Assembly: GCA_013816445.1 (NCBI GenBank)
Contig: JACDEK010000001.1
Location: 1-40,378 of the forward strand
From: Candidatus Saccharimonadota bacterium
GTDB lineage: Bacteria > Patescibacteriota > Saccharimonadia > CAILAD01 > BJGX01
Length of the DNA: 40,378 nucleotides
Reading direction: 5' to 3'
In this document: one piece after another, positions 1-40,378 of the stretch
Layout: the number at the start of each line of letters is the position of its first letter
How positions within the stretch are numbered: the first letter of the stretch is position 1
The notes under the pieces: model-generated
What the model saw: only the letters and a program-made list of their open reading frames with translations
Database searches by the model: none
What the model was told of the DNA's origin: nothing
Translations under genes and position numbers: made by a program

Positions 1-127
1 CGCTGTTTAAGTATTCAATCTCTGGTAACTCATGGTCTACACTTACTCCTGGTGCTGCTAGGGCTGGTGCTGCTGGTCTTGCTACTTCTGGTCAGTGGGT
101 ACGCAGACAACCAGAAGCTGACTGGAC
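1..127. repeat. Terminal direct repeat copy 1 (identical to 40252..40378); circular-assembly overlap
   Basis: Bases 1-127 (cgctgtttaagtattcaatc...aagctgactggac) recur base-for-base as the last 127 nt of the window. Confidence 0.95.
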
Positions 128-518
128 AGACGAGAGTGTCATACTGAACGGACGAAGAATATACTCATTTAGAGGTGGTGGTACTTCTACGCTTGATTAC
201 TACGACATACCTGCTAATACATGGGTAAGTGGAGTAGTATATAACCGCCAACAAGAAACCTTTACGACAGGCACTAACTATGTGTATTCAACAGATGGTT
301 TCCTATACATTTCTAAAGAAGCGACAGGTAGGGTATTCAGATACTCACCGTCAACTAACACTATAGATGCCTGGTCAACTTTCCTCTACACACAAGGTGC
401 AGCCGTAATCGGGGATACAATGTTTGATGTTGATTATACGGACGGAGCAACCACTATTAGATTCATATACGACGTACTAAACACCTCAACTGTAATGCTA
501 AGGCAAATGGTAATCTAA
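1..518 (+). CDS. C-terminal part of junction-spanning Kelch-like repeat virion protein (non-redundant gene = 39360..40251 + 1..518, 469 aa)
   Basis: Frame is open from base 3 to TAA 516-518 and in phase with ATG 39360 once the 127-bp overlap is collapsed. Track ORF 282..518 is only its tail. Confidence 0.8.
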   Translation, partial: LFKYSISGNSWSTLTPGAARAGAAGLATSGQWVRRQPEADWTDESVILNGRRIYSFRGGGTSTLDYYDIPANTWVSGVVYNRQQETFTTGTNYVYSTDGFLYISKEATGRVFRYSPSTNTIDAWSTFLYTQGAAVIGDTMFDVDYTDGATTIRFIYDVLNTSTVMLRQMVI

Positions 519-805
519 TGGCAACTCGGCAAACTTCAACCTCTGGCAGTCCCGTCAGTGTTGCCGCTTCTGCTACCAGCATTAACCTGTTAGCTGCTAA
601 CACTCAACGATTGGGTGCTTCTATATTCAATGACTCAACTGCCACACTATATGTAAAAATGGGAACTACGGCATCAACAACAAGCCACACTGTACAGCTA
701 GTCGGTGGTGCGTTCTACGAACTACCAGAACCGATGTATCTAGGGATAGTCACGGGTATTTGGGCGAGTGCTACTGGCTCGGCTCGTATCTCGGAGATGA
801 TTTAA
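518..805 (+). CDS. Hypothetical virion-module protein (95 aa, S/T/A-rich)
   Basis: ATG overlaps previous stop (TAATG), co-oriented in structural operon; no family recognised. Confidence 0.6.
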   Translation: MATRQTSTSGSPVSVAASATSINLLAANTQRLGASIFNDSTATLYVKMGTTASTTSHTVQLVGGAFYELPEPMYLGIVTGIWASATGSARISEMI

Positions 806-1587
806 TGCCACTATATAATCCTCAACAATGGAGTAGGGTAAACTCAGGAGTCTATGATTACATAAAGCCACAGACCATTACCGATATATTACTTGTTGGG
901 AGTAATCTTACTGGTGCAGGGCTAACAGCATTAGAGGCTTTGGGTAAACCAACGTCTATATTCTCAAACGATGTTGGTACTAACTTCTACCTAAATCATA
1001 CTGCTGGGCCACCAGGGTTTAATTTTGGTGCTATATTTGCGTCAGTACGTGCAAGAGGTACAGGGAATGCACCTACAACTGTAGTGCCTGGTGATTGGCT
1101 AGGTGGTGTGGCTGGACTGGGCTACGACGGTACGTACTATACAGCGAGCACTCCAGCACATTCCGTACCTGGTATCTGGCAAGTAGTCACAGGCACAGTA
1201 TCTGCTGGAGTAGTGGAAAGAAATGTCTACATCGGTGGAGTTACAACTCCTGCTATAGGTTTTGATACTAATACTAACTTAATTACTCTCAGCTATCCAA
1301 GCCTGATGACAGGTATAAGACCTGGCTATACAGCCCAAATAGCCAACTATACAGCTACAGCTAACAATTACACTATTGACTGTACCACTAACACATTTAC
1401 AGTAACTTTACCCACCGCTGTCGGAGTAACAGGTCAAGTCTATAACATAAAGAACTCAGGTACAGGCGTTATAACTATAGCCACCACCTCATCACAAACT
1501 ATAGATGGAGTAACAACTGCTGTACTATCTACTCAATATGCTTCGCTCGTTGTTCAATCAACAGGTGCAAACTGGATAATAACTTAA
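805..1587 (+). CDS. Tail fibre / receptor-binding-like protein
   Basis: ATG 805 overlaps previous stop (TAATG); track ORF 760..1587 is the same frame from a TTG. C-terminus reads TVTLPTAVGVTGQVYNIKNSGTGVITIATTSSQTIDG...GANWII, a motif I associate with phage fibre proteins. Confidence 0.6.
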   Translation: MPLYNPQQWSRVNSGVYDYIKPQTITDILLVGSNLTGAGLTALEALGKPTSIFSNDVGTNFYLNHTAGPPGFNFGAIFASVRARGTGNAPTTVVPGDWLGGVAGLGYDGTYYTASTPAHSVPGIWQVVTGTVSAGVVERNVYIGGVTTPAIGFDTNTNLITLSYPSLMTGIRPGYTAQIANYTATANNYTIDCTTNTFTVTLPTAVGVTGQVYNIKNSGTGVITIATTSSQTIDGVTTAVLSTQYASLVVQSTGANWIIT

Positions 1588-1597
1588 GGAGATAATC

Positions 1598-2407
1598 ATG
1601 TCATATACACCTCAACCAAACGTACAATTTTTTACCGCATCAGGAACATGGACTAAACCATTAGACCCTGCTTATAAAGAAGTGGAAGTTCTTTGTATTG
1701 GTGGTGGTCAAGGTGGTGGTTCTGGCCGTAGAGGTGCAACAGGTGGCATACGCTCAGGTGGCGGTGGCGGTGGTTCAGCTCCTTTGGTTAGGGGTGTATT
1801 CTCTATAACTACACTAGCTACAACTGAAACAGTAACGGTTGGAGTTGGTGGCTTAGGTGGTGCAGCTATAACAGTCGATACTACAAATGGTGACGCTGGT
1901 GGTGCGGTAAACGTAACATCTTCTTTTGGTTCGTGGTTACGTTCACGAAATAATGGTTTTGGTTCTGGTGGCGGCGGATTTGGCAATGCTATGTTTGCAC
2001 CTGCAACAGGTGGGGCTGGGGCAGCAGCTGGTACAGTCGGCGTTGCTGGAAGTGTTGGATATGCTGGAGGTTCAGGCGGTGGTGGCGGAGGTGGAGTAAC
2101 TGCAGTCGAAGCAGTATCCGCAGGCGGTACTGGTGGATTACACGACCCAACTGCAAGAGCTGGTGGTGCTGCTGGTGCTGCTGGTGCTGCTGGTGCTGTT
2201 CCTGCCGTAGTCTCAGCTAGTGGTGACCCAAGTGGTGGAGCTGGCGGCGGAGGTGGCGGCTCAGCTGTTGCTGGTGCTGCAGGTGCTGGTGGAAACGGTG
2301 GAACTTGGGGCGGTGGCGGAGGCGGAGGTGGAGCATCTACTAACGGTAGTAACTCAGGTGCAGGCGGTAATGGTGGTGCTGGTATGGTAATGGTAATAAC
2401 AAGATAA
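1598..2407 (+). CDS. Glycine-rich virion (fibre-like) protein
   Basis: AAGGAGataatcATG; N-terminus FFTASGTWTKP...VEVLCIGGGQGGGSG followed by long G/A-rich tracts, typical of phage glycine-rich-domain fibre proteins. Confidence 0.7.
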   Translation: MSYTPQPNVQFFTASGTWTKPLDPAYKEVEVLCIGGGQGGGSGRRGATGGIRSGGGGGGSAPLVRGVFSITTLATTETVTVGVGGLGGAAITVDTTNGDAGGAVNVTSSFGSWLRSRNNGFGSGGGGFGNAMFAPATGGAGAAAGTVGVAGSVGYAGGSGGGGGGGVTAVEAVSAGGTGGLHDPTARAGGAAGAAGAAGAVPAVVSASGDPSGGAGGGGGGSAVAGAAGAGGNGGTWGGGGGGGGASTNGSNSGAGGNGGAGMVMVITR

Positions 2408-2417
2408 GGAGATAATT

Positions 2418-2762
2418 ATGGACGAACAAACTCAAGAACAAATACTAAATCAAGCGTTACAGGTGCTTAGCTTAATCGGCACTAATCCAATAAGTGATGT
2501 TAGCTATAAGACAGTAGACGGCGAGGTTTACTCTACGTTTACGATTAGCTGTAAAGATACTTCAGGTAATACGGTTGAACTAGTTAAAAAGACCGACAAG
2601 GTTGCTGACCCTGCCAAAGTAAAGCAAGACATACTAGATGCTGAGCAATCTATATCAGACAGACTAGCAGAGATACAAGACAAAAAAGCTATTATAGTTC
2701 CTCAATTAGATGCTGTTATGACTCCTAAAGCAGTTGAGCCAGAAGCTAGTGGTGTAGAATAA
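2418..2762 (+). CDS. Hypothetical protein (114 aa)
   Basis: AAGGAGataattATG, operon context. Confidence 0.65.
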   Translation: MDEQTQEQILNQALQVLSLIGTNPISDVSYKTVDGEVYSTFTISCKDTSGNTVELVKKTDKVADPAKVKQDILDAEQSISDRLAEIQDKKAIIVPQLDAVMTPKAVEPEASGVE

Positions 2763-2767
2763 GCTAG

Positions 2768-2776
2768 TGATATAAT
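2768..2776 (+). promoter_or_regulatory. Extended -10 promoter TGATATAAT
   Basis: Member of recurrent AGTG(G/A)TATAATAGT motif family, 24 nt upstream of ATG 2801. Confidence 0.5.
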
Positions 2777-2800
2777 AGAACTTGAAAGACAGGAGATTTA

Positions 2801-3442
2801 ATGGCATATAATGTCGGTACAATTATAACCAAAGTACAGAATAAACTTGATGACTCAGGATTTTCAAGCACTATACTAACTGACTTTGCTAACGATACGC
2901 AAAGAGAGTTATTTAATAGTAGGTTTATGCAGTTTATGGAAACATCAACTACTTTTAGTATAGCTTCTGGAGCTTCTGGTTTAGGAACACTCCCAACAGA
3001 TCTACAGCTCCCTATAAATCTCAAAATAACCTCTCCTGTAGGCTTATATAAGGTATTACAGCCTATGTCTGCTGAGGAGTTCGATAGCACATTTGGTTCA
3101 GCCAATGCAATTCTTACACAAGGCACTCCCATAATATGGTATTCTTTTGCCAATTCTATAAGTCTATACCCAATTGCTTCATCTGCTGTAACAATGACTC
3201 TAAGATATTACAAAATACCTACTGAACTAGTAAATGCTTCTGATGTACCAGAGATACCAGTAGAGTTCCAAGAAGTCCTTGTTCTAGGTATGTATAAAAG
3301 AGCCCTAGAATATAATGATAGTTTCGACCAGTCAGCATATATAACTGTTAAAATGGATAAACTAGTAGATGATATGTCTAGGAGATACAGCCCTAAGTCT
3401 TCAGCTACTACAAGAATGAATATAAATAGACGAGGTATCTAA
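2801..3442 (+). CDS. Head-tail adaptor / tail tubular A-like protein
   Basis: 213 aa; SD AGGAGatttaATG; position and size immediately before a large tail protein; N-terminus IITKVQNKLDDSGFS...DFANDTQRELF looks adaptor-like by recollection only. Confidence 0.4.
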   Translation: MAYNVGTIITKVQNKLDDSGFSSTILTDFANDTQRELFNSRFMQFMETSTTFSIASGASGLGTLPTDLQLPINLKITSPVGLYKVLQPMSAEEFDSTFGSANAILTQGTPIIWYSFANSISLYPIASSAVTMTLRYYKIPTELVNASDVPEIPVEFQEVLVLGMYKRALEYNDSFDQSAYITVKMDKLVDDMSRRYSPKSSATTRMNINRRGI

Positions 3443-5391
3443 TGCGACAAGCATCTCTACCAAGAGTTATCCCAGCACCCTTGCAAAAGATGGAACTTTT
3501 AGATTATTCTAAGGGCGTAAACTCTTTTGATGCTAATGACGTAATACAAGAAAACTATTTACGGGTATCTACAGACGCACGAATTTCTACACTCGGTAGG
3601 TACAAAACACGACAAGGTTGTGACTTTTACTCTGTACCAGCAGGAGAAACCGTAGATGTCCAAAGAACCTCAGTTACAGGTGCTTCTACTTCAGCGATTA
3701 CTAAAACTACTTGGTTTGCAGCAAAATACACAGCAGGAGCTACAGGAAGACTCACTAGAGTAGATTTAAACCTTTTAAACAATAACTCAGGTACAGCACC
3801 AATTGTTGTGGCTATATACTCGGACACTGCGGGTGCACCTGGTACGCTTTTGGCTACAAGCTCTGTTCCAGCCTCAACACCAACAGGTTCAGCAGCCTAT
3901 ATATCAGTGCGGTTTATGGAAGCTCCACAGATTACTTCTGCATCTGTTTATTGGGTAGTGTGTTATAACCAAGATGACGGCTCTGGTGATTATAAGTGGA
4001 CTACATCTACAACAGCCTCAACAGCTTTAACTTCTACATCATCAGGTGTAAGTTGGGCTGCAACAGCTTTTGAGCTAAACTTTAGAACTTATATATCAAC
4101 AAACTCAGCCACACTAGGTCTTTATAGGGCATATAAGAGCGATGGTACGAAGAAAAGCCTTTTAGCCCATGGAACTACACTTTACAGCGTAAGTGACGTT
4201 AACGGCTCTCTAACAAGCTTAAAAGCAGGTCTTACAGCTAACGGTCTATACAGATTTCATATGGCGAATGATGTTGTGTATTACACAAACGGTGTAGATG
4301 CTCCCCGTAAGTGGAATTTCACCACAGAAGCATCAAATACTGGCACTACCACAATCTCATCTAATTTGATTCTACATAAAGATCAGATGTTTTATTTAGA
4401 TGTAACATCACCAAACAGAATATATTTTAGTGATAAAACAGCTTTTGAGACCTTTACCTCGACTAACTTCTTATATGTACCATCACCCAAAAACCCAGAT
4501 ACTATATCTGGCTGGACTGTACTTAATGATAACCTCTACATTCTTACTAAAAAGACTAAGTGGGCTTTGTATGGATCAGATCTAACTAACTTTGTTTTAA
4601 GAAAGGCTACTGGTCTAAAAGGCTCATATAGTCAAGAACAAATGCAATCTACTCGAAATCACTTATACTTTGTATCTGATGATGGCATTTACAGATTTAA
4701 CGGTGCTACTGATGAGTTGATCTCAAGAGATATAACAGATGAGTTCAATGCAATCGCTAATAAGTCTACAATAACCACAGCACTTGCTAATAATAGATTT
4801 TATGTCTTTTACACCCCAAGTGGTGGTGCTCAAAACTCTAAGTGTCTAGTGTATAACATAAACTACGCTTCTTGGGAGTCTATAGACTTAAACACTTACA
4901 TAAGTCTCTCTAATGTATGGGAGGGTGTAGGTGATACTGGGCAATTCTTACAAGCTTCTAATCTAGTGGGAGCAGCATATTACGCTGAAGCCTCAACAAA
5001 TACCTACAATAATCTTGGTAAATCTCTAACATACGATATACGAACAAAATACGAATTCTTTGGTAATCCTGCATCAAAGAAACGGATTAAGAGGTGGTAT
5101 CCACGATTTGCAGCACAATCAGGTGCATACAATGTAAGCTGTCAATACGATAAAGACTTCGCTAACAGCCCCTCTACAACCTTAAAGAGTATGGCTAGTT
5201 TAGGTTCTATATGGGGCTCTGGCTATCTATGGGGATCATTTACTTGGGGAGCTTCTACTTTGGTAGCACCTCGTATATCTATACCTGGTAGAGCTAAATA
5301 TGTTCAGTTCAGATTATACAGACAAGGCGTGAACAATCCAGTAGAGTTCTATGGTCATACACTGCTTTACATGACACAACGCCCAAGATGA
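3442..5391 (+). CDS. Large tail (nozzle / tail tubular B-like) protein
   Basis: 649 aa, TAATG-coupled to the preceding gene, beta-rich S/T/Y composition; assignment by position and size only. Confidence 0.4.
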   Translation: MRQASLPRVIPAPLQKMELLDYSKGVNSFDANDVIQENYLRVSTDARISTLGRYKTRQGCDFYSVPAGETVDVQRTSVTGASTSAITKTTWFAAKYTAGATGRLTRVDLNLLNNNSGTAPIVVAIYSDTAGAPGTLLATSSVPASTPTGSAAYISVRFMEAPQITSASVYWVVCYNQDDGSGDYKWTTSTTASTALTSTSSGVSWAATAFELNFRTYISTNSATLGLYRAYKSDGTKKSLLAHGTTLYSVSDVNGSLTSLKAGLTANGLYRFHMANDVVYYTNGVDAPRKWNFTTEASNTGTTTISSNLILHKDQMFYLDVTSPNRIYFSDKTAFETFTSTNFLYVPSPKNPDTISGWTVLNDNLYILTKKTKWALYGSDLTNFVLRKATGLKGSYSQEQMQSTRNHLYFVSDDGIYRFNGATDELISRDITDEFNAIANKSTITTALANNRFYVFYTPSGGAQNSKCLVYNINYASWESIDLNTYISLSNVWEGVGDTGQFLQASNLVGAAYYAEASTNTYNNLGKSLTYDIRTKYEFFGNPASKKRIKRWYPRFAAQSGAYNVSCQYDKDFANSPSTTLKSMASLGSIWGSGYLWGSFTWGASTLVAPRISIPGRAKYVQFRLYRQGVNNPVEFYGHTLLYMTQRPR

Positions 5392-5397
5392 TATAAT
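5389..5397 (+). promoter_or_regulatory. Extended -10 promoter TGATATAAT
   Basis: Same motif as at 2768; lies 15 nt upstream of AAGGAG 5412-5417. Confidence 0.5.
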
Positions 5398-5423
5398 AGT
5401 AATATTAAGTAAAGGAGTCTATT

Positions 5424-6290
5424 ATCGGTCTTATATCACCAACACAAGTATCAGATGGGACAACAGCAGATGCCTCAGATGTAAATAACCCAATCAACAC
5501 TATCGCTAATGAGTTTAACGGTAATATTGATAATACAAACATTAAAGCAGGTGCAGCTATAGCTGGCTCTAAACTAGCTGATAACTCTATAGACTTAGGT
5601 GCTAAAACATCTACTTGGGACGGTTGGATACTAGTATCTGATACTTGGACATACGCCACTGCATCAACAATAACTGTTCCATCTGACGCTACTACCAAAT
5701 ACTCAGTAGGTGATAAGATAAAGTTCTCTAACGGCTCTACTAAATATTTCTATATAACAGCAGTTACAGCTACCATACTTACTTTAAATGGTGGTATAGA
5801 CTTTACAGTAGCTAACTCAACTATATCTAGTGTCTATTTCTCTAAAGCAGCTACCCCACTAAACTTTCCTCAATGGTTTAACTTCACTCCAACATTAGGT
5901 GCTGGGGGCGGTTCTCCTTTGATTGGTAATGGTACATTAACATGCAGATTCTCTCTGTTAGGGAAAAAATGCACAGTTATAGAAAGGATTGTAGTGGGTA
6001 CAACTACTTCTTTTGGTACAGGAGCAGTCTCTCTTACTTATCCTATTACTCCCCAGTCCAACATATTCACTGGCGGTCATATGATGTTAGGGAATTCTTA
6101 TATCGAAGATGGTGGAGTTCAGGCATATTTAGGTTGGGTGCGTTCTATAGCTAGTAATTCTACAGCCCATATATTCAATACTTTCAATATATCTGCTAGT
6201 GGTAGAGGTTCAGATGTAACTGGCACTGTTCCTTTCTCTTTTGGCTCAACAGATTATATCGCTAGTGTATATACTTATGAAGTAGCTTAA
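5424..6290 (+). CDS. Tail fibre protein with probable non-canonical ATC (or ATT 5421) start, about 288 aa
   Basis: Frame of track ORF 5919..6290 is open back to TAA 5406-5408, with no ATG/GTG/TTG before 5919. AAGGAG + 6 nt + ATC matches the SD geometry of ATG genes. Upstream codons read as fibre N-terminus (DVNNPINTIANEFNGNIDNTNI). Confidence 0.65.
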   Translation: MGLISPTQVSDGTTADASDVNNPINTIANEFNGNIDNTNIKAGAAIAGSKLADNSIDLGAKTSTWDGWILVSDTWTYATASTITVPSDATTKYSVGDKIKFSNGSTKYFYITAVTATILTLNGGIDFTVANSTISSVYFSKAATPLNFPQWFNFTPTLGAGGGSPLIGNGTLTCRFSLLGKKCTVIERIVVGTTTSFGTGAVSLTYPITPQSNIFTGGHMMLGNSYIEDGGVQAYLGWVRSIASNSTAHIFNTFNISASGRGSDVTGTVPFSFGSTDYIASVYTYEVA

Positions 6291-6291
6291 T

Positions 6292-6792
6292 ATGGCTTCA
6301 GTACCTAACCGACTACAAGAGGGTACAAACTACACACAGGCAATCCCACTCATAAACGACAATTTTGATAAAGTAGCAGCTGATGTAACTTCTCTTGGTG
6401 CAGGTCAAACCACTACAACTACGGTTACTTTTTCAGCTATAACAGCAGGGACTACATTCCGCGACACTGTAGTAATAGTTAATCCAGGTGGATCATCTTC
6501 GTATCCGTATATAACAGCAGGTTCAATCATAGCGGGTGTTTCAGCTATTGTGCCTAGTATGGACGTATACATAGACACAGATAATGATTCAGGCTACTTA
6601 TACCCAATAGGAGTTAGTCTATCTGTAGCTCAGAAAGCCCTTGCTATAGATGCCAAGCTAGACCTTACAACAGCTGGTGGAGTAGCCTCACTTACAATTA
6701 GCGGTAGGAATTACGACTCATCAACTCATACTTATTATGTGCGTATAAAATCTGCGTATTTCTCATCTAAAGCACCTGGCTCATTCTCATGA
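6292..6792 (+). CDS. Tail fibre-like protein (166 aa)
   Basis: N-terminus YTQAIPLINDNFDKVAADV shares a motif with both neighbouring fibre genes. Confidence 0.6.
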   Translation: MASVPNRLQEGTNYTQAIPLINDNFDKVAADVTSLGAGQTTTTTVTFSAITAGTTFRDTVVIVNPGGSSSYPYITAGSIIAGVSAIVPSMDVYIDTDNDSGYLYPIGVSLSVAQKALAIDAKLDLTTAGGVASLTISGRNYDSSTHTYYVRIKSAYFSSKAPGSFS

Positions 6793-7694
6793 GCAATCCA
6801 ATATTGAATATACCGATCAAACTACCTAATACTTACTCTGATAGTATTCCAATAATAAATGACAACTTCGATAAGGCTATAGCTAATATAAGCGATCTAG
6901 CACCAAGGCAATTCTCTACAGCTATGACAGGGGCTAGACCATATTTCGGCAAACAATTAGCAGTAGTAGCTTTGGCATATGATCAACCAGAATATACCAA
7001 TTTTTCTACACTAACTCCACAATATGATGTTTTTATAGATTCAGGTACAAACGCTACAGGGACGATAACCATAGACAATACTGCTTCGCCAAGCATTGCA
7101 AACGTAGCTATAGGTGATTATTTTGTAGTAGCAGCTGAAATAGCTTTACAGCCGACTAAACCTCACATATATATAGCTACGTCATCAGCTTCAGTAGCCG
7201 CAGGTGGGACTGGTTCTTGTACTGTAATAGCAGAAAGATGTGGTACAGATTATAACTTAGTAAATACTAGCATGTCCTATAACGGCACACATCTTGCTTT
7301 CATCACATATTACGGTGGTCAGCAAGAATTTCATTCAAACGATGTCATAATTAGAACTGTTAGCATCACCCCTACATTCGGTGGCTCTGGTGGTGGTTCA
7401 TTAACATTGTATACATTAAATTCATCTGGTGGAGCTGGAGTAGAAAATGACCCTAACTATTTATTCCCTAATGGTGCATCATTATCTGCAGCTCAGAAGA
7501 AAATGATAGTACAGCATCATTTAAATATAACCACAGCTACGCCGAATTTTAGTCAATCTACAACAGCTCCATACACAAAGAACTTTGCTACATCAACCAT
7601 ACGAGTAATAAATGAAGACAGTGCTGATCATTCTATATATGTGTCTGTAACTGGTACAATATTTAGTGGTATAACAGGTAACATATTTAAATAA
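6789..7694 (+). CDS. Tail fibre-like protein (301 aa)
   Basis: ATGA overlap with previous gene; N-terminus YSDSIPIINDNFDKAIANI; shares LYPIG/LFPNGxSLSxAQK motif with 6292..6792. Confidence 0.6.
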   Translation: MSNPILNIPIKLPNTYSDSIPIINDNFDKAIANISDLAPRQFSTAMTGARPYFGKQLAVVALAYDQPEYTNFSTLTPQYDVFIDSGTNATGTITIDNTASPSIANVAIGDYFVVAAEIALQPTKPHIYIATSSASVAAGGTGSCTVIAERCGTDYNLVNTSMSYNGTHLAFITYYGGQQEFHSNDVIIRTVSITPTFGGSGGGSLTLYTLNSSGGAGVENDPNYLFPNGASLSAAQKKMIVQHHLNITTATPNFSQSTTAPYTKNFATSTIRVINEDSADHSIYVSVTGTIFSGITGNIFK

Positions 7695-7703
7695 GGAGAT
7701 ATT

Positions 7704-7895
7704 ATGAACCCAGAAGGTAATAAAGTCACAATGACAGATATAAGCAATCTACTAACAAGTATTGGTGAACCTGGTACTAAGCAGAAAACTAAAGAAAAAG
7801 CAGTAAGACAGCTATTCCAAGACAAGGGTCTATCTGGTCAGAACCCACAGGGTATACACGTTGCAGATTCTCTCGAGTCGTATCCAGAATACTAG
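7704..7895 (+). CDS. Hypothetical small protein (63 aa)
   Basis: AAGGAGatattATG. Confidence 0.55.
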   Translation: MNPEGNKVTMTDISNLLTSIGEPGTKQKTKEKAVRQLFQDKGLSGQNPQGIHVADSLESYPEY

Positions 7896-7896
7896 G

Positions 7897-7905
7897 TGGT
7901 ATAAT
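7897..7905 (+). promoter_or_regulatory. Extended -10 promoter TGGTATAAT
   Basis: taggTGGTATAATAGT; 16 nt upstream of AAGGAGG 7921-7927. Confidence 0.5.
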
Positions 7906-7932
7906 AGTAAGTAATTAACTAAGGAGGCTATC

Positions 7933-8397
7933 ATCGCATCTAAAATATACACAGTTAGAGAAAGACTATTCCGCCTCATGGACAAGAAGAGGGATTGCTG
8001 GGAATGGACTGGTAGTATAAGTCAACATGGGTATGGTCGATTAACTATTAGTAATAATGGCCATAAGAAGACTAGGTCTGCCCATAGAGTATCTTATGAG
8101 ACTTTTGTAGGCGAAATACCTGATGGTCTTACTATAGACCACTTGTGCCGTAATCGTAAATGTATTAACCCTAGTCACTTAGAAGCTGTAACTATTAAGG
8201 AGAATGTATCTCGTGGCAACCCATTATGGAAACAAGAAGCTGCTAGAACTCACTGTAAATATGGGCATGAGTTTACAGAAGATAATATGTATAAGTATAA
8301 AACTAAAACAGGCGGAGTTTGTCGTAATTGCAAAACGTGCATGAAAGCACGTACAAGAAAACGATATACACTTGCTAAACTAGAAGGAATGTGTTAA
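7933..8397 (+). CDS. HNH homing endonuclease (HNH_3-type), probable ATC start
   Basis: CWEWTG...HGYGR...SAHRVSYE...IDHLCRNRKCINPSHLE. AAGGAGgctatcATC has the same geometry as ATG genes. Frame is open from 7930 to the first ATG at 7978, which has no SD. Confidence 0.8.
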   Translation: MASKIYTVRERLFRLMDKKRDCWEWTGSISQHGYGRLTISNNGHKKTRSAHRVSYETFVGEIPDGLTIDHLCRNRKCINPSHLEAVTIKENVSRGNPLWKQEAARTHCKYGHEFTEDNMYKYKTKTGGVCRNCKTCMKARTRKRYTLAKLEGMC

Positions 8398-8398
8398 A

Positions 8399-9073
8399 GT
8401 GGCGAGGTCTATCGATCAGATCACTGCTGAACTAAATAGTGCTTATCAGCCACAAATAGATGTAGTAAACAAGCAGATGGCTGAACTACCCGCCTACTAT
8501 CAAGCCCAACAGGGTGGTTTAGATACCGCTAAAACTAATGCTTTTGGCGATATTACTAATATGGCATCATCTAAAGGTATGTCTTACTCTGGTATGCCTA
8601 TAGCTGAACAGTCACGATATGTTGGTGAAAAATACCTCCCAGCTATGGCTCAGTTAAAACAGCAGCAAACACAACAGCAATATGGATTACAAACTAATAT
8701 CAATGATATTTACTCTAAACGTCTTACACAAGCTCAAGGTTTACAACAACAAGAGCTTGCTAGAGAAGAAGCTACAAGACAAGCTGAAGCCGAAAGACAA
8801 CAGCAAGAACGACAATTCCAGCAAAAACTTGCTGCTGAGGCCCGAGCTGCTAGATCTAGTCGTGGTGGTGGTGGTGGAGGGGATCGTGCACCCAAACAAC
8901 CATCTGTAGATGACGCTGCTGCTCTCGTAAATAGTCTTCGCTCTAGTGGTCAATATGGTGACTCTCAGTATGGATCAATAGCAGAAGCTATGCGACAACG
9001 TGGTTATGATATATCAAGAGACTCTGTCTATGATAAAGGACTAAGAAAAGCTTTCAATTTTGGATATAGTTAG
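8399..9073 (+). CDS. Q-rich coiled-coil virion/internal protein (224 aa)
   Basis: GTG start; QQQ/ERQ-rich helix, G8 tract; precedes the 1320-aa protein. Confidence 0.5.
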   Translation: MARSIDQITAELNSAYQPQIDVVNKQMAELPAYYQAQQGGLDTAKTNAFGDITNMASSKGMSYSGMPIAEQSRYVGEKYLPAMAQLKQQQTQQQYGLQTNINDIYSKRLTQAQGLQQQELAREEATRQAEAERQQQERQFQQKLAAEARAARSSRGGGGGGDRAPKQPSVDDAAALVNSLRSSGQYGDSQYGSIAEAMRQRGYDISRDSVYDKGLRKAFNFGYS

Positions 9074-9075
9074 TC

Positions 9076-12000
9076 ATGGCGTCAGATCCATTCGCAGCTT
9101 GGGAGTCAAGATACGGTTCGCAGTCTAGCGGTGGGGGTGGTAATGATCCATTTTCATCTTGGGAGAGCCGATATAGTGTTGCTCGACTAGACCCTAATAA
9201 ATCACAAAAAGCTGGTGGTCTAGATCAGCTTAACCCAACTCAGCTTAAAAAATTTGGGTATAGCCCACAAGATTTAGGCCAAGAATATGTTAATAAACAA
9301 TATGCTAATCAATTCAGTGGTGCTAATAATACGTTTGCTCGTATATTTAAAGATTTAAGTGACAATGATCGTAAAAAATTATTAGATAATATAAGTAACA
9401 TTCCAGACAACCCAATAAAAAATATGTTGCTTGAAACATCTAAAAATGCTCCAGGTGCAAGTTTTAAATCTAATGCTATAGATAGGGCTAGAGAGTTTAC
9501 TAATGCTCCAGCAAGCACTAAATTATTAAGTGCTTTCTCACCTGTAGCAACAGGTTTGGCATTGTTTAATGCAGATAAAGCTATTCCTAAGCCAATACGA
9601 AACTTTAGCGAAACATATAACCAAAACTTGCTTGGTGGACTCGGTAGAGAAGGTGTCAATATTGCCAATGCTGGTGCTAATTTAATGAGCTTTGGTTTGA
9701 ATAGAGATGCTAACTCTAGAAACGCTCAGATGGTTAAGGACTCTTTATTTCCAGAACAGGGAACTAAAAACTCTCTATCTACTACAAAACGAGAGGATCT
9801 AGATAAGTGGGGTAAATATGGTCAATTAGCTGGCTCTGGTTCTAAACTTGCTACTGAAATAATAGGCACAGGTGATATTGGTAATGTTGCTAAGGGAATT
9901 ACTGCTGGCAGTTCTCTAGTAAAAGGTCTAGCTGGGGGTGGTAGAATTGCACAACTAGGATCTAAAGCCCTACCTTTACTCGGTGAATCGCTTGCTTCTA
10001 CTGGTGTTCAAACAGTAGGTAATGGCGGTGATATAAAAAGAGGTCTTGCTGAGGGTCTTGCTTATGATGCAGCATTTAACGTTGTAACTCTTGGTCTAGG
10101 AAAGTATGCAAGCAAAATAAATGCTCCCGAAACTCTCACTAAACTAGTAGAATCTCAGAGGGATCTAAAAGGTGTCCTGAGAGTAGTAAATGATGCTAAT
10201 GTTTCTGCTAAAGTTAAGAAACAACTCCTCGATGAAACAGATAGATTATCTCAGCTAGCTCTACCAACACCAAGTGGTAAATTAAGTGGTGATGGATTCA
10301 CTATGTCAAACTCACCAAATATTGCTACGATTGGTGCTAGCAAAAGACTTGGCTCAATAGAAAAAATGCTAGGTGATGCATCGGCTGGTAAAAAACAGAT
10401 AGATCCCGAAGCGTTTAAATCTCTGAAAGCTGAGAGAGATAACATACTACAACAAATACAAACTGGTGGTATTCAAAAACCAGCCAGACAAGCATCTACT
10501 GCAATAGGTGAGGACTTTTCTATGGGGGCAACAGCCCCACAAGGAATGATCCCAGCTCCTAGAACACCTGCTGAAATAGAAGTAGCAAAGATACTCGACC
10601 CTAACTATGCAAAACAAGAAGCCAAAGCAATAACTGATGCTAATAAATCTGGTTTCAAAGATAAACTATCAATGATAAAAAGAAAGTTCGTTGGTGCTGG
10701 TCTTGATGACGTTGCGATACTTGAAACTACTGCTAGAAACTCTAATCCTAATCTAAAAGCATCTGAGGATATTGGTAACCTCATAGATAGAACTCGCAGA
10801 TCAGAGATAATAGCTCAACAGTTTGGAAAAGATGCTGGCTTAGAAGACATAATAAAACTACATGGCGGAAAAGATTTTGATAAAGCTAGTATATTCTTGA
10901 GAGATAAGAGAGCCTTAGAACTATACAAGAATACTGGTGAGAATATGTCTGGTGTAGATCTTGGCAAAGCTGCTAAAAATGTAGAACTAAACTCAGCTAG
11001 ATTTGCTGAATTAAGTTCTAAAACCCAAGAGTACAATGGACAGTTCTTAGATGAAGCAGTAAATTACAATTTAATTTCTAGAGAAACTGCTGAGATGCTC
11101 AAAAAACAAAGTCCTGATTATGTTCCATTTAATCGTGTAATGGACGAGATAGAAAAATCATTTGATAGTGGCAGTTCAGTGAGTTTATCTAGCCAGAACG
11201 TAGTCAAAGCAATAAACGGTTCTGACAGAGAAGTAAAGAACGTAATGGAGAATATGTACGAGAATATGGGTAGAATGGTTGCACAGGGTGAAAGAAACAA
11301 TGCTGCAAAAGCACTATCATCTTATGTAAACCTAGAGGGTAATCCATTTGGTATAAGAGAGATAAAAGTATCCGAAGCTATCGGTAATAAAAATACTTTC
11401 TCATTCTTGGATAGTGGAGCAAAGCGTACTTTTGAGATAGCTCCTGAATTTAGAGATGCTGTAAAAGGCATGAATGGAGTAGAGATTGGCTTACTTGGTA
11501 AGATAATGGCACCATCTGCTAGACTTTTGAAAATGGGTGCAACTGGGCTAAACGTAGTATTCGGAGTGAGAAACGTACCAAAAGATCAACAGTTCTCCTT
11601 TATAGTTGGTAAACACCCAATACTTAGTGTTAAAAACTTCTTCAAAGCAGTGGGTGATACTGCTGGATTAGGTGAGTTCGGTGATGAGATGGCTAGATAT
11701 GGTGGCGGTACTATTGAAGCTGATGTATTCCGTAAGATGGGCAAAACAGTAAAACAGATACAGGCTGAAAGAAGCTTAGGTTCAAACCTTGCATACAAGG
11801 CAGCGAGACCTAACCAGTGGCTCAGATCAGTAGAAAATACCATAGGCAAGACCGAAGAGCTAACAAGAACTATGAATGCAAGATCATACTATGACGCTGC
11901 ATCAAAGGCTGGTAAAACAAAAGATGAAGCCATGCGAGAGGCTGTAGATGCCTATAATAAGGTATCTGTAGACTTTTTGAGAGCTGGGTCGATAACTCGT

Positions 12001-13038
12001 CAGTTAAATGCAGTAATACCATATCTTAACCCTGGTGTTCAAGGTACTAAAACATTCTTGAAAGCTATGAAAGAGAGACCAGTAGCAACAGGGGCTAAAT
12101 TGCTTGTTGGTGTGTATGCTCCTATGGCAGCAGTAACTGCGTATAATATGGCAGACCCTGAAAGACGTAAGATATGGAACGAAATACCTCCTTACGAAAA
12201 AGAAGGTAGCCTAATACTTGTATTGCCTGGTGCTAAGTCTAACGGTAAGGGTGGCTACAGTGGACTTATTAAACTACCAGTAAACCCTTCATTTGGTGCA
12301 ATGAATGGTCTTATTGGGAGAGCTATAGAATCTGCGTATGGTAAGGGTTCAGTTAGTGGACAAGATGCACTAAATGCCTTGTTAGAAACAATACAACCAA
12401 TAAGCACAGACCCAATGAAAGCACTTGGTCAGTTTACTCCACAAATTTTAAAACCAGGTATAGAACAATTCGCTAATAAGAGTATGTTTACTGGTGCACC
12501 AATAGTAGCGGACTCTATGCTAAACAAACCTGCTAATGAACAGGTAAAAGACTATACTTCTGGAACTGCTAGAAAAATTGGTGAAATGCTTGGAATATCA
12601 CCAATTAGAGTTGAGGCGTTCATTAAACAAAACTTAGCAGAAGTTGGTAGTCAGGGGCTTAATGCTTCGGACAATGTTCTTGCAAAAGCTGGAATAATAC
12701 CAAAAGAACAAATAGGCGGCAGAAGCGTAATGGCTGGACTATCTGGAGCACTAACCGAAGCTAGGGGTGGTGAGGGTACTAACGTATTCTACAAAACCTT
12801 AGAGCAAAACAGCCCAGATCGTACTAGGTATGTCAGTAAAGTAAATGAAGCGGTACAAAGAAAAGACTATAATGATGCTAAAAAAATAGCCAAAGAGTAC
12901 AACGATAGTCTAAATAACAAACTGACTGAGTATAACAAACATCACACTAAAGACAGTAGCTTAGAAGAAGCACTTAAAAAGGCTTACATAAATGATAGCG
13001 ACAAAGCACTTAAATCTAGGTATAAGAAAAATAAGTAA
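9076..13038 (+). CDS. Large internal virion / DNA-ejection-type protein (1320 aa)
   Basis: Longest ORF; size and position resemble podovirus internal core proteins; no catalytic motif recognised. Confidence 0.45.
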   Translation: MASDPFAAWESRYGSQSSGGGGNDPFSSWESRYSVARLDPNKSQKAGGLDQLNPTQLKKFGYSPQDLGQEYVNKQYANQFSGANNTFARIFKDLSDNDRKKLLDNISNIPDNPIKNMLLETSKNAPGASFKSNAIDRAREFTNAPASTKLLSAFSPVATGLALFNADKAIPKPIRNFSETYNQNLLGGLGREGVNIANAGANLMSFGLNRDANSRNAQMVKDSLFPEQGTKNSLSTTKREDLDKWGKYGQLAGSGSKLATEIIGTGDIGNVAKGITAGSSLVKGLAGGGRIAQLGSKALPLLGESLASTGVQTVGNGGDIKRGLAEGLAYDAAFNVVTLGLGKYASKINAPETLTKLVESQRDLKGVLRVVNDANVSAKVKKQLLDETDRLSQLALPTPSGKLSGDGFTMSNSPNIATIGASKRLGSIEKMLGDASAGKKQIDPEAFKSLKAERDNILQQIQTGGIQKPARQASTAIGEDFSMGATAPQGMIPAPRTPAEIEVAKILDPNYAKQEAKAITDANKSGFKDKLSMIKRKFVGAGLDDVAILETTARNSNPNLKASEDIGNLIDRTRRSEIIAQQFGKDAGLEDIIKLHGGKDFDKASIFLRDKRALELYKNTGENMSGVDLGKAAKNVELNSARFAELSSKTQEYNGQFLDEAVNYNLISRETAEMLKKQSPDYVPFNRVMDEIEKSFDSGSSVSLSSQNVVKAINGSDREVKNVMENMYENMGRMVAQGERNNAAKALSSYVNLEGNPFGIREIKVSEAIGNKNTFSFLDSGAKRTFEIAPEFRDAVKGMNGVEIGLLGKIMAPSARLLKMGATGLNVVFGVRNVPKDQQFSFIVGKHPILSVKNFFKAVGDTAGLGEFGDEMARYGGGTIEADVFRKMGKTVKQIQAERSLGSNLAYKAARPNQWLRSVENTIGKTEELTRTMNARSYYDAASKAGKTKDEAMREAVDAYNKVSVDFLRAGSITRQLNAVIPYLNPGVQGTKTFLKAMKERPVATGAKLLVGVYAPMAAVTAYNMADPERRKIWNEIPPYEKEGSLILVLPGAKSNGKGGYSGLIKLPVNPSFGAMNGLIGRAIESAYGKGSVSGQDALNALLETIQPISTDPMKALGQFTPQILKPGIEQFANKSMFTGAPIVADSMLNKPANEQVKDYTSGTARKIGEMLGISPIRVEAFIKQNLAEVGSQGLNASDNVLAKAGIIPKEQIGGRSVMAGLSGALTEARGGEGTNVFYKTLEQNSPDRTRYVSKVNEAVQRKDYNDAKKIAKEYNDSLNNKLTEYNKHHTKDSSLEEALKKAYINDSDKALKSRYKKNK

Positions 13039-13046
13039 GGTATAAT
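13038..13046 (+). promoter_or_regulatory. -10 promoter AGGTATAAT
   Basis: Perfect TATAAT directly after stop of the 1320-aa gene, upstream of the lysis genes. Confidence 0.35.
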
Positions 13047-13090
13047 AAAGGTTATGGATAAAAACTTCAGCAAGAGTCGGGCATAGAGAT

Positions 13091-13441
13091 ATGGATATTT
13101 CTGTTGTATTAGGTGCGTTCGCTGGCATGCTATTAGGGTTTTATGGTATCGCTAAGGTTATGCTACTACAGGCATCAAAAGACCGTGATGCAGATAGAAA
13201 TGAGCGTAAGGAGTTTATATCAGCCGTTAAAGATATGGCTGGTGCAAGTGGTAGAGTAGCCGATGCAACTGTAAAGAGTGCCATAGAAGCCGAACAACGC
13301 AACGGCCATCTTGGGGAGCTTATATCTCAGGGCAATGAGAACACTACTAAGATACTAAGTACATTAGACAAATCGGCTAACATTCGTTCTAAAGAGTCTC
13401 ATGGCTCTGGGCAATTAGTTAAGACTAAGGAGGATAAATAA
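13091..13441 (+). CDS. Membrane protein of lysis cassette (holin/antiholin candidate)
   Basis: N-terminal TM helix ISVVLGAFAGMLLGFYGIAKVMLL then charged helix; TAATG-coupled to the endolysin. Confidence 0.5.
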   Translation: MDISVVLGAFAGMLLGFYGIAKVMLLQASKDRDADRNERKEFISAVKDMAGASGRVADATVKSAIEAEQRNGHLGELISQGNENTTKILSTLDKSANIRSKESHGSGQLVKTKEDK

Positions 13442-14277
13442 TGACAATAGGTGAATGGTATGCACAAAGAGCAGGACAACGATTAGGTTCGTGTGGTGGT
13501 GGTAGTCAGAATATCGGGCAGTGCCAGCAATTAGTACAACTATACGCACTTGAGGTTCTAGGTGTACCAGGCTGCCCAGCATTTCCTGTACCATACGCAC
13601 GTCTTATGATGGGTACTCGTACAGATTACTTCACAACCGTACCCAATACACCATCTGGTGTACCACCTTATGGTTCGATAGTAGTCTTTAACGGTAGAGT
13701 TGGCGGTGGCTATGGTCACACAGGCGTAGCAATCGAGGGTAGCGATACTAACGTAGTGCGTATTATTCAACAGAACGACCCAATGGGTTCAGGGGCATCA
13801 ATAAAAATATATAATTATAATAATGTAATGGGCTGGCTTGTACCAAAATCTCAAGCTGTACAACCACAAGGAGATAATGACGTGATAATCAACGATAACA
13901 ATAACTTTGCACGAGCAAACAAAACTCATTTACAAATAAGAGGTAGAGCTTTAGACAGAGGCACATTCAATGCTTTTGTAGGTAAGGGCTGGCTTACATT
14001 TATAGAAGCTTTATCTGATGACCAAGAAGCCAATGACCACGAAGCTGCAGCAACACTAGGTGCAGTAGCTCGCCGAGATAACTGGCAACAACAGATATAT
14101 ACCTTACAAGACCAGAACAAAGTATTGCAGGGGCAAGTAGATAGCCTAGCCAAACAGGTAAAAGAATTACAAGCACAAATTGGTACACAAACAGATGACA
14201 CAAAGCTATTAAATGGCTTCGGTGAAATATTAACTAAACTAATAATCCGTCTTGGACTTAAAGGAGAACAGAAATGA
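13441..14277 (+). CDS. Endolysin, CHAP-domain peptidase with C-terminal coiled coil
   Basis: NIGQCQQLV (Cys nucleophile context) ... GYGHTGVAIEG (His) ... QQNDP; no recognisable wall-binding domain. Confidence 0.7.
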   Translation: MTIGEWYAQRAGQRLGSCGGGSQNIGQCQQLVQLYALEVLGVPGCPAFPVPYARLMMGTRTDYFTTVPNTPSGVPPYGSIVVFNGRVGGGYGHTGVAIEGSDTNVVRIIQQNDPMGSGASIKIYNYNNVMGWLVPKSQAVQPQGDNDVIINDNNNFARANKTHLQIRGRALDRGTFNAFVGKGWLTFIEALSDDQEANDHEAAATLGAVARRDNWQQQIYTLQDQNKVLQGQVDSLAKQVKELQAQIGTQTDDTKLLNGFGEILTKLIIRLGLKGEQK

Positions 14278-14435
14278 ACATAATCATAGCAGTAGTAACA
14301 GCGATAATCGTAGGTGTAATAGTAGCTTTAATAGTAGGACTTGTACCAGCAATTGCAATGTATGCAACAGTAGCAGGATTGATTGCAGGACTTATTGTAC
14401 TAGTAGGTGGCTTGTCAGGTAAGTTTCCATGGTAG
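14274..14435 (+). CDS. Small 2-TM membrane protein (holin-like, 53 aa; below the track cutoff)
   Basis: AAAGGAGaacagaaATG with ATGA overlap to the endolysin stop; hand translation MNIIIAVVTAIIVGVIVALIVGLVPAIAMYATVAGLIAGLIVLVGGLSGKFPW. Confidence 0.6.
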   Translation: MNIIIAVVTAIIVGVIVALIVGLVPAIAMYATVAGLIAGLIVLVGGLSGKFPW

Positions 14436-14602
14436 ACAAACTTAAAGGACTAGGCAAATATAGTAAGTTTCTTGTAGCAGCACTTACTGTAGTGCTTGCA
14501 GGATTAGCTTCTGTGTACGGAGATAACCAATATGTACAACTAGCAATTGGTATCGCTGGTGCATTAGGAGTTTACGCAGTACCAAACAGACAGGTAAAGT
14601 AA
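14429..14602 (+). CDS. Small 2-TM membrane protein (holin-like, 57 aa)
   Basis: ATGGTAG overlap with previous ORF; MVDKLKGLGKYSKFLVAALTVVLAGLASVYGDNQYVQLAIGIAGALGVYAVPNRQVK. Confidence 0.55.
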   Translation: MVDKLKGLGKYSKFLVAALTVVLAGLASVYGDNQYVQLAIGIAGALGVYAVPNRQVK

Positions 14603-14715
14603 TGAAATCAGAGGATAAGGTTATTCTCGAATCAGAAATAATAGAGGAGTGGGATAAGCCAATGGTGTGTCCTATTGATCCAAAAGAACTTTCTGAATGT
14701 GAAGCTTGCCAATAA
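14602..14715 (+). CDS. Small acidic Cys-containing protein (37 aa)
   Basis: TAATG overlap; MKSEDKVILESEIIEEWDKPMVCPIDPKELSECEACQ. Confidence 0.4.
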   Translation: MKSEDKVILESEIIEEWDKPMVCPIDPKELSECEACQ

Positions 14716-14801
14716 GTGATATACTCTAAATAAGTCGTCGTACCTGCTTTCAAGTGCAACTTATATATTTATACAAAAACTCGTTTAAGAACAACTCTAA
14801 A

Positions 14802-14830
14802 AATACCTCATCGACTTGGGGTATTTTTTT
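14802..14830 (+). terminator. Rho-independent terminator of the late arm
   Basis: AATACCTCA-tcgact-TGGGGTATT (9 bp including one G-U) followed by a T-run. Confidence 0.7.
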
Positions 14831-14834
14831 ATAT

Positions 14835-14862
14835 AAAAAGCCCCCTGTATTTCTACAGGAGG
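14835..14862 (-). terminator. Rho-independent terminator of the early arm
   Basis: Minus strand CCTCCTGTA-gaaa-TACAGGGGG then CTTTTT. Confidence 0.7.
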
Positions 14863-14868
14863 CACTGC

Positions 14869-15009
14869 TCAGAATAGTGTACCTTGTGGGTCAACTTTGT
14901 CTGGGCAGGTTTTCGCTTGTCGGGCGAGGTGTGGTTCTTGGAGTTTGGCTTCCCACTTACGGAGGCGGTAGTCCAAGTAATCAACGAAGAAGCTAATCAG
15001 CTTGAACAT
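14869..15009 (-). CDS. Micro-ORF E (46 aa) of the GC-rich block
   Basis: GAGGAGGtgaaaagATG; MFKLISFFVDYLDYRLRKWEAKLQEPHLARQAKTCPDKVDPQGTLF. Confidence 0.5.
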   Translation of the reverse strand: MFKLISFFVDYLDYRLRKWEAKLQEPHLARQAKTCPDKVDPQGTLF

Positions 15010-15164
15010 CTTTTCACCTCCTCAATGAGTAGCTCGACGTGACGGTGTTGAATCTCTAGGCGGTTGATGTCACGAACTAAGAGGATATGAGCCTTACGTT
15101 TGATGTCTAGCTCAACTTCTAATCCTCGAAGTTCTATCTCTAGAAACTCTTGGTCTTGTGTCAT
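14997..15164 (-). CDS. Micro-ORF D (55 aa, coiled-coil-like)
   Basis: ATGA overlap with ORF C; MTQDQEFLEIELRGLEVELDIKRKAHILLVRDINRLEIQHRHVELLIEEVKRCSS. Confidence 0.5.
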   Translation of the reverse strand: MTQDQEFLEIELRGLEVELDIKRKAHILLVRDINRLEIQHRHVELLIEEVKRCSS

Positions 15165-15331
15165 CGTTCCCCCGTTCGCATCTCCTCTTTCTCGATTCGC
15201 GACACTAGCTTTATACGCTCAGCTTGTACCCGCAGTATCTTGCTGTTGATGTTTTTGTTCCATCTGTATAACTTGGCAAGGTACTTGTCGGTCTTGATTA
15301 GACGTTCTCTCAACGCAACCACGTTCGACAC
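15161..15331 (-). CDS. Micro-ORF C (56 aa, coiled-coil-like), GTG start
   Basis: AAGGAGataactcGTG; (M)SNVVALRERLIKTDKYLAKLYRWNKNINSKILRVQAERIKLVSRIEKEEMRTGER. Confidence 0.5.
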   Translation of the reverse strand: MSNVVALRERLIKTDKYLAKLYRWNKNINSKILRVQAERIKLVSRIEKEEMRTGER

Positions 15332-15524
15332 GAGTTATCTCCTTTGGTGTGTTGGAGAAAAGTAGACCGTTGGTATACCACAACGATTCTGTGACTGGGC
15401 AGTAATGGCAGTACAGAAAGGCTGTAATTGACGCAACCTCTACAGGAGTTTTACAAACAGGGCATACTACTTTTCTACTACGCCCCGTTTGGTTACGACG
15501 ACGGTTCGCATTACTCGAAAACAT
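15219..15524 (-). CDS. Zinc-ribbon-like small protein (track ORF, 101 aa; C-terminal third may be non-coding read-through)
   Basis: AAGGAGGtggaacacagATG; CPVC...17 aa...CHYC; overlaps ORF C by 113 nt in another frame. Confidence 0.5.
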   Translation of the reverse strand: MFSSNANRRRNQTGRSRKVVCPVCKTPVEVASITAFLYCHYCPVTESLWYTNGLLFSNTPKEITRVERGCVERTSNQDRQVPCQVIQMEQKHQQQDTAGTS

Positions 15525-15592
15525 CTGTGTTCCACCTCCTTGCGTAGTGTTACAATCCTAACTTCGCAATGAGGGCATACCCAGTTAATCAT
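15467..15592 (-). CDS. Micro-ORF A2 (41 aa, CPHC motif)
   Basis: ATGA overlap with A1; MINWVCPHCEVRIVTLRKEVEHRCFRVMRTVVVTKRGVVEK; overlaps start of 15524 ORF. Confidence 0.35.
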   Translation of the reverse strand: MINWVCPHCEVRIVTLRKEVEHRCFRVMRTVVVTKRGVVEK

Positions 15593-15678
15593 CGTCTTCC
15601 TTTCGATGGTGTCCGACGCTTCTTGCGGGATGCACGCTTCTTCTTCTGTACTACTACAGACTTCTGCACAGTTGCCAT
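15589..15678 (-). CDS. Micro-ORF A1: extremely basic 29-aa peptide
   Basis: GGGGGAataATG; MATVQKSVVVQKKKRASRKKRRTPSKGRR (13 K/R of 29); TATAAT on minus strand at 15715..15710. Confidence 0.45.
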   Translation of the reverse strand: MATVQKSVVVQKKKRASRKKRRTPSKGRR

Positions 15679-15747
15679 TATTCCCCCTAGATTGTAAGGT
15701 ACTAACTACATTATACGCCTAGTACCAGCCCTTTGCATTTGAATGAG

Positions 15748-16368
15748 CTAGCACGTGCAACTTCCACAATGTTTCTTAACCTTTGTACCCTTGGCTATCT
15801 TGCTGAAATAATCTTCGCCATATTTTTTAGCCAACTCCTTACCAGACAACGAACCAGTTATTTTACTGTTACCCCAGTACGAGTTATCTACTTCTAATAC
15901 AGGTAAGTGTTTCCATGAGTAGCCTCTTACTATTTTGTTCACAGACGACTTGTTTATCCCATACTCTTCCGCAAGGTCTAGGCTTCGCTCCCCAGTTTGT
16001 TTTCTTTTGCGTATTTCCATGACTTGCCTTTCGGATAGCTTAGCTGTGTTGACACTTTCGCCTCTTCTCAAAAATAACCTTCTCTCGTTGTTCTCTGTCG
16101 GTGTGCAGGATTCTAGGTTTACCAACCTACAATCAGTCACTATCCCATTTATATGATTAACGTGATAACCATCAGGAATATCGGCGTAGGTAGATATAAC
16201 CAGGCGATGTAGAGATTTCTCAGATACCTTCCCATCTTTACTCAGCCTTACTGATAGGTAGCCTCCATTTTTAATTACAGGCTTTACTACACCGAGCGTT
16301 TTCCTATTTCTGATATAGCCATCTATGCTACATTCATAATTTGGGTAGTCTTCAAGTTGTTTCCACAT
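15748..16368 (-). CDS. HNH homing endonuclease (NUMOD4 + HNH_3 + C-terminal HTH)
   Basis: WKQLEDYPNYECSIDGYIRN; HRLVISTY...VNHINGIVTDCRLVNLESCTPTENN; LSERQVMEIRKR...YGINKSSVNKIVRGYSWKHL. Confidence 0.85.
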   Translation of the reverse strand: MWKQLEDYPNYECSIDGYIRNRKTLGVVKPVIKNGGYLSVRLSKDGKVSEKSLHRLVISTYADIPDGYHVNHINGIVTDCRLVNLESCTPTENNERRLFLRRGESVNTAKLSERQVMEIRKRKQTGERSLDLAEEYGINKSSVNKIVRGYSWKHLPVLEVDNSYWGNSKITGSLSGKELAKKYGEDYFSKIAKGTKVKKHCGSCTC

Positions 16369-16400
16369 ACCCCTATATTAACACAGTAGTTCTTGTGGTA

Positions 16401-16991
16401 CTAGTACCAATTATGACTGTCGTGCCAGCTTACTGCGGCTTTCCAGCTTCCATATCTTTGAATCACATAATTTTGCATCCAAATTAATTGATTCACTGGA
16501 GATACGGCACTCGTACCGTTTGCATTTACAGCCCCCATTTTACTACAGGGCAGGCTTTGCCCAACCCCGCAAGCTCCTGAGCTTTTATTCACTGCATTTG
16601 GATTACAGCCTGATTCCCTATTGATCAGTATTATTGCTGAACCAACATCTGTGACGCCTGCTTGAGCCATCCAGTCGCTACATGAGCCAGAAGCCCTAGC
16701 TACTGGGGCGGGCGGGAAAGATGGCTTAGGGGCTGTCTGTGTGGCTAATTCGGCTAATCTTTTAGCCTCTGCCTTAGCCTGTACTTGTTGCTTTAACTCT
16801 TCTACTTGTTTCTTTAGAAGTTCTGACTCTTCTTTTTGTTTTAACTGATTTACTTTTAACTGTACTCCAACATTCTTGATAGATTGTATTTTGTAATCAG
16901 TTTCTATTTTTGAAGTATTTAATTTTACTGCTATTACTAGGATCGCTGCTATGGCTATAAGCCAAGTGACTGCTAATAAACGTGATAAAAT
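16401..16991 (-). CDS. Membrane-anchored muralytic protein (TM + coiled coil + transglycosylase-like/Apf-type domain), probable ATT start
   Basis: Track ORF 16401..16670 carries NRESGCNPNAVNKSSGACGVGQ...RYGSWKAAVSWHDSHNWY. I verified codon by codon that the frame stays open 107 codons upstream to TAA 17006-17004 with no ATG/GTG/TTG. GGAGaaagcttATT lies at 17002-16989. Confidence 0.65.
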   Translation of the reverse strand: MLSRLLAVTWLIAIAAILVIAVKLNTSKIETDYKIQSIKNVGVQLKVNQLKQKEESELLKKQVEELKQQVQAKAEAKRLAELATQTAPKPSFPPAPVARASGSCSDWMAQAGVTDVGSAIILINRESGCNPNAVNKSSGACGVGQSLPCSKMGAVNANGTSAVSPVNQLIWMQNYVIQRYGSWKAAVSWHDSHNWY

Positions 16992-17014
16992 AAGCTTTCT
17001 CCGTTATGTTAAAT

Positions 17015-17020
17015 ATTATA
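17015..17020 (-). promoter_or_regulatory. -10 TATAAT on minus strand upstream of the ATT-start muralytic gene
   Basis: Minus strand reads caggtgTATAATatttaacataacGGAG. Confidence 0.4.
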
Positions 17021-17036
17021 CACCTGTTTAGTTTCT

Positions 17037-17405
17037 TTACTCATCTTTTACTTCCTCCCTAAGCCTGCATAGTCCGCAATTTTTACAGGCTGACATACCA
17101 TTATTTTGTACACAATTAACTATGTAAGGCTCAATATATTCTGCTATGGCCTTGTCTATATCGGCTTGGTGAGCATTCAATATTTCTTTTTGAGCTTTTA
17201 TAGAGTCTACAGCCCTGGCTGGTTCAATCTTACAAAAGTGTTTGAATAGTATGAACTCTAACTGTTTGTTAAAATCATTTTTATTTGTATCTTTCTCCAG
17301 CTCAATCTCGGCCACCCTAGATTCGTAAGCTTCGTAGGCTGGTTTAGCGATAGCTTGGTACTCTTCCAAAGCTTCCTTTAGTTGTTCTTCTATAGTCTTA
17401 TTCAT
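17037..17405 (-). CDS. Hypothetical helical protein with C-terminal CKNCGLC motif (122 aa)
   Basis: Track ORF; ATGA coupling to upstream micro-ORF. Confidence 0.6.
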   Translation of the reverse strand: MNKTIEEQLKEALEEYQAIAKPAYEAYESRVAEIELEKDTNKNDFNKQLEFILFKHFCKIEPARAVDSIKAQKEILNAHQADIDKAIAEYIEPYIVNCVQNNGMSACKNCGLCRLREEVKDE

Positions 17406-17515
17406 CTGCTCACCCTATGGCACGCTCTACAGGTCATACACCTAGCATACTCTATACCCTCGTGCCAGAACTTACTGTATCGGTTGTGTTTATGTAGTGG
17501 TACTAGTTTAATCAT
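17402..17515 (-). CDS. Cys/His-rich micro-ORF (37 aa)
   Basis: MIKLVPLHKHNRYSKFWHEGIEYARCMTCRACHRVSR; stop overlaps next ATG (ATGA). Confidence 0.4.
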   Translation of the reverse strand: MIKLVPLHKHNRYSKFWHEGIEYARCMTCRACHRVSR

Positions 17516-17557
17516 TTGGTACTTCTTTCTTAGAGTATTCAAATCTCTCTTTAATAC

Positions 17558-17767
17558 TTAATTTATAAAATGCACTATATTCCTTAGTTGTGTGATGATG
17601 TCGTTAATTTCTTTTTCTACAGGGCAATCTTCAAATGATTCATGCTGCTTATTTTTATTGTGGTGTAGATTTTTACAATCAACAATTCCATACAACTCTA
17701 CCAACTTTCCAAGCATCTGCTGTGTTTCTGGTTGTGAATCAATCTTTGCTTTTTCAGTCTTATTCAT
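17558..17767 (-). CDS. Hypothetical protein (69 aa)
   Basis: GGAGGAGGtaagATG at 17767 (29-bp junction cassette); the track ORF start at 17812 is less likely. Confidence 0.6.
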   Translation of the reverse strand: MNKTEKAKIDSQPETQQMLGKLVELYGIVDCKNLHHNKNKQHESFEDCPVEKEINDIITQLRNIVHFIN

Positions 17768-17791
17768 CTTACCTCCTCCAATATTATTAGT
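17763..17791. repeat. 29-bp gene-junction cassette, copy 1 (identical to 19974..20002)
   Basis: ttcatcttacctcctccaatattattagt. On the minus strand ACTAATAATATTGGAGGAGGTAAGATGAA encodes LIILEEVR-stop, an SD and the next ATG. Confidence 0.9.
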
Positions 17792-18561
17792 CCTACCTCT
17801 GGGTAGACACAATTTCTTAATACTTGTCGTTTGTTTTTTAACTTTATACCTGTAAGGTCTAGTCCGTGTAGGTCTGTAAGTTCGGGTATCTGAGCTTCTC
17901 GTATAATCGCCTTTCGTTGAGCTTCTTTACTGGCGTTGCGGTTCATTGTACCTATCTGAACATAGTCTATCTTTACTTCGGGTATCTTGAAGTTAGCCCA
18001 GAAGTAGTGTCTGCCCATCTTTTGCGGTTCGACTAGTGGTTTATAGTACCCCTGCACGTTCTCAACTACATACTTGCCCTTAAAAAAGTACTGTAAAAAT
18101 AGTATCTCTTGGTATAGTTTCATATCTGGGTATCTAAATATACCTTGCCCTTTAAGAAAAAAGTTTGTTTTGCTATGTGACTGACATGGAGGGCTTGACC
18201 ATATAAAGTCGTAATCTTGAAAGTGTTCCATCAAGTATTCATGTGCATCACCCACAACAACCTCATCATCAGGAAAGAATTGTTTGTATACCTCAGCTAT
18301 TTGTGGGTCATTCTCAACTGCCGTCACTTCCACATCTTTCCATAGCTTACGATTACCGCCGATACCAGCATATAGGTTTAATACTTTCATAATGGTCTTT
18401 CTATACATACTTGTGGGTATGGTGGTTTTGCACAGATGTCTTCTACCGCCCAATTCATTAGTACATTTACTACACCAAAGAATATTACTGTCGTTATAAG
18501 CATCACAATACTTATTGTTGCCAACTTCATACAACCCCCACATTGTGCTTGTACATCTCAA
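17764..18561 (-). CDS. dcm: DNA (cytosine-5) methyltransferase, compact; core may start at ATG 18390
   Basis: LNLYAGIGGN (motif I), SSPPCQSHS (IV), VVENVQG (VI), RQVLRNCVYPEV (X-like); 57-aa Cys-containing N-terminal extension is optional. Confidence 0.75.
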   Translation of the reverse strand: MRCTSTMWGLYEVGNNKYCDAYNDSNILWCSKCTNELGGRRHLCKTTIPTSMYRKTIMKVLNLYAGIGGNRKLWKDVEVTAVENDPQIAEVYKQFFPDDEVVVGDAHEYLMEHFQDYDFIWSSPPCQSHSKTNFFLKGQGIFRYPDMKLYQEILFLQYFFKGKYVVENVQGYYKPLVEPQKMGRHYFWANFKIPEVKIDYVQIGTMNRNASKEAQRKAIIREAQIPELTDLHGLDLTGIKLKNKRQVLRNCVYPEVGLIILEEVR

Positions 18562-18859
18562 ACTGCTTGTAACGTCCCTCAGCTACTTCTTTTGTAGCGG
18601 GGTACATATGTTTTAGTTTACGTCTACTACGTGTAATGCTCTCGGCACAGGTGCAATACATAAACTTTTTCTTTTGGTCTTCTGATAAAACAAAACCTTC
18701 TTTTTCCCAGAATGATAAAAGTAATTTCTTATCGCTACTTCTAAGCTCTGGAATATATTTGAGCAGGTTCTCAACTCTATTATTGGTTGTAATTTTTATT
18801 CCACCCTCTATTAGTTGTTCTTTTACCCATTTCTCTGGCAAGCTCTGGATTACTGGCAA
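18527..18859 (-). CDS. Hypothetical protein (110 aa)
   Basis: Track ORF; overlaps 18780..19004 by 80 nt. Confidence 0.5.
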   Translation of the reverse strand: MPVIQSLPEKWVKEQLIEGGIKITTNNRVENLLKYIPELRSSDKKLLLSFWEKEGFVLSEDQKKKFMYCTCAESITRSRRKLKHMYPATKEVAEGRYKQFEMYKHNVGVV

Positions 18860-19004
18860 AACCTTTTGGGGTTTTTACCTTACCGCCCTTTACTCGCCAT
18901 TGTCTACGCTCTTCATCTGAAAATCTACGTTTAGTTGTGAAAGACATTTTCTGTCCTCGTGTTAAAGTGTCGTAACGGTCTTGTTCTTCTTGGCTAAGTT
19001 GCAT
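18780..19004 (-). CDS. Hypothetical basic protein with KGG-like motif (74 aa)
   Basis: GGKVKTPKGFASNPELAREMGKR resembles stress-protein KGG repeats. Confidence 0.45.
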   Translation of the reverse strand: MQLSQEEQDRYDTLTRGQKMSFTTKRRFSDEERRQWRVKGGKVKTPKGFASNPELAREMGKRTTNRGWNKNYNQ

Positions 19005-19374
19005 TTATTCCCTCTTGTTTCATCTTATTTTCTATAGTTCTTAATCGGCTTTGTAAAACTGTTATTAGGTTTGATGTTGCCTGATATATGTTTTTTACGT
19101 TTTCGTATTGTCTTCGTTCTTCGGTGCTCTCACCTCGTGACATTGCTTCGGCTCTAGTGACTGGCATTTCTTTGTCCATGCACTCCGTAAAGACCATATA
19201 AGCTTTGTCTGTGGCTTCTTTATGTAGCGGAGCTATACTATCTGCTAAGTAGGAATTATATATAGCTAGTCTTGTCATAGTGTCAGATAGGTCTAGCGGG
19301 CTTTCCCATTGGTTCTGAGTATGTATAACCTCTCTATATTTGCATATACCCTCAATTGCTTTTTCTAGTTTCAT
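18994..19374 (-). CDS. Hypothetical protein (126 aa)
   Basis: Track ORF, operon context. Confidence 0.6.
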   Translation of the reverse strand: MKLEKAIEGICKYREVIHTQNQWESPLDLSDTMTRLAIYNSYLADSIAPLHKEATDKAYMVFTECMDKEMPVTRAEAMSRGESTEERRQYENVKNIYQATSNLITVLQSRLRTIENKMKQEGINAT

Positions 19375-19381
19375 AACAACC

Positions 19382-19978
19382 TTAAAATGGTATATCGTCT
19401 AAGTTGATTTCACCCTGTGGCTCTGGTAGTGGTGCATCATCGGTCTTCTTGCCCCACTTCTCACGAGCTTTGTCTTCTTCGCTAGTAACTCCGCTAGTAT
19501 CTTCGGTTGCTCCTGGGAATACTTCTTCTACTTTTTCAATACCAGCTTCAGATAAAAGCTCGTCCACGTCATCATCAGATGAAGTACGAACAGAAGCTGT
19601 TATTAGTACAGCTGTTAGACTAGCAGAAGTACCCTTACCAAACTTATTGTCGTATTGGAACGCTTGAGCCATAATACTAACAACTGCTCCGTAACCAAGA
19701 TCATCAGATACTAGACCATTAACTCCTACAATTTTTGTATAGTCATTTATTTTGAAAGAATACTGTATTACTTTGTCGCCCACTTCTGGCTCGTACTCTT
19801 TGAAGTTAGCCTTACCAGCATTGTCGGCTTTACCAATGTTATTATCTTTTACCCATTCATTAATGGTTTTTTGGGTTTCTGGGTTTGTTGCATCAATAGT
19901 TATTGATCTACCAAATCCTTCGTCCTTCATGTTTGCAAATACTACTTTTACATTATTTAGCTTGATTTTGTCGTTCAT
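19382..19978 (-). CDS. ssb: Single-stranded DNA-binding protein (gp2.5-like) with acidic C-terminal tail
   Basis: N-terminus KLNNVKVVFANM; acidic C-terminus ending LDDIPF, the hallmark SSB tail. Confidence 0.6.
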   Translation of the reverse strand: MNDKIKLNNVKVVFANMKDEGFGRSITIDATNPETQKTINEWVKDNNIGKADNAGKANFKEYEPEVGDKVIQYSFKINDYTKIVGVNGLVSDDLGYGAVVSIMAQAFQYDNKFGKGTSASLTAVLITASVRTSSDDDVDELLSEAGIEKVEEVFPGATEDTSGVTSEEDKAREKWGKKTDDAPLPEPQGEINLDDIPF

Positions 19979-20002
19979 CTTACCTCCTCCAATATTATTA
20001 GT
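19974..20002. repeat. 29-bp gene-junction cassette, copy 2
   Basis: Identical to 17763..17791. Confidence 0.9.
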
Positions 20003-20388
20003 AGTGCTTCCCTTATTTCATCTATAGTGTAAGTCTTGCTCTCAATTTCAATGCTTTCTGAGTTGTCTACCTTTGTGAACCCTTTAGTTTTATAATCATT
20101 CAACTTAATCTTGACACCTGCTTCCAATTCTATGACTTCATAAACATCTCTACGAACAACTACACAATCAGAATCAGTAGTAAATGTGCAACCAGAGCCA
20201 GTAGTAAATGTGCAACCAGAGCCAGTAGTAAATGTGCAACCAGAGCTAGTCTTAAATGTCCAGGCATCCTCATCACTGAAGTCTAAGACTAAACCATCAA
20301 CAGTACTAGAAAAAGTTCTTGTTTCTTTATCTAGTGTGTATAAACTTTTATTTAATGCTACTCCATCTTTTGTTATTGAGTATTTCAT
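19975..20388 (-). CDS. Hypothetical protein with (S/G)SGCTFTT octapeptide repeats (137 aa)
   Basis: GAGGAGGagaagaaATG; contains the 24-bp in-frame tandem repeat. Confidence 0.65.
   Translation of the reverse strand: MKYSITKDGVALNKSLYTLDKETRTFSSTVDGLVLDFSDEDAWTFKTSSGCTFTTGSGCTFTTGSGCTFTTDSDCVVVRRDVYEVIELEAGVKIKLNDYKTKGFTKVDNSESIEIESKTYTIDEIREALLIILEEVR
20177..20248. repeat. 24-bp tandem repeat x3 (gtagtaaatgtgcaaccagagcca), degenerate flanks
   Basis: Units 20177-20200 and 20201-20224 are identical; 20225-20248 has 1 mismatch; in frame. Confidence 0.9.
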
Positions 20389-20400
20389 TTCTTCTCCTCC

Positions 20401-20658
20401 TCAAATCTCTTTTTGGTATTCTGGTGCTAGATCAGCATACTGACTGTCTAGTAACTGGGCTGTCTGTTCTTCAGCGTGTCTTACCTGACCAACTAAGTCA
20501 TCTGACTGGCCAAAGTCTTGTTTGTATGCAACCTCGCCATTCACTTTTGCTACTAGTGTATACTCTACTTCTTGATCTGATGCCCAATCGTCAAATCCCA
20601 CATCCATTTTAGTCTCCTTTAATCCTGCGTTAGTTGATAACTTACTTAGATCGTCCAT
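20401..20658 (-). CDS. Small highly acidic protein (85 aa)
   Basis: Hand count 19 D/E vs 7 K/R; early arm. Confidence 0.55.
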   Translation of the reverse strand: MDDLSKLSTNAGLKETKMDVGFDDWASDQEVEYTLVAKVNGEVAYKQDFGQSDDLVGQVRHAEEQTAQLLDSQYADLAPEYQKEI

Positions 20659-20702
20659 CGCTGTAAAATCAATGCCTGCTATTGTGTGATCCGTATTCCC
20701 CC

Positions 20703-20942
20703 TTATTTACATAGGTTTACTAGTGTGGTATCTTTTTGTGCTGCTTGGCAAAGCACTTGGTTTTTTGTTCCCTCTAGGTATCCTCTGTTGAAGCTCCAGC
20801 TGTAAAACTTTACTGCTAGAAAACTAACTGCTACTAATGTAACAATACCCATGAGTGAGATTACTATCCACTTTGCTTTTTTGTTTGATTTCTTTTTCAT
20901 ATCGCCCTTTCGTTTATTTAATTTGTAACTCCATTGTATCAT
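20703..20942 (-). CDS. Small membrane protein (start possibly ATG 20900, MKKKSNKKAKWIVISLMGIVTLVAVSFLAV)
   Basis: Track ORF; one clear TM helix. Confidence 0.5.
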   Translation of the reverse strand: MIQWSYKLNKRKGDMKKKSNKKAKWIVISLMGIVTLVAVSFLAVKFYSWSFNRGYLEGTKNQVLCQAAQKDTTLVNLCK

Positions 20943-20958
20943 AGAGTTATGCTACTTG

Positions 20959-21762
20959 TCAAGACTTGTTATGTAGTTTTTTTGTATTAAGCACCTTATT
21001 GTGTCTGGCTAAGGTTAAAGCACATACCCATGCTTTTTTAGTTTCTTCTATGTCTTCGTCTACAAATACATATAGCTCGCCTGTTTTTGTGACGTACACA
21101 ACCATATACTGATCGCAACCGCTTCCGTATTCTTCTGTATAAGCTTCGTCATATGCTGAACATTGTATAAAGTCCTTTGGGTACGGTTTGACTTCGCCTG
21201 TCTTCCAATTAGCGTTTGGGTTTGCTGTCTTAAAATCTATCATTGTTAGTTTACCTTTGATATTCGCTAAGCAGTCAAAAGTTCCACAATAGTCATATTG
21301 CTTTGAGTATATAGGTTTTTCAGAATGTATATATGCAGGGTTATAGGTTTCTTGCCAGTGATTGAACGCATTCAAAGAGTGTTGCACCTGGGTATTGCTT
21401 GATACTATTGTGCTCTCTACTCCCTGAAGCTTTAAGGCTATATAATCAGCTATAAGTTTATGTACCTCTGTGCCTGTGTCTGCTCCTTTGTCTTTCTTAG
21501 CCGTATGAGCTTTTCTGGCGGTGTCTGAGGCGTTTTCTATGTCATTATCGGTGATTGTGCCTGTACGGTCAAAAACACGTCTTATATTGTCTCTAAACGT
21601 GTTAGCGGATAAATTAGCAGCCCACGAGATTAAGCCGTCTTTACTTGTTACTGAGTTTATAAGCGTTGTCACGCCCTCTTTGTACTCGCCATTTACTTTA
21701 TAGCGGTGTACGCCCTCGTTGAAGTCCATTTCTATTTCATTATTGTATAGTTTATATATCAT
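20959..21762 (-). CDS. PD-(D/E)XK family nuclease (Cas4/RecB-like recombination exonuclease)
   Basis: GTEVHKLIADYI ... GTFDCLANIKGKLTMIDFKTAN (D...D-x-K motif). Confidence 0.55.
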   Translation of the reverse strand: MIYKLYNNEIEMDFNEGVHRYKVNGEYKEGVTTLINSVTSKDGLISWAANLSANTFRDNIRRVFDRTGTITDNDIENASDTARKAHTAKKDKGADTGTEVHKLIADYIALKLQGVESTIVSSNTQVQHSLNAFNHWQETYNPAYIHSEKPIYSKQYDYCGTFDCLANIKGKLTMIDFKTANPNANWKTGEVKPYPKDFIQCSAYDEAYTEEYGSGCDQYMVVYVTKTGELYVFVDEDIEETKKAWVCALTLARHNKVLNTKKLHNKS

Positions 21763-21788
21763 TTATCGCCCTTTGTTATATATCTATA

Positions 21789-22217
21789 CTAGCTTAAGTC
21801 GTTCTCTTTGTCAAGTAATGCTTGTGTTTTCTTTTTGTACTCTTGAGCTATATCTATATAATCTTGATAGATGTATTTTTTTATTATATATGGTAGTTTA
21901 TCGAATGATTGTATTTCTTTTTCTGTATATTTGGTACGCATAAACTTATCGTATTCTCTTGGGTTGCTCTTGAGTCCCACGTTGCAGTGATAGCACTGTG
22001 CAAAAACTATGCTCTCGTTGAATAGCACGGAGTTCATTCGTCCTGGTATAAAATGCCCCGCCTGGAGCTTCTTGAACTCATACGGACGCTTACAGGTTAC
22101 GCAAGTGCCTATTCTACCCTCTGGCCATTGTGGCTTTGTATCTCGTGTACGAATGTACTTCGAAAACTCCGTCCATGCCTTCTTCTTCACTGTAGTAATC
22201 TTTTTTGTGTTCTTCAT
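21789..22217 (-). CDS. ninG: NinG/Rap-like recombination endonuclease
   Basis: KKKAWTEFSKYIRTRD...CVTCKRP...LQAGHFIPGR...NESIVFAQCYHCN. Confidence 0.55.
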   Translation of the reverse strand: MKNTKKITTVKKKAWTEFSKYIRTRDTKPQWPEGRIGTCVTCKRPYEFKKLQAGHFIPGRMNSVLFNESIVFAQCYHCNVGLKSNPREYDKFMRTKYTEKEIQSFDKLPYIIKKYIYQDYIDIAQEYKKKTQALLDKENDLS

Positions 22218-22253
22218 ATATAAATCATACGCTTGCCGTTTCTTTGTGTAAAG

Positions 22254-22278
22254 AAAAACCGCCCCTAGGGAAGGGCGG
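22254..22278 (-). terminator. Intrinsic terminator-like hairpin (minus strand)
   Basis: Minus strand CCGCCC-ttccctag-GGGCGG followed by TTTTTCTTT. Confidence 0.6.
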
Positions 22279-22298
22279 GCTCATATGTGATCTCTCTT

Positions 22299-22327
22299 AT
22301 AATATATCAACTAGTTTTAATTGTCAA
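22299..22327 (-). promoter_or_regulatory. Near-consensus sigma70-type promoter TTGACA-17-TATTAT (minus strand)
   Basis: Positions counted base by base: -35 at 22327..22322, 17-nt spacer, -10 at 22304..22299. Confidence 0.6.
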
Positions 22328-22435
22328 TAGCTCCCCTTACCCTTTTTAGCCTACGGCCATGAGAGTACGGTTTTGCTCCTTCCCTCTCTCTCTCCCTCTA
22401 GGCTATCTAGGATTAGAACCCCTGATAGTTAGCCT

Positions 22436-22455
22436 GTCGGTCGGTCGGTCGGTCG
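22436..22455. repeat. Tetranucleotide repeat (GTCG)5
   Basis: cctGTCGGTCGGTCGGTCGGTCGatag in intergenic region; adjacent CT-rich run 22383-22398. Confidence 0.9.
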
Positions 22456-22562
22456 ATAGAATCTCTAGGCTTATTTTGATACCAGCCAGACGCTCTATTA
22501 CGTTCCCTAGTAAAATTCATATAATCACATATGAATTAGTAACAGTATACCAAAGTAAAGAG

Positions 22563-22568
22563 TATAAT
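22563..22568 (+). promoter_or_regulatory. -10 TATAAT placed 6 nt before ATG 22575 (leaderless arrangement)
   Basis: gagTATAATacaagtATG; no SD. Confidence 0.45.
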
Positions 22569-22574
22569 ACAAGT

Positions 22575-22799
22575 ATGAAAAAGAAGTTTTTATTTAGTGA
22601 CCTTAAAGATGATGTATTTATGCAGTGGCTACAGTCCTTGCCTATAGGTTTTATTGATTACTTGTACATGGCTTACGAAGTTAACGAGAGGGATAGGGTT
22701 GATCACGAAGTGAAGCCCAGATTTATAAGTCCTATGTCGCACAATGAGAAGGTAGCAATTAGTCGAGCTTGGGAGCACATCCAAAAAAAGCCTAGCTGA
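22575..22799 (+). CDS. Hypothetical protein (74 aa) transcribed against the early arm; possibly leaderless
   Basis: Internal ATG of track ORF 22359..22799; the upstream part of that ORF is simple-repeat DNA. Confidence 0.5.
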   Translation: MKKKFLFSDLKDDVFMQWLQSLPIGFIDYLYMAYEVNERDRVDHEVKPRFISPMSHNEKVAISRAWEHIQKKPS

Positions 22800-22875
22800 T
22801 GCTAGACCTTTCTCGTCAGTTTTGGTAACTCGTTATACCGAACATGATACCGTTGTAGTAATCTCTTAAGTATTT

Positions 22876-23136
22876 TCATTTAGTTTCTCCTTTATATTCT
22901 GCCCAGAATCTACCGTCTTTCTGTAGCACTTCGTAGCCCTTTGATTGTACTTGATCAATCAATTGCCCGCATTCATTCTCTAGAGTAACATTGTGCAGTG
23001 TGGTGTCTTCTTGGTGTACTTCAGCATAGTTTTGCTCGCACGTTGTAACCATATTACCCACTAGTGCTTGATCGTCAAACTTACTGAGGCTTAGTATTAC
23101 GCTTAACGCTAGGATAGTTATTATCACGTAATTCAT
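22876..23136 (-). CDS. Small secreted/membrane-anchored protein (86 aa)
   Basis: AGGAGcaaataacATG at 23136; MNYVIITILALSVILSLSKF signal-anchor. Confidence 0.55.
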   Translation of the reverse strand: MNYVIITILALSVILSLSKFDDQALVGNMVTTCEQNYAEVHQEDTTLHNVTLENECGQLIDQVQSKGYEVLQKDGRFWAEYKGETK

Positions 23137-23156
23137 GTTATTTGCTCCTTTATTTA

Positions 23157-23381
23157 TTACCCTTCGTAACTGTCGTAGCTGTAAAACCAGTGTTTTTGCT
23201 CGTTGTGCCATCTTTGAATCTGTTTATCGTCATTGTTACAGCCTTTTGGCTTGCGAGCAGTCATACTTGAAGTTTCAGGGTCTTGACATATTTTTTGAGC
23301 TTCTGATTCTGTCAAACCTATTCTTATTACTCGACTCTTACTTTCACCTTGATATATTTTTCTTACTTCGTACATTATCAT
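23157..23381 (-). CDS. First early-arm protein (74 aa), hypothetical
   Basis: AAAGGAGtaaataaaATG. Confidence 0.6.
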   Translation of the reverse strand: MIMYEVRKIYQGESKSRVIRIGLTESEAQKICQDPETSSMTARKPKGCNNDDKQIQRWHNEQKHWFYSYDSYEG

Positions 23382-23452
23382 TTTATTTACTCCTTTATTT
23401 ATTAATAGTTACTTATAATCTAGATATATATATTGTAATCAGGGACTGACTC

Positions 23453-23486
23453 AGATTATCCAGTGTGTCATTACTAGGGATAATCT
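23453..23486. promoter_or_regulatory. Inverted repeat AGATTATCC-N16-GGATAATCT (operator candidate)
   Basis: Perfect 9-bp arms in the divergent control region; ATAATCTAGA also recurs at 23415 and 23481. Confidence 0.4.
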
Positions 23487-23823
23487 AGACTATAAGTACT
23501 TATTAAGTTGTCAAAGTTCTTGGTGAGGAGCGAGAGCAATAGTTTGATCTTTTTCGGCTTGGTGTGATCGTGCGGCCTATGCGCTTGCTATTGTGTGACT
23601 CGCTTTTGTCCTAGTTAAGACTGTTTGTGTTGCTTAACTTAATACCAGTATATACCAATAAGCTATGCAATGCAATAGTATTATAGTAGTAAAGTTATGC
23701 AATAAGCAAAAAAAGCCTTTGTTAAAGCAAAAGAAATGGCTATTCTTGGTGTAATCTCGGGTAATAATCAGTAAAAACACCTCTAAAAGGTATATAATAA
23801 GAGTAACAAAAGCACCTATATAG

Positions 23824-23829
23824 TATAAT
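23824..23829 (+). promoter_or_regulatory. -10 TATAAT placed 6 nt before terS ATG (leaderless arrangement)
   Basis: tagTATAATaagactATG; no SD; second TATAAT at 23793-23798. Confidence 0.4.
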
Positions 23830-23835
23830 AAGACT

Positions 23836-24300
23836 ATGGCGAAACTACTCACAACAAAACCCAAGCTTACTATTAAACAGCAACGTTTCATAAACGAATA
23901 CATTAAGAGTGGCAACGGTGCAGACGCGGTAAGGCGAGCGGGCTATACCCTTACAAGTAAGAACGGTTCAAAGACTCATATACAGGCCCTAGAGACAGCA
24001 AGCAGTATAGCAACGGAGAACTTGCGAAACCCTGCGATCAGTAACGCTATAAGTAAAGAGCTATTAAAGCTAAAATTAACACCAGAAAACATACTTAATA
24101 GAATTGATAGAATAGCAGACGATAGCGAGGCAAAGCATTCCGATAGGTTAAAAGCACTCGAGCTACTCGGTAAGCATACTAGTCTATTCAGTGAACTAAC
24201 AGAGAATAAACCAACAACAATAGTATTGAATCTTGGTGTACAAGTTAATAATAAAGGTGATGAGAAGGTGATACAGATAGAGCCAGAAGAGGTAGAATAG
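23836..24300 (+). CDS. terS: Terminase small subunit
   Basis: KLTIKQQRFINEYIKSGNGADAVRRAGYT... typical Terminase_2 N-terminus; upstream of terL. Confidence 0.85.
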   Translation: MAKLLTTKPKLTIKQQRFINEYIKSGNGADAVRRAGYTLTSKNGSKTHIQALETASSIATENLRNPAISNAISKELLKLKLTPENILNRIDRIADDSEAKHSDRLKALELLGKHTSLFSELTENKPTTIVLNLGVQVNNKGDEKVIQIEPEEVE

Positions 24301-24804
24301 GTGCATTTGAGCTAGCTACACAGCTACAATACTACACAAATACACGTAATATGCCTTAGTCGCACAATACTCCAATCGAGAGAGTGCCACAATATACGGG
24401 GGTTATATCCAGTTATGTTATATATACCTATACTGCTATATGGGCTAACAGGTGTAGCTATTGACAAACATACTCATTGTATCGATAGTACACCAAGAGG
24501 GCACTACGTGTATATAGATGTATATAATGATATATATAGTTATATATGATAATGAATAGATAATGATGTTTATATTTATATGTAGAGATAAGAATTCTTT
24601 TATATAGGTGTGGGGGGTATGGGGGTACCTCGCCCAGATGTTGGGTAGATATGTATGTATATATATATATATATTATATCTCTCACACATACACGACTAC
24701 CTAAAAAAATATTAAGAACACAGAACAAAGTTCGTAAGGTATAATACAAAGGAACACAGTTTTACAACTAAGAACTGCTTCATCAGCAGCTAAGAAAGGG
24801 CGGT
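24301..24804. other. 504-bp non-coding AT-rich repeat-laden block between terS and terL (pac/ori candidate)
   Basis: No credible ORF; CACAATA(C/T) x3, ATAATGA x3, a TA-dinucleotide run (24658-24679, one interruption), G-rich GGGGGGTATGGGGGTA. Confidence 0.6.
24737..24745 (+). promoter_or_regulatory. -10 promoter AGGTATAAT upstream of terL
   Basis: Same AGGTATAATA core as at 13038. Confidence 0.4.
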
Positions 24805-26145
24805 ATGACTACACAGAACTCCGACGAACAAAGTTCTTTAGAACAGAGTTCATTAGAACAAAGTTCAATAGATATAACTCTATACACACCTCATGAGAAA
24901 CAAATGGAGGTTCATAACGACACACATCGCTTTAAAGTCCTTAACTGGGGAAGAAGGACTGGTAAGTCAACTCTATCGTGTAACTTAGTTCTAATGGCTG
25001 CTACGCAGGTTGTAGGGCGGTATTGGATAGTAGCCCCAACATATAAGCAGGCTAAAAATATATACTGGTTAGATATAATTCATAACCAGATACCAAAAGA
25101 GCTTATTAAAAAGAAGAACGAGCAGGAGCTTATTGTTCACCTCATAAATGGCAGTATCATAGAGCTTAAAGGTGCAGATAACGAGGATTCCTTACGTGGA
25201 GCAGGCATTAAAGGTCTTATCTTAGATGAGTACGCTTTTATGAAGCCTACCGTATGGGATATTATTTTACGTCCTATGCTTGCAGATTCTCAGGGCTGGG
25301 CAGTATTTATTTCAACACCTGATGGCTTTAATCACTTCCACGAGCTACAGAAATATGCACGAAAAACCGATAAAAAAGACTGGTGGTACTCCCACGCCAC
25401 CACCTACGATAATCCCCATATCCCCAATAAAGAGATAGAGGATATAAAATCAGACACCACAGAAGATCAGTTTGCTCAAGAGTATATGGCAGAGTTTAAA
25501 AAGATGACAGGGCTTGTTTATAAGACCTTTGAAAGTGAAACTCACGTCATACCAGCAAATGAAGTACCTGATCTTAAAAGCTGTACATTAAATCTAGGAA
25601 TAGACTTTGGGTACAATAACCCTACAGGGGTGGTATTTATAGCAATAGATTACGATAACAACTGGTATATATATGACGAGATCTACAAAAGTGAGATGGT
25701 TACAGAACAGCTCTATAATGCTTTAAATGCTAAGATGGGTAACAACTTCTTCACCAATAAGGTGGGGGATAACCAAGCTAAACAAGAGATAGCCAATATA
25801 AATGCTCCTCCATATAATATAGGTGTAGTTCCTTGTCAGAAGGTAGGGGTAGGGGGGAAGTCCAGTATTCAGGGTGGTATCGAACTAATACAGGGTATGT
25901 TAAAAATTCAAGGTAATGGTAAACCAAAGCTCTTTATAAGTGAGAACTGTGAGAATATTATCTATGAATTCGAGACTTATCGGTATCCAGAGAAGAGAGA
26001 TAACGTCAACGCTCCAGAAGATCCTACAAAAGAGAATGATCACTTATTAGATGCTCTTAGGTACTTAAAATTAAAGCTTTACTATGGCACTTCTCAGTTA
26101 AAAGTCTACAAGCCTCAAAACATGCTCAACCGTAAATATCGGTAG
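24805..26145 (+). CDS. terL: Terminase large subunit
   Basis: Walker A NWGRRTGKST, Walker B GLILDEYAF, C-terminal nuclease-type ...ENDHLLDALRY. Confidence 0.9.
   Translation: MTTQNSDEQSSLEQSSLEQSSIDITLYTPHEKQMEVHNDTHRFKVLNWGRRTGKSTLSCNLVLMAATQVVGRYWIVAPTYKQAKNIYWLDIIHNQIPKELIKKKNEQELIVHLINGSIIELKGADNEDSLRGAGIKGLILDEYAFMKPTVWDIILRPMLADSQGWAVFISTPDGFNHFHELQKYARKTDKKDWWYSHATTYDNPHIPNKEIEDIKSDTTEDQFAQEYMAEFKKMTGLVYKTFESETHVIPANEVPDLKSCTLNLGIDFGYNNPTGVVFIAIDYDNNWYIYDEIYKSEMVTEQLYNALNAKMGNNFFTNKVGDNQAKQEIANINAPPYNIGVVPCQKVGVGGKSSIQGGIELIQGMLKIQGNGKPKLFISENCENIIYEFETYRYPEKRDNVNAPEDPTKENDHLLDALRYLKLKLYYGTSQLKVYKPQNMLNRKYR
24826..24870. repeat. 15-bp imperfect tandem repeat x3 encoding EQSSL-EQSSL-EQSSI
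   Basis: gaacaaagttcttta / gaacagagttcatta / gaacaaagttcaata. Confidence 0.85.
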
Positions 26146-26154
26146 TGGTATAAT
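26146..26154 (+). promoter_or_regulatory. Extended -10 promoter TGGTATAAT
   Basis: gtagTGGTATAATATAGT directly after terL stop. Confidence 0.5.
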
Positions 26155-26179
26155 ATAGTCAGAACAATAAGGAGTAATT

Positions 26180-28324
26180 TTGGCTACCAAACCTACAGAT
26201 ACAAACGATAAGAAAACAGAAGAGTCAGACGAAGTTGTTTCTAGAGTCGTAAGAGATTTTGAGACAGCATGGGAGTATACAGAGAGTTCTTACCATGGTA
26301 CTTGGGAAGACTGCTGGAAGCTCTATAATAATATTCGTACTGAAAACGGCAAAGCCTATGACGGTATTACAAATACTTTTGTACCTATGACCTTTTCTAC
26401 AATTGAAACAATGGTTTCTGCTATAGCTGGCGGTAAACCTCGTTTTGGGTATAAGCCTACTAATAAAGATCAAGAGCAAGATACAAAAGTTCTTACAGCC
26501 AAACTTGATTACTTCTGGGACTGTGATAAATGGTCTATTAAAACAATAAATTGGGTACGAAATGTTTTAATGTACGGTACAGGTGTTGTGTACTTATGGT
26601 GGGATATTGATCGCCCTCGTATGATAAATGTACCCCTAAGAGACTTTTTCATAGACCCTACAGCCTCAACCTTAGAAGATGCAGCTTTTGTAGGGAGACG
26701 TTTCCTAACGACCATAGACGAGCTTAAAACGTACGAAGTAGTAGACCCTGAAACTGGTAAGATGATGCCAATGTATAAGAACTTAGACGATATTGAGCTA
26801 AAAGATGGGGAAGCAAGCGATAATACTGGTGATCTTACAGATAAACAAGAAAAAGATATGTGGATGGGATCAACCCTAGCAAATGCTTCAGAGTGCCAGG
26901 TAGAATGTATAGAATACTGGGATCGTGATAAGGATAGAGTATGTGTTGTTGCTAATCGTTCAGTTGAGATTCGTAATGATGAGAACCCTTACAAGGTTCA
27001 AAGCCGTTCAAAGGGCAATAAACAAGCTCAAGGACTGATTCCTTTTATTGCACAGCGAAATTATACTGATGAAGCTCTATTTTATGGTAAAGGTGAAATT
27101 CAACCTATCATACAAGAACAAGAACTACTCAATGATTTAACTAACCAAACTACTGACTCTACTACTTACACTTTAAACCAGATGTACACCCTAGATCCTC
27201 AATATTCAGACTTCATAGAGAGTGTAGAGAATATACCAGGTGCGGTTTATCCTTTTGCAGCAGGCTCACTACAGCCAATCCCTAAAGGTATCGTACCCGC
27301 CGCAGCTTTTAGCCAGATAGCTAATGTAAAACAAGAAATAAGAGAAACAACTTCAGCTTCAGAAGTAGCTAAGGGTGTAGATCAGAGTGTTTCTAACGTA
27401 ACAGCTACTCAAATTCAAGCACAACAACAGTCAGCAGGACAAAGATTCGGTATTAAGCTTACTCAATTCGAAGAAGAAGGTTTCCATGACTTAGGACGAC
27501 TAGTATTCCAAATGATACAGTTATTCACTTCGGACAAACAGCAAGTACGAATGGCTGATGAGAATGGTATCTCTTGGTCTGAGTACGATCCTAAAGCATT
27601 CAAAGGTGACTATGAGCCAGAGGTAGTTCTTGCTTCTACAATAAAAGAAATAAAACAGGCAGATGACCAAAAGTCTGACGCTATATTCCAATCTATGGTT
27701 TCAAACCCCTTAATAGACCAGACTGAACTTACTAAAATGTATCTAATGAAACGATTTGATATAGATCCTGATGAAGTACAGAAACTTCTAGTACAACAAG
27801 AAGGTGCAGGAACTGATATGCCAGGAGTGCCAATGGGTATGGAGTCTGGTGGTCAACTAGGAGTACCAGGCGGAATGCCAGCACCAGATATGGGAGCTAT
27901 GCAACCAGGTATGCCACAGGGTATGCCACCAGGTATGGATATGCCACCAGAAGTTGCACAGCCAGAGATCAAAGGTTCAGACCTTATCAAGCTCTACGAC
28001 CTCACAAGTGGTCAACCAGACTTACAGGCTCAGATTGTACAGATGCTTGGTTTCGAGCCTTCACAGTACCCAGATTTACCTTACACGCAAGTTGTTATTA
28101 AAGGCGACCAAGTGATGATGGACAAAGCCCTCAAAATACAAGAAGCTGAATTAAGTCACGAACGAGCTTTAGCACAGAACCCACAAGCACCAACACCAGA
28201 GGGAATGATGGGTGTAGAAGCTCCAGGAGCTGGAATGAACCCAACTCAAGATCCAGCAATGATGTCACCAGAACAGCTACCTACCCAAGCAGATGTAGCA
28301 GGAGACATGGGCGTTGGACAATAA
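26180..28324 (+). CDS. Portal protein with P/M/G/Q-rich C-terminal extension
   Basis: AAGGAGtaattTTG; 714 aa immediately after terL; N-terminal half portal-like. Confidence 0.75.
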   Translation: MATKPTDTNDKKTEESDEVVSRVVRDFETAWEYTESSYHGTWEDCWKLYNNIRTENGKAYDGITNTFVPMTFSTIETMVSAIAGGKPRFGYKPTNKDQEQDTKVLTAKLDYFWDCDKWSIKTINWVRNVLMYGTGVVYLWWDIDRPRMINVPLRDFFIDPTASTLEDAAFVGRRFLTTIDELKTYEVVDPETGKMMPMYKNLDDIELKDGEASDNTGDLTDKQEKDMWMGSTLANASECQVECIEYWDRDKDRVCVVANRSVEIRNDENPYKVQSRSKGNKQAQGLIPFIAQRNYTDEALFYGKGEIQPIIQEQELLNDLTNQTTDSTTYTLNQMYTLDPQYSDFIESVENIPGAVYPFAAGSLQPIPKGIVPAAAFSQIANVKQEIRETTSASEVAKGVDQSVSNVTATQIQAQQQSAGQRFGIKLTQFEEEGFHDLGRLVFQMIQLFTSDKQQVRMADENGISWSEYDPKAFKGDYEPEVVLASTIKEIKQADDQKSDAIFQSMVSNPLIDQTELTKMYLMKRFDIDPDEVQKLLVQQEGAGTDMPGVPMGMESGGQLGVPGGMPAPDMGAMQPGMPQGMPPGMDMPPEVAQPEIKGSDLIKLYDLTSGQPDLQAQIVQMLGFEPSQYPDLPYTQVVIKGDQVMMDKALKIQEAELSHERALAQNPQAPTPEGMMGVEAPGAGMNPTQDPAMMSPEQLPTQADVAGDMGVGQ

Positions 28325-28523
28325 ATTTCAAGCTTATAAAGAGTTCAGAGATTCAACTTTTGGAAAAGATCTAATAAAGTGGATGGAAGATGAGTATGCT
28401 CGATGTATAAGTGAAGCTACTAAAGAAACTTCAACAGAGGTAGCTTTTGCTTTACTCAAAAAAGCCAGTGGTATAATAGTTGTGAAAGAGCATATTGACA
28501 TAATGGCTAACAACCAAAAATAG
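28314..28523 (+). CDS. Hypothetical protein (69 aa), TTG start
   Basis: Track ORF; overlaps portal stop. Confidence 0.45.
   Translation: MDNKFQAYKEFRDSTFGKDLIKWMEDEYARCISEATKETSTEVAFALLKKASGIIVVKEHIDIMANNQK
28469..28477 (+). promoter_or_regulatory. Extended -10 promoter TGGTATAAT (inside the 69-aa ORF)
   Basis: ccagTGGTATAATAGT, 138 nt upstream of the scaffold ATG. Confidence 0.4.
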
Positions 28524-28533
28524 CTAGTCAAAC

Positions 28534-28588
28534 AGAGTGTAGTAGTTCCTATTCGCCCATAGGGTCTCTACTGCACTCTATTGGGCGA
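28534..28588 (+). promoter_or_regulatory. Structured leader: 12-bp hairpin plus a competing 7-bp pairing
   Basis: AGAGTGTAGTAG (28534-45) pairs with CTACTGCACTCT (28568-79). TCGCCCA (28553-59) can pair instead with TGGGCGA (28582-88). Confidence 0.4.
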
Positions 28589-28614
28589 GCAATTTAATTT
28601 TAAGAGGAGGTTCT

Positions 28615-29424
28615 ATGGATGAACAAACCATAACCAAATCTGTTGCTCAAGAAGCAACTGGCGAAGTAAATGGAGTACCAGTGGACGATCAGTTCAATGC
28701 GATACCAGATGTTTCACAACCAGATGCTGCAACAGAAGAGGCGGGAAGTCACACCGAAGAACTCGATTCAGGCGATGATTCGGGCGAAGTTGACAACGAA
28801 ATAGCTAACGAGGAAGATTCACAACCAGAAATAGATGAAGATCTCAGTAAATGGGCTAAAGGCAAAGGGCTTGACCTAAACTCTGAATCTGAAGTAAAAC
28901 TGGCGAATATGGCTCGTGAAAGCGAAAAAGCAATGCATAGTGCTAAGGGGGAAGCTAAATCTGTACTTCAAGAAGAAGCACAAAAGATGAACCCTGATCT
29001 AGACCCAAGAGACGAAAGACTCGCAAGTTTAGAAGCAAAAGTAGCAATCAATGATTTCTATAATGCCAATCCAGATGCTCGTGATTATGACGAACAAATG
29101 GGAGAAGCATTATCTAATGACCCAGCGTTACTGGATTATGTGCGATCAACTGGTAATATCAAAGCAGTCTACAGTATTGTAAAATCTGGTACTGCAGTGA
29201 GAGATACCGAATCAGCCAAAAGAGAAGGTGGTCGAGATGCCTTGACACAGTTAGCTAATAAACAGCAAGCAGTGTCACCAAGGGGATCTGCAGTATCAAC
29301 TGCCCCGTCCTCTTCTGCGAAGATTACTCCCCAAAATGTTGACCAACTCATAAGTAAAAACGGACAAAAATGGTTCGAAAAGAATTATGAAGCAATCAAC
29401 AAAGCTTTAGACCCAACATATTAA
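28615..29424 (+). CDS. Scaffolding protein
   Basis: AGAGGAGGttctATG; acidic N-terminus, helical, between portal and capsid genes. Confidence 0.55.
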   Translation: MDEQTITKSVAQEATGEVNGVPVDDQFNAIPDVSQPDAATEEAGSHTEELDSGDDSGEVDNEIANEEDSQPEIDEDLSKWAKGKGLDLNSESEVKLANMARESEKAMHSAKGEAKSVLQEEAQKMNPDLDPRDERLASLEAKVAINDFYNANPDARDYDEQMGEALSNDPALLDYVRSTGNIKAVYSIVKSGTAVRDTESAKREGGRDALTQLANKQQAVSPRGSAVSTAPSSSAKITPQNVDQLISKNGQKWFEKNYEAINKALDPTY

Positions 29425-29458
29425 ACTATAAAGCTTTAGACCCAACATATTAAACTAT
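29401..29458. repeat. 29-bp perfect tandem duplication x2 spanning the scaffold stop codon
   Basis: aaagctttagacccaacatattaaactat at 29401-29429 and again at 29430-29458. Confidence 0.95.
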
Positions 29459-29475
29459 AATTAAAGGAGGCTATT

Positions 29476-30342
29476 ATGCCATCAGGTGCTTACGGATCAT
29501 CCAACGCTGTATCAGCAACACCAGCAGCAGTATTTCGTCCTAACGTATGGTCTAACGAAGTTCTTATGTTCGTCAAAAAGAACCTCGTTCTAGTACCACT
29601 AGTTCGTCATTACGATGCAGAAGTATCAAGTTACGGTCAGACTGTAGAAATTCCTAACGTTTCTACAATCGGTGCAGCTCTTAAAGTTGCCAACACAGGC
29701 GTGACTATTAACTACAACACAGAAACTAAAACAACTATCACATTAAACCAACACTACGAAAGTTCTTTCTTACTAGAAGACTTCGTTAAAATCCAGTCTA
29801 AGTATGATCTACGATCTGCTTACACAATGGCTGCAGCTTACGCTATAGCTGAAAAGATTGATGGTTTCATCGCTACTAACATGTCTACCTCATTCACCTC
29901 TTATGGTGCATTTGGTACTGTAATAGCAGATAGCCTAATCTTAATTGCTAACCGTTATCTTGACGATGCTAAAGCTCCACAGACTGATCGATCACTTGTT
30001 GTAACCCCACAAGGTAAACAAGAAATGCTAAATATCGATAAATATATTCGATACGATGCAATCGGAATCGGTGGAGACCGAAACAGCATCTTGACAGGAC
30101 AAATTGGTGAAATCTACGGAGTTAAAGTATTCATGAGTCAGAACCTTGTTCAGCTCGCTACTACAACACCACAGAACAACCACTTGTTCTTCCATAAAGA
30201 TGCTTTCGCAGTTGCTATCCAACAGCAATCTCGTACTCAGACCCAATACAAACAAGAATATCTTGCTTGGTTGGTAACAGTCGATATGCTATGGGGTGGT
30301 ACTGTACTACGACCAGCATTCGGTTTCAATCTTAAGTCATAA
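29476..30342 (+). CDS. Major capsid protein (HK97-fold, small podovirus type)
   Basis: AAGGAGGctattATG; 288 aa; position after scaffold; strong terminator downstream; motif pattern VWSNEVL...GQTVEIPN...AAAYAIAEKIDGF. Confidence 0.75.
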   Translation: MPSGAYGSSNAVSATPAAVFRPNVWSNEVLMFVKKNLVLVPLVRHYDAEVSSYGQTVEIPNVSTIGAALKVANTGVTINYNTETKTTITLNQHYESSFLLEDFVKIQSKYDLRSAYTMAAAYAIAEKIDGFIATNMSTSFTSYGAFGTVIADSLILIANRYLDDAKAPQTDRSLVVTPQGKQEMLNIDKYIRYDAIGIGGDRNSILTGQIGEIYGVKVFMSQNLVQLATTTPQNNHLFFHKDAFAVAIQQQSRTQTQYKQEYLAWLVTVDMLWGGTVLRPAFGFNLKS

Positions 30343-30365
30343 GACTAAGATAAAAACTACAGATT

Positions 30366-30389
30366 AGGACTCTTCGGAGTCCTTTTTTG
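30366..30389 (+). terminator. Rho-independent terminator after the capsid gene
   Basis: AGGACTC-ttcg-GAGTCCT followed by TTTTT. Confidence 0.85.
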
Positions 30390-30392
30390 TAG

Positions 30393-30401
30393 TGGTACAA
30401 T
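30393..30401 (+). promoter_or_regulatory. Extended -10 promoter TGGTACAAT
   Basis: tagTGGTACAAT immediately after the terminator. Confidence 0.45.
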
Positions 30402-30423
30402 TATAAGATAACAAGGAGATATT

Positions 30424-30624
30424 ATGCCAGCAACAATTATTTCAAGAGATACAGACACAGCAGAAAAGGTTCAAGATGAAGTTAGAAATTTACCAGCTAA
30501 CCAAGGGAAGAATGATCACGCTATGTGGCTTTTAATACATGCAGAAATAGCTACAAGTATAGCGGCTAATAAGTTAGTTCGAAATACTACATATATCCCA
30601 GCAAACAAGCACGGTGCGAAATAG
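30424..30624 (+). CDS. Hypothetical protein (66 aa)
   Basis: AAGGAGatattATG. Confidence 0.6.
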   Translation: MPATIISRDTDTAEKVQDEVRNLPANQGKNDHAMWLLIHAEIATSIAANKLVRNTTYIPANKHGAK

Positions 30625-30627
30625 TAT

Positions 30628-30656
30628 TTGACATATCTCCATAAGCGGTTTATTAT
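30628..30656 (+). promoter_or_regulatory. Near-consensus promoter TTGACA-17-TATTAT
   Basis: Counted: -35 at 30628-33, 17-nt spacer, -10 at 30651-56. Confidence 0.6.
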
Positions 30657-30684
30657 TTAGATATAACAACTTAAGGAGGCGAAT

Positions 30685-31020
30685 ATGTTTGATAAGAAAT
30701 ACAAAAGTCCACTAGAATTTGACAAAGCACTAACAAAAGAGCTTGGATTAACAGGGGAACTAAACTCAAGCCTAGATGCAAAACTCGTCTATGTTAAGTC
30801 TCAAATAGAGCAGTTTAAGCAGATGATCATTCGTTATGAGTTTGACATACTGCTCACTAATAATCTAATAAATCATGAAGTAGAAGCTTTCCAAGCTAAA
30901 GGGCGTGAAAACCAATCATCTTTTATAAGCGATGCAAAACAATCAACTGCAGCACTTAAAACTATGATTCAGTTACGAGACGAGCTAGAGGCAGAAAAAG
31001 AAAAAGTAAAGAAGAAGTAG
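30685..31020 (+). CDS. Coiled-coil protein (111 aa)
   Basis: AAGGAGGcgaatATG. Confidence 0.6.
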   Translation: MFDKKYKSPLEFDKALTKELGLTGELNSSLDAKLVYVKSQIEQFKQMIIRYEFDILLTNNLINHEVEAFQAKGRENQSSFISDAKQSTAALKTMIQLRDELEAEKEKVKKK

Positions 31021-31026
31021 GCTAAT

Positions 31027-31821
31027 GTGGGTGATACATTAGCTGTAGTCCTACCAAGTAGGGGACTCTTATTTAGTGAAACTCTAGAGGAGTTGCTAAA
31101 TGAGTTAGAGGGCTTTAAGTACAAAATATTCTGGTCACACGCCAGATCATTACCAGACTGTTTTAATATCCCAACTGAAGAAGCACTGAAAGATCCAAGT
31201 ATCTTTGCAGTGCTTTTTGCTGAAGACGATATGATCTTACCTAAAGGGGTGCTTAAGAAGATGTTTGGTATGAACTACCCAGTAGTAGCCCTAGACTATC
31301 CATTTAGAAATAATGGTGATTCAACTATGTGGCACGACCCAGAGGGATTTGTCTTATGGTCTGGTACAGGGTTCTTACTAGTAGCCAAGCAGGTATTAGA
31401 GAATATGCAGAAACCAATTTGGATAACAAACACCACATGGGATACTATGGTCAAACAAGACCGAGTGTATATATGGCCTCGTAAGCTTACTAAGGTAGCC
31501 TATGGTCTACATGATGTGAACTTTGGTATGACTCTCTACTCACAGGGATTAAGAATAAAGGACGTAGAAATGGAAGGCGGGCAACGTAAACTTCGTAAAT
31601 TAGGCAGAGCTAAAGTAAACAACGGAGCTCACGATATTAAGGAACTTAACAAAATAGGTAGAGATCTTGTAATAAAAACAACTGACCCAAGAAAGATTGC
31701 TATATTCAAGCAGGCTTTAAGTAGGATTAGAAGTATTGAATTATGTGCAGAAGCACCTGACTTCATTGAGTATGTAGATGGGCAAGCTACCGTAAGAGGA
31801 GAAGAACATGAAACAGTCTGA
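31027..31821 (+). CDS. Divergent GT-A-like glycosyltransferase candidate, paralog 1
   Basis: LAVVLPSRGLLFSETLEE...FAEDDMILP (DxD-like)...YGLHDVNFG...GGQRKL...NNGAHDI; about one-third identical by eye to 32085..32951. Confidence 0.45.
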   Translation: MGDTLAVVLPSRGLLFSETLEELLNELEGFKYKIFWSHARSLPDCFNIPTEEALKDPSIFAVLFAEDDMILPKGVLKKMFGMNYPVVALDYPFRNNGDSTMWHDPEGFVLWSGTGFLLVAKQVLENMQKPIWITNTTWDTMVKQDRVYIWPRKLTKVAYGLHDVNFGMTLYSQGLRIKDVEMEGGQRKLRKLGRAKVNNGAHDIKELNKIGRDLVIKTTDPRKIAIFKQALSRIRSIELCAEAPDFIEYVDGQATVRGEEHETV

Positions 31822-31822
31822 T
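31798..31822. repeat. 25-bp direct repeat copy 1 (GGAGAAGAACATGAAACAGTCTGAT)
   Basis: Identical to 32075..32099; contains SD, ATG and the first 5 codons. Confidence 0.95.
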
Positions 31823-32098
31823 ATGAACGAAATAAAGGGTATAGACACTGTAGAGCTTATTGATTTTAGACACCTGAAAGAAGTAACACCTACGTTAATA
31901 ATGATTGCAAGACTTAAGTATACTAGTGCTAAAGGCATACTTCTTAGTGACGCAGTAGCACAGAACATACTCAACCTTGATATGCTCGTAGTAAATGATG
32001 AAAACCATCCTAAATATAACTCTACATACTGTGACATAAAGATTTACGCCGAATTAGACAAAAGGATAACAGATGGAGAAGAACATGAAACAGTCTGA
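31808..32098 (+). CDS. Small cassette-like ORF (96 aa) bracketed by the 25-bp repeats
   Basis: Begins MKQSD like paralog 2 and ends GEEHETV-stop like paralog 1. Confidence 0.5.
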   Translation: MKQSDMNEIKGIDTVELIDFRHLKEVTPTLIMIARLKYTSAKGILLSDAVAQNILNLDMLVVNDENHPKYNSTYCDIKIYAELDKRITDGEEHETV

Positions 32099-32099
32099 T
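32075..32099. repeat. 25-bp direct repeat copy 2
   Basis: Identical to 31798..31822. Confidence 0.95.
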
Positions 32100-32951
32100 C
32101 AATGGCTCGCAAAACAGCGTACAAAAGTTGGGGTTATACTACCAAGTCGTGGGTTGATATTCTCCCAGACAGCAGAAGAAATAGTAACAAACGTACAGGG
32201 TGTACGGCACAAGTTCTTTTTCGCTCATAAACTCCCTATACCAGAGTGCTTTGAAACACCTACTAGACGAGCTTTACAGGACAAGACAATTACCCATCTA
32301 TGGTTTGTAGAAGACGATATGATTCTACCGCCAGATGTACTCAAAAGTCTTGTAGATGCAGATAAGGAGTCTATAGCTTGTAACTACCCAGTTAATAATC
32401 AGGGTAGAGATGCAATGCTTATAGATGCAGAAGGACGAGTAGTATTCTCTGGCACAGGTTGTTTGTTAGTTAAACGAGCTGTATTCGAGAGAATGAAGAA
32501 ACCCTACTTCAGAACTGACATAGGCTGGCAAGGGCATAACTATGAAAACTTTATCAAGCTTATATCATCTAAGTCTCGCAAAGATAATCGCTATGGCTTG
32601 CATGATGTTACATTCGGAGTGCAACTCTACAAAGAGGGTAGACCAATTATAAAATCACCTATCTTGCTAGGTCAGAGAAAACTTGTAGCACTTGGTCAAG
32701 CAGGTACAAATGACGGTGCTCATCAAATAGAGGAGTGGACAGAAGTAAACGAGAATACAATGTATAACGAGATACGATCATATCCAGCCAAACCAGTAGG
32801 ATCACTAGTGACTGTAATGATAAATGGCATAGAGTCACCCATGATGGATGCAAAGCACGCAGCCATGCTTATGGAGAAGAAGGGTGCAACGCCCCCACCT
32901 AAGAGAAGCGTAATCATAGACGATAGTGCGGAGTTGTTATGGATCTCTTAA
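32085..32951 (+). CDS. Divergent GT-A-like glycosyltransferase candidate, paralog 2
   Basis: GGAGAAGaacATG; VGVILPSRGLIFSQTAEE...FVEDDMILPP...YGLHDVTFG...LGQRKL...NDGAHQI (track start 32073 is the same frame). Confidence 0.45.
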   Translation: MKQSDQWLAKQRTKVGVILPSRGLIFSQTAEEIVTNVQGVRHKFFFAHKLPIPECFETPTRRALQDKTITHLWFVEDDMILPPDVLKSLVDADKESIACNYPVNNQGRDAMLIDAEGRVVFSGTGCLLVKRAVFERMKKPYFRTDIGWQGHNYENFIKLISSKSRKDNRYGLHDVTFGVQLYKEGRPIIKSPILLGQRKLVALGQAGTNDGAHQIEEWTEVNENTMYNEIRSYPAKPVGSLVTVMINGIESPMMDAKHAAMLMEKKGATPPPKRSVIIDDSAELLWIS

Positions 32952-33667
32952 TTGTAATCATTACCTATAACCGCCTTGAATACACAAAACGTACAATACA
33001 AGATTTACTAGATACAATAAAGATACCTCACTATATCCTTGTAGTGGATAACGCATCTACAGATGGCACTCCTGAATACTTAGAAAAGTTACTAGATAAA
33101 AAGAAAATAGATGGGCTAGTTTTAAATGACGAGAACTACTATCCTGGCAAAGCTTGCAACATTGGTTGGGAGGAGGGATTAGAAGCTTATCCACAAGCAA
33201 CTCACCTTATGAGATTAGACAACGACTTTGTACTCTTAAAGGGCTGGGATACTACAGCAGAAAAATACTTTGACAAGATAGACAATCTTGGTCAACTTGG
33301 ACTAGACTATGATGCTATAAAAGATAATAAAGAACATGAAAAAGAATACAACGGTATGATATTGAACCACTGGCCAGGTGTGGTTGGTGGAGTAAATATC
33401 ATACCTAAAGGGCTCTGGGATCTAGGTATACGTTACGAGGAAACTCGCTGGATAAAGAAATGGGAGGGTATCAGCTCACCACAAGAGGACTCAGCACTCT
33501 CTAATAATATCAAAAGCTGGGGATTCTTAGTGGGGCATATGCAAGAGAAGCTTGCTTGGACGTTTGCAGATGAAACCAACTGGTCAGATTATCCAGATTA
33601 TTATATTAAGACTATGAGCGAGCGTGGATACGACGACCTAGTCAGAAAGATAAAAGGTAAAAAATGA
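32939..33667 (+). CDS. Family-2 glycosyltransferase
   Basis: LLIVIITYNRLEYTKRTIQDLL...ILVVDNASTDGT...RLDNDF. Confidence 0.75.
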   Translation: MDLLIVIITYNRLEYTKRTIQDLLDTIKIPHYILVVDNASTDGTPEYLEKLLDKKKIDGLVLNDENYYPGKACNIGWEEGLEAYPQATHLMRLDNDFVLLKGWDTTAEKYFDKIDNLGQLGLDYDAIKDNKEHEKEYNGMILNHWPGVVGGVNIIPKGLWDLGIRYEETRWIKKWEGISSPQEDSALSNNIKSWGFLVGHMQEKLAWTFADETNWSDYPDYYIKTMSERGYDDLVRKIKGKK

Positions 33668-34770
33668 AAGTAGCAACAATACTAGGTACTCGACCTGAAC
33701 TTATTAAGATGTCTGAAATTATTAAAAAACTAGACAAACATACAAACCACATACTTATCCACACTGGTCAGAATTATGACTTTGAACTAGGCGGTATATT
33801 CTATGAAGAACTTGGAGTAAGGAAGCCAGACTATGTGTGTGAATTAATTGGGGATAACTTACACGAAAAGATAGCTTCTATAATCGCTGCAACAGGCGAG
33901 GTATTAGCAAAAGAGAAACCAAACGCAGTTGTTATACTCGGTGATACCAATAGTTCACTAGCAGCATATATGGCTAAACGATTAAAGATACCAGTGTTCC
34001 ACCTAGAAGCTGGCAATAGATGCTTTGACGATAATGTACCTGAAGAAGTAAACCGTAGAATAATTGATCATATAAGTGATGTGAATATGGTGTACTCAGA
34101 AAACAGTCGACAGAACTTAATAGCTGAAGGCATAGCAAGGGATCGTATATTTACTATGGGCTCACCAATGCAAGAGATAATCGATACCCACGCTGGTAAG
34201 ATTGCAAAGAGCGATATACTACCCTACTTAGGAGTTGATGAGAATAAATACTTTGTAGCTAGTATCCACAGAGAAGAAAACGTAGATAACACGAACAACC
34301 TTAGTGAGATAGTTAAGTCACTAAACAAAATAGCAACTCTATATAACATACCAGTCATACTATCTGCTCACCCTCGTATGCTCGACAGAATGGAAAAGAA
34401 TAAGTTTGTTCTTGATGATAGGGTAATAGTACATAAACCATTTGGTTTCTTTGACTACATGAAACTCCAGATGAACTCTAAGTGTGTAATCAGTGATAGC
34501 GGTACAATATCTGAAGAAAGCTCTATAATGGGTTTTCCTGCAATAACCCTACGCAATACCATTGAAAGACCTGAAGTCATTGATGTGGGCGGTATGCTTA
34601 TCACTAGTATCAATATGATTAACATCCTGGACTGTTTAAAGGTAGCTACAAGCGACTTTGAAGCTTCACCCACACCAACAGCCTATGACATAGATAACTG
34701 CTCTGATAGGGTACTTAAAACAGTTCTTAGCTATACTCCGTATGTGAATAGATATGTGTGGAACAAATGA
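33664..34770 (+). CDS. UDP-N-acetylhexosamine 2-epimerase (WecB/FnlC/CapG family)
   Basis: ILGTRPELIKM...GDTNSSL...HLEAGNRCFD..VPEEVNRRIIDHISD...ERPE. Confidence 0.85.
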   Translation: MKVATILGTRPELIKMSEIIKKLDKHTNHILIHTGQNYDFELGGIFYEELGVRKPDYVCELIGDNLHEKIASIIAATGEVLAKEKPNAVVILGDTNSSLAAYMAKRLKIPVFHLEAGNRCFDDNVPEEVNRRIIDHISDVNMVYSENSRQNLIAEGIARDRIFTMGSPMQEIIDTHAGKIAKSDILPYLGVDENKYFVASIHREENVDNTNNLSEIVKSLNKIATLYNIPVILSAHPRMLDRMEKNKFVLDDRVIVHKPFGFFDYMKLQMNSKCVISDSGTISEESSIMGFPAITLRNTIERPEVIDVGGMLITSINMINILDCLKVATSDFEASPTPTAYDIDNCSDRVLKTVLSYTPYVNRYVWNK

Positions 34771-35705
34771 AGATAGCAGTTATAGGTGGTACAGGAAGCT
34801 TTGGTAAAGCTTTTGTAAAACGCTACTACAAGAAACACAAGATAACTGTTATTAGTAGAGATGAAGCAAAACAGCATGAAATGAGATTAGAGTACCCAGA
34901 TGTTGCTTACAAGATAGGTGATATTAGGGACAGAGAGAGAATGTTTGAACTTTTAAAGGGCTTTGATTGTATCTTTCAGGCAGCAGCTCTTAAACAAGTA
35001 CCCTCATGTGAGTTTTTCCCAATGGAAGCTGTTAAAACGAACATACTCGGAACGAACAATGTCATAGACGCTTCTGATGGGGCTAAGGTAGTCTGTCTAT
35101 CGACTGACAAGGCAGTATACCCCATAAACGCTATGGGTATCTCAAAAGCTATGATGGAGAAAGTAGCAATCTCTAAAGGGGCTATAGTTACTCGGTACGG
35201 TAATGTAATGCGTTCACGAGGCTCAATAATACCTATATGGGAATTAGCGGCAATAGATAACCAACCAATAAACATAACCAATCCTGATATGACTAGATTT
35301 CTTATGAGCTTAGATGACTCAATAGATCTAGTAATGTTCGCTATGAGAAAAGGTAAGCCAGGTAACATATTTGTCAAGAAAGCCCCAGCTTCTACTATGC
35401 AAGACTTAGCTAAAGCTGTCGTGAATACATTGGGTGATCTTATACCTGAATCCCCACCAGTTAACGTAATAGGTACTCGGCATGGGGAGAAGATGCACGA
35501 AACTCTTATAAGTCAGGAAGAAATGTATAGAACTGATGATATGGGCGATTTCTATAGAGTGAACCCAGACGGTAGGGATATGAACTACGATAAATACTTC
35601 ACTAAAGGCAAACAAGAAAAACCACCTGAAGCATACACTTCAGAGAATACAGAGCAACTAAATGTATTAGATGTTGAGGATCTGCTTTATGAAGCTAAGA
35701 GGTAA
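34767..35705 (+). CDS. UDP-GlcNAc 4,6-dehydratase/epimerase (CapD/FnlA/CapE/PseB family SDR)
   Basis: ATGA overlap; IGGTGSFGKAF...SRDEAKQHEM...GDIRDRERM...AAALKQVPSCEFFPMEAVKTNILGTNN. Confidence 0.8.
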   Translation: MKIAVIGGTGSFGKAFVKRYYKKHKITVISRDEAKQHEMRLEYPDVAYKIGDIRDRERMFELLKGFDCIFQAAALKQVPSCEFFPMEAVKTNILGTNNVIDASDGAKVVCLSTDKAVYPINAMGISKAMMEKVAISKGAIVTRYGNVMRSRGSIIPIWELAAIDNQPINITNPDMTRFLMSLDDSIDLVMFAMRKGKPGNIFVKKAPASTMQDLAKAVVNTLGDLIPESPPVNVIGTRHGEKMHETLISQEEMYRTDDMGDFYRVNPDGRDMNYDKYFTKGKQEKPPEAYTSENTEQLNVLDVEDLLYEAKR

Positions 35706-36453
35706 GATACTTTTACTTGGTTCTACAGGTATGGCAGGGCATACAATAAAACTCTACTTGGAAAAAGTAGGCTATCAGGTGGATACATTACATATGAGAA
35801 TACCAAGAGATATGAATTATCTAAGCCATGTTTATGAGTATGATGTGGTAATAAACTGTATTGGTATGCTTGTAAAAGAAAGCGAAATAGACCATGACAA
35901 GACAGTATTCGTGAATTCTTATCTACCCCAGTATCTAGCTAAGAGAGCTAAGAAGCTTATACACCTTAGTACAGATTGCGTGTTTGACGACAATTTCTAT
36001 GGGCGTAGCAAGGCTTTAGGTGAGGTAGTTAATGATAAAGACCTTACACTACGAATGTCAATTATAGGGGCTGATATGAAGCCAGGGGGTACAGGATTAT
36101 TTAATTGGTTTATGCAACAAGAGGGTGAAGTAGATGGATATAGTGAAGCTCTGTGGAATGGCATTACAACCCTTGAACTGGCTAAGGTTATAGATGAGGC
36201 TATTAAGCAAGATCTAACAGGTCTATATTCACCATTACCAAAATCACCTACAAATAAATACAAATTACTCTATATGATAAGAAAAGTATTTAATAAGGAT
36301 ATTGGCATAAAACTAGTAGAAAAGGGAGATGATAAGGTATTGGCTGAAACTAGAAAAGACTTTGAATACGAAAACAAAAGCTATGAGAAAATGCTAACTG
36401 AAATGAAGGAGTGGATTGATGAACACACAGAACTATACCCGCAATACCGCTAA
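35689..36453 (+). CDS. SDR-family sugar-nucleotide reductase (RmlD/FnlB-like)
   Basis: MKLRGKILLLGSTGMAGH Rossmann N-terminus; YGRSKALGE (YxxxK); follows the dehydratase. Confidence 0.55.
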   Translation: MKLRGKILLLGSTGMAGHTIKLYLEKVGYQVDTLHMRIPRDMNYLSHVYEYDVVINCIGMLVKESEIDHDKTVFVNSYLPQYLAKRAKKLIHLSTDCVFDDNFYGRSKALGEVVNDKDLTLRMSIIGADMKPGGTGLFNWFMQQEGEVDGYSEALWNGITTLELAKVIDEAIKQDLTGLYSPLPKSPTNKYKLLYMIRKVFNKDIGIKLVEKGDDKVLAETRKDFEYENKSYEKMLTEMKEWIDEHTELYPQYR

Positions 36454-37156
36454 GGAATGTGCCCTAAAGATAGAGAGAGCCGTTAAACACAGAGAGCCAT
36501 TTAGACATTTAGTTATAGATAGATTCTTACCAACAGCTATGGCTGATAGATGTTTAGAGGATTTTCCACACGAGAATACTAACATATGGGATATATCTAA
36601 TGATGATGTAGAGATCAAAATGAGATCTAAGTTTGATTCAGAGTTTGATTTTCCAGGTGAACTGGCGAATGTAGTACGAATACTCAACTCATCTATAATC
36701 TTAAAAGCTATGGCAGAGGCTATTGGGATAACAAAGCTGATACCAGACCCTTATTTTACTGGTGGTGGATTGAACCTGATGACTGAAGGTGGTGCTTTAG
36801 ATGTGCACATAGACGGCAACTATCACGATGCTATGAGGTTAAACAGAAGATTGAATGCAATCCTATTCTTAAACCCTAAGTGGAAAAAGCATATGGGTGG
36901 AGAGTTTGGACTGTACAATAAAAGTGGAACTATACTAAGAAAATCCATTGAGCCTATAATGAACAGATTAGTTATATTTGATACACATGATGAGTCATAT
37001 CATGGAATACCATCACCTATAAGCTTTGATAGACGATCTTTGATACTCTACTACTATACGGTCGAACCAAGACAGCACATGGTTATATCTGAACCTCACA
37101 GTGCTCTATGGAGAAAAAAAGACTTTACTGATAAGAAAGGAAATAAAACACGATGA
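36419..37156 (+). CDS. 2OG-Fe(II) oxygenase (prolyl-4-hydroxylase-like)
   Basis: AAGGAGtggattgATG; LDVHIDGN (HxD) ... NRLVIFDTHDESYHG (distal His) ... RRSL. Confidence 0.65.
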   Translation: MNTQNYTRNTAKECALKIERAVKHREPFRHLVIDRFLPTAMADRCLEDFPHENTNIWDISNDDVEIKMRSKFDSEFDFPGELANVVRILNSSIILKAMAEAIGITKLIPDPYFTGGGLNLMTEGGALDVHIDGNYHDAMRLNRRLNAILFLNPKWKKHMGGEFGLYNKSGTILRKSIEPIMNRLVIFDTHDESYHGIPSPISFDRRSLILYYYTVEPRQHMVISEPHSALWRKKDFTDKKGNKTR

Positions 37157-37659
37157 TATATGACGATCTTTACACAGATGAAACCTATAATCTACCGAAT
37201 ACTTTTAGAATAAACAAAGTGTATGAATGGGTAAAAAATTACAAATCCATCTTATATGTAGGCTGTGGTCAAGGTAACTATCTTAAGCACATGGACGATA
37301 AAGGACTTAATGTATCGGGTATCGAACTGAGTCAAGAAGCTTGTAGTAAGCTAAAAGGCTATAAGGTGGTGAACATAGACCTACTGCATTACAAAGGTAA
37401 GTATGATGCTTTGTACTGTATGGACGTTTTAGAGCACATAGAGCCTACTGAGATAGACGATAATCTAAAGAATCTTACATCTATAGCCCCCCATGCTTTA
37501 CTGGGCATAGCTAATCATTCTGATGTGTGCAGGGGTGTAGAGCTACATCTAATACAGGAGAACGCTGAGTGGTGGTGGGAACTATTAAGTAAGTATTATA
37601 AGAAAGTAGAACTATCTTGGATTGAAGATAGATTCTTTGCGTTCGAATGTTCTCTATAG
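37153..37659 (+). CDS. Class I SAM-dependent methyltransferase
   Basis: ILYVGCGQGNYL (motif I), DALYCMDVLEHI. Confidence 0.65.
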   Translation: MIYDDLYTDETYNLPNTFRINKVYEWVKNYKSILYVGCGQGNYLKHMDDKGLNVSGIELSQEACSKLKGYKVVNIDLLHYKGKYDALYCMDVLEHIEPTEIDDNLKNLTSIAPHALLGIANHSDVCRGVELHLIQENAEWWWELLSKYYKKVELSWIEDRFFAFECSL

Positions 37660-38333
37660 TAGTACCAATTGATCCTAATAGGTTACGTCAGTTTGAGTAC
37701 ACTAAACGAGAGTACGATAAAATGCCACAAGAAAAAGAACTTATTTTGGTGACTCGTAATGAATGTAATATAAAAAAATACCTAAAAAGATACCAGTTGG
37801 AAAAAGATGTAAGAGTAATACCCTATAAGTTTCTTGATGGGTTCAATTGTAGTATGGCTCTTAATATTGGAGTCAGGGAATCTAAGTACGACAATATAAT
37901 AATCACATCACCAGAAGTAAAGCCAGCACCAGATGTACTGGATAAGCTCGAACAGTCTATAGGTACAAACATAATATGTCAGGTGGCAGATGAATTAGAG
38001 GGTGGTGATATTGGACAAATACTCGTATATCATGGGTTTAGAGATGAATCACCAGCGATGTATTTCTTGGCAATGTTCAAGAAAAATGATATAGCTAGAA
38101 TAAACGGGTGGGACGAGGAGTTCATGAAAGGGTATGCTTATGAGGATAATGACTTCGGGGCACGTTGGGTACGAGCAGGGATTCCGTTTGAAATACGAGA
38201 AGACATTAAGGCAGTTCACCAATACCACCCTAGGTCTGAAACTAAACCTGGTGGAGCAGGAATTAACTACCAGCATTTTGGTGATAATAACCAGAATGTA
38301 GTTATTAGATGTAAAAATGGTCTAATGTTATAA
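37647..38333 (+). CDS. GT-A fold glycosyltransferase (GT2/galactosyltransferase-like)
   Basis: FSIVVPIDPNR...; GWDEEFMKGYAYEDNDFGARWVRAG. Confidence 0.55.
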   Translation: MFSIVVPIDPNRLRQFEYTKREYDKMPQEKELILVTRNECNIKKYLKRYQLEKDVRVIPYKFLDGFNCSMALNIGVRESKYDNIIITSPEVKPAPDVLDKLEQSIGTNIICQVADELEGGDIGQILVYHGFRDESPAMYFLAMFKKNDIARINGWDEEFMKGYAYEDNDFGARWVRAGIPFEIREDIKAVHQYHPRSETKPGGAGINYQHFGDNNQNVVIRCKNGLML

Positions 38334-38340
38334 TTAAGCT

Positions 38341-39351
38341 ATGAATAACGATAATATTCAAAAAGCCTATGAGGACAGGAAACAGGCCGAACTAGCCAAG
38401 CAAGATAAGGCTAGGCTTAGTGACCTACACAAAGATAAGCTCGTTGGTAATGATAGAGTGCAAAATGCAGTCATTAAATCTGCTATGGCAATTATTGAAG
38501 CACACTCAATTCATGAGCCTAAGGTAGCAGTAAAAAATTTAGGTAAGTTAGCTAAGAATAAAAGCCTATTAGATATAAACGAAGCAATATCTAGCTCAGA
38601 AAAGACTAGTAAACAAAACACAAAGCAACTCATAAATAGTGTAAACAAACTTATAGAGGTAGTAGATGCTATTCCTAAAGAGAACCCTGAGCTACCAGAT
38701 CCAGTAGAAGTAGTCAAAATAAACAACCTAAAAGACATAGAGCCAGCTCTAAATAAGATAACAGCAGCAGTCAATAAACTAAAGCTCAGCCCTGTATTTG
38801 ACCCTAAAATCACTGTTTCACCAGCAAATGTTAATGTCACTGAAGAAAAAGTTGATGTAAAACCAATAGTTGATTCTATTGAGAAACTTAAACCACTACT
38901 GAAAGATATAAAGAATAGTTCTACTAAAGTAGAGTTTACAGACTTAATAAACTCTGTGAATGCTACAACTGAGGCTATAAGCTCTCTATCTTTCCCAGTA
39001 CCAAACTATATACTCCCATTTACTTACAACGGTAAGGCAACTCAAGCAGCAGTTGATAGTACGGGGGCAATTATAAGTGGTGGTGATACAACTCTCCAAA
39101 ATCTTACAGACCAACTAGCTCATCTCATTAACAAGCTATCATTCTTATCTGGTGTGCAAGGTGTTGCTGCTGATATTAGGGTGACCATGCTCTCAGGAAC
39201 TATCACTACTGTCACGACTGTTTCAACCGTAACTACCGTAGGTACAGTAACTAACCAGACCAACATCGGTGGCTACGCTGCCACAAACACAATCATGAAT
39301 CAGATGAATACCAACGCTAATCAACTAAGACAACAAATAATCACCAATTAG
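38341..39351 (+). CDS. Virion-module protein with T/V-rich C-terminal tract (336 aa)
   Basis: Track ORF; ...LSGTITTVTTVSTVTTVGTVTNQTN... Confidence 0.6.
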   Translation: MNNDNIQKAYEDRKQAELAKQDKARLSDLHKDKLVGNDRVQNAVIKSAMAIIEAHSIHEPKVAVKNLGKLAKNKSLLDINEAISSSEKTSKQNTKQLINSVNKLIEVVDAIPKENPELPDPVEVVKINNLKDIEPALNKITAAVNKLKLSPVFDPKITVSPANVNVTEEKVDVKPIVDSIEKLKPLLKDIKNSSTKVEFTDLINSVNATTEAISSLSFPVPNYILPFTYNGKATQAAVDSTGAIISGGDTTLQNLTDQLAHLINKLSFLSGVQGVAADIRVTMLSGTITTVTTVSTVTTVGTVTNQTNIGGYAATNTIMNQMNTNANQLRQQIITN

Positions 39352-39359
39352 GAGACACT

Positions 39360-40378
39360 ATGGCTACTACGAATACATTACAAAAAACGCTAGACCGAAA
39401 AACTTGGGAGTTTATGACACCTGTCCCAGTAGCAACGCTGGCTGGGTCACACGTTATATCCTCTAACTCTGAAGACCCTTACGCACTACAGATGTATATA
39501 GTCTCTACGACAGCTCAATACCTGTTTCTACCTAAAGAAGATGCTTGGCTACAAATAGCCACAGTTACACTTGGAGGTACTTTATCTGCTGGTGCTACTG
39601 GAACGTATGTCTCTGTTGGCCCAACAGGTACGGCTACGGCTGGTTCTGCTACAACCATGACAACCAACCTCACTATTCCAGGTTCATTAGTTGGGTACAC
39701 TGTCAGAATCACGGCTGGGGCTGGTGCAGGTCGTCAAGCTACAATCTTATACAACACAACTGGTGCAAACGCAGTCTTTACATTTACCGCTTCGGGAACA
39801 GTCCTAGACGCTACTTCTGTCTATGAAATACGCTCAGGCAGGTTCTACGTCTGGAACGCTGGTACAATGTCAGCTACTTCCTTCCAATACTACGATGTTG
39901 CAACTAATACATGGACAGCTCGCTCAGTTACCTCAGCTCCAGCGACTTTCGCTACTGACGGTAAAATGATTTCTACCTCTGGTGTTTCACAATTTGTAAC
40001 AGGTACAGCCACCGCTGGTGCTGCTTCAACACTAACTAACAGTGCAAAAACTTGGACAGTGAACCAATGGACTAACTATCAGATACGCCTAACTGGTGGA
40101 ACAGGTGCAGGGCAAAAGAGAGTCATAGCTTCTAACACAGGAACAATTATAACTACTACGGCAATCTGGACGATTAACCCTGATGCTACTTCTACTTACG
40201 TTATTGAGGGTGATGAGAACGCCATCTACCTACTAGGGAACGCTGTTGTGACGCTGTTTAAGTATTCAATCTCTGGTAACTCATGGTCTACACTTACTCC
40301 TGGTGCTGCTAGGGCTGGTGCTGCTGGTCTTGCTACTTCTGGTCAGTGGGTACGCAGACAACCAGAAGCTGACTGGAC
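39360..40378 (+). CDS. N-terminal part of junction-spanning Kelch-like repeat virion protein (continues at base 128 after the overlap is collapsed)
   Basis: AGGAGacactATG at 39360; open to the window end; not in the track because it has no in-window stop. Confidence 0.8.
   Translation, partial: MATTNTLQKTLDRKTWEFMTPVPVATLAGSHVISSNSEDPYALQMYIVSTTAQYLFLPKEDAWLQIATVTLGGTLSAGATGTYVSVGPTGTATAGSATTMTTNLTIPGSLVGYTVRITAGAGAGRQATILYNTTGANAVFTFTASGTVLDATSVYEIRSGRFYVWNAGTMSATSFQYYDVATNTWTARSVTSAPATFATDGKMISTSGVSQFVTGTATAGAASTLTNSAKTWTVNQWTNYQIRLTGGTGAGQKRVIASNTGTIITTTAIWTINPDATSTYVIEGDENAIYLLGNAVVTLFKYSISGNSWSTLTPGAARAGAAGLATSGQWVRRQPEADW
40252..40378. repeat. Terminal direct repeat copy 2 (identical to 1..127)
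   Basis: Direct comparison of both window ends. Confidence 0.95.

What the first reader, a model, noticed from the sequence alone, without database searches (positions are those of the whole stretch)
14869..15715. GC-rich island of six overlapping micro-ORFs at the distal end of the early arm
My hand counts of 60-nt lines at 14881, 14941, 15001 and 15481 give 55, 48, 47 and 53 % G+C. A line at 9301 gives 28 %. The block has its own TATAAT (minus strand, 15715..15710). It encodes a chain of SD-preceded, ATGA-coupled ORFs, of which only the 101-aa one is long enough for the track. They are a 29-aa peptide with 13 K/R (MATVQKSVVVQKKKRASRKKRRTPSKGRR), a CPHC peptide, a CPVC...CHYC zinc-ribbon protein, two roughly 55-aa coiled-coil proteins and a 46-aa protein. 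Two pairs overlap in different frames by 58 and 113 nt. The block abuts an HNH homing endonuclease. Composition, packing and position suggest a horizontally acquired accessory module, such as host takeover, anti-defence or a toxin/antitoxin-like set, with no recognisable family.
Basis: partly seen in the sequence, partly recalled or inferred. Interest (0 to 1): 0.6.

Follow-up and report, generated by a model that had tools for sequence, protein, structure and literature searches.

The report
Conserved micro-protein operon in uncultured phages
The six tiny overlapping genes are real and form a self-contained operon that a whole family of uncultured phages keeps between its lysis genes and its early genes, in either orientation, but none of its proteins matches a known family and its function is still only inferred.

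Summary
The block on the minus strand (14869-15715) carries six SD-preceded, overlapping micro-ORFs, a TATAAT and an intrinsic terminator. It is 46.2 % G+C against 39.6 % for the phage. The excess is modest overall (z 2.4) but clear at third codon positions (0.51 against 0.31, above every long ORF).

Comparison shows that A, C, D, E and F are under purifying selection. B has a paralogue-type homologue in one relative. The 37-aa tail of the 101-aa protein C, which overlaps D, evolves neutrally.

This is not a fresh island. The same cassette sits at the same junction in every relative recovered: a polybasic peptide, one or two C-x2-C…H-x-C zinc proteins, an optional helical protein D, the invariant single-helix protein E, and the Trp-rich mini-protein F. 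In two relatives it lies between the same flanking genes in the opposite orientation. Most relatives share a conserved -10 and leader. All show the same GC3 excess.

Pfam, PHROGs, NCBIfam, PADLOC, PDB sequences and fold searches gave no significant match.

Best reading: a conserved, autonomously transcribed operon of cytoplasmic, mostly basic proteins built around a coiled-coil core, probably binding nucleic acid, with a regulatory or host-takeover role. The function is inferred, not shown.

The parts
15710..15715 (-). -10 hexamer TATAAT, 3 nt after the stop codon of the ancestral muralytic gene
   Evidence: Read from the sequence. It is 100 % conserved in L006, and relatives carry TACAAT, TATAAT or TATTAC at the same distance from the leader. 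The consensus scan did not call it because the -35 is weak.
15692..15707 (-). Conserved leader AGTTAGTACCTTACAA between the -10 and the first SD
   Evidence: It occurs once in the window, with 0 expected in shuffles. It is identical in L006 and L008/L009 and nearly identical in L012 and L013, although the upstream genes differ.
15589..15678 (-). ORF A, 29 aa, net charge +13 (polybasic peptide)
   Evidence: Window vs L006: 5 synonymous and 1 non-synonymous change. Window vs L012: 93 % amino-acid identity with pS 0.79 and pN 0.10. A-type peptides are also present in L011, L013 and L015.
15467..15592 (-). ORF B, 41 aa, short-type C-x2-C...H-x-C zinc protein
   Evidence: 36 % identical over 33 aa to the first zinc ORF of L008 (pairwise E 5e-5). 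It shares the CCHC ligands and VVT.xG. It is absent from the 91-97 % identical L006 through a 122-nt indel, so it is dispensable.
15219..15524 (-). ORF C, 101 aa: Arg-rich N-terminus, CCHC zinc-ribbon core (aa 20-68), and a 37-aa tail that overlaps D
   Evidence: 17-member family with invariant C21, P22, C24, H40, C42, N52, G53, S57 and R68. AlphaFold2 gives a beta-rich core with pLDDT 79-92. The tail frame has dN/dS 1.0-1.1, against 0.14-0.46 for the D frame on the same bases.
15161..15331 (-). ORF D, 56 aa (GTG start), basic (+8), predicted helical
   Evidence: Homologues in L006 (75 % identity) and L011 (70 %), with dN/dS 0.22-0.57. It is absent from L008, L012, L013 and L015. Helicity is inferred from the sequence only.
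14997..15164 (-). ORF E, 55 aa, invariant core protein: one long alpha-helix with motif E-[LI]-[HR]-G-[LI]-D-[VI]-E-L
   Evidence: Present in all eight lineages. 17 true representatives among 1.84 billion proteins. dN/dS 0.10-0.17. AlphaFold2 gives a single helix over residues 3-54 with mean pLDDT 97.
14869..15009 (-). ORF F, 46 aa, aromatic amphipathic N-terminus; its start lies inside the end of E
   Evidence: Homologues overlap the end of E in L006, L008, L012, L013, L015 and L017. L012 vs L013 gives dN/dS 0.14.
14830..14863 (-). Intrinsic terminator of the cassette
   Evidence: 10-bp stem with 6 G-C pairs, followed by a T-run. It is identical in L006.
14799..14835 (+). Facing terminator of the late/lysis operon
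   Evidence: Inverted repeat I10, 14799-14810 / 14817-14828, followed by a T-run.
15716..15751 (-). Remnant of the old 3' end of the muralytic gene (..LAHSNAKGWY-stop), left behind the HNH insertion. It supplies the sequence upstream of the -10.
   Evidence: In L006 the same bases are the true end of the muralytic gene, and the HNH gene is missing.

Best explanation
The block is a conserved micro-protein operon of a family of uncultured phages, not a recently acquired island.

The window is a complete, circularly permuted phage genome of about 40 kb, binned with an ultrasmall bacterial genome of about 0.87 Mb.

Shown here:
- The unit runs from a -10 element and a conserved leader to its own terminator. 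It sits at the point where the late/lysis arm and the early arm converge.
- It encodes a 29-aa polybasic peptide (A), two paralogous CCHC zinc-ribbon proteins (B and C, with C carrying an Arg-rich N-terminus), a basic protein predicted to be helical (D), an acidic single-helix protein (E) that is the only universal member, and an aromatic amphipathic mini-protein (F) whose start lies inside the end of E.
- None of the six has a membrane segment or signal peptide.

Inferred:
- E oligomerises as a coiled coil with F, and with D where D is present. This scaffold brings the basic and zinc proteins A, B and C onto RNA or DNA.
- The unit acts inside the cell as a regulator of phage or host gene expression, or as a host-takeover complex. 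Host RNA polymerase transcribes it from its own promoter, and in this genome read-through from the early arm also contributes.

The long overlap of C with D is a by-product. D is the constrained frame and the C tail drifts.
For: Phage identity and circularity: terminase, portal, capsid, endolysin and nuclease hits, and a 127-nt terminal overlap.

Real genes: dN/dS is 0.06-0.10 for A, 0.10-0.17 for E, 0.14 for F, 0.22-0.57 for D and 0.14 for C. In more distant pairs, where synonymous sites are saturated, pN stays well below pS. B matches L008 Z1.

Conservation at one junction: L006, L008/L009, L011, L012, L013/L014, L015, L016 and L017.

Opposite orientation between the same flanks: in L011 and L009 the order is lysis(+), module(+), muralytic gene(-). 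In the window and L006 it is lysis(+), module(-), muralytic gene(-).

Conserved -10 and leader with unrelated upstream genes, and a terminator hairpin directly upstream in L013 and L015. The cassette has its own terminator.

Protein properties: net charges are A +13, B +5, C +5, D +8, E -3 and F +2, and no hydrophobic run exceeds 5 residues. E is a single helix with pLDDT 97. C has a beta-rich zinc core with invariant C, C, H and C.
Against: No experiment or homology links any of the six proteins to a function. Every family and fold search was negative. Nucleic-acid binding rests only on charge and the zinc motif, and complex formation only on translational coupling and helicity. The window's -35 is poor and the promoter scan missed the site. 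In L011 the cassette follows the lysis genes with no recognisable promoter, so the timing of expression is not fixed. Constant adjacency to lysis genes could point to a lysis-related role instead. The persistent GC3 excess is unexplained.
Confidence: 0.45

Rival explanations
1. Lysis-associated module: the small proteins tune the timing or execution of lysis, for example as cytoplasmic regulators of the holins or of the membrane-anchored muralytic protein.
For: The cassette lies directly after the last lysis-cassette gene (the 37-aa Cys peptide) in L011, L013 and L015, and one gene further on in L008. It lies directly next to the Apf-type muralytic gene in the window lineage (L006) and in L011, with only an HNH gene (plus one small gene in L012) between them in the window and L012. 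In L011 it has no visible promoter of its own and would be co-transcribed with the lysis genes.
Against: No protein has a membrane segment, signal peptide or lipobox. In the window, L006 and L016 it is on the strand opposite the lysis genes, and in most relatives it is insulated by terminators. The junction position may only reflect where the two arms meet.
Confidence: 0.15
2. Accessory cargo in the moron sense: an anti-defence, exclusion or toxin/antitoxin-like set that spreads horizontally between phages.
For: It has its own -10/leader and terminator, atypical GC3 and codon usage (CAI 0.61 against 0.70 +/- 0.03 for the phage), flipped orientation, variable gene content (A, B, C, D and F are each missing somewhere), and a mosaic replacement of the C core between the window and L006. 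The moron definition is taken from PMC3594210.
Against: It is present in every relative at the same site, E is never lost, and selection is purifying rather than diversifying. There are no PADLOC or Pfam hits and no HTH Aca-like gene. No integrase or repressor was found among the ORFs scanned, and an earlier unchecked note (e1-3381191) reports none in the genome. The phage therefore looks virulent, whereas morons are typically prophage-expressed.
Confidence: 0.13
3. DNA-replication or recombination accessory: small DNA-binding proteins that stand in for the initiator missing from this genome.
For: No replicase, primase or helicase appeared among the early-arm ORFs scanned, and an earlier unchecked note (e1-3381191) reports none in the genome. 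A, B, C and D are basic, and B and C bind zinc by motif.
Against: There is no similarity to primase or initiator zinc domains. The cassette lies far from the recombination genes, and in some relatives it is co-directional with late genes.
Confidence: 0.1
4. The micro-ORFs are chance open frames in a GC-richer spacer or a structured non-coding RNA.
For: The window transcript folds better than shuffles: z -4.6 and -7.6 with the terminator, and -3.5 for the coding part alone.
Against: Frame-specific purifying selection acts on A, C, D, E and F, while the off-frames carry stops and show dN/dS near 1 or above. There are no Rfam hits. The cassettes of relatives are not unusually structured, with z between -1.4 and +1.0.
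Confidence: 0.02

Closest known systems
Morons of tailed phages (Juhala/Hendrix; reviewed in 'The moron comes of age', PMC3594210)
   Same: An independent transcription unit with its own promoter and terminator elements and a G+C content different from the neighbouring genes (for the definition; for the block).
   Different: Morons are additions present in one phage and absent from its relatives, and they are typically expressed from prophages. This cassette is present at the same site in all eight lineages recovered, in a phage where no integrase or repressor was found among the ORFs scanned.
PeSL-bounded small-gene cassettes of T4-type phages (Arbiol et al. 2010, PMC2839356)
   Same: Small ORFs of unknown function bounded by a stem-loop terminator plus a sigma-70-like promoter. 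These units are shuffled between related genomes. In L013 and L015 a terminator hairpin directly precedes the cassette promoter.
   Different: PeSL motifs are repeated many times per genome and recombine with each other. Here the leader motif occurs once per genome, and no flanking repeats explain the inversion.
Small zinc-finger regulators of phages (P2 Ogr, Mu Com) and Arg-rich RNA-binding peptides (lambda N); compared from my own knowledge, not tested
   Same: Size (about 30-100 aa), a zinc knuckle with a CxxC half-site, and basic segments. They act on RNA polymerase or on mRNA.
   Different: The ligand pattern is C-x2-C-x13-15-H-x-C and no Pfam zinc-ribbon family reached significance. Peptide A is far shorter than lambda N. 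No sequence or fold similarity was found.
Embedded or overlapping spanin genes (Rz/Rz1) next to lysis cassettes; compared from my own knowledge
   Same: Coiled-coil proteins with a small gene overlapping in another frame, next to lysis genes.
   Different: There is no N-terminal membrane helix and no lipoprotein box in any of the six proteins. The bin's ultrasmall genome suggests a candidate-phyla-radiation host without an outer membrane, but that identification is an inference.

Membership tests
Moron | Own promoter | tested here: inconclusive
   There is a perfect TATAAT and a conserved leader, also found in L008, L012 and L013 behind unrelated genes. However, the -35 is weak and the consensus scan did not call the site. 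No transcript data exist.
Moron | Own terminator | tested here: met
   10-bp G+C-rich hairpin with a T-run at 14863..14840.
Moron | Base composition different from neighbours | tested here: met
   G+C is 46.2 % against 39.6 %. GC3 is 0.507 against 0.313 +/- 0.058.
Moron | An addition that is absent from related phages at that site | tested here: not met
   The cassette is present at the lysis/muralytic junction in all eight lineages recovered.
PeSL mobile regulatory cassette | Promoter plus stem-loop motif repeated at many sites in the genome | tested here: not met
   The leader with its -10 occurs once in the window even with 3 mismatches allowed, and the exact 16-nt leader core occurs once in each related locus that carries it.
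Zinc-ribbon proteins | Four conserved metal ligands in two knuckles | tested here: met
   C21, C24, H40 and C42 are invariant in 17 C-type sequences and in the B-type sequences. The core is beta-rich with pLDDT 79-92. Metal binding itself was not tested.
Zinc-ribbon proteins | Significant match to a curated zinc-ribbon family or a solved zinc ribbon | tested here: inconclusive
   Best Pfam E-values are 0.07-0.15. Best PDB profile E-value is 0.2. Foldseek E-values are at least 2, with NrdR, Trm112 and LysW zinc ribbons on top. VIA-align gives Z of at most 3.
Spanin pair (Rz/Rz1-like) | N-terminal membrane helix in the coiled-coil protein and a lipobox in the embedded protein | tested here: not met
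   The longest hydrophobic run is at most 5 residues in all six proteins, and there is no L-x-x-C near any N-terminus.
Anti-CRISPR (acr-aca) operon | Helix-turn-helix Aca gene at the end of the operon | tested here: not met
   No HTH family hit in any of the six ORFs at E up to 1.
Toxin-antitoxin pair | Homology to a known toxin or antitoxin, or demonstrated toxicity and neutralisation | tested here: inconclusive
   There are no Pfam, NCBIfam or PADLOC hits. Toxicity cannot be tested with these tools.

The most novel reading that the evidence does not exclude
The cassette is the missing regulatory switch of a phage family in which no recognisable transcription factor or replicase was found. 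In this reading it is an orientation-free, self-promoted set of micro-proteins: a polybasic RNA-binding peptide, zinc ribbons and a coiled-coil core. They would act on host RNA polymerase or on nascent phage RNA, for instance to read through the promoter-proximal terminator at 22259-22278 ahead of the early operon. They would constitute new families of transcription or antitermination factors in phages of ultrasmall bacteria.
Probability: 0.12. Interest if true: 0.7.

Novelty: new variant of a known kind. Interest (0 to 1): 0.42.

Why it matters
The work validates by comparison five micro-proteins of 29-101 aa that gene callers largely miss, plus a sixth with weaker support. It defines at least two new small-protein families: the E helix family and the C-type CCHC zinc-ribbon family. 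It also shows a cassette that looks like horizontally acquired cargo (own signals, odd composition, flipped orientation) and yet is a conserved feature of a phage lineage. That is a useful caution for 'moron' and 'island' calls made from composition alone. The host appears to be an ultrasmall bacterium, inferred only from genome sizes of 0.4-1.2 Mb across all but one of the 60 genomes searched in the order. If that is right, these are candidate regulators in a group of phages with very few characterised genes.

Tried and rejected
1. Nucleotide searches of the block and of the terminase/portal region against 50,697 phage records found no match.
2. The 101-aa protein alone found nothing in viral contigs or in the word-indexed protein search. 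Relatives appeared only through the neighbouring holin gene, the E protein and family alignments.
3. No Rfam family matched, at gathering threshold or at E up to 1. No tRNAs were found.
4. Structured mRNA as the cause of the high GC3 is rejected. The window transcript scores z -3.5 to -7.6, but relatives score z -1.4 to +1.0, like control genes.
5. Codon adaptation to the host as the cause is rejected. CAI against the bin's genes is lower for the cassette (0.61) than for the other phage genes (0.70), and the host GC3 is 0.33.
6. D and E as paralogues: no BLASTP alignment.
7. Site-specific inversion: no flanking inverted repeats.
8. E-family search in 401 genomes of the host class found only the window's bin and one other bin of the same family.
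9. Two hits of the exhaustive search (P0011, P0013) are translations of repeat arrays, not relatives.
10. The ESM Atlas gave only unnamed phage clusters.
The genomic context of the 28 database proteins of the E and C families therefore could not be fetched.
12. A second genome-contig scan failed because the alignment was too diverse.

Full report
**Setting**

The window is the whole of contig C113 of a bin of 870 kb in 117 contigs. It has a 127-nt exact terminal overlap, so the contig is circularly closed. PHROG hits show a tailed phage. Small and large terminase, portal, major head protein, virion proteins and a CHAP-type endolysin lie on the plus strand, from 23836 around the contig ends to 14715. 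NinG, a PD-(D/E)XK exonuclease and a DNA methyltransferase lie on the minus strand, from about 23400 down to 14869. The finding sits where the two arms converge.

**Observation**

- The hand counts are exact.
- The 847-nt block is 46.2 % G+C against 39.6 % overall. That is z 2.4 and the top 2.6 % of windows of that size.
- The other G+C-rich stretch, at about 1300-2400, owes its richness to first and second codon positions of a Gly/Ala-rich protein (GC3 0.20).
- In the block the excess is at third positions. In-frame GC3 is 0.507 against 0.313 +/- 0.058 for 43 long ORFs, none above 0.444.
- The six ORFs, their Shine-Dalgarno sequences, the ATGA couplings and the 58- and 113-nt overlaps are as described.
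- A strong intrinsic terminator follows F. A second terminator, for the late operon, faces it.
- The TATAAT is present, but its -35 is poor and the consensus scan did not list it.

**Relatives**

Direct searches with the block, or with the 101-aa ORF, found nothing. Three other routes did find relatives.

- The adjacent holin gene led to L006, a metagenome contig 91-97 % identical to the window.
- Protein E led to two database proteins and to a related phage contig in another bin of the same host family, L008/L009.
- A profile search of 1.84 billion representatives gave 17 true members of 53-87 aa, plus two repeat-array artefacts. A scan of viral contigs with that family gave seven loci, L011-L017; L016 lies on the same contig as L002.

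**Are the ORFs genes?**

| ORF | Evidence |
|---|---|
| A | vs L006: 5 synonymous, 1 non-synonymous change. vs L012: 93 % protein identity with synonymous sites saturated (pS 0.79, pN 0.10) |
| E | vs L006: 5 synonymous, 2 non-synonymous changes. L012 vs L013: dN/dS 0.17 |
| F | L012 vs L013: dN/dS 0.14 |
| C | L012 vs L013: dN/dS 0.14 |
| D | dN/dS 0.22 against L011 |
| B | absent from L006; 36 % identical over 33 aa to the first zinc ORF of L008 (E 5e-5), with the same ligands and a shared VVT.xG |

The off-frames carry stops or show ratios near or above 1. In the 113-nt C/D overlap the D frame has dN/dS 0.14-0.46, and the C-tail frame has 1.0-1.1. D is therefore the constrained gene and the last 37 residues of C are a tolerated read-through. 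Members without D have C proteins of only 64-71 aa.

**Architecture across the family**

| Locus | Gene order |
|---|---|
| Window | A B C D E F |
| L006 | A C D E F |
| L011 | A C D E |
| L012, L013/L014 | A C E F |
| L008 | B-type, C-type, E, F |
| L015 | A E F |
| L016, L017 | another small Cys protein, then E (and F in L017) |

- E is the only universal member. F nearly always starts inside the end of E.
- The cassette lies next to the lysis cassette, the Apf-type muralytic gene, or both, in seven of the eight lineages. In L017 neither gene was detected within the 8 kb fetched.
- In L011 and L009 it lies on the same strand as the lysis genes and converges on the muralytic gene. In the window and L006 it lies on the other strand, downstream of the muralytic gene.
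- The same flanks thus hold the cassette in both orientations. The window has no flanking inverted repeats.

**Signals**

- The 16 nt AGTTAGTACCTTACAA between the -10 and the first SD are identical in the window, L006 and L008, and nearly so in L012 and L013. The genes upstream are unrelated: a muralytic-gene remnant, a metallophosphoesterase, a small membrane protein and the lysis cassette.
- L012, L015 and L016 carry TTTACA-17 nt-TAnnnT.
- L013 and L015 have a terminator hairpin immediately upstream.
- L011 has no such promoter.
- In most lineages the cassette is therefore an insulated transcription unit. In the window, read-through from the early arm is also possible, because no terminator separates it from the HNH gene.

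**Composition**

- The GC excess is a property of the cassette in every relative: module 43.5-50.3 % G+C against 36.3-42.4 % for the flanks, and GC3 0.40-0.54 against 0.25-0.40.
- Synonymous sites between these lineages are saturated. This cannot be the fading footprint of a recent transfer into this genome.
- It is not adaptation to the host. Host-bin GC3 is 0.33, and the cassette's CAI is 0.61 against 0.70 for other phage genes.
- It is not mRNA structure.
- It remains unexplained.

**The proteins**

- Four of the six are strongly basic: A +13, D +8, B +5 and C +5. E is acidic. None has a hydrophobic run above five residues.
- C-type proteins form a 17-member family with invariant C21, P22, C24, H40, C42, N52, G53, S57 and R68, and a basic N-terminus.
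- AlphaFold2 gives C a beta-rich core with pLDDT 79-92. The only neighbours of that model are generic zinc ribbons at non-significant scores: Foldseek E of at least 2, and VIA-align Z of at most 3.
- E is predicted as one continuous helix over residues 3-54, with pLDDT 97.
- Pfam, PHROGs, NCBIfam, PADLOC, PDB sequence profiles and the ESM Atlas gave no significant or named match.

**Interpretation**

What is shown is a conserved, compact, largely self-contained operon of cytoplasmic micro-proteins at a fixed junction of this phage family.

What is inferred is the mechanism. A coiled-coil core (E with F, and with D where present) would carry basic and zinc-binding partners (A, B, C) onto nucleic acid, with a role in regulation or host takeover.

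The main rival is a role linked to lysis, because of the constant neighbourhood. Accessory anti-defence or toxin-like cargo, and a replication accessory role, are less likely but not excluded.

By the published definition of a moron, the block meets the terminator and composition criteria. The promoter criterion is inconclusive. It fails the criterion of being an addition absent from relatives. It differs from PeSL-bounded cassettes of T4-type phages in having no repeated boundary motif.

**Limits**

- No host is cultured, and no expression data were available.
- D's helicity and every functional statement are inferences.
- The host assignment rests on binning only: two bins of one family carry related phage contigs.

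Noticed in passing
window 15716-16566; L006 1678-1819: The HNH gene sits inside the 3' end of the Apf-type muralytic gene. L006 lacks the HNH and has 108 nt where the window has 815 nt. The window carries a divergent replacement 3' end for the muralytic gene (16401-16565). It also keeps the last 10 codons and stop codon of the old end (..LAHSNAKGWY-stop) as a remnant at 15716-15751, identical to L006. L012 has a different HNH at the same place. This looks like repeated homing-endonuclease invasion of one site.
   Followed up: yes
window 14289-14436: The first holin-like ORF (53 aa, 14274-14435) is absent from the 91-97 % identical L006 through a 148-nt indel. It is therefore dispensable or recently gained.
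   Followed up: partly
L008 1221-1505: The C-type zinc-ribbon ORF of the related phage has no ATG, GTG or TTG before its CPIC knuckle. An in-frame ATT lies 6 nt after a perfect AAGGAGG.
   Followed up: partly
window 1-127 and 40252-40378: An exact 127-nt terminal overlap. The contig is a circularly closed, complete phage genome of about 40.25 kb.
   Followed up: yes
window 15346-15365 / 15467-15486: A 20-nt inverted repeat (80 % complementary) brackets the zinc-ribbon core of C. It contributes to an unusually stable predicted fold of the window's transcript (z -3.5 to -7.6). It is not present in relatives, so it is probably a by-product of the B/C duplication.
   Followed up: partly
L008 332-1162; L017 4301-5245: A calcineurin-like metallophosphoesterase (276-314 aa, 55-59 % identical between the two) lies next to the cassette in two lineages. 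It is absent from the window.
   Followed up: partly
window 14602-14715 and relatives: The 37-aa acidic Cys peptide that ends the lysis cassette (..CPIDP..L..CE.CQ) is conserved in six of the seven other lineages (all but L017), together with a 75 % identical holin in L002. It is a real gene of unknown role.
   Followed up: partly
proteins P0011, P0013: Two database 'proteins' that matched the E profile are translations of arrays repeating SLLVREINWLET. They are probably mis-called CRISPR-like repeat arrays.
   Followed up: no
window 22224-22327: A near-consensus promoter (TTGACA-17-TATTAT) is followed by a terminator hairpin (22278..22259) and then a second promoter-like site (TTTACA-17-TATGAT) ahead of the early operon. 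This is a possible target for an antitermination factor.
   Followed up: no

Follow-up and report, generated by a model that had tools for sequence, protein, structure and literature searches.

The analysed window, a stretch of 40,378 nt whose ends overlap by 127 nt, covers in full the circular genome (~40,251 nt, about 40.25 kb) of a podophage; a reading frame continues across the circular junction. Ten plus-strand ORFs (O1–O10) were verified at 31027–38333 between the capsid and fibre genes, matching the ten co-oriented genes of the initial annotation, and occupy 7,307 nt, or 18% of the genome, the share given there. The region and its flanks contain the following features (window positions):

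29476..30342, + strand, major capsid protein, left landmark of the island (phrog_267, E 8e-42; Phage_capsid_2 (Pfam), E 7e-13)
30366..30383, + strand, terminator-like hairpin with T-run directly 3' of the capsid gene (consensus scan and sequence reading)
30424..30624, + strand, s66, small ORF found in some relatives only
30628..30656, + strand, best sigma-70-like promoter match, TTGACA-17-TATTAT, 5' of s111 and the island
30685..31020, + strand, s111, conserved small gene preceding O1 in most relatives
31027..31821, + strand, O1, GT-A-fold transferase, O3 paralogue, conserved core
31798..31822, + strand, left copy of a 25-nt exact direct repeat flanking O2
31808..32098, + strand, O2, 96-aa ORF on a 277-nt insert
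32073..32951, + strand, O3, GT-A-fold transferase, conserved core, likely start 32085
32075..32099, + strand, right copy of the 25-nt repeat
32939..33667, + strand, O4, family-2 glycosyltransferase (GT2), conserved core (Glycos_transf_2 PF00535, E 5e-13)
33664..34770, + strand, O5, WecB-type UDP-HexNAc 2-epimerase, variable cassette (Epimerase_2 PF02350, E 2e-81)
34758..35705, + strand, O6, FnlA/CapE-type UDP-GlcNAc 4,6-dehydratase/5-epimerase, variable cassette (Polysacc_synt_2 PF02719, E 2e-79)
35671..36453, + strand, O7, RmlD-like reductase, variable cassette (RmlD_sub_bind PF04321)
36416..37156, + strand, O8, 2OG/Fe(II) oxygenase with P4H-like fold, variable, dispensable (2OG-FeII_Oxy_3 PF13640, E 5e-15)
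37153..37659, + strand, O9, SAM-dependent methyltransferase, variable, dispensable (Methyltransf_23 PF13489, E 6e-10)
37647..38333, + strand, O10, GT-A transferase that goes with the WecB cassette (Glyco_transf_7C, E 1.5e-6)
38341..39351, + strand, p336, fibre-like protein whose C-terminal tract is T/V-rich, right landmark, candidate acceptor
39360..40378, + strand, 5' part of the Kelch-motif fibre gene, which extends past the circular junction as far as window position 518

On the 5' side the capsid gene is accompanied by genes for the small and large terminase subunits, an SU10-type portal and a scaffold, while the fibre-like protein (336 aa) and the Kelch-motif fibre (469 aa, S/T/G/A-rich) on the 3' side are followed by SU10-type adaptor and nozzle genes, which bears out the proposed location of the glycosyltransferases in the late structural block, between head and tail genes. 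The gaps flanking the island measure 6 nt (5' of O1) and 7 nt (3' of O10). With longest-ORF calls, successive junctions from O1 to O10 overlap by 14, 26, 13, 4, 13, 35, 38, 4 and 13 nt, the O2/O3 overlap shrinking to 14 nt with the O3 start at 32085 of the NCBI model; five of the nine fall within 1–13 nt, so the earlier statement that most do was roughly right, though it does not hold for the other four (14–38 nt). The hairpin after the capsid gene is a match to consensus only, and the promoter match fits 11 of 12 consensus positions in a genome where promoter-like sites are no commoner than in shuffled sequence. Homologues of s111 are found in 62 of 90 related loci, every time between the capsid gene and O1; those of s66 are found in 17 of the 90, and s66 is missing from a 95–99% identical phage, L091. 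In 23 loci the island is closed on the right by a protein homologous to p336, of variable length (270–772 aa). Of the possible acceptors named previously, the T/V tract and the Pro-rich portal tail are both present (the portal C-terminus is P/G/M-rich); S/T-rich tracts are common to fibre and nozzle proteins generally, and a search for an acceptor motif found none.

Profile and structure searches back nine of the ten enzyme assignments, with family matches far above chance level; O2 alone has no match. This supports the view that O1–O10 form a phage-encoded glycan-biosynthesis island within the late structural block, encoding, as originally proposed, a complete donor pathway for a 6-deoxy-HexNAc, four transferases and two tailoring enzymes. 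None of the ten proteins has a predicted membrane segment.

O1 and O3 are indeed paralogues (42% identity over 210 aa, E 4e-57). The motifs PSRG, EDD, YGLHD and NxGAH are kept in O1, and within the EDD motif of the O3 family D81 is nearly invariant, E80 and D82 fully so. Their family has no entry in Pfam, NCBIfam or PHROGs, and distant relatives give sporadic GT-family matches. An AlphaFold model of O3 (pLDDT 93) matches GT-A folds in Foldseek, including STIV A197, the LH3 GT domain, GlfT2, viral GT-A proteins and COLGALT1, like LH3 a collagen hydroxylysine transferase. There are at least 579 O3 homologues, none of them named, and the family comprises 1,429 representatives at 50% identity (E<=1e-3); across 185,579 species genomes, O3 homologues were encountered only in phage context. 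Neither O3 nor the island DNA has a match among 50,697 GenBank phage records; no characterised phage is known to carry the island, in keeping with the earlier remark, made for small tailed phages, that no characterised example of this combination was known.

In the variable part, O5 scores 236 bits against the wecB model TIGR00236 (cut-off 210). O6 reaches 350 bits (E 1.5e-104) against the FnlA model, under its 730-bit equivalog cut-off, and matches 4j2o (E 2e-91) and CapE (E 3e-88) in the PDB; phage FnlA genes form a separate clade of shorter proteins (~300 aa). O7 passes RmlD_sub_bind (29.9 bits, cut-off 27), has the RmlD-like 2ggs as its single PDB sequence match and is 29–48% identical to the RmlD-like gene of bacterial cassettes; O10 matches chondroitin synthase 2z87 (E 3e-4). 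From the combination of WecB-like, FnlA/CapE-like and RmlD-like enzymes a UDP-L-RhaNAc/L-QuiNAc-type pathway is predicted, although the exact product is not fixed, given the sub-equivalog FnlA score and a WecB model that is blind to substrate. By homology to WbvB/R/D and Mg534–536, O6 would convert host UDP-GlcNAc to a 4-keto-6-deoxy-L intermediate, which O7 would reduce to UDP-L-RhaNAc and O5 would 2-epimerise to UDP-L-QuiNAc.

Three island genes are dispensable. O2 has no family match in profile searches and no homologue in the 90 related loci; in L091 it is precisely missing, with one copy of the 25-nt repeat left. The same phage has lost O8 and O9 together and retains the remainder of the island, including all four transferases. 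O8, which occurs in only 3 of the 90 related islands, has invariant HxD...H and RxS motifs in its family and matches the folds of OGFOD1, PasI and PolD, the last of which, an enzyme of a sugar-nucleoside pathway, is also its nearest solved sequence relative. In 42–44 of 52 bacterial or metagenomic loci its homologues adjoin FnlA-like, RmlD-like and WecB-like genes, so that it is predicted to be a sugar-pathway enzyme.

A point absent from the initial annotation is that the island represents one local version of a layout found throughout the lineage and common to a large family of uncultured phages, in which a conserved O1-O3-O4 core is joined to a hypervariable cassette. Among relatives sampled by capsid protein alone, O1 is present in 60/61, O3 in 59/61 and O4 in 55/56, and the core is always flanked by the capsid/s111 genes on one side and the fibre genes on the other. 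Downstream of O4, 48 closed islands display ~36 architectures, whose contents include SDR dehydratases, RmlC-like and FdtA-like cupins, a sugar C-methyltransferase, UDP-glucose dehydrogenase, an RmlA-like nucleotidyltransferase and extra GT2s. Every cassette pathway moves with its own transferase: wecB is accompanied by O10 in 14/14 closed islands and the C-methyltransferase by the u12 GT2 in 6/6, counts that ignore shared ancestry. The 487 island genes yielded no multi-pass membrane protein. In the sole lineage member without the island (L305, a single case), the fibre genes are missing from this position as well and s111 is kept.

We suggest that the most probable role of the island is to cover the virion with a variable glycan. 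Glycosylation of virion proteins by a soluble, two-module late system is the best reading, to which we assign a probability of roughly 0.55; the acceptor could be the capsid, the fibres, the host surface or something else. O1, O3 and O4 would attach the inner part of a glycan to a conserved acceptor in the cytoplasm and extend it; the likeliest such acceptor is a virion surface protein, either the fibre proteins encoded downstream or the capsid protein. The O5–O10 cassette would provide the outer, strain-specific sugar, with O8 as an oxidative tailoring step, O9 as a methylation step and O10 as the cognate transferase; both the acceptor and this order of transfer are what we infer. Counted in favour are the enzyme identities, the lineage-wide core and the hypervariable cassette; the overlapping genes inside the head-to-tail block, with a terminator-like site past the capsid gene and another resembling a promoter ahead of s111; the joint loss of island and fibre genes in L305; and a cytosolic system in which O1–O10 have no membrane segments. 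Counted against it are the ability of soluble GT2 enzymes to use lipid-linked host glycans at the inner membrane face, the search for an acceptor motif that found none, the generality of S/T-rich tracts and the host-surface reading of such genes in the metagenomic literature. Precedents exist in Megavirus, where the same RhaNAc/QuiNAc pathway serves fibril glycans, including 4-OMe-RhaNAc (PMC9614988), and in mycobacteriophages, whose capsid and tail-tube subunits bear C-terminal glycans (Freeman et al. 2023, Cell Host Microbe, cited through PMC12619734).

Remodelling of the host surface during infection, whether of an envelope polysaccharide, a teichoic-acid-like polymer or a surface protein (S-layer, pilin), is a possible but distinctly less probable explanation; it could prevent superinfection, keep progeny from adhering to debris, or change how the episymbiont attaches to its partner cell. 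In the metagenomic literature, glycosyltransferase and nucleotide-sugar genes of phages, those of CPR among them, are interpreted as auxiliary genes that act on the host surface (PMC12647753), and the cassette genes resemble bacterial O-antigen/capsule genes (about 50% identity) in the same gene sets. Since soluble or peripheral enzymes are common among O-antigen transferases, the missing membrane segments are not decisive. However, the 487 island genes include no initiating phosphoglycosyltransferase, flippase, polymerase, ABC exporter or Gtr-type membrane protein, the complete genome has no flippase, integrase or lysogeny module, the three core genes are a fixed part of the lineage, set among head and tail genes and not in the manner of a moron, and O1/O3 homologues were found in no cellular polysaccharide locus of the 185,579 species genomes. 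A cytoplasmic host protein or small molecule, such as a defence or metabolic factor to be inactivated, is an unlikely target in place of the virion: the enzymes are all soluble and a baculovirus ecdysteroid glucosyltransferase acts on host small molecules (PMC9614988), but four transferases with a hypervariable rare-sugar cassette seem excessive for one target, and the late structural position speaks against a takeover role.

We consider it very improbable that the island glycosylates hydroxylated pyrimidines of phage DNA for restriction evasion. RB69, DLP3 and similar phages do encode an NDP-sugar pathway and transferases for DNA (PMC13326640), and a C5-cytosine methyltransferase (17764-18561) together with O8 resembles, on paper, a 5mC to 5hmC to glycosyl route. 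Yet the complete genome contains no DNA-hydroxylation gene, thymidylate-synthase homologue, TET/JBP-family oxygenase, dNMP kinase or DNA polymerase, the P4H-like O8 belongs to a bacterial polysaccharide cassette, nearly all relatives have the transferases without it, and the island lies in the structural rather than the replication block. Equally little credence is given to hydroxylation followed by glycosylation, in which O8 would create a Pro (or Lys) acceptor on a virion protein such as the portal tail; Skp1, collagen and mimivirus L230 are the models for this scheme. The P4H/OGFOD1/PHD fold and motifs of O8, the resemblance of O3 to LH3 and COLGALT1 and the composition of the portal C-terminus all fit it, but the homologues of O8 lie within O-antigen-type clusters, PolD and the close fold match PasI use sugar-nucleoside substrates, and O8 is both rare and deleted in a phage that keeps four transferases. 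The hydroxylation half of the original idea is therefore not upheld, and O8 is predicted to tailor the sugar rather than to make a hydroxyproline acceptor on the portal.

Virion glycosylation as favoured here can be set against several known systems. Like the island, the arabinosyl-5hoC DNA glycosylation of RB69/DLP3 uses a phage-encoded nucleotide-sugar pathway and transferases, but it needs a thymidylate-synthase homologue and its own replication genes, missing here (PMC13326640). The seroconversion modules of temperate phages (GtrABC, Oac) also modify glycans, but are membrane proteins beside a lysogeny module, whereas the island, with neither membrane segments nor an integrase, sits in the structural block. 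Bacterial 6-deoxy-L-HexNAc cassettes (WbvB/WbvR/WbvD of V. cholerae O37; FnlABC/CapEFG) have homologous enzymes (~30–55% identity) and contain the same four-gene set, O8-type oxygenase included. Bacterial O-antigen/capsule loci also contain initiating transferases, and exporters are added there (Wzm/Wzt in L172), in contrast to the soluble enzymes of the phage. STIV A197, the best structural match of O3 (E 4.6e-6, TM 0.51 on target), shares the GT-A core and a DxD-type motif at 16% identity, while O1/O3 have extra C-terminal elements and their own motifs PSRG, YGLHD and NxGAH.

Some mycobacteriophages have transferase and methyltransferase genes adjoining the capsid genes in the late operon. 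Like the island, Megavirus chilensis Mg534-Mg539 encodes a UDP-L-RhaNAc/L-QuiNAc pathway, with enzymes of 323, 270 and ~370 aa against 315, 260 and 368 aa in the island; in Megavirinae, transferases lie alongside, RhaNAc is methylated, and the clusters that decorate fibres vary from clade to clade (PMC9614988). These are giant eukaryotic viruses with unrelated transferases, however; O6 matches bacterial FnlA/CapE (E 2e-91) better than Mg534 (4tqg, E 6e-44), and a 2OG oxygenase is not listed in the six-gene Mg534-Mg539 cluster (PMC9614988). The virion glycosylation of the mycobacteriophages Che8, Corndog and Myrna is phage-encoded too, with glycans that the summarised account places on virion subunits. 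The island shows no sequence homology to those systems, O3 having no match in the 50,697 GenBank phage records, and its only structural echo is weak (Ardmore gp87, E 2.6e-3); here, a podophage lineage combines a fixed three-transferase core and a putative virion acceptor with full nucleotide-sugar pathways of its own.

We suggest, at a probability of roughly 0.4, that the window belongs to a large uncultured podophage lineage, possibly infecting Saccharibacteria, that glycosylates its own fibres or capsid: an inner glycan would be laid down by a new protein-glycosyltransferase family (O1/O3) together with a GT2 enzyme, and outer sugars would be swapped in the manner of O-antigen serotypes. The two ends of the window (1-127 and 40252-40378) were identical over 127 nt when compared, so the contig represents a complete circular assembly of ~40,251 bp. 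Its proteins are held at NCBI (MBA3678613-27) under a 'Candidatus Saccharibacteria bacterium' bin and are labelled just as hypothetical or '2OG-Fe(II) oxygenase'. The structural block is of the podophage type (PHROGs and Pfam), and the ten co-oriented island ORFs seen in the initial annotation, here O1 to O10, are all present. The layout is as follows:

23836-24300: small terminase (PHROGs/Pfam)
24805-26145: large terminase (PHROGs/Pfam)
26180-28324: SU10-type portal (PHROGs/Pfam)
between portal and major capsid protein: scaffold-like protein (PHROGs/Pfam)
29476-30342: major capsid protein (PHROGs/Pfam)
31027-38333, plus strand: island genes O1 to O10
38341-39351: fibre-like protein p336
across the circular junction: Gly-rich and fibre proteins (PHROGs/Pfam)
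39360 to 518, spanning the circular junction: Kelch-motif fibre gene, 469 aa, S/T/G/A-rich; the listed ORF 282-518 is its tail
2801-3442: SU10-type adaptor (PHROGs/Pfam)
grouped with the adaptor, past the circular junction: nozzle-like protein, 649 aa (PHROGs/Pfam)
minus strand: early genes (RecB-like exonuclease, NinG, C5 DNA methylase, HNH nucleases)

Searches of the complete circular genome revealed no integrase, no DNA polymerase, no homologue of thymidylate synthase and no tRNA. The capsid protein is only ~29% identical to that of podophages of filamentous cyanobacteria, a match that yielded no useful assignment of host or family. Two HNH endonuclease genes are present (7978-8397, plus strand; 15748-16368, minus strand), one of them embedded in the structural block immediately upstream of the gene for a 1320-aa protein (9076-13038); the latter carries an LPD38 'large polyvalent protein' domain (E 9e-25), also matches phrog_9854, and may be an ejected internal virion protein. 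The portal is 714 aa long, compared with 560-589 aa in two relatives (L081, L082), and its C-terminal 170 residues (27800-28324) form a low-complexity tail rich in P/G/M/Q.

The island genes had been described as chained mostly by overlaps of 1-13 nt; with longest-ORF calls, 5/9 junctions are indeed ≤13 nt, and overlaps across all nine range from 4 to 38 nt. Profile searches with curated models backed the enzyme calls for O4 to O10, while O2, a 96-aa ORF, remained without assignment after family searches. O1 starts 685 nt past the stop of the capsid gene, and this interval, which holds two small genes (s66 and s111), contains a terminator-like GC-rich hairpin with a T-run at 30366-30383, immediately after the capsid gene, and an 11/12 match to a sigma-70 promoter at 30628-30656, immediately before s111. 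From this arrangement, s111 could belong with the island and the fibre genes to a separate transcription unit, although promoter-like sites overall were not enriched over shuffled sequence and the 11/12 site is a lead only.

The core of the island is shared across a wide set of relatives. At least 579 homologues of O3 were found, none of them named and many on contigs of 30-43 kb, two of which have in common the order terminase, SU10 portal, scaffold, capsid, small gene, O1-like, O3-like and GT2, followed by differing sugar genes and then by fibres and adaptor. Ninety loci gathered by O3 similarity were annotated locally and, to guard against circularity, a second sampling was made with a capsid-protein profile, independently of O3. 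Among the 61 loci so obtained (clade capsid protein at 57-96% identity, sufficient downstream sequence), O1 was present in 60 and O3 in 59, and the GT2 gene O4 in 55/56 of those with ≥3.5 kb downstream. The single lineage member found without the island, L305 (IMGVR_UViG_3300050516_000013, 3841-8137), has the order capsid, small gene, s111, adaptor, nozzle, and is without fibre genes at the same site too. Downstream of the capsid gene of 24 remoter capsid relatives (33-39% identity) there was no homologue of any island gene. Island DNA had no near-identity match among GenBank phages, O3 had no tblastn match in 50,697 GenBank phage genomes, and a search of 185,579 species genomes with O3 returned seven loci, all in phage context. 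We conclude that the island is a lineage trait rather than a one-off.

O1 and O3 are clear paralogues (42% identity, E 4e-57), and neither matches a curated Pfam or NCBIfam glycosyltransferase model; faint GT2-like matches were seen in 3/38 homologues, and a few distant relatives sporadically reach Pfam GT models. Because O3, compared by sequence with the PDB, yielded just a chance antibody match, which was discarded, structure prediction was needed. The AlphaFold model of O3 (pLDDT 93) shows a Rossmann-like alpha/beta/alpha nucleotide-sugar-binding fold, with Foldseek matches (TM 0.35-0.6) to STIV A197, the GT domain of LH3, GlfT2, COLGALT1, mimivirus R699 and many GT-A proteins of uncultured phages. 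The motifs PSRG, E-D-D, YGLHD and N-G-H are invariant in an alignment of 38 family members; E80 and D82 of O3 are invariant and D81 is ≥90% conserved, all placed directly after the strand at 75-79, and the acidic DxD-type metal/nucleotide motif reads FAEDDMILP in O1. An exhaustive profile search retrieved 1,429 50%-identity representatives at E≤1e-3. Given their paralogy, conserved motifs and GT-A fold matches, and their place outside the curated families, O1 and O3 constitute an unclassified GT-A family of predicted transferases.

After O4, island content differs from phage to phage, with ~36 architectures among 48 islands closed by a structural gene. The parts from which these cassettes are built include GDP-mannose-dehydratase-type SDRs, RmlC-like and FdtA/CapF-type cupins, a sugar C-methyltransferase, UDP-glucose dehydrogenase, an RmlA-like nucleotidyltransferase, small methyltransferases, and DXD-type and family-2 transferases. 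Certain transferases go with certain pathways: a WecB-like gene is accompanied by an O10-type transferase in 14/14 closed islands, and the C-methyltransferase by one GT2 type in 6/6, counts that ignore relatedness. L084 and L108 carry the same cassette type as the window (WecB, FnlA, RmlD-like, 2OG oxygenase, methyltransferase, O10), and in eleven relatives a stand-alone CapF-type cupin (PF14667, u9) is found where the RmlD-like gene O7 would be. When the closest homologues of O6 (top 120) were inspected for host inference, all lay on small contigs, none >~44 kb, and no donor taxon emerged. The cassette is long-resident in phages and not a recent capture, since the phage FnlA genes form a clade of their own, with products of ~300 aa, and lie on contigs no longer than ~44 kb, many being of phage size.

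The central enzymes of this cassette resemble a known route to 6-deoxy-L-HexNAc sugars, for which WbvB/WbvR/WbvD of V. cholerae and Mg534/Mg535/Mg536 of Megavirus (323, 270 and ~370 aa) served as the comparison pathway (PMC9614988). O6 matches FnlA-type 4j2o (E 2e-91) and CapE (E 3e-88) in the PDB and scores 350 bits on the FnlA model TIGR04130, below its equivalog cut-off of 730 bits; it would convert UDP-GlcNAc to UDP-4-keto-6-deoxy-L-IdoNAc. O7 (260 aa) reaches 29.9 bits on PF04321 against a cut-off of 27 bits, has RmlD-like 2ggs as its sole PDB match, and corresponds in type and length to the short RmlD-like 3-epimerase/4-reductases (~270 aa); its predicted product from that intermediate is UDP-L-RhaNAc. 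O5 exceeds the cut-off of TIGR00236 (236 over 210 bits), a model blind to the choice between UDP-GlcNAc and UDP-L-RhaNAc as substrate, and would epimerize UDP-L-RhaNAc to UDP-L-QuiNAc. The alternative UDP-L-FucNAc route (FnlABC/CapEFG) appears less likely because O7 lacks the C-terminal cupin of the two-domain FnlB/CapF-type reductases: it has no cupin/PF14667 match and no CapF match in the PDB. Megavirus fibrils carry 4-OMe-L-RhaNAc (PMC9614988), and the SAM methyltransferase O9 might perform a similar O-methylation. The transferase O10 matches chondroitin synthase by sequence in the PDB.

The initial annotation had proposed a combined hydroxylation and glycosylation system that includes the 2OG/Fe(II) oxygenase O8. 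O8 does have a P4H/OGFOD1-like fold (fold matches OGFOD1, Tpa1, PHD2 and PasI) with invariant H131, D133, H196, R206 and S208, which comprise the HxD...H iron ligands and the basic 2OG-binding residue, and its PDB sequence matches are PolD, the nearest solved relative, OGFOD1 and P4H enzymes. PolD and PasI are, however, Fe/2OG enzymes with sugar-nucleoside substrates, and PasI, a top fold match, was solved with a bound octosyl-acid nucleoside phosphate. Homologues at 54-57% identity lie within polysaccharide clusters of three bacterial genomes, directly adjoining FnlA-like, RmlD-like and WecB-like genes in two of them, and one cluster includes a Wzm/Wzt exporter. Among 52 loci with sufficient flanking sequence, bacterial or metagenomic (drawn from L171, L172 and L173-L252), O8 homologues are adjacent to and co-oriented with FnlA-like genes in 44, WecB-like in 44 and RmlD-like in 42, which, with PolD and PasI as solved relatives, speaks against the protein-hydroxylation component. 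An O9-type methylase occurs in 1/52 of the same loci, and a functional hydroxylase-methylase pair, considered because O8 and O9 occur together in 3/3 phage loci and are co-deleted, was rejected as the main link on comparison with the 42-44/52 for the pathway genes. From cassette context and the PolD/PasI relatives we conclude that O8 probably tailors a 6-deoxy-L-HexNAc. KdoO provides a precedent for a 2OG oxygenase hydroxylating a deoxy-sugar carbon. A literature search found no published description of an O8-type fourth gene in the 6-deoxy-L-HexNAc cassette, and its recurrence there would imply that this pathway includes an oxidative step not yet described, or yields a new rare sugar.

A natural deletion variant shows which parts are accessory. 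The IMG/VR contig L091 shares 95-99% identity with window 23557-38371 and is without three segments: s66 (30390-30627), a 277-nt stretch holding O2, and 36528-37626, whose loss takes away the greater part of O8 and almost all of O9 but leaves O7 and O10 intact. O2, O8 and O9 are therefore dispensable accessories of an otherwise identical island. O2 (31808-32098) is flanked by an exact 25-nt direct repeat (31798-31822 and 32075-32099), of which exactly one copy is retained in L091. The repeat includes the stop codon of the upstream gene, a ribosome-binding site (GGAG) and the ATG that follows, which gives O1 and O2 the same ending (...GEEHETV) and O2 and O3 the same start (MKQSD). Unrelated small ORFs occupy the same junction in L125, L130, L143, L155 and L157, so that the O1/O3 junction looks like an insertion hot spot. 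In its portal/scaffold interval (L091 positions 5038-7050), L091 also has 2 kb of inserted DNA containing a Thr-rich ORF of 446 aa, at a place where the window has none.

Regarding the host, 4/8 genome-binned members, from independent studies, fall in Saccharibacteria/Saccharimonadales bins (the window, L085, L087 and L089), the others being assigned to Limisphaerales, Bdellovibrionales, Methylotenera and an unclassified bacterium; as evidence of host, binning is weak. A related phage (L082/L087) lies inside a 163-kb Saccharibacteria-bin contig (GCA_964507855.1, CAZDQS010000002.1, 112950-133765 of 163242) and could represent either a prophage or a mis-join. Along with the three other Saccharibacteria-binned members, this contig hints at a Candidate Phyla Radiation host.

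Remodelling of the host surface, the usual reading of such phage genes (PMC12647753), is a serious rival to glycosylation of the virion. None of the ten island proteins has a predicted membrane segment (maximum 19-residue hydropathy 1.46, below the 1.6 threshold), no multi-pass membrane protein was found among 487 island genes of relatives, and the island encodes neither an initiating transferase nor a flippase, a polymerase or an exporter; the island system alone cannot, on these predictions, build a surface polymer. DNA is an unlikely target. Phages that glycosylate their DNA need an enzyme making a hydroxylated or hydroxymethylated pyrimidine (PMC13326640), and PHROGs and Pfam searches of the whole genome found no ThyA homologue or TET/JBP enzyme of this kind. 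A C5-cytosine DNA methyltransferase (17764-18561, minus strand), whose match covers the N-terminal motifs alone, was weighed as part of such a route and rejected; its presence implies methylated phage DNA.

We favour virion proteins as the probable acceptors, because the core is fixed in the lineage and sits between the capsid and fibre genes, because it may be served by the promoter-like site before s111, after the hairpin behind the capsid gene, and because island and fibre genes were lost together in L305. The glycosylation system proposed at the outset is well supported as regards enzymes and locus architecture, but not in its protein-hydroxylating part. Fibres, a T/V tract and the Pro-rich portal tail had been put forward as acceptors; S/T-rich tracts and capsid termini gave no discriminating signal, as fibre and nozzle proteins often contain such tracts. 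The two fibres, p336 (which has the T/V tract) and the Kelch protein rich in S/T/G/A, appear slightly better candidates than the capsid.

If this reading is correct, the island is a virion 'glyco-serotype' locus taking 10-18% of a 40-kb genome, and it adds a transferase family with at least 1,429 50%-identity representatives. O8 would represent a fourth step, oxidative and so far uncharacterised, in the bacterial 6-deoxy-L-HexNAc pathway, and would be a testable candidate for the enzyme behind a new rare sugar of bacterial O-antigens. The routine practice of calling phage sugar genes 'auxiliary metabolic genes' directed at the host would be challenged. As 4/8 binned members come from Saccharibacteria bins, the locus could also bear on the biology of Candidate Phyla Radiation phages.

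To our knowledge, virion glycosylation in tailed phages has been demonstrated for mycobacteriophages alone, where the glycans shield particles from antibodies. Should the island do the same job, self-glycosylation would be a core, fast-diversifying trait in a phage lineage that is abundant in the environment. As these phages face no vertebrate immune system, other selective forces would be indicated, of which receptor binding, protection from host or grazer enzymes and mimicry of the host surface are candidates. The GtrABC/Oac seroconversion module differs in having a membrane-embedded flippase, transferase or acetyltransferase, which the island is without, and in adjoining integrase/att in a temperate phage, whereas the present genome has no integrase. 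The mycobacteriophage system, like the island, has transferase genes next to capsid genes in the late operon, an order kept in 60/61 relatives here, but O3 has no homologue among its transferases (tblastn, all GenBank phages). From both mycobacteriophage and giant-virus fibril glycosylation the island is set apart by its new transferase family, by a fixed core joined to an O-antigen-like variable cassette, and by a small podophage genome of which up to 18% is devoted to it.

Follow-up and report, generated by a model that had tools for sequence, protein, structure and literature searches.

Related systems

Equivalent pathways to UDP-L-RhaNAc and UDP-L-QuiNAc are formed by WbvB/WbvR/WbvD of Vibrio cholerae O37, FnlA-QnlA-QnlB of Escherichia coli and Rc0456-0458 of Rickettsia, and the Rickettsia pso genes were reported as WbvBRD homologues (PMC6765297). 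UDP-L-FucNAc is made by CapE/CapF/CapG of Staphylococcus aureus and the equivalent FnlABC/WbjBCD. Among E. coli O antigens, L-RhaNAc is present in O3 only (PMC7685785). The O3 cluster contained an FnlA-like gene and an SDR gene, with no epimerase.

Virus-encoded conversion of UDP-GlcNAc into UDP-L-RhaNAc and UDP-L-QuiNAc is known from Megavirus chilensis (Mg534-Mg535-Mg536), whose fibrils carry L-RhaNAc, L-QuiNAc and methylated RhaNAc (PMC9614988, PMC4691112). In Megavirinae the genes cluster with glycosyltransferases, the sugars (methylated RhaNAc included) are found on the virion, and relatives possess clade-specific sugar cassettes (PMC9614988, PMC10117803, PMC4691112). According to work cited in PMC12619734, capsid and tail-tube subunits of mycobacteriophages are glycosylated. 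No paper describing such an enzyme trio in a tailed phage was found in the literature.

Phage genome and sugar gene island

The window (the whole stretch of 40,378 nucleotides analysed) was a complete circular podophage genome of 40.25 kb, with a 127-bp terminal overlap indicating a circular assembly. TerS, TerL, SU10-type portal, capsid and adaptor genes were present, while the proteins scanned included no integrase. The bin was 870 kb and 94% complete, and the host was assigned by binning only; neither the dehydratase nor the epimerase had a further copy in this bin. The sugar trio was located on the late strand, with the capsid gene on one side and the adaptor gene on the other, inside the morphogenesis operon, and was accompanied by soluble glycosyltransferases, a prolyl-hydroxylase-like oxygenase and a methyltransferase. 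This location, which was absent from the initial annotation, is the main source of interest. The features were as follows.

29476..30342, + strand, major capsid protein gene (PF19821 Phage_capsid_2), directly upstream of the island
30366-30383 plus a T run, + strand, terminator-like hairpin after the capsid gene (consensus scan only)
30628-30656, + strand, near-consensus promoter TTGACA-17-TATTAT ahead of the island (consensus scan only)
31027-31821 and 32073-32951, + strand, two paralogous glycosyltransferases with a shared F(A/V)EDDMILP repeat
32939-33667, + strand, GT2 glycosyltransferase (GT2 Pfam match)
33664..34770, + strand, non-hydrolysing 2-epimerase of CapG/FnlC/QnlB/WbvD type, 368 aa (PF02350 and TIGR00236)
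34758..35705, + strand, FnlA/CapE-type dehydratase (PF02719 and PF08485)
35671..36453, + strand, short RmlD-fold 4-reductase, possibly also 3-epimerase, of WbvR/QnlA type (weak RmlD profile matches)
36416..37156, + strand, prolyl-hydroxylase-like Fe(II)/2OG oxygenase (PF13640, E 5e-15)
37153..37659, + strand, class I SAM methyltransferase, 168 aa (Methyltransf_23/12/25/11 matches)
37647..38333, + strand, GT-A glycosyltransferase, 228 aa, with a Glyco_transf_7C-like end (PF02709)
38341..39351, + strand, 336-aa protein with a Thr/Val-rich C-terminal stretch (no family match)

The hairpin and promoter sites are no more than suggestive, and promoter-like sites in the consensus scan were not enriched over shuffled sequences. 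A 96-aa ORF lay between the glycosyltransferase genes of 31027..33667. No membrane helix was predicted in any island protein. The 336-aa protein matched nothing in Pfam, NCBIfam or PHROG; its position was conserved in relatives at only 26-45% identity, and it might, speculatively, be a structural protein and glycan acceptor.

Enzymes of the sugar trio

Three overlapping co-oriented ORFs filled positions 33664-36453. The initial annotation had assigned them to a UDP-2-acetamido-2,6-dideoxy-L-hexose pathway, and families, clades and gene neighbourhood bore this out; the genes and all quoted motifs were real, with coordinates right apart from two start codons. Because the family matches cover the full length, they cannot be put down to chance.

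The epimerase, with the motifs GTRPELIK, GDTNS, HLEAGNR and PEEVNRR, matched Epimerase_2 (PF02350) at E 2e-81 and TIGR00236 with 236 bits, exceeding the cut-off of 210. Its top solved relatives were CapG of S. aureus (7YA2, 398 bits, full length) and the Rickettsia bellii enzyme (4HWG, 379 bits), while WecB/MnaA of E. coli or Bacillus gave only about 110 bits. In the tree it grouped with E. coli FnlC, E. coli QnlB and S. aureus CapG.

The dehydratase contained GGTGSFG, SRDEAKQ, GDIRD and AAALKQVPSCEFFPMEAVKTNILGT. It probably starts at the ATG at 34767, where start codon and epimerase stop codon overlap as ATGA; this start gives 312 aa (315 aa from the GTG at 34758). Polysacc_synt_2 (PF02719) was matched at E 2e-79, together with the C-terminal domain PF08485. 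The top NCBIfam match was FnlA with 350 bits, under the equivalog cut-off of 730, followed by PseB with 263 bits; in the PDB, Acinetobacter baumannii FnlA (4J2O) gave 309 bits, CapE 299, PseB 197 and Mg534 154. The catalytic segment was TDK...MGISK, in which MxxxK replaces YxxxK as in CapE, and the enzyme was nested in the MxxxK clade containing S. aureus CapE. Neither the dehydratase nor the epimerase fell into an unrelated clade.

The reductase (P0003), with GSTGMAGH and YGRSK, probably starts at the ATG at 35689, preceded by a GAGGA Shine-Dalgarno sequence. The protein would then have 254 aa, as does a database twin of 98% identity (P0004). RmlD profiles matched it only weakly, but Foldseek of its AF2 model (pLDDT 85.6) returned RmlD structures as best matches (1VL0, 3SC6, 5U9C and 2GGS). 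Its family had more than 7800 relatives, typically of 283-290 aa, and STDC with Y..(S/T)K was kept in 159 of 161 members. As the initial annotation had supposed, it is a short RmlD-like reductase, of a family that regularly neighbours FnlA-like genes: 79 of 80 cellular loci adjoined an FnlA-like (MxxxK) dehydratase gene and 53 of the 80 a CapG-like epimerase gene, usually in the order dehydratase-reductase-epimerase.

Cassette exchange in the phage lineage

The capsid protein had 80 relatives in IMG/VR at 60-96% identity. In IMG/VR, 32 related loci extended 7 kb or more downstream of the capsid gene, and all of them kept the three core genes GTa-GTb-GT2 after it, with a variable sugar cassette behind them; the swapping of cassettes is shown, as are gene identity, clade placement and synteny. 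In a sister phage contig from the same bin (C64) the three core transferases were kept and the slot held an SDR, C-methyltransferase and glycosyltransferase cassette. The whole island was kept in two sister phages (L003 and L083) at 43-71% identity, and differences from a 98% twin (L002) were skewed to synonymous changes. The GT-A glycosyltransferase travelled with the sugar cassette: it accompanied epimerase-containing cassettes in 14 of the 32 loci and adjoined the module in other IMG/VR viruses. The methyltransferase is a candidate sugar O-methyltransferase; a small methyltransferase also adjoined the epimerase, dehydratase and reductase genes of lineage variants and of unrelated IMG/VR viruses.

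Proposed pathway and role

We consider it fairly probable that the trio is a phage pathway of the FnlA-QnlA-QnlB type, carried in a swappable cassette, whose products are placed on virion proteins by the cassette and core transferases. The dehydratase would convert UDP-D-GlcNAc of the host into UDP-2-acetamido-2,6-dideoxy-L-hex-4-ulose through 4,6-dehydration and inversion at C5. The short RmlD-fold enzyme would then complete C3 epimerisation if needed and reduce C4, giving UDP-L-RhaNAc, which the CapG-like 2-epimerase would equilibrate with UDP-L-QuiNAc. The trio genes form one translationally coupled block of the late (morphogenesis) operon, and are one of several interchangeable cassettes behind the three conserved capsid-adjacent transferase genes. 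Transfer to virion proteins would most likely occur in the cytoplasm, with the three core transferases and the cassette GT-A enzyme as catalysts. O-methylation of the sugar may fall to the neighbouring methyltransferase, and hydroxylation of the acceptor to the neighbouring oxygenase.

Virion glycosylation appears to be the best reading, for which the structural-operon position is circumstantial evidence. The sugars could instead be destined, during infection or carriage, for a host envelope glycan, serving auxiliary metabolism, superinfection exclusion or altered adhesion of a small-genome host. GT2-type enzymes often work on lipid-linked glycans, and the size and completeness of the bin fit a host of reduced genome. 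Others have interpreted phage sugar genes as host-surface AMGs, a reading that published surveys apply to nucleotide-sugar genes in phages of Patescibacteria (PMC12911398). Nevertheless, the island encoded no flippase, polymerase, polyprenyl-phosphate transferase or ligase and no predicted membrane helix, it lay between capsid and adaptor genes on the late strand of a free circle with no integrase among the proteins scanned, and its three core transferases were fixed beside the capsid gene in all 32 relatives. An envelope role is therefore doubtful.

The sugar itself depends on the middle enzyme. In principle, an RmlD-like reductase can deliver hydride to either face, and RmlD homologues making 6-deoxy-L-talose exist (Tll/Tal-type enzymes). 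Reduction from the other face would give UDP-L-PneNAc (talo), which the 2-epimerase would convert into UDP-L-FucNAc, as in FnlABC and CapEFG. The pathways are not distinguished by their first and last enzymes: in the two trees, the partners of RmlD-like reductases included S. aureus CapE, S. aureus CapG and E. coli FnlC. Against this route, every characterised FucNAc pathway that we know of employs a long SDR plus cupin enzyme, while the phage reductase had no cupin domain and gave only 30 bits against E. coli WbjC. The initial annotation had named FnlABC, CapEFG and WbvBRD together as the matching trios; on these grounds the trio is of the WbvBRD / FnlA-QnlA-QnlB / Mg534-536 type and the other two drop out. 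The reductase was 33% identical to the SDR of the E. coli O3 (L-RhaNAc) cluster (E 1e-35) and to a QnlA-like protein of an fnlA-qnlA-qnlB-type cluster (E 8e-34), which argues for a WbvB/R/D-like set. In addition, the dehydratase and reductase occurred without the epimerase in 27 of the 80 cellular loci, as expected of RhaNAc producers. The reductase is therefore predicted to convert the UDP-4-keto-6-deoxy-L-HexNAc into UDP-L-RhaNAc, and the epimerase to convert this into UDP-L-QuiNAc, with the stereochemistry of reduction deduced from these homologies; a FucNAc product is unlikely.

Hypermodification of phage DNA, modelled on the MT/5mYOX/GT clusters of Pyle et al. (bioRxiv 10.1101/2023.12.21.572611), would have the C5 methylase produce 5mC, the 2OG oxygenase oxidise it and the transferases add the rare sugar. 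In favour of this, a C5-cytosine methyltransferase gene was present (17764-18561, minus strand), 5hmC is a known substrate of phage GT-A enzymes, and clusters of this kind can be located close to structural genes (bioRxiv 10.1101/2023.12.21.572611). This is quite improbable here, since the methylase gene was 15 kb away on the opposite strand among early genes, and sister phages with other cassettes lacked the oxygenase while keeping the three core transferases. The oxygenase, in which HxD...H...R was invariant in 8 homologues, was P4H/OGFOD1/PHD-like by profile and fold: the best folds for its AF2 model (pLDDT 82.8) were OGFOD1/Tpa1, PHD2, bacterial P4H and also PasI/PolD, with no TET, JBP or AlkB in the top 50.

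The reductase might also be a decayed remnant, so that the cassette stops at the 4-keto sugar or is non-functional cargo. Compared with its cellular relatives it has lost about 30 residues in two deletions (about 14 aa each), including the loop immediately ahead of the catalytic Tyr; this segment, residues 103-114, was the low-confidence part of the model. One lineage variant (L212) had a dehydratase, an epimerase and a stand-alone cupin without the reductase. Yet both deletions recurred throughout a phage clade comprising 12 or more sequences with mutual identities of only 50-67%, all of which kept T101, C103, Y110 and K114; the frame was intact and translationally coupled, and a rough dN/dS against the 98% twin was about 0.3. 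Decay hardly seems credible.

A pseudaminic or legionaminic acid route, which the initial annotation had held inseparable by eye, as it had the epimer, is effectively refuted despite PseB being the second-best family match of the dehydratase, because six-frame searches of the phage and the whole bin, with positive controls, found neither a DegT aminotransferase nor a NeuB synthase, and the dehydratase motif was MxxxK instead of YxxxK; the epimer is narrowed to the RhaNAc/QuiNAc prediction.

Comparison with known systems

The first and last enzymes were about 48-49% identical to CapE and CapG and fell in the same clades. The middle enzyme, lacking the cupin of the CapEFG system, has a different predicted C4 stereochemistry, and therefore a different product is predicted.

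The phage set resembled WbvBRD in that its three genes adjoin and encode the matching enzyme types, namely an inverting dehydratase with MxxxK, a short reductase like RmlD and a 2-epimerase like CapG. Homologues of its reductase occur in the E. coli qnlA-type and O3 clusters, and its epimerase was close to that of Rickettsia bellii. It differed in being phage-carried, in the order epimerase-dehydratase-reductase, in having no Wzx/Wzy-type partners, and in a reductase about 30 aa and a dehydratase about 25 aa shorter than the cellular enzymes (FnlA for the latter). The likeness to WbvR would run through gene neighbourhood and the E. coli clusters instead of the WbvR sequence itself.

As in mycobacteriophages, according to the accounts of Freeman et al. 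2023 in PMC12619734 and PMC11256854, glycosyltransferase genes adjoined the capsid gene. The phage differed in encoding a complete rare-sugar pathway, and its glycosylation is a prediction. To our knowledge, mycobacteriophages of that kind use host nucleotide sugars and encode transferases only.

Megavirus chilensis offers the viral parallel, with enzymes of 323/270/370 aa against 312/254/368 aa in the phage. The likeness to Mg535 would be one of size, neighbourhood and E. coli clusters, not of Mg535 sequence, and Mg534, which has YxxxK, belongs to a different subfamily and was about half as close to the phage dehydratase in bits as FnlA (154 against 309). Megavirus is a giant virus of a eukaryotic host, whereas here a 40-kb tailed phage has the cluster between its capsid and tail genes. 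If the proposed pathway is true, a small uncultured phage makes the rare sugars N-acetyl-L-rhamnosamine and N-acetyl-L-quinovosamine from host UDP-GlcNAc, most likely coating its virion with them in giant-virus fashion.

Genome context and position of the sugar genes

The window formed an entire contig (C113) of a bin of 870 kb in 117 contigs, 94% complete. Its bases 1-127 were an exact repeat of 40252-40378, which marks the contig as an assembled circle of about 40,251 bp, and the ORFs left open at both ends of the window were fused in frame into a single protein of 469 aa. Genes for TerS, TerL, an SU10-type portal, the capsid, an SU10-type adaptor, a 1320-aa LPD38 protein and a CHAP enzyme were identified, with an HNH endonuclease and a C5 methylase encoded on a divergent arm. 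Taken with the circular assembly, this structural gene set indicated a complete podophage genome.

Three overlapping ORFs in the same orientation were present at 33664-36453. The initial annotation had read them as an enzyme set for 6-deoxy-L-HexNAc sugars, and all the motifs it quoted were found in their translations. They were located in the late operon, with the capsid gene (29476-30342) on one side and the adaptor gene on the other. Three glycosyltransferase genes lay upstream. Downstream came a 2OG oxygenase gene, then genes for a small SAM methyltransferase and for a GT-A transferase, and finally that of a 336-aa protein. No membrane helix was predicted in any protein of this island, that is, of the glycan genes between capsid and adaptor. 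The features concerned are as follows.

30366-30383, hairpin with a T run, 3' of the capsid gene
30628-30656, TTGACA-17-TATTAT, 5' of a 111-aa ORF at the start of the island
33664-34770, + strand, epimerase
34758-35705, + strand, dehydratase
35671-36453, + strand, RmlD-like reductase
38341-39351, 336-aa protein without family match, after the last transferase

Judging from the sequence, late transcription of the island may start from a promoter of its own. The junctions between the ORFs suggested two corrected starts. The dehydratase would begin at an ATG at 34767, which overlaps the stop codon of the epimerase as ATGA, and the reductase would begin at an ATG at 35689, which is preceded by GAGGA and gives a product of 254 aa, the same length as its database twin (98% identity). 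The 336-aa protein (38341-39351) carried a Thr/Val-rich stretch at its C-terminus (TTVTTVSTVTTVGTVT) and was poorly conserved among its relatives (26-45% identity); it is a possible target of O-glycosylation.

Dehydratase and epimerase

The dehydratase matched PF02719 (Polysacc_synt_2, E 2e-79) and the C-terminal domain PF08485 (E 2.5e-12), and GGTGSFG was present. In its catalytic segment (TDKAVYPINAMGISK) TDK was followed by MGISK, with Met replacing the Tyr of SDR enzymes. The Met of this MxxxK was shared by S. aureus CapE and by 72 of the 74 cellular partner dehydratases left after de-duplication and length filtering, whereas PseB-like viral dehydratases had Tyr at this position (YxxxK); the replacement is typical of CapE/FnlA. 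Against solved structures the highest score was given by A. baumannii FnlA (309 bits), followed by CapE (299), PseB (197), Mg534 (154) and PglF (106). Among NCBIfam models FnlA came first with 349.6 bits, which is below the FnlA equivalog cut-off (TIGR04130, 730 bits), and PseB second with 263 bits. The enzyme is a shortened, long-branch member of the family. In a tree of 119 sequences it formed a long-branched clade with three copies from sister phages (100% support), nested among the MxxxK enzymes including S. aureus CapE, and a YxxxK clade from other uncultured viruses was split off with 96% support.

The epimerase (368 aa), of the non-hydrolysing type, matched Epimerase_2 (E 2e-81) and was above the NCBIfam cut-off for WecB. 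Its best solved structures were S. aureus CapG (398 bits) and a Rickettsia bellii enzyme (379 bits), with WecB/MnaA at about 110 bits, and in the tree it clustered with E. coli FnlC, E. coli QnlB and S. aureus CapG. By their sequences, the dehydratase and the epimerase place the gene set in the 6-deoxy-L-HexNAc family. FnlC, QnlB and CapG interleaved in the epimerase tree, which did not separate FnlC-type from QnlB-type enzymes, so these two genes are silent on which epimer results.

Reductase

The type of pathway was judged from the reductase (P0003), which is predicted to be a UDP-4-keto-6-deoxy-L-HexNAc reductase of the WbvR/QnlA/Mg535 type. Its profile match was to RmlD, N-terminal and weak, and its more than 7800 relatives, mostly of 283-290 aa, were annotated merely as dTDP-4-dehydrorhamnose reductase. 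The AlphaFold model (pLDDT 85.6) had RmlD structures as its top Foldseek matches (TM 0.61-0.74). The motifs GSTGMAGH, T101 and Y110-GRS-K114 were found, and G17, G20, M21, H24, T101, Y110 and K114 were invariant in the alignment.

In named bacterial genomes a gene of this family adjoined an FnlA-like dehydratase at 79 of 80 loci, as it does in the window, and a CapG-like epimerase at 53 of 80. The commonest order was dehydratase-reductase-epimerase, and 27 loci held dehydratase and reductase only. E. coli genomes served as anchors. In a cluster of the O3 family, an FnlA-like gene was accompanied by a 289-aa SDR and a WbuC cupin but not by an epimerase; among E. coli O antigens, L-RhaNAc occurs in O3 only (PMC7685785). 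In a second E. coli strain the FnlA-like gene was combined with a 292-aa RmlD-family gene and a WecB-like one, the arrangement of fnlA-qnlA-qnlB. The reductases of these two clusters stood in for WbvR and Mg535 in the comparison, and P0003 was 33% identical to both (E 1e-35 to the O3 SDR and 8e-34 to the RmlD-family protein of the qnlA-type cluster), with VINCIG, STDC and Y..(S/T)K among the shared blocks. STDC was almost invariant in the family (159 of 161 members). Mg535 is a bifunctional 3-epimerase/4-reductase with a conserved Cys (reviewed in PMC9614988), and the Cys of STDC would be compatible with this residue.

At 254 aa the reductase was shorter than is usual for this type of enzyme (about 270-292 aa). 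It had two deletions of some 14 aa each, one of them directly before the catalytic Tyr, where the AlphaFold model was of low confidence. Both deletions were common to a clade of 246-257-aa proteins including the phage reductase, whose members shared 50-67% identity and kept the catalytic residues, and the differences between the reductase and its 98% twin (P0004) were skewed to synonymous changes. The retained residues and this bias suggest a trimmed yet working enzyme.

Alternative routes and the oxygenase

Hypermodification of DNA was considered and rejected. In MT/5mYOX/GT clusters for sugar hypermodification of DNA (Pyle et al.), a TET/JBP-like 5-methylpyrimidine dioxygenase would be expected beside the transferases. 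The oxygenase matched PF13640 with HxD...H...R invariant, and its model folded like the protein prolyl hydroxylases OGFOD1/Tpa1, PHD2 and bacterial P4H; it also resembled the nucleoside-antibiotic enzymes PasI and PolD. TET, JBP and AlkB were all absent from the top 50 fold matches. This P4H/OGFOD1-like fold counts against oxidation of 5mC and glycosylation of DNA, and the model would fit an enzyme that hydroxylates a protein acceptor or tailors the sugar.

The L-FucNAc route would proceed through a CapF/FnlB/WbjC reductase of about 370 aa, an SDR domain with a C-terminal cupin. P0003 has 254-260 aa and no cupin match, and its BLASTP alignment to E. coli WbjC (30 bits) covered the N-terminus only, so P0003 is of another type.

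The Pse/Leg-type precursor, left as an alternative by the initial annotation, is removed, since a PseC/LegC-type aminotransferase and a NeuB-type synthase were absent from phage and bin: PF01041 (DegT-type aminotransferase) and PF03102 (NeuB-type synthase) had no match in six frames of the window or the bin, in searches that as positive controls detected them in 14 of 14 and 9 of 14 genomes, respectively.

Related phages and exchange of cassettes

The same island was identified in a near-identical IMG/VR contig (L002), a 59-kb IMG/VR contig (L003) and a MAG contig (L083), with the identity of island proteins given as 43-71%; capsid, portal and terminase were related as well. A sister phage, C64, existed in the same bin, with a capsid 62% and a portal 39% identical to those of the window. 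It encoded the capsid and the same three transferases (locus L162, 9000-22139 of the contig), and the sugar enzymes, oxygenase and methyltransferase were replaced by a cassette of an NDP-sugar SDR (294 aa), a sugar C-methyltransferase (411 aa) and a GT2-like protein (216 aa). At the start of the Kelch-like fibre gene (469 aa) the two phages were 94% identical in DNA (39109-40356 of the window versus 20874-22139 of C64), which, set against the capsid and portal values, suggests that the fibre module was recently exchanged by recombination.

A scan of IMG/VR with the capsid profile gave 80 loci with 60-96% capsid identity. The three core transferases, which follow the capsid gene, were kept in all 32 loci having at least 7 kb downstream, and the genes after them varied.

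Genes after the core transferases in the 32 loci
CapG-like epimerase: 12 of 32
SDR related, for the most part distantly (21-25% identity), to that of the C64 cassette: 10 of 32
FnlA-like dehydratase: 9 of 32
P0003-like reductase: 5 of 32
Oxygenase: 2 of 32
None of these genes: several of 32

The sampled variants also had genes for a stand-alone cupin, for RmlC-like and GDP-mannose-dehydratase-like proteins and for small methyltransferases. One of them, L212 (13407-16985), combined an epimerase, an FnlA-like dehydratase, a 122-aa stand-alone cupin (PF14667/FdtA-like), a methyltransferase and a GT-A transferase, without a recognisable reductase. As the core transferases were constant and the downstream genes variable, the three sugar enzymes form an exchangeable cassette within a conserved glycosylation locus beside the capsid gene.

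Relatives of the reductase were encoded on 162 IMG/VR stretches, many of which had GT-A transferase, methyltransferase, epimerase, oxygenase, PseB-like YxxxK dehydratase and reductase consecutively. Such six-gene runs, in which the methyltransferase was small, the epimerase CapG-like and the oxygenase P4H-like, were seen for example in L019 (5885-10813), L024, L030, L045, L065 and L079, which are unrelated uncultured viruses on contigs of 15-280 kb. The YxxxK dehydratases beside the reductase in other IMG/VR viruses were also considered as Mg534-like enzymes, a link that would have tied the family to Mg535; this was rejected, since the one in L036 scored 148 bits to Mg534 versus 260 to PseB. 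The runs held the same six functions as the window in a different gene order, and this recurrence in unrelated viruses makes the oxygenase and the methyltransferase appear part of the sugar pathway.

Host and cultured phages

No further copy of the dehydratase or the epimerase was found elsewhere in the bin, which indicates that the pathway was brought by the phage. Nothing in the remainder of the bin matched the phage in the manner of a spacer. The RpoB core of the bin (contig C72) showed 57-58% identity to its counterparts in two Saccharibacteria, with Bacillus at 54% and Parabacteroides at 52%, the genomes behind loci L082, L143, L093 and L106 being used for comparison; the small-genome putative host is thus no close relative of these genomes.

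There was no close cultured relative of the phage, the best portal match being 31% identical, and neither an FnlA-like nor a P0003-like gene was present in the verified cultured phages of INPHARED. Two records named "Staphylococcus phage SA ... Kay" (OR849864.1 and OR844989.1, L163) carried capE- and capG-like genes; they are labelled UNVERIFIED_ORG, have no annotation and seem to be S. aureus chromosomal DNA, not phage genes. The Listeria records matched in INPHARED were unverified and unannotated too, and may likewise be host DNA.

Proposed pathway and comparison with known systems

The best-supported mechanism is UDP-GlcNAc to UDP-L-RhaNAc to UDP-L-QuiNAc. UDP-GlcNAc of the host would be converted by the dehydratase into the 4-keto-6-deoxy-L intermediate, which would be reduced to UDP-L-RhaNAc by the reductase and then transformed into UDP-L-QuiNAc by the epimerase. 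Soluble transferases could then attach the sugar to an acceptor in the cytoplasm, for which virion proteins are the most plausible candidates by gene position and synteny; we infer the stereochemistry of the reduction, the acceptor and the host.

A wider proposal is put forward only tentatively and is perhaps unlikely in full. This widespread lineage of uncultured podophages, with at least 80 IMG/VR contigs, might carry a capsid-adjacent locus resembling that of a bacterial O antigen, in which three invariant transferases and a horizontally exchanged hypervariable cassette give virion "serotypes". The three sugar genes would be part of a recurrent module of six, in which epimerase, inverting dehydratase and RmlD-like reductase are joined by a prolyl-hydroxylase-like oxygenase, a small methyltransferase and a GT-A transferase; the module would hydroxylate a virion protein and attach to it a methylated 6-deoxy-L-HexNAc. 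If true, phages would have an equivalent of the fibril glycosylation of giant viruses and of the hydroxyproline-linked glycosylation of eukaryotes.

The three enzymes are ordinary members of known families, and the chemistry is known from bacteria and giant viruses; the carrier is the unusual part. A tailed phage of 40 kb devotes about one fifth of its genome to synthesis and transfer of a rare L-sugar, within its particle-assembly operon, and a literature search found the pathway described in no tailed phage. If the glycan is on the virion, it could serve for shielding of the particle, tuning of adsorption or evading recognition by host or predator, and compact, minimised enzymes (312, 254 and 368 aa) would be available for production of UDP-L-RhaNAc and UDP-L-QuiNAc. 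The position of these genes also gives reason for caution before phage nucleotide-sugar genes are automatically labelled as host-directed AMGs.

Two systems are the closest parallels. One is the Mg534-536 cluster of Megavirus, whose products are found on fibrils with methylated RhaNAc (PMC9614988, PMC4691112, PMC10117803), and the other is virion glycosylation in mycobacteriophages, as cited in PMC12619734. With a glycan on the virion of the present phage, serotype-like glycan coats would not be peculiar to giant viruses or mycobacteriophages and could be a common phage strategy.
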